A DNA stretch of 50,143 nt from an uncultured Acetobacteraceae bacterium. GTDB taxonomy: Bacteria; Pseudomonadota; Alphaproteobacteria; Acetobacterales; Acetobacteraceae. The first letter of the stretch is position 1; every line of letters starts with the position of its first letter. Position numbers and translations under genes: made by a program. The DNA is taken from NCBI GenBank assembly GCA_964244305.1, contig CAXTJW010000001.1, positions 1-50,143 on the forward strand, in the 5' to 3' direction. Below the pieces are notes generated by a model that saw nothing but the letters and a program-made list of their open reading frames with translations, was not told where the DNA came from and ran no database searches. Below, in pieces: positions 1 through 50,143 of the stretch.

Positions 1-2
1 TG

Positions 3-782
3 ACCAAGCGCTTCGGCGCCGGGCCATCGGCCATCACCGCCGTGCAGGACGTGAGCTTCGACATTCGGCCGGGCGAGTTCGTGTCCATCATCGGCCCGTC
101 CGGCTGCGGCAAATCCACCTTGTTCGGCATGATCGGCGGCTTGGTGGACGGCTGGCAGGGCGGCATCCAGGTGGACGGCGCCGCCATACGCCCCGGGTCG
201 ACGCACCGCGGCATCGGCATGGTGTTCCAGGAGGAGAGCACCTTTCCCTGGCGCACCGTGGTCGAGAACGTCGCGCTGCCGCTAGAAGGCCGGGCCATGC
301 CGAAGTCCGAGCGCCTGGACCGTGCCCGGCACTTCATCGGCCTGGTTGGGCTGCAAGGGTTCGAGCACCGCTTCCCGCATGAGATCTCCGGCGGGATGCG
401 CCAGCGCACCGCCATCGCCCGCACCCTGGCCTACGAGCCGCGTATCCTGATGATGGACGAGCCGTTCGGCGCCCTGGACGAGCAGACCCGGCTGCTGCTG
501 GGCGACACCGTGCTGCGCATCCAGCAGGAACTGGGCCAGACCGTCCTGCTCATCACCCACAGCATCGCGGAATCCGTGCAGTTGTCCGACCGCGTGCTGG
601 TGATGACCTACCGGCCCGGCCGGCTGAAGCGCTTCGTGGACATCGACCTGCCTCGCCCGCGGTCGAGCGAGGACGTGGGCGACCCCCGCTTCGGCAAGCT
701 GGTCGCGGACATCTGGGGCGACCTGCGCGAGGAGGCCAGCCGTGGCCTGCGCGAGAGCGAACAGCAGGGCAGGGGGCACTGA
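3..782 (+). CDS. NitT/TauT-family ABC transporter ATP-binding protein (5' end outside window)
   Basis: Walker A GPSGCGKST, signature ISGGMRQR, Walker B LMMDEPFGALD, H-loop ITH; frame is open back to base 3. Confidence 0.93.
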   Translation, partial: TKRFGAGPSAITAVQDVSFDIRPGEFVSIIGPSGCGKSTLFGMIGGLVDGWQGGIQVDGAAIRPGSTHRGIGMVFQEESTFPWRTVVENVALPLEGRAMPKSERLDRARHFIGLVGLQGFEHRFPHEISGGMRQRTAIARTLAYEPRILMMDEPFGALDEQTRLLLGDTVLRIQQELGQTVLLITHSIAESVQLSDRVLVMTYRPGRLKRFVDIDLPRPRSSEDVGDPRFGKLVADIWGDLREEASRGLRESEQQGRGH

Positions 783-2257
783 TGGTAATCGACTCGATTG
801 GCGGCGCGTCCGTGGTGTTCCCGGACCAGCGCGGCCTGTATTACGGCGGCGCCTGGCACGACGCGGCCGGCGGCGCGATGCAGGAAACAACCAGCCCGTC
901 CACTGGACAGTCCCTCGGGCACGTTGCCTGGGCCGAGGCGTCCGACGTGGACGCGGCGGTGCGCGCGGCGCTGGTAGGCTTCCATGAATGGCGCCGCGTC
1001 CGCCCGCTGGAGCGCGGGCGCATCCTGCGCGAGGCCGCTGTCGTCATCCGCGCCAACGGGCGGGAGCTGGCGCTGATTGACGCCGCCGACTGCGGCAACC
1101 CGGTCGCCGAGATGGTGCGGGACGCCGAGATCGCGGCCACGAGCCTGGAGTACTTCGCCGGGTTGGTGCTGGAATTGAAGGGCGACACCCTCCCGGTCGG
1201 CGAGGGGATGCTGAACTACACCGTGCGGGAACCGCTGGGCGTCGTCGTGCGGATCAACGCCTACAACCACCCGTTCATGTTCGCCGCCATGCGCGCCGGC
1301 CCACCCTTGGCGGCTGGCAACAGCATGATCGTGAAGCCGCCGGAGCAGGCGCCGCTATCGTCCCTGCGCCTGGCGGAGCTGATCGGCCCCCTGTTCCCGC
1401 CCGGCGTCTTCAACGTCCTGCCCGGCGGCCGCGCCTGCGGAGAGGCGCTGGTCGCCCATCCCGGCGTGGCGAAGGTGGGCGTCATCGGCTCGGTCCCCAC
1501 GGGCCGCGCCGTGCTGCGGGGCGCGGCCGACACCATGAAGAAGGTCGGGCTGGAGCTGGGCGGCAAGAACGCGCTGATCGCCTACCCCGACGCGGACCTG
1601 GACAAGGTCGCGGCGGGCGTCGTGCGCGGCATGAACTTCGCCTGGTGCGGGCAAAGCTGCGGCAGCACGTCGCGCGCCTTCCTGCACGACAGCCTGCATG
1701 ACGCGGTGCTGGACCGTGTGACGGCGCTGGTCCGCGCCGTCCGTCCGGGCCTGCCCACCCGGTTCGAGAGCCAGATGGGCTGCCTCGTCAGCCGGGCGCA
1801 ATACGACAAGGTGCTGCGTTACGTCGCCTGGGGCCAGGAGGACGGCGCCCGCCTGGTCTGCGGCGGCGTCCCGCCCAGCGACCCGGCGCTGGCGGACGGG
1901 TTTTTCATCGAACCCGCGGTGTTCGCGGGCGTGACACAGGACATGCGGATCGCACAGGAGGAAATCTTTGGCCCCGTGCTGTCCGTGCTGCGCTGGTCGG
2001 ACGACGACGCGATGCTGGCCGACGTGAACAGCGTCGAGTACGGGCTGACGTGCAGCATCTGGACGCGCGACCTGTCCACCTCGCACCGCACGGCGGCACG
2101 TGTCGAGGCGGGCTATGTTTGGATCAACGGCTCCAGCTTCCACACCCTCGGAGCGCCTTTTGGCGGCTACAAGCAGTCGGGACTTGGCCGGGAAGAGAGC
2201 CTGGATGAGCTTCTGGACTGCACGCAGCAGAAGAACGTCAATGTCACACTGGACTAG
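782..2257 (+). CDS. Aldehyde dehydrogenase, PhdK (2-carboxybenzaldehyde dehydrogenase)-like subfamily
   Basis: LELGGKNA (catalytic Glu), GMNFAWCGQSCGSTSR (catalytic Cys in a PhdK-like context, recalled from family consensus), EEIFGPV, PFGGYKQSG. Confidence 0.9.
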   Translation: MVIDSIGGASVVFPDQRGLYYGGAWHDAAGGAMQETTSPSTGQSLGHVAWAEASDVDAAVRAALVGFHEWRRVRPLERGRILREAAVVIRANGRELALIDAADCGNPVAEMVRDAEIAATSLEYFAGLVLELKGDTLPVGEGMLNYTVREPLGVVVRINAYNHPFMFAAMRAGPPLAAGNSMIVKPPEQAPLSSLRLAELIGPLFPPGVFNVLPGGRACGEALVAHPGVAKVGVIGSVPTGRAVLRGAADTMKKVGLELGGKNALIAYPDADLDKVAAGVVRGMNFAWCGQSCGSTSRAFLHDSLHDAVLDRVTALVRAVRPGLPTRFESQMGCLVSRAQYDKVLRYVAWGQEDGARLVCGGVPPSDPALADGFFIEPAVFAGVTQDMRIAQEEIFGPVLSVLRWSDDDAMLADVNSVEYGLTCSIWTRDLSTSHRTAARVEAGYVWINGSSFHTLGAPFGGYKQSGLGREESLDELLDCTQQKNVNVTLD

Positions 2258-2267
2258 CGGACGTCTT

Positions 2268-3212
2268 ATGAGCTGGAAGCTGCTGCTTGCTGCAGTGATG
2301 CTGGCGACCAGCGCCCAGGCGGAGACGCTGAAGCTCGCGGTGGGCCAGAAGGGCTTCTGGGACACCAGCATCGCAGCCTGGGGCGAGCGTGCCGGGTTTT
2401 TCAAGCAGGAGGGGCTGGACCTCGACATCCTCTACACGGACGGCGGGTCGCAGACGCAGCAGGCGGTGATCTCAGGCGGCGTGCAGGTCGGCATCGGCGT
2501 GGGCACGCTGGGCGTGCTGGCGGCGGCGGTGAAGGGTGCGCCGGTGCGGGTGATCGCCGCCGAGTGGCACGGGGCATCGGACCTGTTCTGGTATGTGCGG
2601 GCGGACAGTCCGGTGCATTCGATGAAGGACGCGGCGGGGCGGAGCGCGGCGTTCTCCGCCGCCGGGTCGTCGTCCAATCTGGTGCTGCTGGCGTTGCTGG
2701 AGGCCGCCGGGGTAAGGGCGCGGCCGACGCCCACGGGCGGCCCGGGCGCGACGCTGACGCAGGTCATGTCCGGGCAGATCGACATCGGCTGGTCGCTGCC
2801 GCCCATCGGCCTGGACGAGGAGGAAGCAGGGCGCATCCGCATCATCGCCCGGGGTGGTGACCTGCCGGCGCTGGCGGAGCAGACGACGCGGGTGAACATC
2901 GCCAATGCGGCATGGTTGCGCGACAATCGCGCTGCGGCCGTCCGGTTCGCTCGCGCCTACAATCACAGCCTCGCCTTCGCCTACTCCGACCCGCAGGCCA
3001 TCGCCTGGTTCGCCGAGGGCCTGAACATCGACCCGGCGCTGGCCCAGCGCGTGCGCGACAGCTACTACCCCGCCGCCGCCATGCAGCCGGACGTGATGAA
3101 TGGCCTGCCCGCAACCCTGCGCGACATGGTGGACCAGAAGCGCGTGCAGCCGGGCACTGTCGTCGAGCAGTTCGCCGCGTCCATCGACCTGCTGCCCGGA
3201 GCCGCCCCATGA
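2268..3212 (+). CDS. ABC substrate-binding protein, SsuA/THI5 (NitT/TauT) family
   Basis: Signal peptide MSWKLLLAAVMLATSAQA; GFFKQEGLDLDI motif; start placed at ATG 2268, not 2100. Confidence 0.88.
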   Translation: MSWKLLLAAVMLATSAQAETLKLAVGQKGFWDTSIAAWGERAGFFKQEGLDLDILYTDGGSQTQQAVISGGVQVGIGVGTLGVLAAAVKGAPVRVIAAEWHGASDLFWYVRADSPVHSMKDAAGRSAAFSAAGSSSNLVLLALLEAAGVRARPTPTGGPGATLTQVMSGQIDIGWSLPPIGLDEEEAGRIRIIARGGDLPALAEQTTRVNIANAAWLRDNRAAAVRFARAYNHSLAFAYSDPQAIAWFAEGLNIDPALAQRVRDSYYPAAAMQPDVMNGLPATLRDMVDQKRVQPGTVVEQFAASIDLLPGAAP

Positions 3213-4174
3213 AGCGCCGCATCGTCCTGTCCGGCCTGCTGGCGGCACCCGCCCTGCTGTCCCGTCCCGCCTGGGCCGCCGATGCGTTGAAGGTCGCCGT
3301 GGGCCAGCGCGGCGCATGGGACACCTCGCCCTGCGCATTCGGCGACCGGCTCGGCTTCTTCAAGGACGCCGGACTGACGCTGGATTTGCTTTATACCGGC
3401 GGCGGGACCGAAACGCTGCAAGCCGTGACCTCGGGCGGCGTGGATTGCGGCGTCGGCGCCGGGATGCTGGCGATCCTGGGCGTGGCCGCCCGCAACGGAC
3501 CCGTCCGCATCCTGTCCAGCAACTTCCGCGGCGCCAGCGACACATTTTGGTATGCCAAGGCCGATAGCGGGATCAAGTCGTTCAAGGACGCAGGCGGTCA
3601 CACCGTGGCGTACAGCACCACCGGGTCGTCCTCCAATCTCGTGTCCACCCGGCTGCTGCAACTGGCGGGCGTCACCACGGCGCGCGGCGTGCCGACCGGG
3701 GACCCGGTGACGACGCTGACCCAGGTCATGAGCGGCCAGGTGGACATCGGCTACTCCTTGCCGCCGATCGCTTTCCCGGACATCGAGGCCGGGCGGCTGG
3801 TGTCCCTCGGCTCCGGCGAGGCCGTGCCGGAGTTCCGGGACCAGACGGTGCGCTGCCTGGTGGCGACGCCGGGCTTCGTGGGCGAGCGGCGAGAGGTCGC
3901 GGCGCGGTTCCTGCAAGCCTACCACCGCACCATCGAGTGGATGTACGCGAACGACCAGGCGCTGGACTGGTTTGCAGAAGGCGCCAACGCAACCCGCGCC
4001 CAGGCCGAGCGCGCCCGGACCGAATTCTACCCGCGCGACGCGCTGCGCCTGGGCCTGCCGGGCAACCTGGCGCTGAGCGAGCAGCAGACCATCGAGCTGA
4101 AGCGCATGGCCCGCCCCCTGACGGACGAGCAGAAGGCGCGGTTGATCCAGGTTCCGTGGATGCCGCCCGCGTGA
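3209..4174 (+). CDS. Second SsuA/THI5-family substrate-binding protein (paralogue of the preceding gene)
   Basis: ATGA overlap; MKRRIVLSGLLAAPALLSRPAWA signal; shares AVGQxGxWDTS and TLTQVMSGQxDIG with 2268..3212. Confidence 0.88.
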   Translation: MKRRIVLSGLLAAPALLSRPAWAADALKVAVGQRGAWDTSPCAFGDRLGFFKDAGLTLDLLYTGGGTETLQAVTSGGVDCGVGAGMLAILGVAARNGPVRILSSNFRGASDTFWYAKADSGIKSFKDAGGHTVAYSTTGSSSNLVSTRLLQLAGVTTARGVPTGDPVTTLTQVMSGQVDIGYSLPPIAFPDIEAGRLVSLGSGEAVPEFRDQTVRCLVATPGFVGERREVAARFLQAYHRTIEWMYANDQALDWFAEGANATRAQAERARTEFYPRDALRLGLPGNLALSEQQTIELKRMARPLTDEQKARLIQVPWMPPA

Positions 4175-4908
4175 TCCCCCGCCTGCTGCTGCCCGCAACC
4201 GTCGCCGTCCTGGCCCTGTTCTGGCAGGCCGCCGCCGCTGCCGGCTGGATCGACCCCTTCACCGTCCCGCCGCCCAGCGAGATCCTGGCCGGCCTGCCGC
4301 AACTTGTGATGGAAGAAGGGCTGGGACCGCGCTTCCTGACCACCTTTCTCGAGGCGTTCGCCGCAGCCGGGCTGGCGGTAGTGGTCGGCGTCCCGCTCGG
4401 CCTGCTGCTGCACCGCAGCCGCCTGGCCGGGTGCGCGTTTGAGCCATGGGTGGCCGCCCTCGCCGCGGCCCCGCTGGTGCTGCTGTATCCGCTGTTCCTG
4501 GTGCTGGTCGGCCGCAACCTCGGGACCGTCGTGCTGATGGGCGCGCTGGCCGGGCTGCCGGCCATGGTGCTGAAGACCAAGGAGGGCTTCGACGCCACCC
4601 GCCCGGTGCTGTTGCACGTCGCCCGCGGTTTCGGCATGTCGCGGGCGCAGGTGTTCCGCAAGGTTCTGGTGCCCTCCGCCGTGCCGACGCTCGCCAACGG
4701 CGTGCGGCTGGCGCTGGTGTTCGCGCTCATCAACATCGTCGGCGTCGAGTTCCTGGTGAACCTCGGGGGCCTGGGCCAGCTCATCGCCGACCTGTCCGAC
4801 CGCTACGAGTTGCCGCTGATGTATGGCGCCGTGCTGTTCGTCATCCTGGTCAGCACCTGCTTCTTCGTGCTGACCGAGCGGATCGAGCGCTGGATGCGTC
4901 CGGCATGA
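4171..4908 (+). CDS. ABC transporter permease (NitT/TauT)
   Basis: GTGA overlap, hydrophobic segments, EAA-like loop VARGFGMSRAQVFRKVLVP. Confidence 0.88.
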   Translation: MIPRLLLPATVAVLALFWQAAAAAGWIDPFTVPPPSEILAGLPQLVMEEGLGPRFLTTFLEAFAAAGLAVVVGVPLGLLLHRSRLAGCAFEPWVAALAAAPLVLLYPLFLVLVGRNLGTVVLMGALAGLPAMVLKTKEGFDATRPVLLHVARGFGMSRAQVFRKVLVPSAVPTLANGVRLALVFALINIVGVEFLVNLGGLGQLIADLSDRYELPLMYGAVLFVILVSTCFFVLTERIERWMRPA

Positions 4909-5657
4909 GGCGGGTCGCCCTGGCCCGCCTCGGCGCCGCGCTGGTATTGCTGGTCCTTTGGGAGGGGGCAGCCCGGTCCGGCTGGTTCTACCAGGGCGTC
5001 CTGCCCTCCGTTCTAGCCATCGCCGCCGCGCTGGGTGTGCTGCTGGCGGACCCGGCGTTCTGGCGGCACCTGGGGATCACGGCCTTCGAGGTCCTGTGCG
5101 CGCTGCTGATCGGCGGCATCCTCGGGATCGCATGCGGCATCCTGGTCGGCGGCGGGCGGCTGCTGCGGCGGGTGTACGAGCCGGCGCTGCATTACCTGGC
5201 GCCGACGCCAAAGATCGTCTTCCTGCCCATCCTGATCGCGCTGTGCGGCGTCGGGCCGTCTTCCAAGGTCGCGCTGGGCGCGCTGTCCTGTTTCTTCCCG
5301 CTGGCGCTCAGCGTCGCGTCGGGGATGGCCGGGATCAACCCAGTGCATCTCCGCGTCGCCCGCAGCTTCGGCCTGTCCCGCCTGCGCACACTGCGCAGCG
5401 TCGTGCTGCCCTCACTCGTACGCCCCTTGGCAACTGGGTTGCGTCTGGGCCTGGGCGTGGCGGTGATCGGGTGCCTGCTGGGCGAGATCAAGCTGTCCAA
5501 CCGGGGGCTCGGCTTCCTGGCCATTCAATACTACGGCCAGTTCCGCATCCCACAGATGTACGCCGTCCTGCTGGTGGTGTTCGCACTGGCGGGCTTGGGC
5601 AACGCCGCCGCCGGGCGCCTCCGCCCGCGCGGCGCCACCGCAGGAGCAACACCTTGA
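4905..5657 (+). CDS. ABC transporter permease (NitT/TauT)
   Basis: ATGA overlap, PKIVFLP motif, EAA-like VARSFGLSRLRTLRSVVLP. Confidence 0.88.
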   Translation: MRRVALARLGAALVLLVLWEGAARSGWFYQGVLPSVLAIAAALGVLLADPAFWRHLGITAFEVLCALLIGGILGIACGILVGGGRLLRRVYEPALHYLAPTPKIVFLPILIALCGVGPSSKVALGALSCFFPLALSVASGMAGINPVHLRVARSFGLSRLRTLRSVVLPSLVRPLATGLRLGLGVAVIGCLLGEIKLSNRGLGFLAIQYYGQFRIPQMYAVLLVVFALAGLGNAAAGRLRPRGATAGATP

Positions 5658-6388
5658 CCAAGAGCAACCACGACCACGCCATCGCCGACGTGCTGAACCA
5701 GCTCGTGCTCGCCAACCGCATCCTGGCGCGGGAGGACGTGATCGACGACTTCGGCCACGTCAGCGTGCGGCATCCGATGGACCCCGGGCGCTATTTCCTG
5801 TCCCGGTCGCGGTCGCCGGAGATCGTCACGCGCGACGACCTGATGGAGTTCACGCTGGATGGGGAGCCGTTGGACCCGCGCGGCCGCGCGACGTACCGGG
5901 AGCGCGCGCTGCACGGCGCCACCTACATGGCCCGGCCGGACGTGCATGCCGTCACCCACCACCATGCCCGCCCGGTGCTGCCGTTCACGATGGGCCATGT
6001 GAAGCTGCGTCCGGTGTTCCACATGGCGTCCGTCATCGGCCACCAGGTCCCGGTGTGGGACAGCCAGACGGAGTTCGGCGACACCAACATGCTGATCGAG
6101 ACGATGCCGCAAGGACATGCGATGGCGCGTGCGCTGGGGCCGGAGCGATGCGTGCTGATCCGCGGCCACGGCGCGACCTGTGCCGGGGCGTCGCTTCGGG
6201 AGGTCGTGTTCGTGTCCATCTACATGAAGGAGAACGCCGAGGCGCTGCTGCGGATGCTGCCGTTGGGAGAGCCGACCTACCTGACGCCGGGCGAGATAAA
6301 CCAGTGCCGGGCGATGCTGCTGTCCGACCTGCCGCAGAACCGGACGTGGGACTACAGGATTGCGCGGGCGGGGTTTGCGGGGATGTGA
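5654..6388 (+). CDS. Class II aldolase/adducin-fold protein, resembling hydroxy-(hetero)aryl dicarboxylate decarboxylases
   Basis: TTG start after AGGAG; FGHVSVR, ERALH, THHH, RGHG metal motifs; resembles 3-hydroxy-2-methylpyridine-4,5-dicarboxylate decarboxylase (from memory). Confidence 0.85.
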   Translation: MTKSNHDHAIADVLNQLVLANRILAREDVIDDFGHVSVRHPMDPGRYFLSRSRSPEIVTRDDLMEFTLDGEPLDPRGRATYRERALHGATYMARPDVHAVTHHHARPVLPFTMGHVKLRPVFHMASVIGHQVPVWDSQTEFGDTNMLIETMPQGHAMARALGPERCVLIRGHGATCAGASLREVVFVSIYMKENAEALLRMLPLGEPTYLTPGEINQCRAMLLSDLPQNRTWDYRIARAGFAGM

Positions 6389-6399
6389 GTGCGAGCCTG

Positions 6400-7311
6400 T
6401 CAGCCCACCACCATGAAGCGGCCCGGTACACCCGTATCCGACAGCAGCCCAGCCGCCAACCGCATCAGCAGCGCCGCCACCTCTGGCTCCTGCCGGTCGG
6501 GGGCTTGAAGCAGGTAAAGCGTGCGCGACAGCGCCGGGCCAGCGACAGGCCGGGCCACCAACTCGCCTGCCTCGATCTCCCGCCTCGCCGTGCCCCACGG
6601 CAGGACGGTCGAGGCGAGCCCGGCGGCCACAACCTGCTTGATCGCCGTCATGGATTGCAGCTCGAAGCTGATACGCAGCGGCACGCCCAGGCTGGCGGCG
6701 CCGTCTTCCACCGTGCGGCGGACGCTGTCGCCGCCGCCGGGCAGGGCCAGCTTGGCTGCCAGGACGTCCCGCAGCTCCACTGGTCCGTCCGGGGCGGGCG
6801 GGGCCGTCACCATGAACAATTCCTCCCGCAGCAGCGCCGTGCGGTGCAGGCGCGGGCTGTCTGGGACGTTGTAGGCCAGCGCCAGGTCCAGCCGCCCGGC
6901 CTCCGCCCATTCCAGCAGGACATGGCTCAATTCCTCGACCAGACGCAGCGTGACGCCGGGCAGCGCCTCGGCCCCCGCTGCCAGGATGCGGCTGGCGAGC
7001 ATGGAGGCCATGCTGGGGCTGAGGCCGACCATCACCGTCCGCTGGCCGGCCACCGCGGCGCCGCGGACCTCGGCCCGTGCCTGCGCGATCCGGGCCATGA
7101 CGTCGCCGGCCATCGCCAGCACGCGCTCCCCGGCAGGGGTGGCCGCGACGCCTCGGCTGTGGCGAACGAGCAGCTTAGCGCCGAACGTATGCTCGAGTTG
7201 CCGGATTTGCAGGCCCAGCGCGGGCTGCGCTATGTTCAGACGCTCGGCGGCCCGGCTGATGCTGCCCAGCTCGCAGACCCGCACGAACAGCTCAAGCTGC
7301 CTGATCCGCAA
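6400..7311 (-). CDS. LysR-family regulator (Nac-like)
   Basis: N-terminal HTH GSISRAAERLNIAQPALGLQIRQLE; 303 aa. Confidence 0.93.
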   Translation of the reverse strand: MRIRQLELFVRVCELGSISRAAERLNIAQPALGLQIRQLEHTFGAKLLVRHSRGVAATPAGERVLAMAGDVMARIAQARAEVRGAAVAGQRTVMVGLSPSMASMLASRILAAGAEALPGVTLRLVEELSHVLLEWAEAGRLDLALAYNVPDSPRLHRTALLREELFMVTAPPAPDGPVELRDVLAAKLALPGGGDSVRRTVEDGAASLGVPLRISFELQSMTAIKQVVAAGLASTVLPWGTARREIEAGELVARPVAGPALSRTLYLLQAPDRQEPEVAALLMRLAAGLLSDTGVPGRFMVVG

Positions 7312-7458
7312 CGGCGCTTCCTGCGATGGCCGGGTTCAACGGACGGCGATTATGATGCCGTCTATCCCGCCGGTCATCACCCGGCCGCGCGCCATCGCAC
7401 AGGCATGGGCGGGGGAGCCAAAACGGGGCCGTGACGTGCCTCGGTCCTGAGCAAGGTG

Positions 7459-8559
7459 TCAGGCATTCCCCCGGTCCTCGCGGAACAAATGCAGCGCTTC
7501 CTGGATCGGACGGTCGGAGAAGCTGAACAGCACGCTGTCGTCGGCCGCCTCGTGCCGGACGCGGTGCCAGGACGGCACGACGAATAGGTCGCGCTTGCCC
7601 CACTCCACCACGAACTCCCCGCCGTCCCGCAGGGTAATCGTGCTGCGGCCCCGGCCCTCAATGGGCGCGAACACCGTGGCGTCCGTCGCGCGGTAGGCGG
7701 CGGTCTGGAACCCCTTGGGCAGCAGCTGAACGAAGGTGCCCATCGTCGCCATCGCGTGATTGCCGGTGATTGGGTTGGCATAGCGCATTTTGAGGCCGTG
7801 GCAGGCGTCCCACTCGTCGAGCTGCCGCATCCGCTCCAATGCGTCCCGCGTGCGGCCGTAGGGGTAGTTGAACACCGGGGAGGTGCCGCCGCCGGGCGTG
7901 TGGTCCACCGGCAGCAGGTTGGCGCCGTAGCGGGCGTCGCTGTCGCCGACCGGGCGGCTGATCGGCTGCTCGTCCTCGCCCAGGTGCTCGGCAAACGAGG
8001 CGTCCAGGAACTGCACGACGGGGATGTCCAGCCCGTCGAGCCAGAAGATCGGCGCGTCGCTGTGGTTGCCGTGGTCGTGCCAGGCCATCGGGGGCGTGAT
8101 GACGAAATCGCCCTCCTGCATAATCGTGCGCTCGCCGTTGACGGAAGTGTGGGCGCCGCCGCCCTCCAGCACGAAGCGCAGAGCGGACTGAGTGTGACGA
8201 TGGGCGGGCGCAACCTCCCCGGGCAAGACGAGCTGCACGCCGGCGTACAGGCTGGTGGTGATGCGGGATTGGCCGCGCAGGCCGGGGTTCTCCAGCACCA
8301 GGACGCGGCGCTCGGCCTCCTTGGCGGTGATCAGGCCGCCGGCCTCCATCATGGCCGCGCGTATGTCGCCGAAGCGCCATGACGCCGGGCGGCAGGGGCT
8401 GACCGGCTCGGGCGTGACCAGGTTGGCGAGCGAGGTCCACAGCGGCGTCAGGTTCTTGGCGCTGATGCGGTCGTAGAACGCCAGGCGCTCCGGCGTGTCG
8501 GTCGCGTGGGCGGCGGCAGGGGTGGTGGAAGCACTTGCCGTCATGGTGTCGGCTGGCAT
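7459..8559 (-). CDS. gtdA: Gentisate 1,2-dioxygenase (bicupin)
   Basis: AERRVLVLENPGL, PAHRHTQSALRF, WHDHGN, WLDGLD motifs; divergent from a 3-hydroxybenzoate hydroxylase. Confidence 0.95.
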   Translation of the reverse strand: MPADTMTASASTTPAAAHATDTPERLAFYDRISAKNLTPLWTSLANLVTPEPVSPCRPASWRFGDIRAAMMEAGGLITAKEAERRVLVLENPGLRGQSRITTSLYAGVQLVLPGEVAPAHRHTQSALRFVLEGGGAHTSVNGERTIMQEGDFVITPPMAWHDHGNHSDAPIFWLDGLDIPVVQFLDASFAEHLGEDEQPISRPVGDSDARYGANLLPVDHTPGGGTSPVFNYPYGRTRDALERMRQLDEWDACHGLKMRYANPITGNHAMATMGTFVQLLPKGFQTAAYRATDATVFAPIEGRGRSTITLRDGGEFVVEWGKRDLFVVPSWHRVRHEAADDSVLFSFSDRPIQEALHLFREDRGNA

Positions 8560-8589
8560 GGCGTGGTTCTCCCGTGCGGTCTTGCTTGA

Positions 8590-8628
8590 TTATTGACAGC
8601 ATACGGTCAGACCGTATGCTGTCAATAA
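8590..8628. promoter_or_regulatory. Perfect 19-1-19 inverted repeat forming symmetric divergent sigma70 promoters; probable MarR operator
   Basis: TTATTGACAGCATACGGTC-A-GACCGTATGCTGTCAATAA; TTGACA-N16-TATGCT reads on both strands. Confidence 0.85.
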
Positions 8629-8649
8629 CTGATCGGGAGGGAACCTGCC

Positions 8650-8784
8650 ATGACCGGCATGGCTGCATGCGCGCTTCCGACCCTGCACGTGTCCCATCCC
8701 CTGCGCCGGGGCAAGCAGCGGGCGCCGGGCTACTTCGTCTTCGCCGGCGCCGTCCCCGGCTGCCAGCCGGATGCGGAGAAGTAG
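8650..8784 (+). pseudogene. 44-codon ORF, probable internally deleted remnant of a GST-zeta maleylpyruvate isomerase (maiA/nagL-like)
   Basis: RBS GGGAGGG; ends FAGAVPGCQPDAEK, like the AFxxAxPxxQPDA C-terminus of MaiA; first position after the promoter. Confidence 0.5.
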
Positions 8785-8787
8785 GGC

Positions 8788-9249
8788 ATGGACACCCTGT
8801 ATGCCATGCCGGGCCACCTGATCCGCCGCGTCCAGCAGGCCAGCACGGCGCTGTTCGCGGAGGAGTGCGCCGGATTCGACCTGACCTCGGTGCAATACGC
8901 AGCGCTCGTTGCCATCCGGGAGAACCCCGGCGTGGACGCGACGCGCCTGTCCCACTTGATCGCCTTCGACCGCTCCACCCTGGGCGGCGTGCTGGAGCGG
9001 CTCGAGGCGAAGAGTTGGGTGCTCCGCTGCCCTAGCCCAGCTGACAAGCGGGTGAAGCTGCTCCGCCTGACGCTGGACGGGGAACGGCTGCTGCGCCGCG
9101 CGGAACCGGCGGTGCGCCGGGTGCAGCAGCGCTTGCTGGAGCCGCTGGCGCCCGTCGACCGCGCCGCCATGCTGCGGCTGCTGGCGCGCCTGGCCGACGT
9201 CCATAATGACATAACGCCCGTTCCGATGCGGGCCGCAGGCGGGGCATAG
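8788..9249 (+). CDS. MarR-family regulator
   Basis: PGHLIRR, DLTSVQY, DRSTLGGVLERLE, DKR wing motif. Confidence 0.92.
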   Translation: MDTLYAMPGHLIRRVQQASTALFAEECAGFDLTSVQYAALVAIRENPGVDATRLSHLIAFDRSTLGGVLERLEAKSWVLRCPSPADKRVKLLRLTLDGERLLRRAEPAVRRVQQRLLEPLAPVDRAAMLRLLARLADVHNDITPVPMRAAGGA

Positions 9250-9281
9250 CCTCCTGGCCGGACCATAACGAGGGGATCGAC

Positions 9282-10502
9282 ATGCAGCACGACCTTCCCA
9301 TCCTGATCGCCGGCGGCGGCATCGGCGGCCTGGCGGCGGCGCTTGGCCTGGCGCAGCGCGGCTTCGCCGTGACGGTGCTGGAGCGGGCGGACACCCTGGG
9401 GGAGATCGGCGCCGGCATCCAGCTTGGCCCCAACGCCTTCCACGCCTTCGATTACCTCGGCATCGGAGACACGGCGCGGGCGATGGCGGTCTATGTGGAC
9501 CGGCTGCGCCTGATGGACGCGGTGACGGCGGAGGACATCTGCAGCATCGACCTGACCGGGCCGTTCCGCCAGCGCTTCGGCAACCCCTATGCCGTGGTGC
9601 ATCGGGGCGACCTGCACGGCGTGTTCCTGCGGGCATGCCAGGCCGAGCCGCTCATCACGCTCCGCACGGGCTGCGGCGTCACGGGCTATGAGCAGGACGG
9701 CAGCATCGTGCATGCAACGTTGGCGGCGGGCGGGCGCGTGGCCGGGTCGGTGCTGATCGGCGCGGACGGCTTGTGGTCCCGCGTCCGCCAGCAGGTCGTG
9801 GGCGATGGCCCGCCGCGGGTGACGGGGCACACGACCTACCGCTCCGTGATCCCGACCGAGCAGATGCCCGAGGACCTGCGCTGGAACGCCGCGACGCTGT
9901 GGGCCGGTCCGAAGTGCCACATCGTCCATTACCCGCTGTCCGGCTGGAAGGTGTTCAACCTCGTCGTCACCTACCACAATCATGCGCCGGAGCCTGTGGC
10001 GGGCAAGCCGGTGGGGATGGCGGAGGTGGAGGCCGGGTTCGCGCACATCCATCCGCGCGCGCGGGACATCATCAGCCACGGCCGCGACTGGAAGATGTGG
10101 GTGCTGTGCGACCGCGACCCCGTCGAGAACTGGGTGGACGGACGCGTCGCCGTGCTGGGGGACGCCGCGCATCCCACGCTGCAATACATGGCCCAGGGCG
10201 CCTGCATGGCGATGGAGGACGCGGTGTGCCTGTCGCACGAAATGGCCGCCCGCCCCGGCGATCCCGAGGCCGCGCTGGAAGCCTATCGCCGGCAGCGCGT
10301 GCTGCGGACGGCCCGCGTCCAGCTCATGTCCCGCGCCATCGGCGACCACGTCTATCATCCAGCAGGCGCGCACGCGGCGCTGCGGAACCAGGTGATGCGG
10401 GCGAAGTCGAACGAGGACTGGTATGACACCCTAGCCTGGATCTACGGCGGCACCGGGCTGAGCGAGGGCACGGCAGGCCGCCAGTCCGCCATCGCGGCAT
10501 GA
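9282..10502 (+). CDS. 3-hydroxybenzoate 6-monooxygenase (group A flavoprotein)
   Basis: GGGIGG, GAGIQLGPNA, GADG, GDAAHPTLQYMAQGACMA; adjacent to gtdA. Confidence 0.88.
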   Translation: MQHDLPILIAGGGIGGLAAALGLAQRGFAVTVLERADTLGEIGAGIQLGPNAFHAFDYLGIGDTARAMAVYVDRLRLMDAVTAEDICSIDLTGPFRQRFGNPYAVVHRGDLHGVFLRACQAEPLITLRTGCGVTGYEQDGSIVHATLAAGGRVAGSVLIGADGLWSRVRQQVVGDGPPRVTGHTTYRSVIPTEQMPEDLRWNAATLWAGPKCHIVHYPLSGWKVFNLVVTYHNHAPEPVAGKPVGMAEVEAGFAHIHPRARDIISHGRDWKMWVLCDRDPVENWVDGRVAVLGDAAHPTLQYMAQGACMAMEDAVCLSHEMAARPGDPEAALEAYRRQRVLRTARVQLMSRAIGDHVYHPAGAHAALRNQVMRAKSNEDWYDTLAWIYGGTGLSEGTAGRQSAIAA

Positions 10503-10619
10503 CCCGGGGTGCCGGGTGAGGCCCGGCATCCGTTGGATCTGACCGGCCTGTCATCGTTTCTGCTCACCGCGCAGGCGTCCGGGGTGAACCACCGTCGACG
10601 TGGCGGCTGGCTGCTCCTG

Positions 10620-10718
10620 CTCCGCCGCCATCGAGTGCCCGCCACCCAGTAACGGACCGCCAGCACCCGGGCCTTTCAGGTTTGCACCGGGATCACCGGC
10701 GTCGGCCGCTTCGGCATG
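10620..10718 (+). mobile_element. Degenerate 3' end of an IS6-family transposase
   Basis: Frame reads LRRHRVPATQ*RTASTRAFQVCTGITGV, resembling alphaproteobacterial IS6 transposase C-termini (from memory); internal stop. Confidence 0.45.
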
Positions 10719-11043
10719 GCTGCGAGCCTGCCACCCTGATCGCACAGGATGCGTCCTTGCCCCAGGCGGCTCGCCTGGGCAGCCCGGCATAATATCTGCT
10801 GCGGAAACTGTCGCACTGGCAATACTTGTGTTGACAAGAGTTATGGCAGGTTTCAGTCTCCTGCATCGGCGCAAGCCAAGCCGAAGACCGGCCATCAAGC
10901 CGATCTGACTTAGGTCCCCCCTGATCGCCAACCGTGACGGGGCCGGACAGTGTTCGCCGACGGTTCAGCATCCGAGCGTTCGGGCAGGACCGCAAAAAGC
11001 ACAAGTGAAATTAAAGGTTTCCGGCAAACGGGGACCGGGGGGA

Positions 11044-12264
11044 ATGGACATGGCCACAGTTGCAGAATTGCGCCCTGCGTACGCCAAGGCCGGTCTTCTC
11101 ACGCTGGGCGCCTTCGCTCTGGCCCTGGCCGCAGCAGCGCCCGCGCGAGCGGCGGATGAGATCGTGCTCGGCGCGTCGCTGCCGCTCAGCGGGCCGCTCG
11201 CTGGGTTCGGCAGCTTCCAGCAATGGGGCTACAAGCGCGCGGTCGAGGAAACCAACAAGGCCGGCGGCATCGTCGTGAACGGCAAGGCGCTGCCGGTCCG
11301 CCTGGTTCTGCGGGACGACAAGACCGACCCGAACACCTCGGCCAGCAACATCGAGACCTTGATCTCCCGCGACGGCGCCGTCGCCGTGCTGGGGTCCTGC
11401 ACGACGCCGCTGGTGGTGGCCGGGGCGCTGGTGGCCGAGCGGCACAAGATACCGATGGTCACCGCATGCGAACCATTGCAGACCTTCCGCGGCGTCCGCT
11501 CCTGGACCTATGTCTGGGACCTGTTCTTCGACGAGCCGGACCTGGCCCATGCCCCGTTCGGCGTGCTGCAGGACCTGGCGCTGACCACCAACAGGCGCGT
11601 CGCGATCCTCCATGACAACGGCCCCGACGGCAAGGTGGTCGGCGGCCAGGTCTGGCCCGCGATGGCCAAGGAGGCCGGGCTGGAGGTGGTGCAGGTCGCC
11701 GCTTTCCCCGCCGACAACACCCAGTTCACCTCCATCATCGCCGAGGCCAAGGCCAAGGACGCCGAGATCATCCTGATCGACGTGATCACCCCCCAAGCCA
11801 TCGCCATCCGCAAGCAGATGGCCGCCGCCGGCTACACCCCGAAGTTCATCGACATCGAGCGCGGGGCCGAGCCGGCCGGGTTCGCGGCAGCACTCGGCAA
11901 GCTCGCCGACGGCGTGGTGGGCGGCGGCTATTGGGACGCGAGCTTCCCGTTCCCCGGCGCGGCCGGCCTGGCCAAGTCGTTCGAGGCCGAGACGAACCAG
12001 AGCAGCTCGCAGCACATCGCCGATAGCTACGCCGTCGCGGTGGTGATGCTGGATGCGATCCGCGCCGCCGCATCGGCCGACCCGGCCGCGATCAACGCCG
12101 CCCTGGCCAAGACGGACATCATGACGGTCGTCGGCCCCATCCGGTTCGACAGCACGCACACGGCGAAGCTGCCGATGGTGTCGGTGCAATGGCAGGGCGG
12201 CAAGACCGTGGTGATCTGGCCCGGCGACAAGGCGACAGGCAAGGTCCTGTTCCCGGTGCCATGA
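11044..12264 (+). CDS. LivK-like (HAAT family) periplasmic binding protein
   Basis: Signal peptide ending APARAA; LGASLPLSG, AGGI, DDKTDP motifs. Confidence 0.9.
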   Translation: MDMATVAELRPAYAKAGLLTLGAFALALAAAAPARAADEIVLGASLPLSGPLAGFGSFQQWGYKRAVEETNKAGGIVVNGKALPVRLVLRDDKTDPNTSASNIETLISRDGAVAVLGSCTTPLVVAGALVAERHKIPMVTACEPLQTFRGVRSWTYVWDLFFDEPDLAHAPFGVLQDLALTTNRRVAILHDNGPDGKVVGGQVWPAMAKEAGLEVVQVAAFPADNTQFTSIIAEAKAKDAEIILIDVITPQAIAIRKQMAAAGYTPKFIDIERGAEPAGFAAALGKLADGVVGGGYWDASFPFPGAAGLAKSFEAETNQSSSQHIADSYAVAVVMLDAIRAAASADPAAINAALAKTDIMTVVGPIRFDSTHTAKLPMVSVQWQGGKTVVIWPGDKATGKVLFPVP

Positions 12265-12289
12265 CGCGGCGGGTGCGGGCAGGCGCGTC

Positions 12290-13162
12290 ATGCCGGGCCT
12301 AGACTTGATCGCCAGCAGCCTGGCATCCGGCTTCTTCCTGGGCGGCATCCTGGCGCTGACGGCGCTGGGATTGTCCCTCGTGCTGGGCGTGATGGGCCTG
12401 GTGAACCTTGCGCACGGCGAGTTCCTGGTGGGCGGCGGCTATGCGGCGCTGTTCCTATTGCAATGGACCGGCATCGACCCCTTGGCGGGCCTGCTGCTGG
12501 TCGGTGCGTTCCTGGCGGCCGTCACCTATCCGGTGCAGCGCTTCCTGCTGGCGCCGCTGGCTGGGAAGGGCCTGGAGGCGCCGCTGCTGACGATGTTCGC
12601 GGTGTCGGCCATCCTGCAGAACCTGTTCGTGGCCGGGTTCAGCGCGGACACGCGCTCCATCGAGCGGGACTACGCCAACGCGCCGCTGCACCTGGGTCCG
12701 GTGACGGTGGCGCAGATCTACGTCATCGGGTTCGCCATATCCGTGGTGCTGATCGGGCTGGTTCACCTGCTGGTGGCGCACACCGCGTTCGGGCGGGACC
12801 TGCGGGCCAGTGCTGCGGACCCGCGGGCGGCGGCGGCGCTGGGGGTGAACGTGCGCCGGGTCCACGCGCTGACGTTCGCGCTGGGGGCGGCGTGCGCCGG
12901 CATGGGGGGCACGCTGATCGGCATCGCGTTCGCCTTCACGCCCAGCAGCGGGGCGACCTATCTGCTGATCGACTTCGCCATCGTGGTGATCGGCGGCCTC
13001 GGCAGCATTGCCGGCACCTTGATGGGCGGCGTGGCCATCGGAGTGCTGCAAAGCATCGGCGGCGTGCTGCTCGGCGACGGTTACCGCGACCTGTTGGCGC
13101 TGGTGGCATTCCTCGTGGTGCTGGCGGTCCGGCCGACTGGCCTGGCCGGAGCGCGCGCATGA
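12290..13162 (+). CDS. LivH-like ABC permease
   Basis: GLSLVLGVMGLVNLAHG, FGRDLRA, VIGGLGS. Confidence 0.92.
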   Translation: MPGLDLIASSLASGFFLGGILALTALGLSLVLGVMGLVNLAHGEFLVGGGYAALFLLQWTGIDPLAGLLLVGAFLAAVTYPVQRFLLAPLAGKGLEAPLLTMFAVSAILQNLFVAGFSADTRSIERDYANAPLHLGPVTVAQIYVIGFAISVVLIGLVHLLVAHTAFGRDLRASAADPRAAAALGVNVRRVHALTFALGAACAGMGGTLIGIAFAFTPSSGATYLLIDFAIVVIGGLGSIAGTLMGGVAIGVLQSIGGVLLGDGYRDLLALVAFLVVLAVRPTGLAGARA

Positions 13163-14118
13163 GGGCGGCCAGCCTGCCGGTTACACCCGCCGGGCGCCGG
13201 TTCGCATCGCTCTGGCCCGCTCTGGCCGCGGTCTCCGCGGTGCTGGCGTTGGCGGCCCCGCCCTTCATGGGCGAGTATGCGCTGCAGATCGGCTTCCGCC
13301 TGCTGATCCTGCTTGTCATCGCCGAGGCATGGAACCTGCTGGCGGGCTACACCGGGCTGGTTTCCCTGGGATCGGCCGCCTTCGTCGGCGCTGGCGGCTA
13401 CCTGGCTGTTGCCGGCATGAACCACCTGGGCCTGCCATTGGCGGCGGCGCTGGCGCTGTCCGGGCTGGGCGGAGCGGCGCTCGGCTTCGTCGTCTCCGGG
13501 GCGGTGTTCCGGATGCGCGGCCTATACTTCACCGTCGGCACCCTGGCGCTGGCGGAGGCGCTGCGGCTGTTCATGGTCAACGTGCCGACGTTCGGCGGCG
13601 CGGCCGGCATGTTCCTGGACCAGGACCCGGTGCCGGCGGGCGGGCTGTATCTGTATGCGCTGGGGCTGCTGGGTGTGACGACCGTTATCATGACGGCGGC
13701 GACGCAAACCCGCGTCTCCGTCATACTGCGCGCCGTCCGGGACGACGAGGACGCGGCGGCCGGGTTCGGCGTGCGCCCGTTCCGGGTCAAGCTGGCGGCA
13801 CTCATGCTGGCCGGGAGCATGATGGGAATGGCCGGCGGCCTGCAGGGCTACAAGCTCGGCGCGGTCGAGCCATACGGCATGTTCGGGCTGGGCTGGTCGG
13901 TGGACGCGCTGTCCATCGTGCTGATCGGCGGGCTGGGCCTGCGCCTTGGCCCGGCGGTGGGCGCGGTGTTTGTGGTGGGGTTGGGCGAGCTGCTGGCCGA
14001 CTACCCGGAGCTGCACATCGCGCTGACGGGCGTCATCCTGGTGGTGCTGATCCGCTTCGCACCCAAGGGGCTGTGCGGCCTGGCGTCCACCCTGCGGGCC
14101 CGGCGGCGCGCCGCATGA
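13159..14118 (+). CDS. LivM-like ABC permease
   Basis: WNLLAGYTGLVSLG, RMRGLYF, LRAVRDDEDAA; ATGA overlap. Confidence 0.92.
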   Translation: MRAASLPVTPAGRRFASLWPALAAVSAVLALAAPPFMGEYALQIGFRLLILLVIAEAWNLLAGYTGLVSLGSAAFVGAGGYLAVAGMNHLGLPLAAALALSGLGGAALGFVVSGAVFRMRGLYFTVGTLALAEALRLFMVNVPTFGGAAGMFLDQDPVPAGGLYLYALGLLGVTTVIMTAATQTRVSVILRAVRDDEDAAAGFGVRPFRVKLAALMLAGSMMGMAGGLQGYKLGAVEPYGMFGLGWSVDALSIVLIGGLGLRLGPAVGAVFVVGLGELLADYPELHIALTGVILVVLIRFAPKGLCGLASTLRARRRAA

Positions 14119-15668
14119 ACGCCGCCCCGTTCAAGGCGCCCCTGCCCGAGGCGCCCCTCCTCGCAGCAAAAGGCCTGGTGAAGCGTTACGGCGGCCTGGT
14201 CGCAACCGACCACTTGGACTTCTCGCTGGCGCTTGGCGAGGTCTGCGGCGTGATCGGGCCGAACGGCGCCGGGAAGTCCACCCTGGTCAGCCTGCTCGGC
14301 GGCGCGTTGCAGCCCAGCGAGGGCAGCATCCGCTTCGCCGGCCTGGACGTGACGCGGCTGCCAGCGCCGGAGCGCGCCCGCGCCGGCATCGGCCGGACCT
14401 ACCAGATCCCCCGCCCGTTCCTGGACATGAGCGTGCAGGAGAACCTGCAGGTCGCGCAGGTGGCGCTCGGCCCCACCCGGCCGCGGCGGGAGCTGCACGG
14501 GGAGCGCATGGACATCCTGCGGCAATGCGGCCTGGCCGACTGCGCCGACCTGCCCGCCCGCGGCCTGCCGCTGCTGCGCCGCAAGCGGCTGGAGGTGGCC
14601 CGCGCCCTGGCGCTCAAGCCCAAGCTGCTGCTGCTGGACGAGGTCGGGGCCGGGCTGGTGGACTCCGAGGTGACGGAGCTGATCGCGCTGATCCGCGCGG
14701 TCTCCGGACCCGAGCGCTCCATCGTCATCATCGAGCACGTGATCCGCGTCGTGAAGGAATGCTGCGCCCGGCTGGTGGTGCTGAACTTCGGCAAGCGCAT
14801 CGCCGAGGGCCGCACAGCCGACGTGCTCGCCGACGACACCGTCGCCGCGGTGTATCTCGGCACCGCACATGCCGCCGCCGCGCAGGGCATCGCCGCGCCG
14901 GCACAGGCCGCAGCACCCCTGGACCGCCTCGTATCCGCCGCTGCGCCGCGTCCCGGCCCCTTGCTGGAGCTGTGTGGCGTCAGCGCCGGATACGGCCAGG
15001 CGCGGGTGCTGCACAGCCTGGACCTGCAGGTGCGGCCCGGCGAGGTGGTGGCCGTGCTGGGCACCAACGGCGCCGGCAAGACCACGCTGGCCGAGACCAT
15101 CGCCGGCAGCGTGCGCCCGACCGCCGGGCGGCTGGTGTTCGACGGGGAGGACATTACCGCCCTGCCGCCGTATCTGCGCTCCGGCCGCGGCATCGCGCAC
15201 TGCATGGAGGGGAGGCGCATTTTCGCCCGGCTGTCCGTGGAGGAGAACCTGGCCATCGCCGCCCGCGGCTTGCCGGCAGCGGACAGGGCGGCACGGCTGG
15301 CGCAGGCGTATGCGCTGTTCCCGGACCTGCAGGAGCGGCGCGCGGCGGCCGGTACCGCGATGTCCGGCGGGCAGCAGCAGATGCTGGCCATCGCCCGCGC
15401 GCTGATGTCCCGCCCGCGCCTGGTGATCTTCGACGAGATCAGCCTGGGCCTGGCGCCGGTAGTGATGGACCGGCTGTATGCCGCGCTCGCCGCGCTTCGG
15501 TCGGCCGGGCTGACGATGCTGCTGATCGAGCAGGACGTGGACCGCGCGCTGGCGCTGGCCGACCAGGTGCACGTGCTGGAGCGCGGCGCCTTCGCGCTGT
15601 CAGGCGCGGCGGCGGACGTGCGCGCCGACCCACGGCTGCGGCACCTGTACATCGGCGAGCCGGAATGA
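14115..15668 (+). CDS. Fused LivG-LivF ABC ATPase (two nucleotide-binding domains)
   Basis: Two Walker A motifs (GPNGAGKST, GTNGAGKTT), LLLLDE and VIFDE, MSGGQQQ; Ala/Pro linker. Confidence 0.9.
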   Translation: MNAAPFKAPLPEAPLLAAKGLVKRYGGLVATDHLDFSLALGEVCGVIGPNGAGKSTLVSLLGGALQPSEGSIRFAGLDVTRLPAPERARAGIGRTYQIPRPFLDMSVQENLQVAQVALGPTRPRRELHGERMDILRQCGLADCADLPARGLPLLRRKRLEVARALALKPKLLLLDEVGAGLVDSEVTELIALIRAVSGPERSIVIIEHVIRVVKECCARLVVLNFGKRIAEGRTADVLADDTVAAVYLGTAHAAAAQGIAAPAQAAAPLDRLVSAAAPRPGPLLELCGVSAGYGQARVLHSLDLQVRPGEVVAVLGTNGAGKTTLAETIAGSVRPTAGRLVFDGEDITALPPYLRSGRGIAHCMEGRRIFARLSVEENLAIAARGLPAADRAARLAQAYALFPDLQERRAAAGTAMSGGQQQMLAIARALMSRPRLVIFDEISLGLAPVVMDRLYAALAALRSAGLTMLLIEQDVDRALALADQVHVLERGAFALSGAAADVRADPRLRHLYIGEPE

Positions 15669-15836
15669 CGTCCCCCTCGCCGGACATGCCTTGCAAAGCC
15701 AGCAGGCGACGCGGCCCAGCCCAGGAAGGGAGTGCAGAACCCTAGCAACTCGAATGCACCAGGGCCGGCACGGTCTCGGCGAATGTTTCCAATAATTAAT
15801 AATCAGCCATGACGGCATGGCAACAGAGAGAGAACG

Positions 15837-16760
15837 ATGATGAAGCGCTGCCTTAAGTTGCTGGGATGTCTTGCCGCATTCGGCGTTGTGTCCACAGCCA
15901 AGTCTTATGCGACGGAGGGTGGAAACAACCACTATCCACTGGGTGTCAACACGGTGCTCCCGGCGCTGCTGCCGCCGCCGAATGGCACCGAGTATTATAA
16001 TTACTTGCAATACTACAACTCGGGGGTTCTGGCTGGGCCGAATGGGAACAAGGTGGCGCCGGGCTTTCATGCGAACATCACCGCGGAGGTCGCCCGGGTC
16101 GTGCACTCCTGGCCAGTCCAGCTCGGTCCGTTCGGGATTTCGTCGGGCATCGTGCAGCCGGTCGTCAACGCCAGTATCCTCCTGCCGCGCTCGACCGGGT
16201 CCCAGGACCGGCTGGCGTTCGGCGACACCGTGCTGCAGCCGCTGTTCCTGACCTATAGCAACCCTGCCCACACGTTCTTCGCCTACTTCGGCCCGAGCAT
16301 CTATGTCCCGGACGGAGCGTACGACGTCCACCATGCCATCAATATCGGCCTGAACCACTGGGGATTCGCTCCGGATGCGGCGTTGACTTGGTTTCCAACC
16401 CCGCGCATCGCATTTTCATTGGAAACCGTGATCGAGTTCAACGCGCAGAACGACGCGACGAAATACAAAAGCGGCAATGCTTTCAGCTTCGAGTATGGGC
16501 TGGAGTATCAGCCGTTCGAGAACTACAAGCGGTTCCATGTCGGCATCAATGGCTATGGCTACCAGCAATTCACCGACGACACGGTGAACGGGCAGATATT
16601 CCGCAACGGCAACCGCGGGCGCACCTATGCCATCGGGCCGCAGTTTCGTTACGATTGGAAGCTTGGCGGCATCGCCATCAAGTATCAGCGGGAGTTCGCT
16701 GTCGAGAACCGGACCTCCGGGGACCGCTTCTGGATTCAGTTCGCAGTGCCGATCTTCTGA
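15837..16760 (+). CDS. Outer-membrane channel, SphA/Phenol_MetA_deg (COG4313) family
   Basis: Signal peptide then ATEGGxxHYPLG; PDGAYD..NIGLNHW; AIGPQ; C-terminal Phe. Confidence 0.85.
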   Translation: MMKRCLKLLGCLAAFGVVSTAKSYATEGGNNHYPLGVNTVLPALLPPPNGTEYYNYLQYYNSGVLAGPNGNKVAPGFHANITAEVARVVHSWPVQLGPFGISSGIVQPVVNASILLPRSTGSQDRLAFGDTVLQPLFLTYSNPAHTFFAYFGPSIYVPDGAYDVHHAINIGLNHWGFAPDAALTWFPTPRIAFSLETVIEFNAQNDATKYKSGNAFSFEYGLEYQPFENYKRFHVGINGYGYQQFTDDTVNGQIFRNGNRGRTYAIGPQFRYDWKLGGIAIKYQREFAVENRTSGDRFWIQFAVPIF

Positions 16761-16767
16761 TGCGGAG

Positions 16768-16793
16768 CGAGGAGCGGGCCGGCCCGCTCCTCG
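16768..16793. terminator. Perfect 26-bp palindrome between convergent genes (bidirectional terminator-like)
   Basis: CGAGGAGCGGGCCGGCCCGCTCCTCG is its own reverse complement; no U-tract. Confidence 0.6.
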
Positions 16794-16797
16794 ACCG

Positions 16798-17751
16798 TCA
16801 GGCGTCGCGGGCGATCCGCGTCCGCAGAGTGCCGACGCCGCCGACCTCGATCCGCACTTCGTCGCCGGGCTGCAGGAAGACGCCTTGGGCCATGCCGACG
16901 CCGGCCGGGGTGCCGGTGGCGATCACGTCGCCGGGCAGCAGGGTGACGCGGGTGCTGAGATGCGCGACCTGCTCGGCCATGCCGAAGATCAGGTTGCGGC
17001 TGTTCGAGTCCTGTTTCAGCTGGCCGTTGACCCACAGGCGCACGGACAGGTCGTGCAGGTCGGCGATGCCCTCCAGCGGCACGATCCAGGGTCCCATGGG
17101 CTTGGCGCCCTCGAAGCACTTCTGGCTCATCCAGTCCCAGTGGAACGGGGACCCCAGCGGCACGTCCGGCCGCGCCACCCAGTCGCGCGCCGACAGGTCG
17201 TTGACGATGGTCAGGCCCGCGACATGCGCCATCGCCTGATCCGCCGTCACGTTGCGCGCCCGGCGGCCCATGACGAGGGCGACCTCCGCCTCCCAGTCCA
17301 GCTTATTGGAATAGGCGGGGATGCCGACTGCGGCGCCGGGTCCGACGATGGAGTGGGCGGGCGTGGCGATGAAGTGCCAGGGCTTGTCGCCGTCCTTGCG
17401 CGGGCCATCGTCGGGCAGGCCGAGCACGCGCGCCATCTCCGCCACATGGTCGGTGTAGTTGGCGCCGGCACAGAACAGCGCGCGCGGATACAGGATCGGG
17501 GCCAGCAGCTGCATTTGGTCCAACGGGCCGACCGGGGCGCCGTCGAACGACGCCGCCGCCAGGCCGGAGCGCACTGTGTCCCACTCCTCCAAAGCCGCCA
17601 GCATCGTGGCCGGAGCGTCGCCGCCCAGCACGGCCTGCATGTCGTACAACATCCACGTGTCGCCGTAACCGGGCCGGGCCACGCCGGGGCGCGGCTGGCC
17701 CGTGTCCGGGGCGGCGTAGGTGACGAGGCGCAGGTGCCCGATCGGCGTCAC
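16798..17751 (-). CDS. Fumarylacetoacetate hydrolase (FAH)-family protein
   Basis: CAGANYTDH, LDWEAE, NDLSARD, QKCF, TGTPAGVG; GTG start overlaps the upstream TGA. Confidence 0.92.
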   Translation of the reverse strand: MTPIGHLRLVTYAAPDTGQPRPGVARPGYGDTWMLYDMQAVLGGDAPATMLAALEEWDTVRSGLAAASFDGAPVGPLDQMQLLAPILYPRALFCAGANYTDHVAEMARVLGLPDDGPRKDGDKPWHFIATPAHSIVGPGAAVGIPAYSNKLDWEAEVALVMGRRARNVTADQAMAHVAGLTIVNDLSARDWVARPDVPLGSPFHWDWMSQKCFEGAKPMGPWIVPLEGIADLHDLSVRLWVNGQLKQDSNSRNLIFGMAEQVAHLSTRVTLLPGDVIATGTPAGVGMAQGVFLQPGDEVRIEVGGVGTLRTRIARDA

Positions 17752-18194
17752 GCAGCCGACCCGAACACCCCATCGAACAGCCGGCCCGGGCGGTGGCAGA
17801 TCTCCCACCAGTTGCTGTCCATATCGCGCAGCAGGAAGCCGGTCTGGCTATCCTCGCGCGTCACGTCCCGCACTTCCTGCATCCCGTACTCGTCCTTGAG
17901 GCGGAGTGCGGCGGCGTGCGCCTCGTCCACTTCCGCGGCGGTCGCCATGTCCAGGCACCAGCGCACCGTGGGCGGCAAGGGCAGCATGGTCTCCCCCGTC
18001 ATCACGGCCGCGACCATCCAGCCGCCGCCGCAGCGCAGCCAGATCGCCATCTCGCCCCGCTGCACCGTCTCAAGACCGAGGAATTCGTTGTAGAAGCGGC
18101 GCGCGGCCACGAGGTCGCGGGTTTCGAGCGTGCCGTGCGACAGCGACAGCGTCAGGCTGCCGCTGGCCGGGACGGGCTGGGTCATGTCGTTCAT
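17748..18194 (-). CDS. VOC (glyoxalase/bleomycin-resistance) fold protein, subunit B
   Basis: RBS GGAGGA; LSHGTLE..DL..ARRFY..FLGLE and F..RDMDSNWWE VOC motifs. Confidence 0.85.
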   Translation of the reverse strand: MNDMTQPVPASGSLTLSLSHGTLETRDLVAARRFYNEFLGLETVQRGEMAIWLRCGGGWMVAAVMTGETMLPLPPTVRWCLDMATAAEVDEAHAAALRLKDEYGMQEVRDVTREDSQTGFLLRDMDSNWWEICHRPGRLFDGVFGSAA

Positions 18195-18273
18195 CGTGTG
18201 TCCTCCATGGCGCCCCGGCCTTCCCGGCCGGGGCTTGTGCGGATCAGGCGCTCTAGCAGAAAAAAGGCTGGTG

Positions 18274-18813
18274 CTAGTTGAAGCCGCCGTCGCCGCGGGC
18301 GAACACCTCGTCCGTCGCTTCGCCGGATGGGCGGCACTCGACTTCCCACCAATTGGAGTCGAAGTCCTGCAGGTAGAACGAGTAGGTGCCGTGCTGCATC
18401 CGCGGCTTGCGGACGGCGCGCAGGCCCAAGCTGTCCTTGTTGGCCGCGGCATAGGCGTGCACCCGGTCCACCTCGGCCGAGGAGGCGACGTCGATGCCCC
18501 AGTGCTTGAACAGGTTGGTGGTGACGGTGCCCTCGACCTGCTGCACGTCCATCACCCAGTAAGGGCCGCCGTTGCGATGGCGGAGGCGTGCCGGGTCGGT
18601 GTCGCGCACCATCATGCGCCCGCCCTCCATGCGCTTGCATTCCAGGCCCAGGAAGGTTTCGTAGAACGCCTGCGCGCGGTCGAGGTCGGCGGTCAGGATG
18701 GTGCCGCGCGACAAGATCAGCGGCTTCAGCACCGGGTTGGCGCTGCTGCGGGGGATGTCGGTGGGCAGGCTGGATGCTTGCGGGGCCGGCGGGGCGTCGA
18801 GAGTGGCGGACAT
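18274..18813 (-). CDS. VOC fold protein, subunit A (paralogue of 17748..18194)
   Basis: RBS AAGGAG; DLDRAQAFYETFLGLE, KHWGIDV, QHGTYSFYLQDFDSNWWE. Confidence 0.85.
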   Translation of the reverse strand: MSATLDAPPAPQASSLPTDIPRSSANPVLKPLILSRGTILTADLDRAQAFYETFLGLECKRMEGGRMMVRDTDPARLRHRNGGPYWVMDVQQVEGTVTTNLFKHWGIDVASSAEVDRVHAYAAANKDSLGLRAVRKPRMQHGTYSFYLQDFDSNWWEVECRPSGEATDEVFARGDGGFN

Positions 18814-18835
18814 GGCGTGCTCCTTGGTTGAGGGG

Positions 18836-19819
18836 TCAGCGATCCAGGATCAGCTGCTCGCCCGGCATCGCGCGGGAGATGCAGATGTGGATGGTGTCCT
18901 GGGCGGCCTTCTGGTCGTCCTCCAGGATATCGTCGCGGTGGTCGGCCTTGCCGCCGAGCAGCACGGTCTCGCAGTTGCCGCACCAGCCTTCCCGGCACAC
19001 GTACGGCGTCTTGATTCCGGCGCCGAGCAGCACCTCCAGGATGGACTTGTCGGCCGGCACCTGCAGGGTCCGGCCGCTGCGGGCGAGCACGACCTCGAAC
19101 GGCTGGTCGCCGCCAACGTCCACAACAGCGGGCGCCTCGGGCGGGGAAGCGAACAGCTCCACGTGCACCGTACCAGCTGGCCAATGCGCGGTTGCAGCCT
19201 TCGCGGCCTCGATCAGGCCGCGCGGACCGCATACATAGGCATGCGCGCCCACCGGCCGGTCCCGCAGCGCGGCTGCCAGGTCGAGGCTGCGGCCGGCGTC
19301 GCCCTCGTCATGGTGCAGCAGCAGGCGCGGGCCGTGCGCGTCCAGCAGCTCCGCCCGATAGGCCGTGTCGGCGGCGGTGCGCGTACAATAGATCACGCGG
19401 AACGGGGTGCCGATGGCCTGCAAGCGGTGGATCATCGACCGGATCGGCGTGATGCCGACGCCGCCGGCCACCAGGACGTGCTCGGCCGCCTCCTCTCGCA
19501 AAGGAAAGGCGTTGCGCGGCCCGGCGATCTGCAGGGTGTCGCCAACCTGCACGCTGCCATGCAGCCAGCCGGATCCGCGGCCATCGGGCTCCCGCAATAC
19601 CGCGATCACGTAGCGGTCTATGTCCCGCGGGTCGTTGGCCAGAGAGTAGGACCGGATCACGCCCTCGCCGACGGCGACCTCGATATGCGCCCCGGCCTCG
19701 AACGGCGGCAGCGCGGCTCCATCGCCCACCAGTTCGAACTCGCGGATGCGGGGGGTTTGGTCCTGGATGGCAGCGACGCGCACGCCGAAATGCGGCAGCA
19801 TGGGATCGAAGTGTTGCAT
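18836..19819 (-). CDS. PDR/VanB-family oxygenase reductase (FMN, NAD(P)H, C-terminal [2Fe-2S])
   Basis: RSYSL, GRGS, AGGVGITP, YVCGP, CREGWCGNC...ICISRA. Confidence 0.94.
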   Translation of the reverse strand: MQHFDPMLPHFGVRVAAIQDQTPRIREFELVGDGAALPPFEAGAHIEVAVGEGVIRSYSLANDPRDIDRYVIAVLREPDGRGSGWLHGSVQVGDTLQIAGPRNAFPLREEAAEHVLVAGGVGITPIRSMIHRLQAIGTPFRVIYCTRTAADTAYRAELLDAHGPRLLLHHDEGDAGRSLDLAAALRDRPVGAHAYVCGPRGLIEAAKAATAHWPAGTVHVELFASPPEAPAVVDVGGDQPFEVVLARSGRTLQVPADKSILEVLLGAGIKTPYVCREGWCGNCETVLLGGKADHRDDILEDDQKAAQDTIHICISRAMPGEQLILDR

Positions 19820-19874
19820 CTGCGTCGCTTCCCTTCATCGTCCGGCTTGGTGCCGGCTCCTGCATAGGAGTATA

Positions 19875-19888
19875 ATGAGCATGTTCAT
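19875..19888. promoter_or_regulatory. Candidate TetR operator between divergent reductase and tetR
   Basis: Near-palindrome ATGAGCATGTTCAT beside overlapping TATAAT/TATACT hexamers. Confidence 0.5.
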
Positions 19889-19959
19889 GTTTGAGCGCAA
19901 TATGTTTTTCGACCCCGGCCGGGGTATGCCGGGTCGGGCCGGCGGCAGAAGGGGATGGG

Positions 19960-20622
19960 ATGCGTAAGATGGAGGCCGACAAGCAGACGGTGGGCCTGCG
20001 CGAGCGCGGCAAGCGCGACCGCCTGCACCGCCTGCACCAGGCTGCCGCGGAGGTGTTCCGCACCCGCGGCTACGACGCCGCCACCACGCGGGACATCGCC
20101 CAGTTGGCGGAGGTGTCGGTGGGAACCTTGTTCGTATATGCCAGGGACAAGCGGGACCTGCTGTTCCTGGTCATCAACGACGATCTTGACGCGGTGCTTG
20201 CGCGCGCGCTGGCCGCCGCCGCCCGGCCTGGGACGCCGCTTGACCAACTGGCGGAGCTGCTCGGACCCATTTACGTCTATTTCGCGCTGGAGCCGGAGCT
20301 GGCGCGCCCGGCGATGCGGGAGGTCGTGCACTATGACCGGCCGCGGGACGAGGGCGCCGGCGAGCAGGCACAGCGTTACATGCGGCGGATGGACGCATGG
20401 CAGGATGCGATAGCGACGGTGCTGGAGCAGGCCGGCAGCGCGGGACGGCTTCGGCTGGACGCTCCCGCAGCCCTGCTCGCGCGGGTCCTGTTCGACATCC
20501 ACCTCGTCGAGGTGCGGCGCTGGATGAATGCCGGCCTACCGGACCCGGCCGCGGGCCAAGCAATGTTGCGGCAGATGTTTGCCGTCGTCCTCGAGAGCCG
20601 GCTTGCAACCCAGCCCGGCTGA
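19960..20622 (+). CDS. TetR/AcrR-family regulator
   Basis: GLRERGK, RGYDAATTRDIAQLAEVSVGTLFVYARDK HTH. Confidence 0.92.
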   Translation: MRKMEADKQTVGLRERGKRDRLHRLHQAAAEVFRTRGYDAATTRDIAQLAEVSVGTLFVYARDKRDLLFLVINDDLDAVLARALAAAARPGTPLDQLAELLGPIYVYFALEPELARPAMREVVHYDRPRDEGAGEQAQRYMRRMDAWQDAIATVLEQAGSAGRLRLDAPAALLARVLFDIHLVEVRRWMNAGLPDPAAGQAMLRQMFAVVLESRLATQPG

Positions 20623-20717
20623 CGACGGCATCGGGCACCCCCCGAAAGCAGGGACAGACCAGGTGTTGCCCAGGGCTATCGCATTTGACCCGGCTTGCCT
20701 TCGGCCTAAAAAAACCT

Positions 20718-20804
20718 TCATTGCGAGCCGGCTTCGGCGCGGCAATCCAGTGCCGCATGGACCGAAATTGGTGTGTGCGGCTCTGGATTGCCGCGTCGCA
20801 ATGA
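20718..20804. repeat. REP/RPE-like palindromic element between convergent genes
   Basis: TCATTGCGA...CGCGGCAATCCAG pairs with CTGGATTGCCGCG-TCGCAATGA; pattern of alphaproteobacterial TCATTGCGA/GCAATCC repeats. Confidence 0.7.
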
Positions 20805-20884
20805 CAGAAGGAGGGGGGCAAGGGGCAAATACGATTGCCCTGAGGTGTTGCCCTCTCTCCTGTGAAGCTTCGCGCCAGTGCTTC

Positions 20885-22453
20885 CTATGCGTCCACGCCC
20901 ACGGCCAGGTCCATCGTTCGAACCGCCGCATCGCCATGTAGGGCCGCCTGCAGGCGTTCCAGCAACGCCGCAAGCGCCTCGCCGTCGCCGGCGGTCCCGT
21001 ATAGGTACCAGTCCGGGCGCACGACTGCGGCGATGCACGAATGGCTGGCGAACCACGCCGTATAGACCCCATCGATGTCCATGAGCGGGGATGGCTTCTC
21101 CGGTGTGCCGAAGATCGCGATTTTGCCGCCGATCGCCGCCCAGGCATCCCGATCGGTGTCCGCAACGCGGTCCAGCACCCCGGCACCGGACGCGACGATG
21201 CACCAGCCGGCGCCGACAACGTCGTCGAAGCGGCCCGTCCGCGCGCCGAGGCGCACCTGCCCCTGCGGAAAGAACGCGCCGCTATCGGCGACCATGCGTC
21301 CCGTCAGGCCCGGCAGCCGCAGCTTATCCGGCTTCTGGTGCGCGCTGCGCTGCGCGATGAGCCGCCTGTCCCGTTCGCGCGCCGCCGCCGGGTCGCGCAG
21401 GGTCTGTACCCGTCCCAGCTCGATGGCCTTCTCGGTGATGAACCGGACGTGCGGCTCGCGTTCCGGCTGGTAGGTGTCCAGCAGCGCCGCGTCGGCCCGC
21501 CCGGTCAGCACGAGATCGAGCTTCCACGCCAAGTTGTGGCTGTCGCGGATGCCCGAGCACATGCCCTGGCCCAGGAACGGCGGCATCTCGTGCGCGGCGT
21601 CGCCGGCCAGCAGCACGCGCCCATGCCGCCACTGCTCGGCGATGCGCGAACGGAACATGTAGTTGACCACGCGGATCAGCTCCGCATCGTCTGCGGTCAG
21701 GTATGGACCAACGCGCGCCCAAACCCGGGCCGGTTCCGTCGCCTGCTCGACGGTTTCGCCGGGGTTCAGCATGAACGAGAAGCGGTGATGGTCGGGGCCG
21801 ATACGGACGATGGATGTCGGCTGCGCCGGGTCGCACACCTGCCGGAACATCGGCAGCCCCGGCACGGCGCGGAGCATCCGGAAGTCGCAGACCAGCCAGT
21901 TCTCCTGGAACCCGTAGTCTTCGACGGACGGGCAGAACGTCCGGCGCGTGAAGCCGCCGCCGCCGTCCGCCCCGACCGCGTAGCGTGCCCGCACGGTCGC
22001 CGGCTCGCCGTCGGGTCCGGTGCCTTGGATCGTAACCACGCTTTGATCCTGGCTGATCCGGGAGACCGTGAAGCCTTGCCGGACTTCGACGGCCGGCAGC
22101 GCCTTGATATGCTGGTCGAGCACCGCTTCCACATGCGGCTGGAACATCATGTACAGCGCTGCCCAGCCGCCGGGTCCGGGGTCCGCATACTCAAGCTCGA
22201 CGAGGGTCTCGCCGTCGGCATTGATCCAGTCGTAGTCGCGCTGGACCACGGCCCCGAGGCCGACCTCCCCGGCGAGGCCGAGCTTCTGGAACGTCCGCAT
22301 GATCTCGTCGTCGAAGCATGCGGCACGCGGGAGGTTATAAAGGCCGGTGTAACGTTCCAGCACCACGACACTGTGGCCTTGCTGGCCCAGCAGCGCCGCG
22401 AGGGCCATGCCGGTCGGTCCATAGCCGATCACCGCCACATCGAAATCGATCAT
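20885..22453 (-). CDS. MhpA/TsdB-like FAD-dependent phenol hydroxylase (candidate resorcinol 4-hydroxylase)
   Basis: RBS AGGAGG; GYGPTG, GADG, GDAAHEMPPFLGQGMCSGIRD, C-terminal VVRPD. Confidence 0.88.
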   Translation of the reverse strand: MIDFDVAVIGYGPTGMALAALLGQQGHSVVVLERYTGLYNLPRAACFDDEIMRTFQKLGLAGEVGLGAVVQRDYDWINADGETLVELEYADPGPGGWAALYMMFQPHVEAVLDQHIKALPAVEVRQGFTVSRISQDQSVVTIQGTGPDGEPATVRARYAVGADGGGGFTRRTFCPSVEDYGFQENWLVCDFRMLRAVPGLPMFRQVCDPAQPTSIVRIGPDHHRFSFMLNPGETVEQATEPARVWARVGPYLTADDAELIRVVNYMFRSRIAEQWRHGRVLLAGDAAHEMPPFLGQGMCSGIRDSHNLAWKLDLVLTGRADAALLDTYQPEREPHVRFITEKAIELGRVQTLRDPAAARERDRRLIAQRSAHQKPDKLRLPGLTGRMVADSGAFFPQGQVRLGARTGRFDDVVGAGWCIVASGAGVLDRVADTDRDAWAAIGGKIAIFGTPEKPSPLMDIDGVYTAWFASHSCIAAVVRPDWYLYGTAGDGEALAALLERLQAALHGDAAVRTMDLAVGVDA

Positions 22454-22487
22454 CGCTGCCTCCTGTCGCAAGCCGGGCGTTCTGCCC

Positions 22488-23495
22488 TTAACCGGATCGA
22501 CCATGCCCCGTCTCGACGGCCTGGGCGAGTGCAAGTGATGCAGCGTCGGAATGCATCGCGTGCATCTGGCCCGCCTGCCTGGCCGTCCGGTGCATTGCCG
22601 CCTGGCCGATCTCCACGAGGACGCGCCGCAGCCAGACATGGCCGGCGCTCTCGTGCAGGCGGCGGTTCCAGACCAGGCGGAACGCGATGGCCGGCAGCTT
22701 GAGCGGCGGCTCGGCGATCACCAGCGGCGCGATGTCCGCGAACATGCGCGCCGCCCCTTCCGACACGACGGCGATCATGTCGGAGCGGAGCAGCGCCGCC
22801 ACCCCCGCCAGGCCATTTGGCAGCCGGAACGCGATCCGCCGCGCCAGTCCCGCCGCGGCAAGGGCCTGGTCCGCAACGTCTTCCGCCTCGTCGTTCATCG
22901 AGACCAGCAAATGCGGGGTGTCGAGGAATCCCGCCAGCGTCATCGCCCCACCGGCCAGCGGGTGGCCGGCCCGCATGAGGCAGACGTGCCGGTCGGCCAG
23001 CAAGTGGCAGGTGACGAAGCGCCCGGGCAGGCTGCGGACGCTGCCGATGGCGATGTCCGCGCGGCCCTTGTCGATGTCGTCGACGATCCCCGCCGCGGGG
23101 CCGGACCGCACGGTCACGTCGATGCCCGGCGCCTCCCGCCGGATGCGGTCGACCATGTCGGCGACGATCACGATCGTGCCATAGGTTTCCACGACGATGG
23201 TAAAGGCCCGCCGGGCCGTCGCGGGATCGAAGCGGTCGGGCGCGAGCGTCGCTTGTATCTCCTCCAGCGCGAGGCGGATCGGGCCGGCCAGGGCCAGCGC
23301 GCGGGGCGTAGGCTCCATTCCTGTGGCGGTGCGGACCAGCAGCTCATCGCCCAGCAGTCCGCGCAGCCGGGCCAGGGCGTGGCTGGTCGCGGATTGGCTG
23401 AGGCCGATCCGCGCCCCGGCCCGGCGCACTGAACGCTCCTCCGTCAGGGCGTTCAGCACGACAAGCAGGTTGAGGTCGATGCCGCGCAGGTTCAT
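22488..23495 (-). CDS. LysR-family regulator (NodD/DntR-like) with C-terminal extension
   Basis: MNLRGIDLNLL, SQSATSHALARLR, FDPATARR. Confidence 0.92.
   Translation of the reverse strand: MNLRGIDLNLLVVLNALTEERSVRRAGARIGLSQSATSHALARLRGLLGDELLVRTATGMEPTPRALALAGPIRLALEEIQATLAPDRFDPATARRAFTIVVETYGTIVIVADMVDRIRREAPGIDVTVRSGPAAGIVDDIDKGRADIAIGSVRSLPGRFVTCHLLADRHVCLMRAGHPLAGGAMTLAGFLDTPHLLVSMNDEAEDVADQALAAAGLARRIAFRLPNGLAGVAALLRSDMIAVVSEGAARMFADIAPLVIAEPPLKLPAIAFRLVWNRRLHESAGHVWLRRVLVEIGQAAMHRTARQAGQMHAMHSDAASLALAQAVETGHGRSG
22551..22565. promoter_or_regulatory. LysR-type T-N11-A box upstream of the hydroxylase, inside the lysR 3' end
   Basis: ATGCA-TCGCG-TGCAT dyad; TTGCAC follows on the minus strand. 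Confidence 0.55.
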
Positions 23496-23622
23496 CGGAC
23501 TACGCAGCCTGGGGCGCACCCATCGCCGCGGTGTGGCGATTTGCAATGGCGAGCCGAGGGCCGCCGTGGAACCGCGCGCTGGCCTTGCTTTCCAAAAAGC
23601 CGTCCTCCCTTATGCCGTCCTG

Positions 23623-24120
23623 TCAGCCTTTCGGCAGGTTGCCTCCCAGCTTGACCTCTGCCGCCTGCACCGGCTGGTCCAGCTCGCGCTCTAGGTGCAC
23701 GAGGTTGGCGTCCACGCGTCGGAGTATGCTTTTCAGCAGCGCGGCTTCGTTTTTCGAAAGGTCGCCGGTAGCAACCTTCTCGTAATGCGCGCCTCGCGGG
23801 ATCAGCCGGGCCGCCAGCGCGATGCCCCGGGGCGCCAGGTCCACCGCCAGGCTGCGCTGGTTCGTCTCCGGGCGGTCCCGCGTCACCAGCCCCATCCGCT
23901 GCATCTGCCCAAGCAGGCGCGACAAGGTGGACGTCTCGACCGATGTGAGGGCGGCGAGCTCGCCCAGCCGCTGCGGCGTGCCTTGCTCCGCAAGTGCTGC
24001 CAGCACGCGATACATCGGCAGGGTAAGCCCGTCGCGGGCCAGCTCGCGGCTGAACAGCTCCCCCATGCGGACGCCGAGCTTGGCCAGCAGGTAGGGCAGC
24101 GAGGTCGAGAACTTATACAC
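23623..24120 (-). CDS. MarR-family regulator
   Basis: SLPYLL, LTLPMYRVL, ETSTLSRLL, NQR wing. Confidence 0.9.
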   Translation of the reverse strand: MYKFSTSLPYLLAKLGVRMGELFSRELARDGLTLPMYRVLAALAEQGTPQRLGELAALTSVETSTLSRLLGQMQRMGLVTRDRPETNQRSLAVDLAPRGIALAARLIPRGAHYEKVATGDLSKNEAALLKSILRRVDANLVHLERELDQPVQAAEVKLGGNLPKG

Positions 24121-24161
24121 CGGCAGTCCTTCATTCGCAGCGCCGTATTTTGCAGCGCCGT

Positions 24162-24179
24162 ACTTTGCACATGCAAAGT
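24162..24179. promoter_or_regulatory. Candidate MarR operator
   Basis: ACTTTGCA-CA-TGCAAAGT inverted repeat between marR and the decarboxylase operon; TTGACA at 24185. Confidence 0.7.
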
Positions 24180-24252
24180 TTGTGTTGACAAGAACGTGCC
24201 GTGGCCGCTCTCTTTGGCGGGAACGTTAGCGGCTGCGGCGGAGGAAACAAAT

Positions 24253-25260
24253 ATGCAGGGCAAGGTAATCGTCGAGGAGCATTTCGCGCTCCCCGAGACG
24301 GTGCAGGACAGCGCGGGCTTCGTGCCCGAGACGGACTGGATCGAGCTGAAGGCCCGGCTGCTCGACATGCAGGACCGCCGCCTGCGCGAGATGGACCAGA
24401 ATGGCATCGAGATGATGCTGCCCTCGCTAAACGCGCCCGCGGTGCAGGCCATCCCCGACCGCAAGCTGGCCATCGAGATCGCGCGCCGGGCGAACGACTT
24501 CCTGGCCGGCGAGGTGCAGCGCCGCCCCGACCGGTTCCAGGGCCTGGCCGCCCTGCCGATGCAGGACCCGGACGCAGCAACGCGCGAACTGACCCGCTGC
24601 GTGCAGGATCTCGGCTTCCGCGGGGCGCTGGTCAACGGCTTCAGTCAGGTGGACGATCCCGCCAACGCCACCTACTACGACCTGCCGCAGTATCGCCCGT
24701 TCTGGGCCGAGGCGGAGCGCCTGGGCGTGCCGTTCTACCTGCACCCCCGCAACCCGCTGCCGCAGCACGCCCAGATCTACGACGGCCATCCCTGGCTGCT
24801 CGGCCCCACTTGGGCGTTCGGGCAGGAGACGGCGGTCCATGCGCTGCGGCTCATGGCCTCCGGGCTGTTCGACGCGCACCCGCGGCTGCGGATCATCCTG
24901 GGGCACCTGGGCGAGGGCATCCCCTATTCCCTATGGCGCATCGACAACCGCAACGCCTGGGTCACGGCGCCGAAGGGCTATCCGGCGAAGCGTCCGCTTG
25001 GCGAATACTTCCGCGAGAACTTCTACCTCACGACCTCGGGCAACTTCCGCTCGCAGACCTTGATCGACGCGATGCTGGAGATTGGCGCCGACCGTATCAT
25101 GTTCTCGGCCGACTGGCCGTTCGAGAACATCGACCATGCCGCCCGCTGGTTCGACGCCTGCACGATTTCCGAAGCGGACCGGCGCAAGATCGGCCGCACC
25201 AATGCATGGGACTTGTTCGGCCTGGGCCAGGCCCAGCGGCAGGCCCTGGCCGCGGAGTAA
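24253..25260 (+). CDS. graF: Gamma-resorcylate (2,6-dihydroxybenzoate) decarboxylase, amidohydrolase fold
   Basis: MQGKVxxEEHF, SLNAPAVQ, FYLHPRNP, LLGPTWAF, LGHLGE, ADWPFE closely match the Rhizobium enzyme (from memory). Confidence 0.93.
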   Translation: MQGKVIVEEHFALPETVQDSAGFVPETDWIELKARLLDMQDRRLREMDQNGIEMMLPSLNAPAVQAIPDRKLAIEIARRANDFLAGEVQRRPDRFQGLAALPMQDPDAATRELTRCVQDLGFRGALVNGFSQVDDPANATYYDLPQYRPFWAEAERLGVPFYLHPRNPLPQHAQIYDGHPWLLGPTWAFGQETAVHALRLMASGLFDAHPRLRIILGHLGEGIPYSLWRIDNRNAWVTAPKGYPAKRPLGEYFRENFYLTTSGNFRSQTLIDAMLEIGADRIMFSADWPFENIDHAARWFDACTISEADRRKIGRTNAWDLFGLGQAQRQALAAE

Positions 25261-25365
25261 TCGGCTGCACCGAGGCCGACTCGCGATGATGGGCGCGGGT
25301 TGGCTCGCAGCGACTAGTCTTGGGATGCCGCAAGAAACTTAAAAATAACGCCTGGGGAGGCGCCG

Positions 25366-26727
25366 ATGCCGACGGAGCTGGATGTCCATGAGGAGCTGGC
25401 CGAGGCGCGGGTCGGCCCGGTCCACCGCACGCTCGGCGTGCTGGTCGCGCTGATGACGCTGTTCGACGGCTACGACACCTTCAACCCGGCCTATGTCATC
25501 CACTACGTCGCCAAGCCCTGGGGCCTGTCGGCGGGGCAAGCTGGCTTCCTGGTCAGCAGCGGGCTGATCGGGTTCCTGATCGGCGCGGCCGGGCAGGGGA
25601 TGGTGTCGGACCGGCTGGGGCGGCGCGGCACGCTGCTGGCGGGCTTGTGGATCGTCAACGTGTTCACCGTGCTGACGCCGGTGCTGGGCACGGGCTTCAC
25701 CCAGTTCTGCCTGCTGCGCATATTGACGGGCATCGGGCTCGGCACGCTGCTGCCGTTGGCCGCGACCTACATCAACGAGCTGGCGCCGCGCCGGGTCAGC
25801 AATGCGTTTTCGCTGTGGGGCGTGGCGCTGGGCTGGTCGGTGGGTGGCACGCTGGCCGGGCTGGTCGGCGTGTTCCTGACGCCGCTCTACGGCTGGCAGG
25901 TGCTCTACTGGGTCGGCGCGCTGTCCCTGCCGCTGACGCTGCTGATGCACATGGCGCTCCCGGAAAGCCCGAAGTTCCTGGCCCTCGCCGGACGGCACGA
26001 CGACCTGCGCCGCCTGCTGGCCCGGCTGCGGCCGGAGCGGGCCGCAGCCTATGCCGAAGCGGGCCTGCGCGCCCGGCCGGAGCCGCGGGTCGGCAACCCC
26101 CTCGCCGCCCTGCTTATGCCGCGCTACCGCCGCACGTCGCTGACCATCTGGACTACATCGTTCCTCAGCCTGTTCTGCATCTTCGGCCTGACGGGCTGGA
26201 TACCGACGGTGATGATGAACCGCGGCGAGACCTTCGCGGCGTCGTTCGGCTTCGGCGCGCTGATGCAGGTCATGTCGTTCGTCGGCGGGCTGGTGCTGGC
26301 CATGCTCGCGGACCGGCGCCCGGCGGCGTCCACCCGGCTGCTGTCGGCGTGGTGGGGCCTGGGTGGGCTGTCGGTGATCGCGCTGATCTTCCTGGGCGGG
26401 CACGGCGTCAACTTTGCTTGCGTTGCGGCGGCCGGGTTCCTCATCATCGGGGCGCAGCACGTCCTGAACAACTTCACGGCCGCCAGCTACGACACCGGCA
26501 TCCGGGCGTCCGGCGTCGGGATGGAGCTCGGGGTCGGCCGGGTCGGCGCAATCCTGGGGCCGGTCGTCGCCGGGCTGCTGCAAGGCGCGACGGGCGGGCC
26601 GGAAGCGATGTTCTGGACCATCGGCGGCGCCGGGCTGCTGGCGGCGGCCTGCGTCGCCTCGCTCGGCCCCACCCAGCCGTTGGAAGCGCCTCCCGTGGCG
26701 ATCCTGGGCGGCGGGGCGGTTGGGTGA
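25366..26727 (+). CDS. MFS aromatic acid:H+ symporter (AAHS family)
   Basis: FDGYD, SDRLGRR, ELAPRR, LPESP, GRVGAILGP. Confidence 0.9.
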   Translation: MPTELDVHEELAEARVGPVHRTLGVLVALMTLFDGYDTFNPAYVIHYVAKPWGLSAGQAGFLVSSGLIGFLIGAAGQGMVSDRLGRRGTLLAGLWIVNVFTVLTPVLGTGFTQFCLLRILTGIGLGTLLPLAATYINELAPRRVSNAFSLWGVALGWSVGGTLAGLVGVFLTPLYGWQVLYWVGALSLPLTLLMHMALPESPKFLALAGRHDDLRRLLARLRPERAAAYAEAGLRARPEPRVGNPLAALLMPRYRRTSLTIWTTSFLSLFCIFGLTGWIPTVMMNRGETFAASFGFGALMQVMSFVGGLVLAMLADRRPAASTRLLSAWWGLGGLSVIALIFLGGHGVNFACVAAAGFLIIGAQHVLNNFTAASYDTGIRASGVGMELGVGRVGAILGPVVAGLLQGATGGPEAMFWTIGGAGLLAAACVASLGPTQPLEAPPVAILGGGAVG

Positions 26728-27779
26728 TGCGGCCATTCACCTACGAGGCGCCGGCACAGCGTGTCGTTTTCGGCCGCGGCACGCTGGCGCTGGTCGGCGA
26801 CGAGGTCCGGCGGCTGGGGCATCGCCGTGCGTTGGTGCTGTCCACCCCGCAACAGGAAACGGACGCTCGGCAGCTCGGATCGGCCCTGGGCAGCCTGGCA
26901 TTCGGTGTGTTCGCCGGGGCGGTGATGCACACGCCGGTCGACGTGACGGAGCAGGCGATGCATCACGCAGCCGGCGCGGACTGCATCGTGTCGCTCGGAG
27001 GCGGCAGCACGACCGGGTTGGGCAAGGCGATCGCGTTGCGCACCGGGCTGGACCAGGTCGTCGTGCCGACAACCTACGCCGGGTCGGAGGCGACCCCCAT
27101 CCTAGGCGAGTCCGACAAAGGCAGAAAAACCACGCAGCGCAACCGGGCCGTGCTGCCGGAGGTCGTCGTCTATGACATCGACCTCACGCTGACCCTGCCG
27201 GTCGCCTTGTCGGCCGCATCCGGCCTGAACGCGATCGCGCACGCGATGGAGGCGCTGTATGCGCCGGACGCCAACCCGGTCACGTCCGGCCTCGCCGCGC
27301 AGGGCATCGCGGCGCTGGCCCGCGCGCTGCCGGCCATCATGGCCGACGCCTCCGACGTCGAGGCTCGCGGCGATGCGTTGTTCGGGGCATGGGCGTGCGG
27401 GACGTGCCTGGGCACCGTCGGTATGGGGCTGCACCACAAGCTGTGCCACGTGCTGGGCGGCACGTTCGACCTGCCACACGCAGAGACGCACGCGCTCGTG
27501 CTGCCCTACTCCGCCGCCTACAATGCCGACGCCGCGCCAGACGCGATGCGGCAGATGGCAGCGGCGCTCGGCGTCCCGGACGCGGCGACGGGGCTGTTCG
27601 AGCTCGCCCGGCGGCTGCGGCTTCCGACAGGGTTGCACGCGTTGGGCATGCCGGCCGAAGGTATCGACCAGGCGGCCAACCTTGCCGTTGCCGCACCGTA
27701 CCCCAATCCGGCGCCTATCGACCGCATTGCCATCCGGGCACTGCTGCAGGCAGCCTTCGACGGCACCGCACCTCGGTAA
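26727..27779 (+). CDS. Maleylacetate reductase (GraC/TsdD-like)
   Basis: RVVFG, AVMHTP, GGGSTTGLGK, PTTYAGSE, NAIAHA, LHHKLCHVLGG, HAETH. Confidence 0.94.
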   Translation: MRPFTYEAPAQRVVFGRGTLALVGDEVRRLGHRRALVLSTPQQETDARQLGSALGSLAFGVFAGAVMHTPVDVTEQAMHHAAGADCIVSLGGGSTTGLGKAIALRTGLDQVVVPTTYAGSEATPILGESDKGRKTTQRNRAVLPEVVVYDIDLTLTLPVALSAASGLNAIAHAMEALYAPDANPVTSGLAAQGIAALARALPAIMADASDVEARGDALFGAWACGTCLGTVGMGLHHKLCHVLGGTFDLPHAETHALVLPYSAAYNADAAPDAMRQMAAALGVPDAATGLFELARRLRLPTGLHALGMPAEGIDQAANLAVAAPYPNPAPIDRIAIRALLQAAFDGTAPR

Positions 27780-27791
27780 AGGAAGCCCTTC

Positions 27792-28694
27792 ATGGACCAT
27801 ATTTCCACGCGCGACACGGACGAGCACACCATCACCGACGCCGTGCTCGCGCGGCTCGCCGATACGCCCGACTTGCGCTTCAAGCAGCTCGTGCAGTCGC
27901 TGGTCCGCCACGTCCACGCCTTCGTGCGCGAGGCCGAGCCGACGTTCGCAGAATGGCAGCAGGCCGTCGCCTTCCTGACCCGCACCGGCCAGACCTGCAC
28001 CGACACGCGGCAGGAGTTCATCCTGCTGTCCGACGTTCTGGGCGTGTCCATGCTGGTGGACGCGATCAACCACCGCATGCCGGACGGGGCGACGGAGACG
28101 ACGGTGCTCGGCCCGTTCCACGTCGCAGACGTGCCGTTCTCCCCGAATGGCGCCGACATCGGGGCCGGGCGGGCGGGAGAGCGGCTGTATGTCGAGGGGT
28201 CGGTGTCATCCGCCAACGGCGCGCCATTGCCCGGCGCCGTGCTGGAAGTGTGGCAGTCCGACGACGACGGCTTCTACGACGTGCAGCGGCCGGAGCTGGA
28301 CGGCCCTTCGCTGCGCACCCGGCTGCGGGCCGACGATGCGGGCCGGTTTCATTTCTGGACCATCATGCCGACCGCCTACCCGATCCCAGACGACGGCCCG
28401 GTCGGTGAGCTGTTGAAGGCCACCAACCGCCACCCGTGGCGGCCGGCGCACCTGCATTTCATGATCTCGGCCGCTGGGCACGAGCAGCTGGTGACGCACC
28501 TCTTCGTCGCCGGGGGCGACTACCTCGACAGCGATGCGGTGTTCGGGGTCAAGGAGTCGCTGATCCAGGCGTTTACGCAGCACGGGCCGGGGCAGGCGCC
28601 GGATGGCACCGAGGTCGAAGGGCCTTGGCGCATGCTGTCCTACGGCTTCGGTCTGAAGTCCGTAGGAACGCCCGCGCTGGCGATGCAGGACTGA
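27792..28694 (+). CDS. Hydroxyquinol 1,2-dioxygenase (intradiol; GraB/TsdC-like)
   Basis: RQEFILLSDVLG, TVLGPF, GFYDVQ, YPIP, RPAHLH, DAVFGVK. Confidence 0.93.
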   Translation: MDHISTRDTDEHTITDAVLARLADTPDLRFKQLVQSLVRHVHAFVREAEPTFAEWQQAVAFLTRTGQTCTDTRQEFILLSDVLGVSMLVDAINHRMPDGATETTVLGPFHVADVPFSPNGADIGAGRAGERLYVEGSVSSANGAPLPGAVLEVWQSDDDGFYDVQRPELDGPSLRTRLRADDAGRFHFWTIMPTAYPIPDDGPVGELLKATNRHPWRPAHLHFMISAAGHEQLVTHLFVAGGDYLDSDAVFGVKESLIQAFTQHGPGQAPDGTEVEGPWRMLSYGFGLKSVGTPALAMQD

Positions 28695-28721
28695 CCCTTT
28701 AACACACCACGGGAGGCGACC

Positions 28722-29051
28722 TTGGCCGTCACGCTCATCAACACGTTCATCGTCCGCGAAGGCCAGGAGGAGGAGTTCCTCCGCAACTGGCAGATGTCGG
28801 CCGACCATTTCTCGAAGACGCCGGGCTTCATCGAGACGAAGCTGCACCGCAACACCGGCGTCGGCAACGGCACCTTCGCGTTCATCAACATCGCCAAGTG
28901 GACGAGCGCCGAGGCGTGGCGCAGCACGCATGAGGCCTACAAGCCGACCGAATACAAGCTGGACGGCGTGAAGGGCCACCCCGCGATCTTCGAACCGATC
29001 GTGACCATGGTCTATCAGGGCGAACAGCCGCAACTGCCAGGGGCCGACTAG
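28722..29051 (+). CDS. ABM (antibiotic biosynthesis monooxygenase)-domain protein
   Basis: TTG after GGAGG; LINTF..EEF, PGFIETKLHR, FINIAKW. Confidence 0.8.
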   Translation: MAVTLINTFIVREGQEEEFLRNWQMSADHFSKTPGFIETKLHRNTGVGNGTFAFINIAKWTSAEAWRSTHEAYKPTEYKLDGVKGHPAIFEPIVTMVYQGEQPQLPGAD

Positions 29052-29077
29052 CCTACCCGTCTGCCCAACCCCGGAGC

Positions 29078-29739
29078 ATGGCCGTGCCAGACATCGAAGC
29101 GTCCACAGTCGCGGCCGCCACTCGCCGGCTGCTCCCGTTCCTGTTCCTGTTGTTCGTCGTCAACTTCCTGGACCGGGTGAACGTCGGCTTCGCCGCGTTG
29201 CAGATGAACGCTGCCCTCGGCCTGACGCCGGACATGTTCGGCTTGGGCGTCGGCGTGTTCTTCGTCGGCTATCTGCTGTTCGAGATACCGGGCAATCTGG
29301 CCCTCCAGCGTGTCGGCGCCCGCGTCTGGATCGCGCGGATCATGATCTCGTGGGGCATACTTTCGATGGCGATGGCGCTGGCCACCGGGGCCAAGTCGTT
29401 TTACGCCCTCCGTTTCCTGCTGGGCGTGGCGGAGGCCGGGTTCGTGCCCGGTATTCTGCTCTACCTCGGGCAGTGATTCCCGGAGCGGGCGCGGGCGGCA
29501 GCGGTATCGAAGTTCATGAGCGCCAGCGCCATCTCCATCGTGGTCGGCGGGCCGCTGTCGGGTTTCATCATGGAACTCGGCGGAGCGATGGGCCTAGCTG
29601 GCTGGCAATGGCTGTTCATCCTGGAAGGGGCGCCGGCCGTTCTGCTGGGCCTGGCGTGCCTGCAATACCTCGACGACCGCCCGGCGGATGCCGCGTGGCT
29701 CGGCGCAGACCAGCGCGCCTGGCTATCTACAACGCTGGA
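29078..29739 (+). pseudogene. ACS-family MFS transporter (TtuB/phthalate permease-like) with a nonsense codon, truncated by an IS
   Basis: NFLDRVNVGFA, FEIPGN, RFLLGVAEAG, YLGQ*FP (TGA at the conserved Trp), GWQWLFILEG; ends at the IS end. Confidence 0.88.
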
Positions 29740-30469
29740 GGCGATGTTGCATGGATCAGGGTTGAAGCCGCAACGAGCCCAACTCCGCCTGGATTTAGGC
29801 GGTGCGGACAGAGATCGGGCGTCCAAGCTGCAGCATGCGGTTCAGGACATGGACGGCAACGTTCACCTCGGTTACGCGACGCTCGTCCGTGTGCGAGCGC
29901 AGCCCGTCACCGATCACCTGCTTGAACCGGCCGATGGTTGCCTCAACACGAGCGCGGTTGGTGTATCCAGACGCCTTCTGCCAAGCGGCTCGGCCGTGCT
30001 TGGCGATGAACTGCAGGTGGCGGTCCCGCTGCGTGGGTTCGGTTTCGGCCGTCTCGCTCGATACTGCCGTGCTACGTGGTGGCACGATGATGGCTGCTGC
30101 AGGGTGGCGCTCGGCGACCGCGGCGGACATGCTGTCTTGGTCGTAGGCGCCGTCGGCGGTGAACGACGCGACCGATGTCGCCACCTGATCGAGCAAGGGC
30201 GCCACTTGGGCGGCGTCGTCGACCTCCTTCCTGGTCAATGCCGCCGCGACAATCTGACCGGTGTCGGCATCCATCAAACTGCCGCACTGGCGCAGAGCGG
30301 TGTCATACGCGGCCGAGTTCGTGACCTTGCGTCTCTGCTTCGGAATGTGGTGGCGACAGTCGGCATTCAGCTTAAAGGGCAAGACAGGCATCCGAGGATC
30401 AGAGGGAGAGCAAGCTTCCTAAACCGGCCCGACCTGCAGCGATACCGACGCGATCCGTGCAACAGCGCT
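29740..30469 (-). mobile_element. IS5-family (IS903 group) element, internally deleted
   Basis: Imperfect terminal IRs GGCGATGTTGCATGGATC / AGCGCTGTTGCACGGATC; ORF 29795..30391 has KVTNSAAYD..LRQCGSL joined directly to DADTGQIVA, then ADGAYD and RVEATIGRFK. Confidence 0.85.
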
Positions 30470-30571
30470 CAGCGGGCCGTCAAGGCAGTTCGCCACGATT
30501 CCGAGCCGGTTGGGTTCGCCCAGCGAGCGGAACATCTCGGCAAGCTCGCTCGTTTGAACTGCCGTCAGCAT
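30470..30571 (-). pseudogene. N-terminal fragment of an ArsR/SmtB-family metalloregulator
   Basis: Manual translation MLTAVQTSELAEMFRSLGEPNRLGIVANCLDGPL (F..LGEPNRL.I motif), cut by the IS end. Confidence 0.75.
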
Positions 30572-30574
30572 TTA

Positions 30575-30604
30575 CCAACCTATGAACACGTATTCATGTG
30601 TTGG
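30575..30604. promoter_or_regulatory. SmtB/CadC-type operator
   Basis: CCAAC-CT-ATGAA-N6-TTCAT-GT-GTTGG inverted repeat directly upstream of the arsR fragment. Confidence 0.65.
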
Positions 30605-30744
30605 GTTCGGTCGCGTGGGTCAAGTGGTCGCGTCGAGTTGTCGCCCGGCCAGAAGCAATGGGTTTCGGTCGCCCACGTTTTGTGATGCGCTCGATTACCG
30701 GGCCAGAACTGACGAACTGGCCTTCCGGTACGGGTAAGCCCTAT

Positions 30745-30860
30745 CGGAAAACCCCCTCAGGGTAGTTTCCGCACAAGCGTCCAATCCGACGGGGTTTTCC
30801 GGTCAAGCCTGTCTGGGTTTTGCCGGTTGATCTGCCGTCGATCCGAAATGTGCGGAAAAC
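30745..30860. other. Orphan res-like site (multiple dyad subsites)
   Basis: CGGAAAACCCC/GGGGTTTTCCG and TTTCCGCACA/TGTGCGGAAA pairs; no resolvase gene adjacent. Confidence 0.45.
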
Positions 30861-30896
30861 ACATGTTTGCAGCTTAGCACCCGGCCCCAAGCGAAT

Positions 30897-31346
30897 TCAG
30901 CGAACGCCTGCTTCGACGCGTTGCCTGGCGCTCATGAACGATCCGGTTGGGATGCGTTCCGGCGCGAAGCTCGCAAAGCCGATCCCGGACACGCCGGAGT
31001 AGATTGCCTCCATGCCGCCGCGCAGCCGGTAGGTTTCGTGCCAGATGCCCCCGCCCGAGTCCCGGGCGAAGTCGCGCCACCACGCCTTGTGCTGCGGAGC
31101 TCGGGTGAACGCTTCCAGACTGTCGAAGTCACGCCAGTACTGCCGGAAGCCCGGATGCATGAGGCCGAACCAAAGGTCCTCGTGCGACAGCAGCCCGTCG
31201 GGCGGGTTCTTCTTGATCGAGCGCAGGCCGCGGCCGATGCGCAGCAGGCTGCGTGCGCCCTTCAAGCCCTTGGCGCGATAGCCAAGGTAGATCACGACAA
31301 GGTCGGAGTAGCCGGACAGGTCAATGGATCGGCGCGGATAGGTCAT
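30897..31346 (-). CDS. DUF4188 / monooxygenase-like dimeric alpha-beta barrel protein
   Basis: LVVIYLG, RQYWRDFDSLEAF..H..WW, GIWHETY, EAIY. Confidence 0.8.
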   Translation of the reverse strand: MTYPRRSIDLSGYSDLVVIYLGYRAKGLKGARSLLRIGRGLRSIKKNPPDGLLSHEDLWFGLMHPGFRQYWRDFDSLEAFTRAPQHKAWWRDFARDSGGGIWHETYRLRGGMEAIYSGVSGIGFASFAPERIPTGSFMSARQRVEAGVR

Positions 31347-31378
31347 GGGCGTGCATCCTGGTCGGAAAGCTGTAGGGG

Positions 31379-31723
31379 TCAGCCGATAAGAACGCTCTCG
31401 GTGGACAGCGCGAACTCGCAGGCATGCAGGTCCAGGAACTGCGCCTCGTCCGGCCGGATCGTCTCCATGTAGCTTTCGGAGGTGAAGACGGCCTCTAGCC
31501 CGGCCACGTCGTCGAACCAAAGCTCTGTGATGCCGTCGAACGTCACCGGCGGCAGGCCAGGAATAGAGGCCACCACGGTGTGGCACTGGACGTAGCGCCG
31601 GACATGTTGCCGCACGGCGGGCAGCGCGCAGAATAGCGGCGCGTGCCGCTCGCGGTGGTAGGCGACGAACTCGTCGTGCGTCATCGACGGCTTGCGCCGC
31701 AGCAGGATGGTGAACTTGATCAT
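31379..31723 (-). CDS. EthD-domain protein
   Basis: RKPSMTHDEF..Y..RHAPL, RRYVQCH, DGITELWF, DEAQF. Confidence 0.85.
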   Translation of the reverse strand: MIKFTILLRRKPSMTHDEFVAYHRERHAPLFCALPAVRQHVRRYVQCHTVVASIPGLPPVTFDGITELWFDDVAGLEAVFTSESYMETIRPDEAQFLDLHACEFALSTESVLIG

Positions 31724-31767
31724 GGCGCTGTCCTGATCAGCCGGCGTGGATGGACAACACCGGCCCA

Positions 31768-31812
31768 ATGCTTACACTGCATACATAGAAGGTCTGCTTA
31801 CAGTGTCAACAT
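31768..31812. promoter_or_regulatory. Two tandem imperfect palindromes, candidate TetR operators
   Basis: ATGCTTACACTGCATACAT (31768) and CTGCTTACAGTGTCAACAT (31794, overlapping the tetR start). Confidence 0.6.
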
Positions 31813-32381
31813 CAATCGCCAGAGGCTACCACCACGGGGAGTTGCGAACGGCGCTGGTCGGCGCGGCGCTCGACCTGCTGGCGAAGGATGGCGCGGACGC
31901 GGTTTCGCTGCGCGCCGTTGCGCGCCGTGCCGGCGTGTCCGCCATGGCTCCCTACCGGCACTACCCGGACAAGGAGGCGCTCCTCGCAGCAGTTGCGGTG
32001 CAGGGCTTTGACGGCTTGCGCGACGTGCTGCGCGCCGCTGACGACGCAGCCCCGGCAGATCAGGCCCTCGTGGAACAGGCCGTAGCCTATGTGCGCTACG
32101 CACTGGAGAACCCGGCCCTGTTCCGGCTCATGTTCGGCCCCAAGCGTCTTGGCACGCATCCGGAGCTGACCGCGGCGGGCGAGGCCGCCTATGCCGTGCT
32201 GGCGGCAAGGGTCGTAGCCGAGGTGCCGGCTAACGCCAACCGGGACGCTCGCACTTTAGGCTGCTGGTCGCTGGTGCACGGCTTGGCATCGCTGTTCCTG
32301 GACGGCCGGATCAGCGACAAGACGTCGGCACCGGATGGCGAGGTCACCCGTCGCGTCGCCGAAGCCATGCTGGGCGCTTAG
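31803..32381 (+). CDS. TetR-family regulator (WHG-type C-terminus)
   Basis: YHHGELR, SLRAVARRAGVSAMAPYRHYPDK, WSLVHG. Confidence 0.92.
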   Translation: MSTSIARGYHHGELRTALVGAALDLLAKDGADAVSLRAVARRAGVSAMAPYRHYPDKEALLAAVAVQGFDGLRDVLRAADDAAPADQALVEQAVAYVRYALENPALFRLMFGPKRLGTHPELTAAGEAAYAVLAARVVAEVPANANRDARTLGCWSLVHGLASLFLDGRISDKTSAPDGEVTRRVAEAMLGA

Positions 32382-32967
32382 GCGCAATCATTGCCTGAGT
32401 TTGCTGAGATCCGGCCTACGTCGAAGCTCTGCAGCCTGTCGAGCTTGGCCAACATTGGTCCATGAGGAACGCCGAACCTGGGTTCAATGCAGCGTGGCCG
32501 GTCCACACCGGCCCTTACATAGGTTTGACGTTCCGCATCTCCCCAGACCCCGAGCTCGAACACGGGCGGAGCGGCTTATGCGACGACTCGACTTGGACCG
32601 CTTCAGGCAATGGAACGGCTTCCGTCCCAGCTACGGAAGATTTTCGTTCCACCGCCTGAACGGGAAAGCATGCGGACGGTCGAGGCCGAAGTTATAACCA
32701 CGCCAGGGTCAGTATCTGCGCTCATCCAGGTTCATAACAGGCGCTAAAAATGGCACGTTAGGGTGTGATTGCTAAACGGTAATTTGGGTCGGTCCCTGGT
32801 TGCAGGACGCCTCACACGCAAGTTGTGAAGACCAAGTTTCACTCAAAGGCTATTAATGCGCCTACAGCCGCATGGTGAGACATCACCGCGGGCAGATAGG
32901 AACTCGACTTTTGGCACCAAACGAGCGGCCCGGCGGTAACCAATTATCCCGCTCGTCCTCAGACAAC

Positions 32968-34653
32968 ATGAGTCGCGAGGGCGCCCGCATCACCGCCGAG
33001 CTGGCAGGCCTCGACGACGGCACCGATCCGTTTGCCGCCGCAATGCGGGCGACGCGAATGCCGATGATCGTCACCAACCCTCGTACGATCGACAACCCCA
33101 TCGTGTTCGTCAACGATGCGTTCTGCCGCTTGACCGGCTACGTGCGCGAGGAGATCCTTGGCCGCAACTGTCGCTTTTTACAGGGACCGAGCACCGACGC
33201 CGCGACGGTCGAGCGCATCCGCACTGCCGTCAGTAAGCCCGAGGCGATCGAGATCGACATCTGCAACCACCGCAAGGACGGGTCGACGTTCTGGAACCGG
33301 CTGCTGGTCGCCCCGGTGCACGACGCACGCGGCACCCTGAACTATTTCTTCGCCAGCCAGTTCGACATTACCACCGAGCGCGAACTCCTCACCGTGCGCA
33401 CCCGCGAGCTGGTCGAGGCGAACGACCGGCTCCGGGCCGAGGCCCGGGAGCGCGGGCAGGTCGAGGAAGCGCTCCGGCAGTCGCACAAGATGGAGGCAGT
33501 GGGTCAGCTCACCGGTGGCATCGCGCACGACTTCAACAACATGCTCCAGGCGATCAGCGGTAGCCTGGAGCTGATGCGACGCCGAGTAAAAGAGGGGCGG
33601 ACGGACGAGGCGGACCGCCTTGTCGACGGCGCACGCCAGGCCGTGAGCCGGGCGGCGGCGCTCACGAACCAACTACTCGCCTTCGCGCGCCGGCAGGCGT
33701 TGCAACCCAAGCCCGTCGTGCTCGACAGGCTGATCGAGGGCATGGCGGAGCTGATCCGGCGCACAGTAGGGCCGGGCGTGGAGGTCGAGCTGCGTATGCG
33801 CGATGGCGAATGGATCGTGCTGTGCGACCCGAACCAGATGGAGAGCGCGCTGCTGAACCTGGCGATCAACGCACGTGACGCCATGCCTGAGGGCGGCAAG
33901 CTTATCATCGGCACCGAGGACGTCCAATTGCAGGCGGTCGACCTTGCCGGCCAGGACGGCGCGATGCCTGGCGCCTACGTGGAGATTTCCATCACCGACA
34001 CTGGCCTGGGCATGGACGATGCCACCAAGGCGCATGCTCTCGAGCCGTTCTTCACCACGAAACCCGCTGGGCAAGGCACAGGGCTCGGGCTGTCGCAAAT
34101 CTATGGCTTCGTGCGTCAATCGGACGGCATCGTACACTTGGAAAGCGAGCCCGGCCTGGGCACGACCGTGCGGCTTTACCTGCCCAAGCACCGGCCCATG
34201 AACATGCATGAGGAGCAGCCTGCACCGCCAGCCGAGCCGGGCGAGGCCACCGGCGGTGCAGCGGTGTTGCTGGTCGAGGATGAGGACGGCGTACGCATCG
34301 TGGCCGCCGAGCTGCTTCGCGATCTTGGCTACGTGGTGCTGGAAGCGAAGGACGGACCCGCTGCACTGCGTTTGCTGCGCTCAAGCGCACGCGTCGACGT
34401 GCTCGTGAGTGACGTGGGCCTCCCAGGCGGGCTGAATGGGCGGCAGGTCGCCGACGCCGCGCGCGAGCACAGGCCGGGGCTGCCTGTGCTGTTCATCACG
34501 GGGTATGCGGGCAACGCGCTTGAGGGGCAGCTCGCGCCGGGAATGCAGGTGATCGGCAAGCCGTTCGCGCTCGAGATGCTCGCCGCCCAAGTGGAGGCGA
34601 TACTCAAAACAACTCCTGCTTCCCGGAATAAGGCAGGAAGTCCAACGCCGTGA
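32968..34653 (+). CDS. Blue-light LOV-HisKA-HATPase-REC hybrid histidine kinase
   Basis: GRNCRFLQG (photoactive Cys), FFASQ, GGIAHDFNN, NLAINARDA, DTGLG, FFTTK, GLGL, REC VEDE/SDVGLPG/KPF; start uncertain (32872 possible). Confidence 0.93.
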   Translation: MSREGARITAELAGLDDGTDPFAAAMRATRMPMIVTNPRTIDNPIVFVNDAFCRLTGYVREEILGRNCRFLQGPSTDAATVERIRTAVSKPEAIEIDICNHRKDGSTFWNRLLVAPVHDARGTLNYFFASQFDITTERELLTVRTRELVEANDRLRAEARERGQVEEALRQSHKMEAVGQLTGGIAHDFNNMLQAISGSLELMRRRVKEGRTDEADRLVDGARQAVSRAAALTNQLLAFARRQALQPKPVVLDRLIEGMAELIRRTVGPGVEVELRMRDGEWIVLCDPNQMESALLNLAINARDAMPEGGKLIIGTEDVQLQAVDLAGQDGAMPGAYVEISITDTGLGMDDATKAHALEPFFTTKPAGQGTGLGLSQIYGFVRQSDGIVHLESEPGLGTTVRLYLPKHRPMNMHEEQPAPPAEPGEATGGAAVLLVEDEDGVRIVAAELLRDLGYVVLEAKDGPAALRLLRSSARVDVLVSDVGLPGGLNGRQVADAAREHRPGLPVLFITGYAGNALEGQLAPGMQVIGKPFALEMLAAQVEAILKTTPASRNKAGSPTP

Positions 34654-34688
34654 TAATCGATCACAGAGTGTGCCGTTCCAAACTCATC

Positions 34689-35114
34689 TCAGCGGTCACG
34701 ATAGGACGCACGAAAGCGCCCGACCTCAATGGAACGGTCGTGTGATGGGCGACCGATGAGATAACCGATGGCGATGCCAAGCGCGCCCGCCGCGAGCATG
34801 GCGATCACAGGCTCATCCTTGATCTGGCGGCCGACATACTGCGCGGCTTGGGCGCCCTGCGCATAGGCCTGCCCGCCCAGATCGGATGCTTGGGAGCCAA
34901 CACGCTGCGCCATGTCGCCCAGGGTCGATGCGGTACTTTCAGCCGCCGACGAGACGGTGTTCTTGACCTCGCCGTAGGTCTCCTCTGCCTTGCCAGCGAC
35001 CTGGTCAGCTTTCCCGCGGGCCTGGGTCTTGGTATCCCCTGTTAGGCTACCCACCGCGGACTCGACCTTGCCGCCTACATTGCGGGCGGTCCCGGTGATC
35101 TCGTTCTCAGCCAT
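34689..35114 (-). CDS. CsbD-family stress protein with ElaB/DUF883-like C-terminal membrane anchor
   Basis: GKVESAVGSLTGD..QARGKADQVAGK; C-terminal EPVIAMLAAGALGIAIGYL. Confidence 0.85.
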   Translation of the reverse strand: MAENEITGTARNVGGKVESAVGSLTGDTKTQARGKADQVAGKAEETYGEVKNTVSSAAESTASTLGDMAQRVGSQASDLGGQAYAQGAQAAQYVGRQIKDEPVIAMLAAGALGIAIGYLIGRPSHDRSIEVGRFRASYRDR

Positions 35115-35199
35115 ATTGATGCCCTTCGGTTGTGGATTGAATACTAGAGCGTGCGGCTCGCCAGGCCCATGGTCAATGCACACCCCAAGCTCTCGATGC

Positions 35200-35421
35200 T
35201 CAGTATCGTTGTGGAGTGGTGGCAGCGCCACCGACGGCGCCCAGCCCTCCGCCGATCAGGGCGCCCGTTCCGGCGTGACCACCTGCGATCCCGCCGACAG
35301 CGGCGCCGGTGCCAGCACCCAGCAAGCCGCCCGTGACGGCCCGCGTGCCCGGCGTTTCGCCGCAGGCCGCAAGCAACAAGGTTAGGCCTGCAGACAAGGC
35401 CGCGATAGTGACCGAACGCAT
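35200..35421 (-). CDS. Small glycine-zipper lipoprotein
   Basis: Lipobox LAAC; GxxxG repeats; RBS GGGAG. Confidence 0.8.
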   Translation of the reverse strand: MRSVTIAALSAGLTLLLAACGETPGTRAVTGGLLGAGTGAAVGGIAGGHAGTGALIGGGLGAVGGAATTPQRY

Positions 35422-35673
35422 CGTTCTCTCCCGTGTGACGGAGTTCGCCCGGAAGCGAACTCATTTTGTGAGCCAGAGAACAACGCATCGCTTTGGGTCG
35501 AATGTATGACGGGCACGCATTATGCGCGGCTTCTCACGTCGATGTGTCTCACAGCGTTGTAAGTTGACGGCTTCGGTGGCTGCGATGCTTAGCAACGTTC
35601 ACCATGCCATGTCCGACCGACTTGGTGGTGGTCTGTCCTGACAGTGTTCGTCGTGTGAGCTGCAATCCTGCTG

Positions 35674-35698
35674 GGAACCACGGCGGAGAACGGTCGTT
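35674..35698 (+). promoter_or_regulatory. EcfG (sigmaT) general-stress promoter
   Basis: GGAAC-N16-CGTT upstream of csbD. Confidence 0.75.
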
Positions 35699-35732
35699 GT
35701 TGCGCCCGTCTACAATCGTTAGGGGGTCTAAC

Positions 35733-35921
35733 ATGGTTGATGAGAACCGGATTGAGGGTGCGTGGGACAAGGCCAAGGGTGCCGTCGAGAAAGGTATCGG
35801 TAATCTGACTGGCAACGAGAAGCTGAAGGACGAGGGCATGGCCGACAAGGCGAAGGGCACAGCCGAGAGCGCCGTTGGTGGCGCGAAAGACACGGCCCGC
35901 GACGTCGCGAGCAAAATCTAG
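35733..35921 (+). CDS. csbD: CsbD-family protein
   Basis: MVDENRIEGAWDKAKGAVEKGIGNLTGNEKLKDEG. Confidence 0.88.
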   Translation: MVDENRIEGAWDKAKGAVEKGIGNLTGNEKLKDEGMADKAKGTAESAVGGAKDTARDVASKI

Positions 35922-36193
35922 CCTGGTTCGATGACAATCGGGATTGGAAGTGAGACGCGCCCAATCCCGTCTTCGAGATCATCAGCGCATCGAAAGCTGA
36001 TCTCGACATAGATCGCTGGAACTTAGCTAGATATTGGCTGAACATCGACTCCTCAGCCGTCGAATGATTTTGCTGAGGCGCCAGCAGCGATCCTTGCATA
36101 GACCCAAGTCGTTCAACTTGCCGACGTCACAACCCGCGACAGGACAGCCCAAGGCAGCGTTCAGAACCCGGGTAATAGTTCGGTTGCCGGGCT

Positions 36194-36218
36194 TGAACTT
36201 TGCGGCGGTCGGCACGTT
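36194..36218 (+). promoter_or_regulatory. EcfG-like promoter
   Basis: TGAAC-N16-CGTT upstream of 36251. Confidence 0.55.
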
Positions 36219-36250
36219 CTGTGCCGTATCCAATGTGAAGGTCTCTTACA

Positions 36251-36541
36251 ATGAAAACGATAGTTGCGGCAGCTGCGCTGGCGGTTGCGCTTGGCCTGGC
36301 TACATCGGCGGCTCAGGCGGCTGGGTGCATCAAGGGTGCCATCGCCGGCGGCGTCGCCGGGCATTTTGCCGGGCATCACGGCCTGCTTGGCGCCGGCGCT
36401 GGATGCGTTGTCGGACGACACGTGGCCAACTCGCGCAATAGCGCGCAGGCGACCCAGCAACAGCAATATCAGCAGCCGCAGTATGGGCAGCAATATCCGC
36501 GGCAGCCGTATCAGCAGGGCAACTCCGCCATCTCGCAGTAG
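36251..36541 (+). CDS. Secreted glycine-zipper protein with Gln/Tyr/Pro-rich tail
   Basis: Signal peptide ..AQA; GCIKGAIAGGVAGHFAGHHG..GCVVG. Confidence 0.78.
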   Translation: MKTIVAAAALAVALGLATSAAQAAGCIKGAIAGGVAGHFAGHHGLLGAGAGCVVGRHVANSRNSAQATQQQQYQQPQYGQQYPRQPYQQGNSAISQ

Positions 36542-36614
36542 GCGCTAGCGATCGTGCGTTCCTGAGGAACGCCACCCCAGCCCATTCCTCTCCTCACTCA
36601 GAAGGCTCTCTCCC

Positions 36615-37058
36615 ATGAAAATACTGACGATGGTTCTTACCAGCGGGTTGCTTGCCACGGCGGCTTCGGCGCAGACCACATCGACATCCCCCTCGCGCCC
36701 AACGGCTCCCGTCGTGACGACGGCGCCGGGCGCGCCTTTGCCCGCCGCGCCTGGCACGAACACCAGCACCGGCACGGTCCCCCGGGCCGGCGTTGTCGAC
36801 CGGAACACGGGCACGGCTGCAGCCGCTGGCGACCGCAATCAGGCGGTGGCGACGACGGGGGCGAACGCACCGCAGCCTGCAAAGGGCTCCAACTCGTTCA
36901 GCAACGGCGAGGCGCGCCGGCGCATCGAGGGCCGCGGCTACGCAACCGTCGCCGACCTCAAGAAGGACAACGATGGCGTCTGGCGTGGCAGCGCCATGAA
37001 GGACGGTGCGAAGGTCGGCGTATGGCTCGACTACAAGGGCAACATCGGCCAGCAGTGA
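36615..37058 (+). CDS. Secreted PepSY-like protein
   Basis: Signal peptide; GSNSFSNGEARRRIE..LKKDNDGVWRG..LDYKGNI. Confidence 0.78.
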   Translation: MKILTMVLTSGLLATAASAQTTSTSPSRPTAPVVTTAPGAPLPAAPGTNTSTGTVPRAGVVDRNTGTAAAAGDRNQAVATTGANAPQPAKGSNSFSNGEARRRIEGRGYATVADLKKDNDGVWRGSAMKDGAKVGVWLDYKGNIGQQ

Positions 37059-37106
37059 CGCAACGCCAGCAGCATTGCCCAACCTCCAACTCACAGGAAT
37101 CCAACC

Positions 37107-38183
37107 ATGCGAATGATCGCACACAGCTACGATACCTACGACCACGCCGTCCGCGTCGTGCACGCGCTCGAGGCGGCTGGCGTGCCGCATGACGACGTCA
37201 GCCTGATGTCGGGCGACAAGGACCGCACAGTGGCAACGAATGTCGCCGGTGATACCAGCGACGCCACTGCGACCGGCACCGGCACGGGTGCCACGCTCGG
37301 CACGGTGCTGGGCGGCGGCGCCGGCCTGCTCGCTGGGATCGGTTCGCTGGCCATCCCGGGTGTGGGGCCGGTTGTTGCGGCCGGCTGGCTGATCGCCACG
37401 CTGACCGGAGCGGGCGTAGGTGCGGCAGCCGGCGGCCTGCTCGGCTCGCTTACCGGCGCTGGTGTTGATGAGGTGGACGCCAAGGGCTACGCTGACCACG
37501 TTGGGCGCGGTGGCACGCTGGTCACGGTGCGCGCCAGCGACGAGATGGCGCCGCAGGTGGAGTATATCCTGGAACACGGCGAGGCGCGTGCCACCACCGG
37601 TATGACGGCCCCTGCAGCGGCTTCCACCGGCATGGGGATGGCGACGCCAGCGACTGCCGCAACCGGACTGGGTGACAAGATCCAGGTGATTAAAGAGAGT
37701 CTGGTCGTCGGCAAGCGCGAGGTCGAGCAGGGTGGCGTGCGGGTCACCTCCCATGTCGTCGAGACCCCGGTCGAGCAGCAGGTGACCCTGCACGATGAGC
37801 GGGTGGTCGTCGACCGCCGCCCGATCAATCGTCCGCTGACGGGTGTTGCGGCGGATGCGTTCCGCGAGCGCACCCTGTCCGCGACGGCCAAGTCTGAGGA
37901 AGCCGTGGTGGGCAAGGAGGCACGGGTCATCGAGGAGATCGGCCTGCGCAAGGAGGCGGCCGACCGCGTTGAGACCGTGCACGGCACCGTGCGTGAGACC
38001 AAGGTGGAGGTGGAGCAGATGCCGGGCTCGGCGAGCACAACACGGGCGACGACCGGCGCCACTGGACCAACCGTCGACGGGCCTGAACAACCAAGCGCTC
38101 TACGCGACAATGCTGCGACCCGCGCAGTGGACAGCACGCTGGGCACCAATGTCAGCGGTGAGAACCCGACGCGCAAGGTTTAG
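37107..38183 (+). CDS. General stress protein: N-terminal glycine-rich membrane domain plus YsnF/AvaK (DUF2382) domain
   Basis: LAIPGVGPVVAAG; ESLVVGKREVEQGGVRV, EERVVVDRRP-like segment, EEAVVGKEARVIEE. Confidence 0.85.
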   Translation: MRMIAHSYDTYDHAVRVVHALEAAGVPHDDVSLMSGDKDRTVATNVAGDTSDATATGTGTGATLGTVLGGGAGLLAGIGSLAIPGVGPVVAAGWLIATLTGAGVGAAAGGLLGSLTGAGVDEVDAKGYADHVGRGGTLVTVRASDEMAPQVEYILEHGEARATTGMTAPAAASTGMGMATPATAATGLGDKIQVIKESLVVGKREVEQGGVRVTSHVVETPVEQQVTLHDERVVVDRRPINRPLTGVAADAFRERTLSATAKSEEAVVGKEARVIEEIGLRKEAADRVETVHGTVRETKVEVEQMPGSASTTRATTGATGPTVDGPEQPSALRDNAATRAVDSTLGTNVSGENPTRKV

Positions 38184-38201
38184 ATAGCTAAGTTGCAGTC
38201 A

Positions 38202-38234
38202 GGCCGGGAGGCGGGCAATACCTACCTCCCGGCC
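38202..38234. terminator. Stem-loop between convergent genes
   Basis: GGCCGGGAGG...CCTCCCGGCC. Confidence 0.55.
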
Positions 38235-38285
38235 CCTGCAGTGTCCGACTCCTTGTATCGTGCCCAACCGTCCGGCTACCAGCTT

Positions 38286-38720
38286 TCAGCGAAGCCGGTC
38301 GCGGTTTGCGGCGGAAGCGGATGACCCAGCTTTTGTCGCGGCAGCACTGGCAACCTTTGGCGCACTCGCCACTCCGACGACGCGGAACGCATATGCGGCG
38401 ACGACGCCGCCGAGCAGCGGGCCCGCCGTGTAGAAAAACCAGACTGGAAACGTTCCCGTCACGATCATCGGCCCGAGCGCGCGTGCCGGGTTGCCGGCGC
38501 CGCCGCTGACGGGGCCGCCAAGCAGCACGCCGGCCGCCAGTGCGAAGCCGATGGCCAGCGCAGTCGTTGCCGGTGGCACCCGGGTGTCCGTGGCCGTCGA
38601 GATCACGGTGAAGACCAGGATGAAGGCGATCAGCGCCTCGACCAGCAAAACCTGCAATTTACTGGCCCCATTGACCGGCGCCGGTGCACCCAAGTTCGCA
38701 TCCACGTAGGCGCCATCGCC
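38286..38720 (-). pseudogene. C-terminal half of an aquaporin (MIP family)
   Basis: VEALIAFILV, AIGFAL, SGGAGNPARALGP, WFFY.AGPLLG; first NPA half and start codon absent. Confidence 0.85.
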
Positions 38721-39724
38721 TCGCGCGACACCCCGTCGCGCACCAGCTCCGCCTGCACGGCCTCGGCCCGGCGCACCGAGAGGCCCTGGTTGTAGCGCGC
38801 GTTGCCGGAGCTGTCGGTGTAGCCGCTGACCTCGATGCGCGTCGTTTGCACGCGGGTGCTGGTCTGCGCCGCTTCGACGATGATCTGCCGGGCGCGGCCG
38901 GTCAGATCGGCGCGGTCCCAATCGAAGAACACAAGGTAGCTGCGGCTCGGCATGGCCACGGGAGCGGGCGTCGGCGCAACGGGCGACGACGGCACCGAGT
39001 GGTTGAACGCGTAGGCCACCCCGACGGTGATCTGATGGTTGAGTGCGGGCGAAAGGCCGACGGTGCCCTTGCTGAGCCCGGCACGGGTGAACGACTCGCC
39101 GACCGCGCCCGAGCTGCCCTGGTGACCAACGAAGCGGTAGTCGACGGAAAGTTTCAGGCCCGGAACCGCCTCAACCGGGAACGCGGCCCCGACGATCCCC
39201 TGATAGGCGAAATTTGCCCCGGTCCCGCCCGTGCGGAACACGTCGCCGTTGCCGGACACGCTCGACAGCGGCGCAAAGTGGGTCCACAGCACGCCGGCTC
39301 CGGCTGCGACAAAGGGCTGGAACGCCGTTACATTCAGCCCGAGCTTGGTCAGGTCGATGCCGTAATACACGTTGGCGAACAGGCCATAGGTGCCTTGGTT
39401 GCCGGTCGTGCGCGCTGGCAATGCGGTGCGCACCTGGTTGTTCACGGCGTTGTAGGCGTAGGTGCCCTCGAGATCGAGGCGTATGCCGTTGCCCAGGCCC
39501 CAACCGGCGCTACCCGCGCCGGTGAAGCCGCTGTCGAAGCGATAACGTGCGCTTGGCAACGAGTTGGGCGTAAGCCGCGGATGGTCGAACACGTCCTGCA
39601 GCAGGCTCCAGCCGCCGCCGAGCGAGACGTAAGGGCCTTGCGTTGGAGACGATGGCTGCGCCTGGGCAGCAAATGGCCCCACTCCCAAAGTGGTCGCAAG
39701 GAGTAGTGTTCGCCAATGTGCCAT
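38715..39724 (-). pseudogene. OmpA-family outer-membrane protein truncated at the C-terminus
   Basis: Signal peptide, beta-barrel, Pro linker, RSYLVFFDWD, GYTD, YNQGLSVRRA; lacks the terminal NRRVE motif. Confidence 0.85.
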
Positions 39725-40203
39725 GCCGTTGCTTCCTAATATCGCGTCCAACCTGGCAACATAGATATTACTAAACTACAAAGAACGAGACAGGTTATCG
39801 AGATTGCGCAACTGCGAGGAATTTCGCGAAATCTCAAGTCACGTCGGCGTGGGTATGGCACCTTATTCGCGCGTGTAAAATTCTACCTCTATCACTAATA
39901 TTCTATATTTGCTGTTCCCTGGGGTATATCTGCCGTCTCACTCGTCATTCCAGTTTTTCGAGTGGGCTTAGACTGTGCAATAACTGATTGGGGTAGGGTC
40001 AGAATTCGCATTCATGCCAAGCTTGGCGCAAGCCAGGTTGTGCCGAGTTCCGGATTAGAGGGCGCGACCGCACACCGGAAAGCCGAGGTTAGTTATGGGC
40101 TGGGCGACCGCCAGCCCGCGCGGTCGGTTCACAACAGGAACGTCAGGCCACGGCTGCGAAGCGACCAAGGATCCCGGCACTGATCGGCGTCGTAAATTCC
40201 CGA

Positions 40204-40219
40204 GTTAACACAGTGTTAA
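40204..40219 (-). promoter_or_regulatory. CtrA-box-like dyad
   Basis: TTAA-CACTGTG-TTAAC on the minus strand. Confidence 0.35.
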
Positions 40220-40487
40220 AGCGTCATACGGGCTTACCGGTTTACACGGCGCGCACCTTTATAGTCGTATGCTTCGGTCAGCCCTACGCTGACGATTGCA
40301 GTGCGCGGCACCACGGTACAGGGAGGGAAGATGCCGCGCCACTCACTCGCCTCCTGCTTTGCGACCTACCTGCTGCCGCATGTGCTGTTCGTCGCTGGCT
40401 TCGAGGAGCGCGAGCGGATCGCCCGCGTGTGCTGCCTGGTCTGGAACATCGGCCTGTTCCCGCACGCCCGCGAGCGCGCGCGCCACT

Positions 40488-40622
40488 TTGAAGGCGATCT
40501 TTCTCGTCACGACGTTGGCTGGGCTGACCGGACTATGGCGGGCGATCCTGGCGGATACCGGAGCGACCGTGCTGGTGACGTTAAATGCGCTTCGCTTGCT
40601 GCGCTGGCGTTTTGCGGACTAA
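40488..40622 (+). pseudogene. C-terminal fragment of a ZntA/CadA heavy-metal P1B-ATPase
   Basis: LKAIFLVTTLAGLTGLWRAILADTGATVLVTLNALRLL (K..ADxG..NALRL helices). Confidence 0.8.
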
Positions 40623-40635
40623 GGAGCTGACGGAC

Positions 40636-41538
40636 ATGAGCATCTTCATCACCGGCGCGACAGGCTTCATCGGCGGCTCGCTGGCCGACCGGCTGCGGCG
40701 AGACGGCCGGGCCGTACGCGGCCTGGTGCGCGGGACGGAGAAGGCCGCGCGCTTGGCAGCTCTTGGTATCGAGCCGGTCGAAGGCAGCCTGGATGACCAC
40801 GACCTGCTGGTCCGTGAGGCCCGCCGGTCCGAAGGCGTGATCAACGCCGCCAGCAGCGATCATCGTGGCGCGGTGAACGCGATCATCGAAGGCCTGGCCG
40901 GGTCCGGGAAGCCGTTCTTGCACACCAGCGGGTCCAGCGTGGTCGCCGATAACGCCCGCGGCGAGTACGCCTCCGACCGCATCTTCACCGAGGACACCGA
41001 ATTCACGCCAGAGCCCGACAAGCAGGCTCGGGCCGCGATCGACCGCCTCGTCCGGGACGCGGCGGCGCGCGACGTACGTTCCGCGGTGCTGTGCAACAGC
41101 ATGGTTTACGGCACCGGGCGCGGCCTGTCTCCTGACAGCGTGCAGATCCCGCCCATGGTCGCCCAGGCGCGCGCGAGCGGCGTGGTGCGCTACGTTGGTC
41201 CGGGCCTGAACGTGTGGTCCAACGTCCACCTCGACGACGTGCTCGACCTTTATGTTGCCGCCCTCGACCATGCTTCGGCGGGTGCCTTCTATTTTGTCGA
41301 AAACGGCGAGGCGTCGTTCCGCGACATCGGGCTAGCGATCGCCGAGGCGCTCCGCCTGGGGCCGCCGCAGCCCTGGTCCGTGGACGAAGCAGCGGCGGCT
41401 TGGGGCGGCATGCACGCGGCCTATTCCTTCGGCTCGAACAGCCGCGTGCGGGGGCATCGCGCGCGGACGGAGCTGAAATGGAACCCGACGCACCGCTCCG
41501 TCACCGACTGGATCGGGCAGTGCTACCGCCAGGGCTGA
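40636..41538 (+). CDS. NAD-dependent epimerase/dehydratase (atypical SDR)
   Basis: RBS AAGGAG; ITGATGFIG, HTSGS, WSNVHLDD. Confidence 0.9.
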   Translation: MSIFITGATGFIGGSLADRLRRDGRAVRGLVRGTEKAARLAALGIEPVEGSLDDHDLLVREARRSEGVINAASSDHRGAVNAIIEGLAGSGKPFLHTSGSSVVADNARGEYASDRIFTEDTEFTPEPDKQARAAIDRLVRDAAARDVRSAVLCNSMVYGTGRGLSPDSVQIPPMVAQARASGVVRYVGPGLNVWSNVHLDDVLDLYVAALDHASAGAFYFVENGEASFRDIGLAIAEALRLGPPQPWSVDEAAAAWGGMHAAYSFGSNSRVRGHRARTELKWNPTHRSVTDWIGQCYRQG

Positions 41539-41725
41539 ACGGCGTATGCGTCCCACACGGACCGCAAATCGTGTCGCCACCCCCTCTATCTTGTCCGGGT
41601 CAAAACCCTGCCGAAAGCAAGGTGCCCTCGGACTGCTACAATTTGCTGACCAAGACCGACGCCGGGACGGCCGTATCGCCTCGATTTGCCGCCTGCAAGC
41701 TTGGCCCAGCAAAGCCTTCGGCAGG

Positions 41726-43345
41726 TCATAGCGGGCTGATAGGGACCGCTCGAGAGGGCATTCCATGCCCGGGAACGAGTGGTCCAGGTGGGGGCGCCTT
41801 CAGCAGGGAAACGACGACCAAGCCCGCTATGGCTGCCCAGAACGTCAGCCAGAACCCGTCTATGTAGGCGAGGACGTTCGCCTCGCGTTGCACTGCGGTT
41901 GCCAAGGTACTGACGCCGCGCATAGTCGCGGTGCCCATCCCGTGGCTGACGAAGTTGCCCGTCAGCGCGGCGAGCCTCCCCGCGACGTCCTGATCTCCCG
42001 AGGCGAGGTGCTGCCCGAGTAGATTGGAGTGAAGCTGCTCCCGCATCCGCAACACGGTGACCATGAGAGCAGCGCCAAGCTCCGCCCCCCCTAGCCGGGC
42101 CACCTGGATGTAGGCCGCGAACGAAGTCGCCCTTGCAGGATTTATGTTCGCGAACGCGGTGATGATGATGGCGATGAAGGTGAAGCCCTGGCCCACGGCC
42201 TGAAGCAGTGCGATCGGGACGAAGTCGGGCGCGCTCCAGTCGTGCGTCACGTGCGTGCCGAGGAGACCGGCCGCCGCGAAAGCGGCGAAGCCGGCGATCA
42301 GGACGTAGCGGGAGTCGATCCTCCGGAGCAGGAATACCGCGATGGCGGTGAGCACGGCGAGCGGCGCCGCCACGTAGTAGAGCAGCAGGGGACCAATTTG
42401 CTCGGGCCGAAGCTGGCCCACCACGGTCAAGAAGTTCGGCATCAAAGTGGTGTTGGAAAGACTGGTGATCGTGAACAGCAAGACGATCGCGAGCGTCAGG
42501 ACGACGTTATGCGACAGGATCACCGAGACGTTCGCCCAGGGCTCCGCCACCAAAGCTTCGTTCACGAGGAAAGCGACCAGGAGTACTCCACCACCAGCCA
42601 GCAGCGGAACGATCGTCCCAGATTCCAGCCAATCCAGGCGGTTGCCCTGGTCGAGCGCGATGTAGAGCATCGCCAGGCCCGAACCGAACAGCAGCATGCC
42701 GCCCCAATCCGCCCGGCGCAGCAAGTCGCGGTTTACCCGCTCATGCGGAGCGCCCAGGTAGACGAGCAATCCCATCAGCGGTGCCAGCAGGGCATTTTGC
42801 CAGTACAGCCACTGCCACCCTGCAGTCTGGGTGTAGAACCCCACCAGGGATACGCCATAGTTCAGGGTGAACGCTGAACGGAACGCGTAGAGTCCGATTG
42901 CCGGCAGCCACCAGTTCACGGGTAGGTTGCGCAGGATGATCATGATCGTCGCCGGGATGAACGCTCCCAGCAGCAGGCCCTGGACGACGTGCAGGACAAG
43001 AAGCGTCTGGTAGTCGCGGGATAGCGGAACAAGCAACGAGGCCAACGCATACACCAGGCTCGGGATGCCCAGGATCCTGCGGACGCCGAAGACCGTCGCA
43101 AGCCAGGCTATCATCGGCGCGACCAGGATCTGCGGCGCGGTGGCGGCCGTGCTGAGCCATGCCCCTTCGTCGAAACTCAAGGACAAGGCACCCTTGAGGT
43201 CAGCAAGGCCGATCGAGAAAAGGCGGACCTGGAAGCCGACCAGGAATGAGCCGAGCAGCACGGCGCCGATGGCGCAAAGCGGATGGTGGGAGCGGCGGCC
43301 GGACGAGATCGGCCCTGCACTCTGGACGGTCGCGGCCGCAGTCAT
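41726..43345 (-). CDS. DHA2/EmrB-like MFS efflux transporter
   Basis: About 14 TM segments, DEGAW, GWQWLYW, ADWGG, LDQGNRLDW; ATGA overlap with hlyD. Confidence 0.88.
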   Translation of the reverse strand: MTAAATVQSAGPISSGRRSHHPLCAIGAVLLGSFLVGFQVRLFSIGLADLKGALSLSFDEGAWLSTAATAPQILVAPMIAWLATVFGVRRILGIPSLVYALASLLVPLSRDYQTLLVLHVVQGLLLGAFIPATIMIILRNLPVNWWLPAIGLYAFRSAFTLNYGVSLVGFYTQTAGWQWLYWQNALLAPLMGLLVYLGAPHERVNRDLLRRADWGGMLLFGSGLAMLYIALDQGNRLDWLESGTIVPLLAGGGVLLVAFLVNEALVAEPWANVSVILSHNVVLTLAIVLLFTITSLSNTTLMPNFLTVVGQLRPEQIGPLLLYYVAAPLAVLTAIAVFLLRRIDSRYVLIAGFAAFAAAGLLGTHVTHDWSAPDFVPIALLQAVGQGFTFIAIIITAFANINPARATSFAAYIQVARLGGAELGAALMVTVLRMREQLHSNLLGQHLASGDQDVAGRLAALTGNFVSHGMGTATMRGVSTLATAVQREANVLAYIDGFWLTFWAAIAGLVVVSLLKAPPPGPLVPGHGMPSRAVPISPL

Positions 43346-44532
43346 GGCTGCGCCTGCGTTTCGGTCGACATCTCCGTATGGATCCGGGTGGTCACCGACA
43401 TGCCGGGACGCAGCCGCGCAATCAGCGGCTGGCGGGGATCGAGGTCGATCCGAACCGGAACGCGTTGGACGACCTTCGTGAAGTTGCCGGTCGCGTTGTC
43501 CGGTGGCAGCAGGGCGAACTGAGACCCGCTCGCCGGAGACATGCGTTCCACCCGGCCATGGAGGGTTTCGCCGGGAAACGTATCGACGGTCACATCCACC
43601 GCCTGGCCGTCCGCCACGTGCGTGAGCTGCGTCTCCTTGTAGTTCGCCATGACGTAGACCTCCGGAAGCGGCACCACGGTGATCAGGTTGCTGCCGACGT
43701 TCACGTAGTCGCCTTGCTGGACTTGCCGCTCGCCGACCACGCCGTCGAAGGGTGCCACGATCCGCGTGTAGCCGAGCTTGAGCCGGGCCGCAGCCAACGA
43801 GGCCTGGGCGGCCTGCAGGTCCGCCAAGCGCTGCTTCTGGGTCGAGGCGAGAATATCCAGCTGGCGTCTCTGGACTTCGACGAAAGCCTCGCTTGCCCGC
43901 AGGTCGCCGGTTGCCGTCATGTGCTGGGCCGTCGCCTGTTCCACCTTCTGCCTGGTGCCGAACGTCGACTGCAGCAATGCCTGCTGCCGCTGCCACTCCT
44001 GGCGGGCCTCGATTTCTTTGGCGACTGCGGAGGCGTTCTGCGCTTCGGCCTGGCTGATCGTGGCATGCTGGAGAGCGGTTTGGTTGCCCAGGTTGTCCAG
44101 GGCGGCCTGCGCTCCGGCGACACTGGCCTCGATCTGCGCCGCCTGAGCGGCGTAGTCGGCCGGGTCGATCTCGACAAGAAGATCACCTGCCTTGACCCGT
44201 TGAAAATCCTGAACCGCGACGGACTGCACGGCACCGGCGACACGGCTCGCCAGCCGCGTCATCTCGGCCCGAACATACGCGTTGTCCGTTGCCTGGATGC
44301 CAGACCCACCTTGCCAGGTATCCCACCGCGTGATGGCGACACCCACGAGCACAGCGGTCATCAGCAGGCTCAGGGCCGGAAGCGCGAGGCGTCCAAGTGG
44401 ACCGCGTGCAGCCTGTCCGTCGTTCCTGGGCCGTGACCGCCCGGTCGAGCGCAATGCTGGCTCGTGATCCGATGCCGTTGTTCCCGGCCCTTCCGCGACC
44501 GGTTCCAGGATCTGAGACGTCGATGTGGGCAT
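43342..44532 (-). CDS. HlyD/EmrA-family membrane fusion protein
   Basis: TDNAYV, IVAPFDG, ANYKETQL, PPDNATGNFTKVVQRVPV. Confidence 0.93.
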   Translation of the reverse strand: MPTSTSQILEPVAEGPGTTASDHEPALRSTGRSRPRNDGQAARGPLGRLALPALSLLMTAVLVGVAITRWDTWQGGSGIQATDNAYVRAEMTRLASRVAGAVQSVAVQDFQRVKAGDLLVEIDPADYAAQAAQIEASVAGAQAALDNLGNQTALQHATISQAEAQNASAVAKEIEARQEWQRQQALLQSTFGTRQKVEQATAQHMTATGDLRASEAFVEVQRRQLDILASTQKQRLADLQAAQASLAAARLKLGYTRIVAPFDGVVGERQVQQGDYVNVGSNLITVVPLPEVYVMANYKETQLTHVADGQAVDVTVDTFPGETLHGRVERMSPASGSQFALLPPDNATGNFTKVVQRVPVRIDLDPRQPLIARLRPGMSVTTRIHTEMSTETQAQP

Positions 44533-44669
44533 GGTGCTATGGCAGGCCGGGGCCTTGCCATCCTTTCATGGGACGAATACGTGATGTATAGCTGATCTTC
44601 AGTTATCCAACAATATGTATTTTACAGGAAACCGGCTAAACTCGGTTGGCCGACAACTACGGATCGCAC

Positions 44670-45146
44670 ATGCCTCTTCCGACAGCCGATGAAATCACGA
44701 ACATGCCCGGATTCCTGATCCGACGTTGTAATCAGATCTCGATGGCGTTGTTCCTGGAGGAGACCGATGATCGGGACCTGACGCCTGCGCAGTATGGCGC
44801 GCTGGCCTTGATTGCGGCCGAACCGGGAATGGACCAGACGCGACTGACCGACCGGTCGGCGCTCGACCGCTCCTCCGTCACGAAATGCGTCGAGCGCCTT
44901 GAAGCTCGGGGAATGATCCGGCGCGACATGGATGCCAAGGACAGGCGCGTCCGGCAGTTGCATGTCACCGCCGAAGGATTATCGCTTCTTACCGAGGTTG
45001 GGGCGGCTGTGCATCGTGCCCAGCGTCGAATCCTGGCGCCGCTCGGGGAGGAAAGGGCCAAATTATTTGTGGCCATGCTCCAAGAGGTCGCATCGGCAAA
45101 CAATCCAACCAGCCGCGTGCCGCTCCATACCGGCGGCCGTAGCTGA
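44670..45146 (+). CDS. MarR-family regulator (same subfamily as 8788..9249)
   Basis: PGFLIRR, DLTPAQY, DRSSVTKCVERLE, DRR. Confidence 0.9.
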   Translation: MPLPTADEITNMPGFLIRRCNQISMALFLEETDDRDLTPAQYGALALIAAEPGMDQTRLTDRSALDRSSVTKCVERLEARGMIRRDMDAKDRRVRQLHVTAEGLSLLTEVGAAVHRAQRRILAPLGEERAKLFVAMLQEVASANNPTSRVPLHTGGRS

Positions 45147-45242
45147 CACCAGCCGTATTCTGGCTGCGGGTTCGCGCCGCGATGCGGGGCCGCCCTATCA
45201 ACCGTGCTCGAACCGGGTTCGGTGATGGAGCGCCGGCGAACA

Positions 45243-46151
45243 TCAGCTCAGACGGCCTTTCGCCGCTTCCACCACAAGCCGGTCGACGACATGCCGCACT
45301 CGAGGGGTAAGATGAGTCCGCCGCGGCCAGACGGCATGCACCTCGACCGCAACGGTGGAAAGATCGGCCATCACCGCTTCAAGTTCGTTGCGGTCAAGAC
45401 GATCACGTACCATGAATACCGGTAACTGGCACAGGCCGAGTCCAGCGACCGTTGCTGCCACCATTGCGTCCCCGTCACTGATTTGGTGGGTGACCGGGGG
45501 CGTGATCTTTCGGGTCTGACCATTCTCACGCACGACCCACGCCTGCGGTGGACCCTTCAGCGAGCCGACGACGCAGCGGTGAGCACGAAGGTCGGCGGTG
45601 GTGCGCGGTCGCCCGTGCTGGTCCAGATAGGATGGTGCGGCGCAGATCACCCGGTCCTGATCGACAAGATGGCGTGCAACCAGACTGCTGCTGTCCGCCA
45701 ATGCGCCGAATCGGATGGCAAGATCGACGTCGTCTTGAAGCAGGTCGCTGGTCGCGTCCGTAAAGGTCAGGTCCAAGCTGAGATCCGGATGTGACCGTGC
45801 GATGTCACTCAGGATCGGGAGCAGTACGGTCCGCCCAAACGATACCGGCATATCAATGCGCAGGCGCCCGCTGAGGAAATAACCAGCAGAGGTCAGCGCC
45901 GACTGCGCCGCGGCAACCTCGTCGATCGCCGAGGCGCATGCGGCCAGATATGCCTCGCCATCCGACGTCAGGCGGCTCAAGCGGGTGGTGCGGTGAAACA
46001 GCTTGGTGCCGAGCCTTGCCTCAAGTCTGGCGATCGACTTTCCCACGGCGGATTTGGTGATCCCCAGGCGATCGGCTGCCAAGGTGAAGCTGCCTGTGCG
46101 CGCTGCGGAGACAAAGACGGACACGCCCTGCAACGGATCCTGCTCGACCAT
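45243..46151 (-). CDS. LysR-family regulator (CrgA-like)
   Basis: GSFTLAADRLGITKSAVGK, LFHRTTR, DLAIRFG, APSYL. Confidence 0.92.
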   Translation of the reverse strand: MVEQDPLQGVSVFVSAARTGSFTLAADRLGITKSAVGKSIARLEARLGTKLFHRTTRLSRLTSDGEAYLAACASAIDEVAAAQSALTSAGYFLSGRLRIDMPVSFGRTVLLPILSDIARSHPDLSLDLTFTDATSDLLQDDVDLAIRFGALADSSSLVARHLVDQDRVICAAPSYLDQHGRPRTTADLRAHRCVVGSLKGPPQAWVVRENGQTRKITPPVTHQISDGDAMVAATVAGLGLCQLPVFMVRDRLDRNELEAVMADLSTVAVEVHAVWPRRTHLTPRVRHVVDRLVVEAAKGRLS

Positions 46152-46264
46152 GGTAGCGTCCTGCTCCACTTAGAGTTGCCATATGGCATCTTTATAGTCT
46201 GTCGTTCCCCGGTAGATAACCCATTCAGAGGCGCGCCGGTGTGCGTCATAGCCAGGGACCGAAC

Positions 46265-46618
46265 ATGCAGGACGAGATTTACTCGGTATACCATCTGTCG
46301 ATTCAGCCAGCCGACTTCGACGCGTTCAAAACGCTGGTTGAACGCATTGTCGAGGCGACCAGCAGGGAACCCGACACGACGACCTACGAATACGTGGTCA
46401 ATGCCGACCGGACCGTGGTGCACATCGTGGAGCGCTATCGTACGCAGGGTCTCCTCCCGCATGTCGAGCAGACGTTCACGCCATTTGCCGGACGCTTTCT
46501 TGAACTTGCGAAGATAGAAAAGCTCTATGTGTATGGCGACACGACGCCCGAAATTCGCGCGAAGCTGGACGGTTTCGGCGCCCAGTACCTGACGCCGTTC
46601 GCCGGCTTCTCTCGCTGA
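46265..46618 (+). CDS. Putative quinol monooxygenase (ABM-domain)
   Basis: EPDTTTYEY, HIVERY, VYGD; divergent from lysR. Confidence 0.75.
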   Translation: MQDEIYSVYHLSIQPADFDAFKTLVERIVEATSREPDTTTYEYVVNADRTVVHIVERYRTQGLLPHVEQTFTPFAGRFLELAKIEKLYVYGDTTPEIRAKLDGFGAQYLTPFAGFSR

Positions 46619-46771
46619 TCTGCAACCCGGCTGCCGTGCTCGTCGCACGCAGGTCTGCAAATAATGGTCAGCCCGAACAGGAGGCAAGCATCACTTGTGT
46701 GCCGCACGTACGTGGTACCGATCAGCCGCCTGCCGGACGATATCTCAATTGATGTGTCACGAGGCAGGCTG

Positions 46772-47632
46772 ATGGCCAACAGCATGCGGGCCGTAGTGAT
46801 CCGCAAAGCGGGCGCTCCCGAGGTGTTGAGACTCGAGGATCGCGCTATTCCCGTGCCAGATGCCGGGCAGGTGCTCATTCGCGTCGAGGCGTTTGGGCTC
46901 AACCGCTCGGAAATGTTTACCCGTCAGGGCCACTCGCCGGATGTCACGTTTCCCCGCGTACTCGGCATCGAGGCAGTCGGGACCATGTCGTCAGCCCCTA
47001 GCGGAGAATTCGGCCGGGGCGAGAGGGTTGCCACCGTGATGGGCGGCATGGGTCGCGCGTTCGACGGCGGGTATGCGGATTACGTCTGTGTGCCGTCCCT
47101 GCAAGTTCGAACATTCCGCAGCAATCTACCCTGGGACGGGCTCGGCGCGTTGCCCGAGATGCTGCAGACCGTGTGGGGCGCGCTTTTCCGCGCACTCCGG
47201 CTAAAGCGGGGCGAAAGGCTGTTGATCAGAGGCGGCACCACATCTGTCGGATTGGCTGCGGCGGCTATTGCCAAGGCGCACGGTGCAGAGGTCGGTGCGA
47301 CATCACGGAATCCCGCAAGCGAGGCGCTGGTTCGCGAGGCCGGCGCCGGCTGCTTCTTTCTAGATCAGGGCGCCGTCGCCGGGACCGTCCGCAGCGCCTG
47401 GAGCGGCGGCGCGGACAAGGTGCTGGAACTGATAGGGACGGGGACGCTGGCGGATACATTGGCGGCTGTGCGTGAGCCCGGCGCCGTCTGCATGACCGGA
47501 ATGGTCGGAGACCTCTGGTCAATCTCGGACTTCGAACCCATGGCTGTCATCCCGACTGGAGTATCCCTGACGACTTATTCGGGTGGGGTCGACGACTTCA
47601 TGGCTATACCGTTTCATACCAGGTCTCACTGA
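46772..47632 (+). pseudogene. MDR / quinone-oxidoreductase-like protein, apparently C-terminally truncated
   Basis: GLNRSE, PRVLGIEAVG, DGGYA, RGGTTSVG; ends without the usual ..GKxV terminus. Confidence 0.7.
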
Positions 47633-47701
47633 TCGGAACCTATGGTCCCAGTCGCATTCAACCCACACCGCTGTTTCGGCCGACTGGATGGGTTCTGGTC
47701 A

Positions 47702-48981
47702 ATGAGACTTGGTATAAGCAGCGCGCTCGGGACGGCGTTGGAATGGATCGACTTTGCCGCCTGCGGCGCGATCGCCGCGACGGTGCTGCCGAAGCTGTTC
47801 TTCCCCGCGCTCAACCCGAGCACCGGGCTGCTCGCCTCCTTTGCGACGTTCGGGGTGGGCTTCTTCGCCCGTCCGGCCGGCGGGATCATCGTCAGCATGC
47901 TCGGCGACCGGTTCGGGCGGAAGCGGGTTTTGCTGTTTACGCTGATCCTGATGGGAGCCGCATCGTTCCTGATCGGCGCGCTGCCGACGTATAGCAGCAT
48001 CGGCATCTGGGCACCGATCCTGCTGGTGCTGCTGCGCTTCGCGCAGGGTTTCGCCCTCGGTGGCGAGGCGACGGGAGCGCAGCTCCTGACGCTGGAGCAC
48101 GCGCCCGACAACCGGCGCGGGCTGTTTGGTGCCTATATTAACATGGCGGCGCCGTTGAGCCAGGTGCTGTCGAACGGCTTACTGTTCCTGATGGCCGCGG
48201 TCATGACCCCGAGCAGTTCATGCTCTACGGCTGGCGCGTTCCGTTTTTGCTGAGCGTGTTGCTGGTGTTCGTCGGCCTTTACATCCGGTCCAGGGTCGAA
48301 GAATCACCTGCCTTCGAGCAACTCAAGCGGGATCAGGCACCAGTCGTCGCGCGAGAGGGCCATGTGGTCCCGAAGACCTCGCTACTGCGTGACCACGGCA
48401 GCATGATCCTCCGCCTCATGCTGTTCTGGGCGGCGCCGGCGTCGATCTTCTGGATCGTAGCGGTGTTCTCGTTCGGATGGATGACCAAGATGGTGGGCGT
48501 GCCGGCGCAGACCGCCTTTCTCTGCCTCATGGGGGCCAACCTCGTCGCGGTTGGGACCACCTTCATCGGCGGGATCGCCAGCGACCGCTTTGGCCGTAAG
48601 CCGACATTGATCGTGCTGACGACCCTGATGCTGGTCTGGAGCGCGCTCTATTTCAGCATCATCGGGACGGGCAACCCGATCCTCACCGTCCTGGCCATGG
48701 CCGCCTTTGCCGGCACCATCCAGGCACAGAGCGGCATTCTCCCGGCTTTCTTCGCCGAGCCGTTCCCGACTTCGGTGCGCTATGCCGGGTCGGCTTTCGC
48801 TTACACGGGCGCCAGCCTCCTCTTCGCCGGCCCGGCTCCGTTCTTTGCGGCCTGGCTGTTGGGACGCTCCGGCGGACAGGTGTGGGTGCTGACGGTCATG
48901 TGCCTGGTGCTGTCGGCGATCTCGTTCCTCAGCCTGCTGACCATTCCGGAGTCGAGCCACCTCAGCCTCAAGCGGGATTGA
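47702..48981 (+). pseudogene. MHS-family MFS transporter with a -1 frameshift
   Basis: GTALEWIDF, ARPAG, GDRFGRK, QGFALGGE; frame switches in the C-run at ~48207-48210 before GWRVPF, EESP. Confidence 0.85.
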
Positions 48982-49000
48982 GCGACAGGGAAGCCCAGAC

Positions 49001-49600
49001 ATGATCGACACCTCAGTTCCGGGAAGCAGCGTCGTCCGGTCCGAGACCTGCAGCCTGGCGACCGTCCGGCGCGTCGCCGCCATGCTCGACCTCGACCCGG
49101 ACGCGTGGCAGGAGGGCGACCCCTTGCCTTGCGGCTGGCATTTCGTCCTGCTCGGTGCGGATACGCGGCGCTCGGCCTTGCGCGCCGATGGGTTTCCCGG
49201 CCTCGGCGTGCCGCTCCCGGATCTCGGCCTGCCCCGGTTGATGCTGGGCGGACGCACTGTGCGCTTCGGCGGCGACATCCCGATAGGCACCACGCTGCGC
49301 CGGGAGAGCCGGGTGCAGAAGCTGTCCCGCAAGGATGGAGCCAACGGTCCAATGGCGGTCGTGACGCTGGCGCACGACCTTTATTTGCCCCAAGCGGCCG
49401 AGCCGGTGCTGGTGGAAACGCAGACATACATCCTGCTCGGCGCGCAGGCTTCGACACGCAAGCCAACCGAGGCCCCGCCGACACCTCTGCCACGGCACAC
49501 CAAGCGCGTCGTCCCGGATGGGACGTTGCTGTTTCAGTATTCCGCCCTGGGCTTCAACTCCCACCGGATCCACCTCGACCGGGAGTTCGCCTGCACCGTT
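49001..49600 (+). pseudogene. FAS1/MaoC-like double hot-dog dehydratase (HTD2 / mesaconyl-C4-CoA hydratase-like), truncated
   Basis: LPCGWHF, LRADG, PRLMLGG, LFQYSALGFNSHRIHLD; similarity stops just before the IS. Confidence 0.8.
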
Positions 49601-49620
49601 GTAGATCGGCGTGGAACATT

Positions 49621-50143
49621 GGCTCTGACTCATTTTTGGTGGAATTGGAGTGCTGTGTTTCCCCGGATCGTAAAAGGGGATCGACGGCATTCAGCAAACC
49701 TTTCAGGCATCGAGGCTTGTCCCGCGCGGTTTCGTCGTGGCCGACACGGCCAGCGATGACAGCGGCACCTCGATCACTGTCCTTCCCACGGTCAAGGCGG
49801 GCACCTGTCCTGGGTGCGGCACGCGATCTGAACGCGTCCACAGCCGATATCGCCGCCGCCTGACGGACCTACCGGCCGCGGGGCGTCCGGTGCGCTTGAT
49901 GGTCCTTGCCCGGCGGTTCTACTGCCACGTCGTCCTGTGTGGGCGTCGCATCTTCGCCGAGCGCTTCGACGCTGACATACTCGCGCCTTGGGCGCGGCGA
50001 ACGGCACGGCTCGAGCATATCGTACACCATCTCGGGCTGGCGCTCGGCGGGCGTCCGGCGGCGAGCTTCGCGCGCAGGCTGATGACGCCCGTCAGCAACG
50101 ACACCCTGCTGCGGGTTGTCCGGCGGCAGGGCAGCCCACGCTT
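49621..50143 (+). mobile_element. ISL3-family insertion sequence (left end and 5' part of transposase)
   Basis: GGCTCT-type end at 49621; frame from 49689 reads CPGCG..RVHSRY.R.LTDLP..RRFYC..C.RRIFAER..ARRT.RL..LALGG..VSNDTLLR. Confidence 0.9.

Follow-up and report, generated by a model that had tools for sequence, protein, structure and literature searches.

A PDR/VanB-type reductase and a complementary pair of VOC subunits, A and B, constitute a gene module that travels together in many bacteria, and one copy lies in the 50,143-nucleotide stretch of uncultured Acetobacteraceae DNA analyzed here (the window). Residue conservation and complex modeling predict a domain-swapped A/B heterodimer whose two chains share one iron site. 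Ring cleavage in general is the probable function of the pair; we tentatively favor a more specific scheme, in which the reductase reduces a hydroxy(naphtho)quinone, A/B cleaves the ring of the resulting triol, and a FAH-family protein hydrolyzes the acylpyruvate, and within this scheme a naphthoquinone is a possible but rather doubtful substrate.

The cassette and its surroundings

The three cassette genes are on the minus strand, where an earlier note made from the same DNA had placed them, and an ORF check found a purine-rich ribosome-binding site before each: an FMN/NAD(P)H/[2Fe-2S] reductase of 327 amino acids (18836..19819), VOC subunit A of 179 amino acids (18274..18813), and VOC subunit B of 148 amino acids (17748..18194). 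Immediately downstream, a gene that the earlier note did not mention encodes a FAH-family hydrolase (16798..17751, minus strand; Pfam), its GTG start overlapping the stop of B (GTGA). A TetR regulator gene (19891..20622, plus strand; Pfam) diverges from the cassette, and close relatives carry one beside it too. From the other side, an ABC transporter and a MetA-type outer-membrane channel (11005..16760, plus strand) converge on the cassette, a block that also follows it in the relative G015. A scan for promoters and terminators returned 0 sites. The possibility that A and B are a single gene broken by a frameshift or in assembly was rejected: each ORF has a start of its own, and the two-gene arrangement is seen again in 53 metagenome loci and in G015.

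An MhpA-family FAD monooxygenase (20885..22639, minus strand; Pfam) is by context presumably a resorcinol hydroxylase, and a gamma-resorcylate (2,6-dihydroxybenzoate) decarboxylase (24253..25260, plus strand) is assigned by its match to 2DVT (E, 2e-167) and by co-occurrence. Between 25366 and 29051, on the plus strand, follow an MFS transporter, an Fe-ADH-family reductase (by context, maleylacetate reductase), an intradiol dioxygenase (by context, of the hydroxyquinol type), and an ABM-domain protein.

A predicted metal site divided between two VOC chains

Subunits A and B align as paralogues, with 39% identity over 140 columns (E, 2e-23), and their translations contain every residue on which the earlier note had built its case: R36, H104, H141, and E157 in A, and H20, R78, and E131 in B, which has no His at the QHG position. 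Subunit A also carries a 10-residue Arg-rich insert. R36 is invariant in 29/29 A homologues, and H20 and R78 are invariant in 29/29 B homologues, so the pattern is more than chance. The reciprocal His-to-Arg swap described in the earlier note thus holds here and among close homologues but does not extend to the family as a rule, as Arg occupies both the first and the second His positions in only 17 of the 55 A/B pair loci of the wider family. What is general in the wider family is that one site is intact and the other degenerate, the double swap being specific to a subfamily: the triad B-His1/A-His2/A-Glu is intact in all 55 pair loci, and the second site is His/His/Glu in none and Cys/His/Glu in 12. 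The proposed dead Arg/Arg/Glu site is a local feature and not family-wide.

This triad is the 2-His-1-carboxylate arrangement of type I extradiol dioxygenases, and it is present only across A and B (55/55 pair loci). The His, Tyr, and Glu of A correspond, in a local alignment that is weak, to H248, Y257, and E267 of homoprotocatechuate dioxygenase (HPCD), with a Tyr-to-Glu spacing of 10 in both. The column of A-Tyr147, a residue absent from the earlier note, holds Tyr in the A subunits of 55/55 pair loci, and that of A-His141 holds His in 44/55; the second-sphere Tyr is likewise kept in 71/71 reductase-linked single genes. H200 of HPCD is, we presume, the extradiol acid/base His. Its equivalent column, assigned from module symmetry and the 3VB0 alignment, holds Met60 in B and His in 0/55 B subunits, against His in 70/71 reductase-linked single genes. 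In the predicted iron site, B would supply the first His and A the other two ligands, together with the second-sphere His and Tyr.

A model of the A:B complex scored 0.92 (best control, 0.00), with runs agreeing in at least 87% of contacts and a partner pLDDT of at least 88; the mark applied is reached by 116/157 solved complexes and 2/215 mismatched pairs, and a pass can arise from likeness to solved VOC dimers. Residue A105 touches B20/21, A31-34 pair with B80-83, and B-H20 lies beside A-H104. The model predicts a heterodimer of the FosA/GlxI type, in which strand 1 of either chain is paired to module 2 of its partner; B-His20, A-His104, and A-Glu157 would then make up a single, presumably iron-binding site. 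The heterodimer logic of the earlier note is well served by this model, by the intact first site and never-complete second site of the pair loci, and by the homologue survey, which recovered, in addition to A/B pairs, fused A-B proteins and a single gene carrying all ligands, both of them kinds of version that the note had proposed looking for. The single-gene version is present in Cupriavidus necator N-1.

Pfam, structural models, and fold searches all identify the paired beta-alpha-beta-beta-beta modules of the VOC superfamily, although to PF00903 B matches over the cutoff and A weakly. The modeled fused homologue P0074 (pLDDT, 85) aligns over 251 positions with maize GLO1 at a Z of 22.3 and an rmsd of 3.1 and over 258 with PcpA (11 to 12% identity) at a Z of 21.4 and an rmsd of 3.3, whereas its Z scores to single-chain VOCs are under 9; it therefore has the four-module pairing of GLO1 monomers, a PcpA/MhqO trait. 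FosA/FosX, glyoxalase I, and GLO1, whose monomer is the best fold match, share the domain-swapped fold and ligands drawn from two chains but differ in having no reductase and another second sphere, and A/B fall below their family cutoffs; a role in fosfomycin resistance or as glyoxalase I was rejected on these curated scores. L-DOPA 2,3-dioxygenase (LmbB1/SsDDO; 6ON3 match) is also a small dimeric VOC extradiol enzyme, although it is a biosynthetic homodimer (modeled as such in PMC12311729), has no reductase, and shows 14% identity. When the PDB was searched by sequence, A, B, and two profiles had weak matches only, all to VOC proteins and none close, and 4HUZ and 3OAJ were absent among the matches listed; at an E value of 1e-5, neither the two subunits nor the single-gene form matched any NCBIfam model, and the ESM Atlas returned generic VOC clusters only. 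The open-access literature yielded no characterized family member.

Reductase and its linkage to the VOC genes

The upstream reductase is intact, as the earlier note had it, with FAD, NAD, and Fer2 domains, Cys275/280/283/313, and an end-to-end match to phthalate dioxygenase reductase 2PIA (E, 3e-73) that places it in the PDR/VanB family. It is of the same type as the reductases of class IA Rieske oxygenases (phthalate dioxygenase, VanAB), but the contig has no match to a Rieske or P450 gene, and the VOC-linked PDRs form their own clade. Elsewhere in the same genome (69% complete), other contigs hold 8 Rieske and 4 P450 matches, so the label of orphan reductase, given in the earlier note, is true for the window only, and a Rieske partner acting in trans is conceivable.

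The neighborhood survey bore out the linkage on which that note depended. A PDR adjoins 36 of the 42 assessable A/B pairs, and a Rieske motif occurs in 1/55 pair loci, many of them short. A single clade (support, 0.97) holds all 40 VOC-linked PDRs and, of the 29 control PDRs, just 2, both from genomes holding an unlinked family member, and none of the 29 control loci has a family member beside its PDR. Many PDR-A-B cassettes lie among housekeeping genes with a transporter alone. A different [2Fe-2S] reductase is upstream of the single-gene form in 67/80 loci.

The linkage is not universal. When pair lineages are defined at 55% identity, only 4/7 carry a PDR; single genes have no linked reductase in 13/14 metagenome loci and 6/6 class-sample loci; and, with the queries used, neither reductase type was matched in two complete genomes that encode a distant member. 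Service of all unlinked single genes in trans by the PDR clade was rejected, as the PDR occurs in 0/5 further genomes and the other reductase is absent from 2/5 tested. A WrbA quinone reductase lies 4 kb from one reductase-less cluster, but WrbA was rejected as a general substitute, this being 1 locus only with no match in the other loci searched.

Candidate reactions of the module

In the scheme that we favor, electrons from NAD(P)H would pass through FMN and the [2Fe-2S] cluster of the PDR to a 2-hydroxy-1,4-(naphtho)quinone, yielding an air-sensitive 1,2,4-triol. The triol, aided by A-His141 and A-Tyr147, would bind Fe(II), and O2 would open the ring beside the diol, by likeness to extradiol enzymes and PcpA. 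The FAH protein would then split the 2,4-dioxo acid, e.g., a hydroxybenzoyl-pyruvate, into pyruvate and an ortho-hydroxybenzoate, which here would be 2,6- or 2,3-dihydroxybenzoate, and the adjoining gamma-resorcylate decarboxylase cluster likely takes this product.

The closest precedent is PcpA/PcpD of Sphingobium chlorophenolicum (2,6-dichlorohydroquinone 1,2-dioxygenase and tetrachlorobenzoquinone reductase). PcpA pairs its VOC modules alike and, in the structural account of PMC3204407 (H11/H227/Y266/E276), takes its first His from a module other than that providing the second His, Tyr, and Glu, as in A/B. PcpD is presented as a quinone reductase modeled on PDR in the PcpA pathway (PMC2635678, PMC3318906), a precedent by which a PDR-type protein can act in this role. 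The differences are that PcpA, at 11% identity, is a single chain of four modules with a xenobiotic substrate and no FAH step, and that pcpA and pcpD, as PMC3318906 describes them, are not adjacent, unlike the cassette genes. For lawsone, the steps proposed in Pseudomonas taiwanensis LH-3 and P. putida L2/J1 (reduction to 1,2,4-trihydroxynaphthalene, cleavage, and trimming to salicylate) are those that we propose for the module, the likeness being one of steps alone, as the account in PMC5533781 names no genes for them.

The FAH protein of the window is about 50% identical to those encoded next to the single-gene form, which has a FAH gene in 54/80 loci. Family modules adjoin salicylate-type, 2,3-dihydroxybenzoate, and 2,6-dihydroxybenzoate pathways, the 2,3-dihydroxybenzoate meta-cleavage assignment being presumptive and taken from annotation names. 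Pathways for ortho-substituted benzoates (gamma-resorcylate decarboxylase, CmtC/CmtD-like, and salicylate/anthranilate-type Rieske) occur in 19/80 single-gene loci, a count made without a background control among loci that are kin, with no such pathway within 8 kb in the other 61. Family members lacking a reductase are expected if other enzymes can perform the reduction. Were the favored scheme true, the module would supply candidate genes for the pathway by which bacteria degrade hydroxy-naphthoquinones (lawsone, juglone derivatives, and fungal melanin shunt products), which is known from metabolites and which three small proteins make testable, and it may represent an uncharacterized route by which soil bacteria use plant and fungal naphthoquinones.

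Several observations run against the favored scheme. B has no candidate extradiol acid/base His, many cassettes stand alone, and a FAH gene lies downstream in only 10 of the 35 pair loci with enough downstream sequence. Quinone reduction is normally the work of flavin-only enzymes, and the recruitment of two unrelated [2Fe-2S] reductases to one family suggests delivery of electrons to a metal. Benzoquinone reduction is described as uncommon in PMC3318906.

The first alternative is a two-component monooxygenase (hydroxylase or demethylase), the function put forward in the earlier note, in which the 2-His-1-Glu iron of A/B would receive two electrons from the PDR in each turnover, for example to ortho-hydroxylate benzoate or salicylate and so yield the dihydroxybenzoates on which the adjacent genes act. 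The frequent PDR linkage, the single clade of VOC-linked PDRs, the second reductase type, the scarcity of Rieske motifs, the stand-alone cassettes, and the missing H200-type His all speak for it; the FAH gene would be unexplained, even where a full lower pathway is present, and the many reductase-unlinked single genes, the two complete genomes, and the patchy PDR among pair lineages weigh against it. With an extradiol second sphere, a PcpA-like fold, and PcpD also in view, we regard a monooxygenase as possible but unlikely, and less apt than ring cleavage after quinone reduction. If this is true, the family would be a two-component non-heme iron oxygenase of a new class, its VOC dimer receiving electrons directly from an FMN/[2Fe-2S] reductase at each turnover without a Rieske center, heme, or co-substrate. 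Such a class would comprise two-site homodimers, one-site heterodimers, and fusions and would have recruited two unrelated reductases.

Less probable still is that A/B cleaves a catechol or hydroquinone supplied by the neighboring flavin monooxygenases, with the reductase acting in self-sufficient, XylT-like repair to re-reduce iron oxidized in the course of turnover. Type I extradiol dioxygenases (HPCD, XylE, and BphC) with XylT ferredoxins do share the His/His/Glu triad, the second-sphere His and Tyr, and an iron-sulfur gene directly upstream, and repair would account for [2Fe-2S] one-electron donors, their upstream position, and their optional presence. PMC3318906 treats ferredoxin reactivation of extradiol enzymes as established and relates it to PcpD, and small extradiol enzymes are described in PMC12311729 as readily inactivated. 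In A/B, however, two small chains divide the site between them, no H200-type His is present, and the partner is a full flavoprotein, whereas known extradiol reactivators are small ferredoxins. A second cleavage of the same ring would also be redundant, because the window carries an intradiol dioxygenase and CmtC-type clusters carry their own extradiol enzyme.

Improbable, finally, is a non-oxygenase (a lyase, isomerase, hydrolase, or quinone-binding protein) beside a PDR that acts alone or works with a Rieske or P450 enzyme from another locus. In its favor, single chains resemble FosX and unassigned glyoxalases in fold, the best fused match is GLO1, and G015 carries four Rieske genes within 11 kb of which a crude scan showed no reductase motif; but His141 and Tyr147 are conserved, the PDR clade is tied to the family across many gene contexts, and none of the 29 control PDR loci has a member alongside.

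Under either the ring-cleavage or the monooxygenase reading, the passage from two-site VOC homodimer to one-site heterodimer to fusions would offer a model for the origin of PcpA- and GLO1-type monomers. The single-gene profile matched 2,640 clusters at 90% identity, with no specific name among the 120 clusters listed, and a phylum sample of 400 genomes, in which few candidates were scored per genome, contained at least one other genome with a family member.

Operon structure and a conserved one-site VOC pair

A PDR reductase (18836–19819), VOC subunits A (18274–18813, 179 aa) and B (17748–18194, 148 aa), and an FAH-family hydrolase (16798–17751) lie in that order on the minus strand as one operon, in which the B stop codon is overlapped by the FAH start and from which a TetR gene (19891–20622, plus strand) diverges. 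ORF calls, a residue check, and an A/B alignment bore out the three ORFs of an earlier note on this DNA and every residue named there; domain and structure-database matches agree with its description of the reductase as intact. Its remark that no Rieske or P450 gene is nearby holds for the whole contig, but the 69%-complete host genome has 8 Rieske and 4 P450 matches elsewhere, and A and B are each single copy in it. Neighbors of the operon encode a gamma-resorcylate decarboxylase, an MhpA-family monooxygenase, an intradiol dioxygenase, an Fe-ADH-family protein, and an ABM protein, among which, from context, we presume a hydroxyquinol dioxygenase, a maleylacetate reductase, and a resorcinol hydroxylase. 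Transporters occupy the opposite flank, where the genes for gentisate 1,2-dioxygenase, MarR, and 3-hydroxybenzoate 6-monooxygenase (7459–10502) form a second, ordinary aromatic pathway beside the cluster. The catabolic block's edge (29078–30391) carries an MFS gene that is truncated and an ORF whose start, the only part judged, looks transposase-like, and an EthD-domain gene is present at 31379–31768. The 79-bp A-B spacer contains a putative 9-bp GC hairpin (18212–18234, minus strand) directly before the B ribosome-binding site.

The one-site pattern is real and conserved. In 55 pair loci of adjacent A and B genes (the window, genome G015, and the pairs among the best 79 of 533 confirmed loci of a metagenome scan, many of them kin), the residues of site 1 (B-His20, A-His104, and A-Glu157 here) are kept without exception, and the second site is never His/His/Glu; Arg/Arg/Glu and Ser/Arg/Glu stand there in 17 pairs each, and Cys/His/Glu in 12. 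The reciprocal His-to-Arg swap that the earlier note emphasized is thus a subfamily trait, invariant there in 29/29 A and 29/29 B homologues, but not a family rule, whereas the one-site design is general. The Cys/His/Glu sites (L108, L114, L117, L123, L128, L129, L132, L136, L138, L156, L157, and L159) might coordinate a second metal.

The A:B complex modeled with alignments scored 0.92 (best control, 0.00), passing a mark attained by 116/157 solved pairs and 2/215 mismatched pairs, with contact agreement of at least 87% and partner pLDDT of at least 88. In agreement with the dimer proposed in the earlier note, its predicted swapped register, in which A105 lies against B20/21 and A31–34 pairs with B80–83, places B-H20 next to A-H104/E157 and A-R36 next to B-R78; since VOC dimers are abundant among solved structures, the model's pass may stem from likeness to them. 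An Arg-rich insert of ~10 residues (18571–18603, approximately A residues 71–81), kept across A-type subunits and located in the modeled interface, could serve as a lid over the degenerate site or as a docking surface for the acidic ferredoxin domain.

Family forms and linkage to reductases

Searches with A and B returned 38 and 33 proteins, respectively, and a profile search returned 794 representatives at 50% identity, 150 of them listed. Homologues are A-like, B-like, or single-gene proteins that carry the complete ligand set (His, His, His, Glu), and two-domain fusions occur among the matches listed in both orders (A-B and B-A), so that both the fused and the all-ligand versions envisaged in the earlier note exist. 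A FastTree phylogeny was built from 230 of 373 domains, those left once gappy rows had been removed and the rest dereplicated at 80%. In it, B-type domains group in a single clade (0.99, n = 76) and A-type domains in a second one (0.97, n = 53); fused domains fall partly outside both, so the asymmetry may have more than one origin. Eight loci (L021, L027, L047, L053, L057, L060, L063, and L111) carry two diverged all-ligand copies, several with one FAH gene each, a possible pre-heterodimer stage or an adaptation to two substrates. The 166-aa protein P0004, on two contigs, joins an A body to a B C terminus at the shared NWWE motif, through either natural deletion between paralogues or assembly collapse.

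Of the pair loci, 42 extend 700 bp or more upstream, and a PDR gene adjoins 36 of these (20/26, 7/12, and 4/7 groups at 90%, 70%, and 55% identity); the PDR-A-B trio recurs in unrelated gene contexts, and a single pair locus has a Rieske gene. All 40 VOC-linked PDRs of alignable length fall in one clade (0.97), along with 2 of 29 control PDRs, each of these two from a genome with an unlinked single gene; none of the controls lies within 1.5 kb of a family member, and 10 have a Rieske motif nearby. Among the best 80 of 581 GTDB loci with single genes, mostly from Burkholderiales, 67 have a different reductase (N-terminal [2Fe-2S], FAD/NAD) immediately 5' of the VOC gene. The linkage proposed in the earlier note is real for pairs. 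Several observations speak against obligate coupling: a linked reductase is absent from 13/14 metagenome and 6/6 class-sample singles with enough flank, no PDR was found in five genomes carrying single genes, two complete genomes yielded neither reductase type, and near the four Rieske genes of G015 no reductase motif was seen. We consider it rather unlikely, though the strongest rival to the main reading, that A/B and PDR form a two-component monooxygenase and with it a new oxygenase class. PDRs of the VOC-linked clade stand alone at L183 (genome G318) and L184 (G164), distant from their genomes' single-gene VOCs, of which they are possible in-trans partners. A close A/B pair without PDR (L095:6873–9056) is followed by an HsaA-like flavin monooxygenase gene, with an MhpA-like gene nearby.

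Candidate chemistry and pathway

For the module as a whole, the most likely mechanism, held tentatively, is to reduce, cleave, and hydrolyze: PDR would reduce a hydroxyquinone, the A/B dimer would cleave the ring of the reduced substrate, and the FAH protein would hydrolyze the product. The analysis establishes the genes, residues, conservation, and linkage and predicts the dimer, whereas the metal, chemistry, and substrate of A/B are what we infer. A-His141, Tyr147, and Glu157 align with H248, Y257, and E267 of homoprotocatechuate dioxygenase (a weak local alignment with equal Tyr-Glu spacing), residues that, like H200, have catalytic roles in extradiol enzymes. A His at the H200-equivalent column in 70/71 reductase-linked single genes gives these the full extradiol set; it is found in 0/55 B subunits, the window's B having Met60. 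The module would work most like PcpA with PcpD, or like a small extradiol enzyme, but belongs to neither by sequence or curated score. PMC3204407 gives His11, His227, Tyr266, and Glu276 as the residues PcpA employs, and PMC2635678 and PMC3318906 describe PcpD as a PDR-like quinone reductase and extradiol enzymes as reactivated by ferredoxin. That A/B is a dioxygenase whose iron the reductase reactivates would fit the latter; we rate it as improbable. The fused homologue model (P0074, pLDDT 85) matches maize GLO1, PcpA, 1ZSW, GLOD4, and 3OAJ (Z, 19.6 to 22.3), classic extradiol enzymes superpose on it only domain by domain (TM, ~0.28), and A by itself matches FosX-type chains; even so, with the extradiol residues in place, a non-oxygenase is the least probable reading. 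No characterized member was found among protein names listed, structures, or open-access papers, including PMC12311729; a subscription-journal description is possible.

Reduction, cleavage, and hydrolysis would also suit the genomic surroundings. FAH genes occur in 54/80 single-gene loci and directly 3' of 10/35 assessable pairs. By raw count, uncorrected for background, 19/80 loci (14/50 long ones) adjoin a gamma-resorcylate decarboxylase, CmtC/CmtD-like dioxygenase/decarboxylase, or salicylate/anthranilate-type Rieske gene, and 25/80 do so when genes presumed to be phthalate type are included. Hydroxybenzoyl-pyruvates cut by FAH would, by our own deduction, yield such ortho-hydroxybenzoate-type acids: salicylate from lawsone, and 2,6- and 2,3-dihydroxybenzoate from 2- and 3-hydroxyjuglone. 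Juglone breakdown runs to 2,3-dihydroxybenzoate. For lawsone, PMC5533781 proposes reduction to 1,2,4-trihydroxynaphthalene and then ring fission, with salicylate released. An NahE/PhdJ-like aldolase gene lies near the single gene of G318 (one case). On Salipiger abyssi plasmid pPABY2 (L181, NZ_CP015090.1), a quinol monooxygenase gene sits between reductase and VOC (one case), followed by genes for dienelactone hydrolase, a xanthine-dehydrogenase-family hydroxylase, and FAH, a gene run hinting that some members act on a heterocyclic compound.
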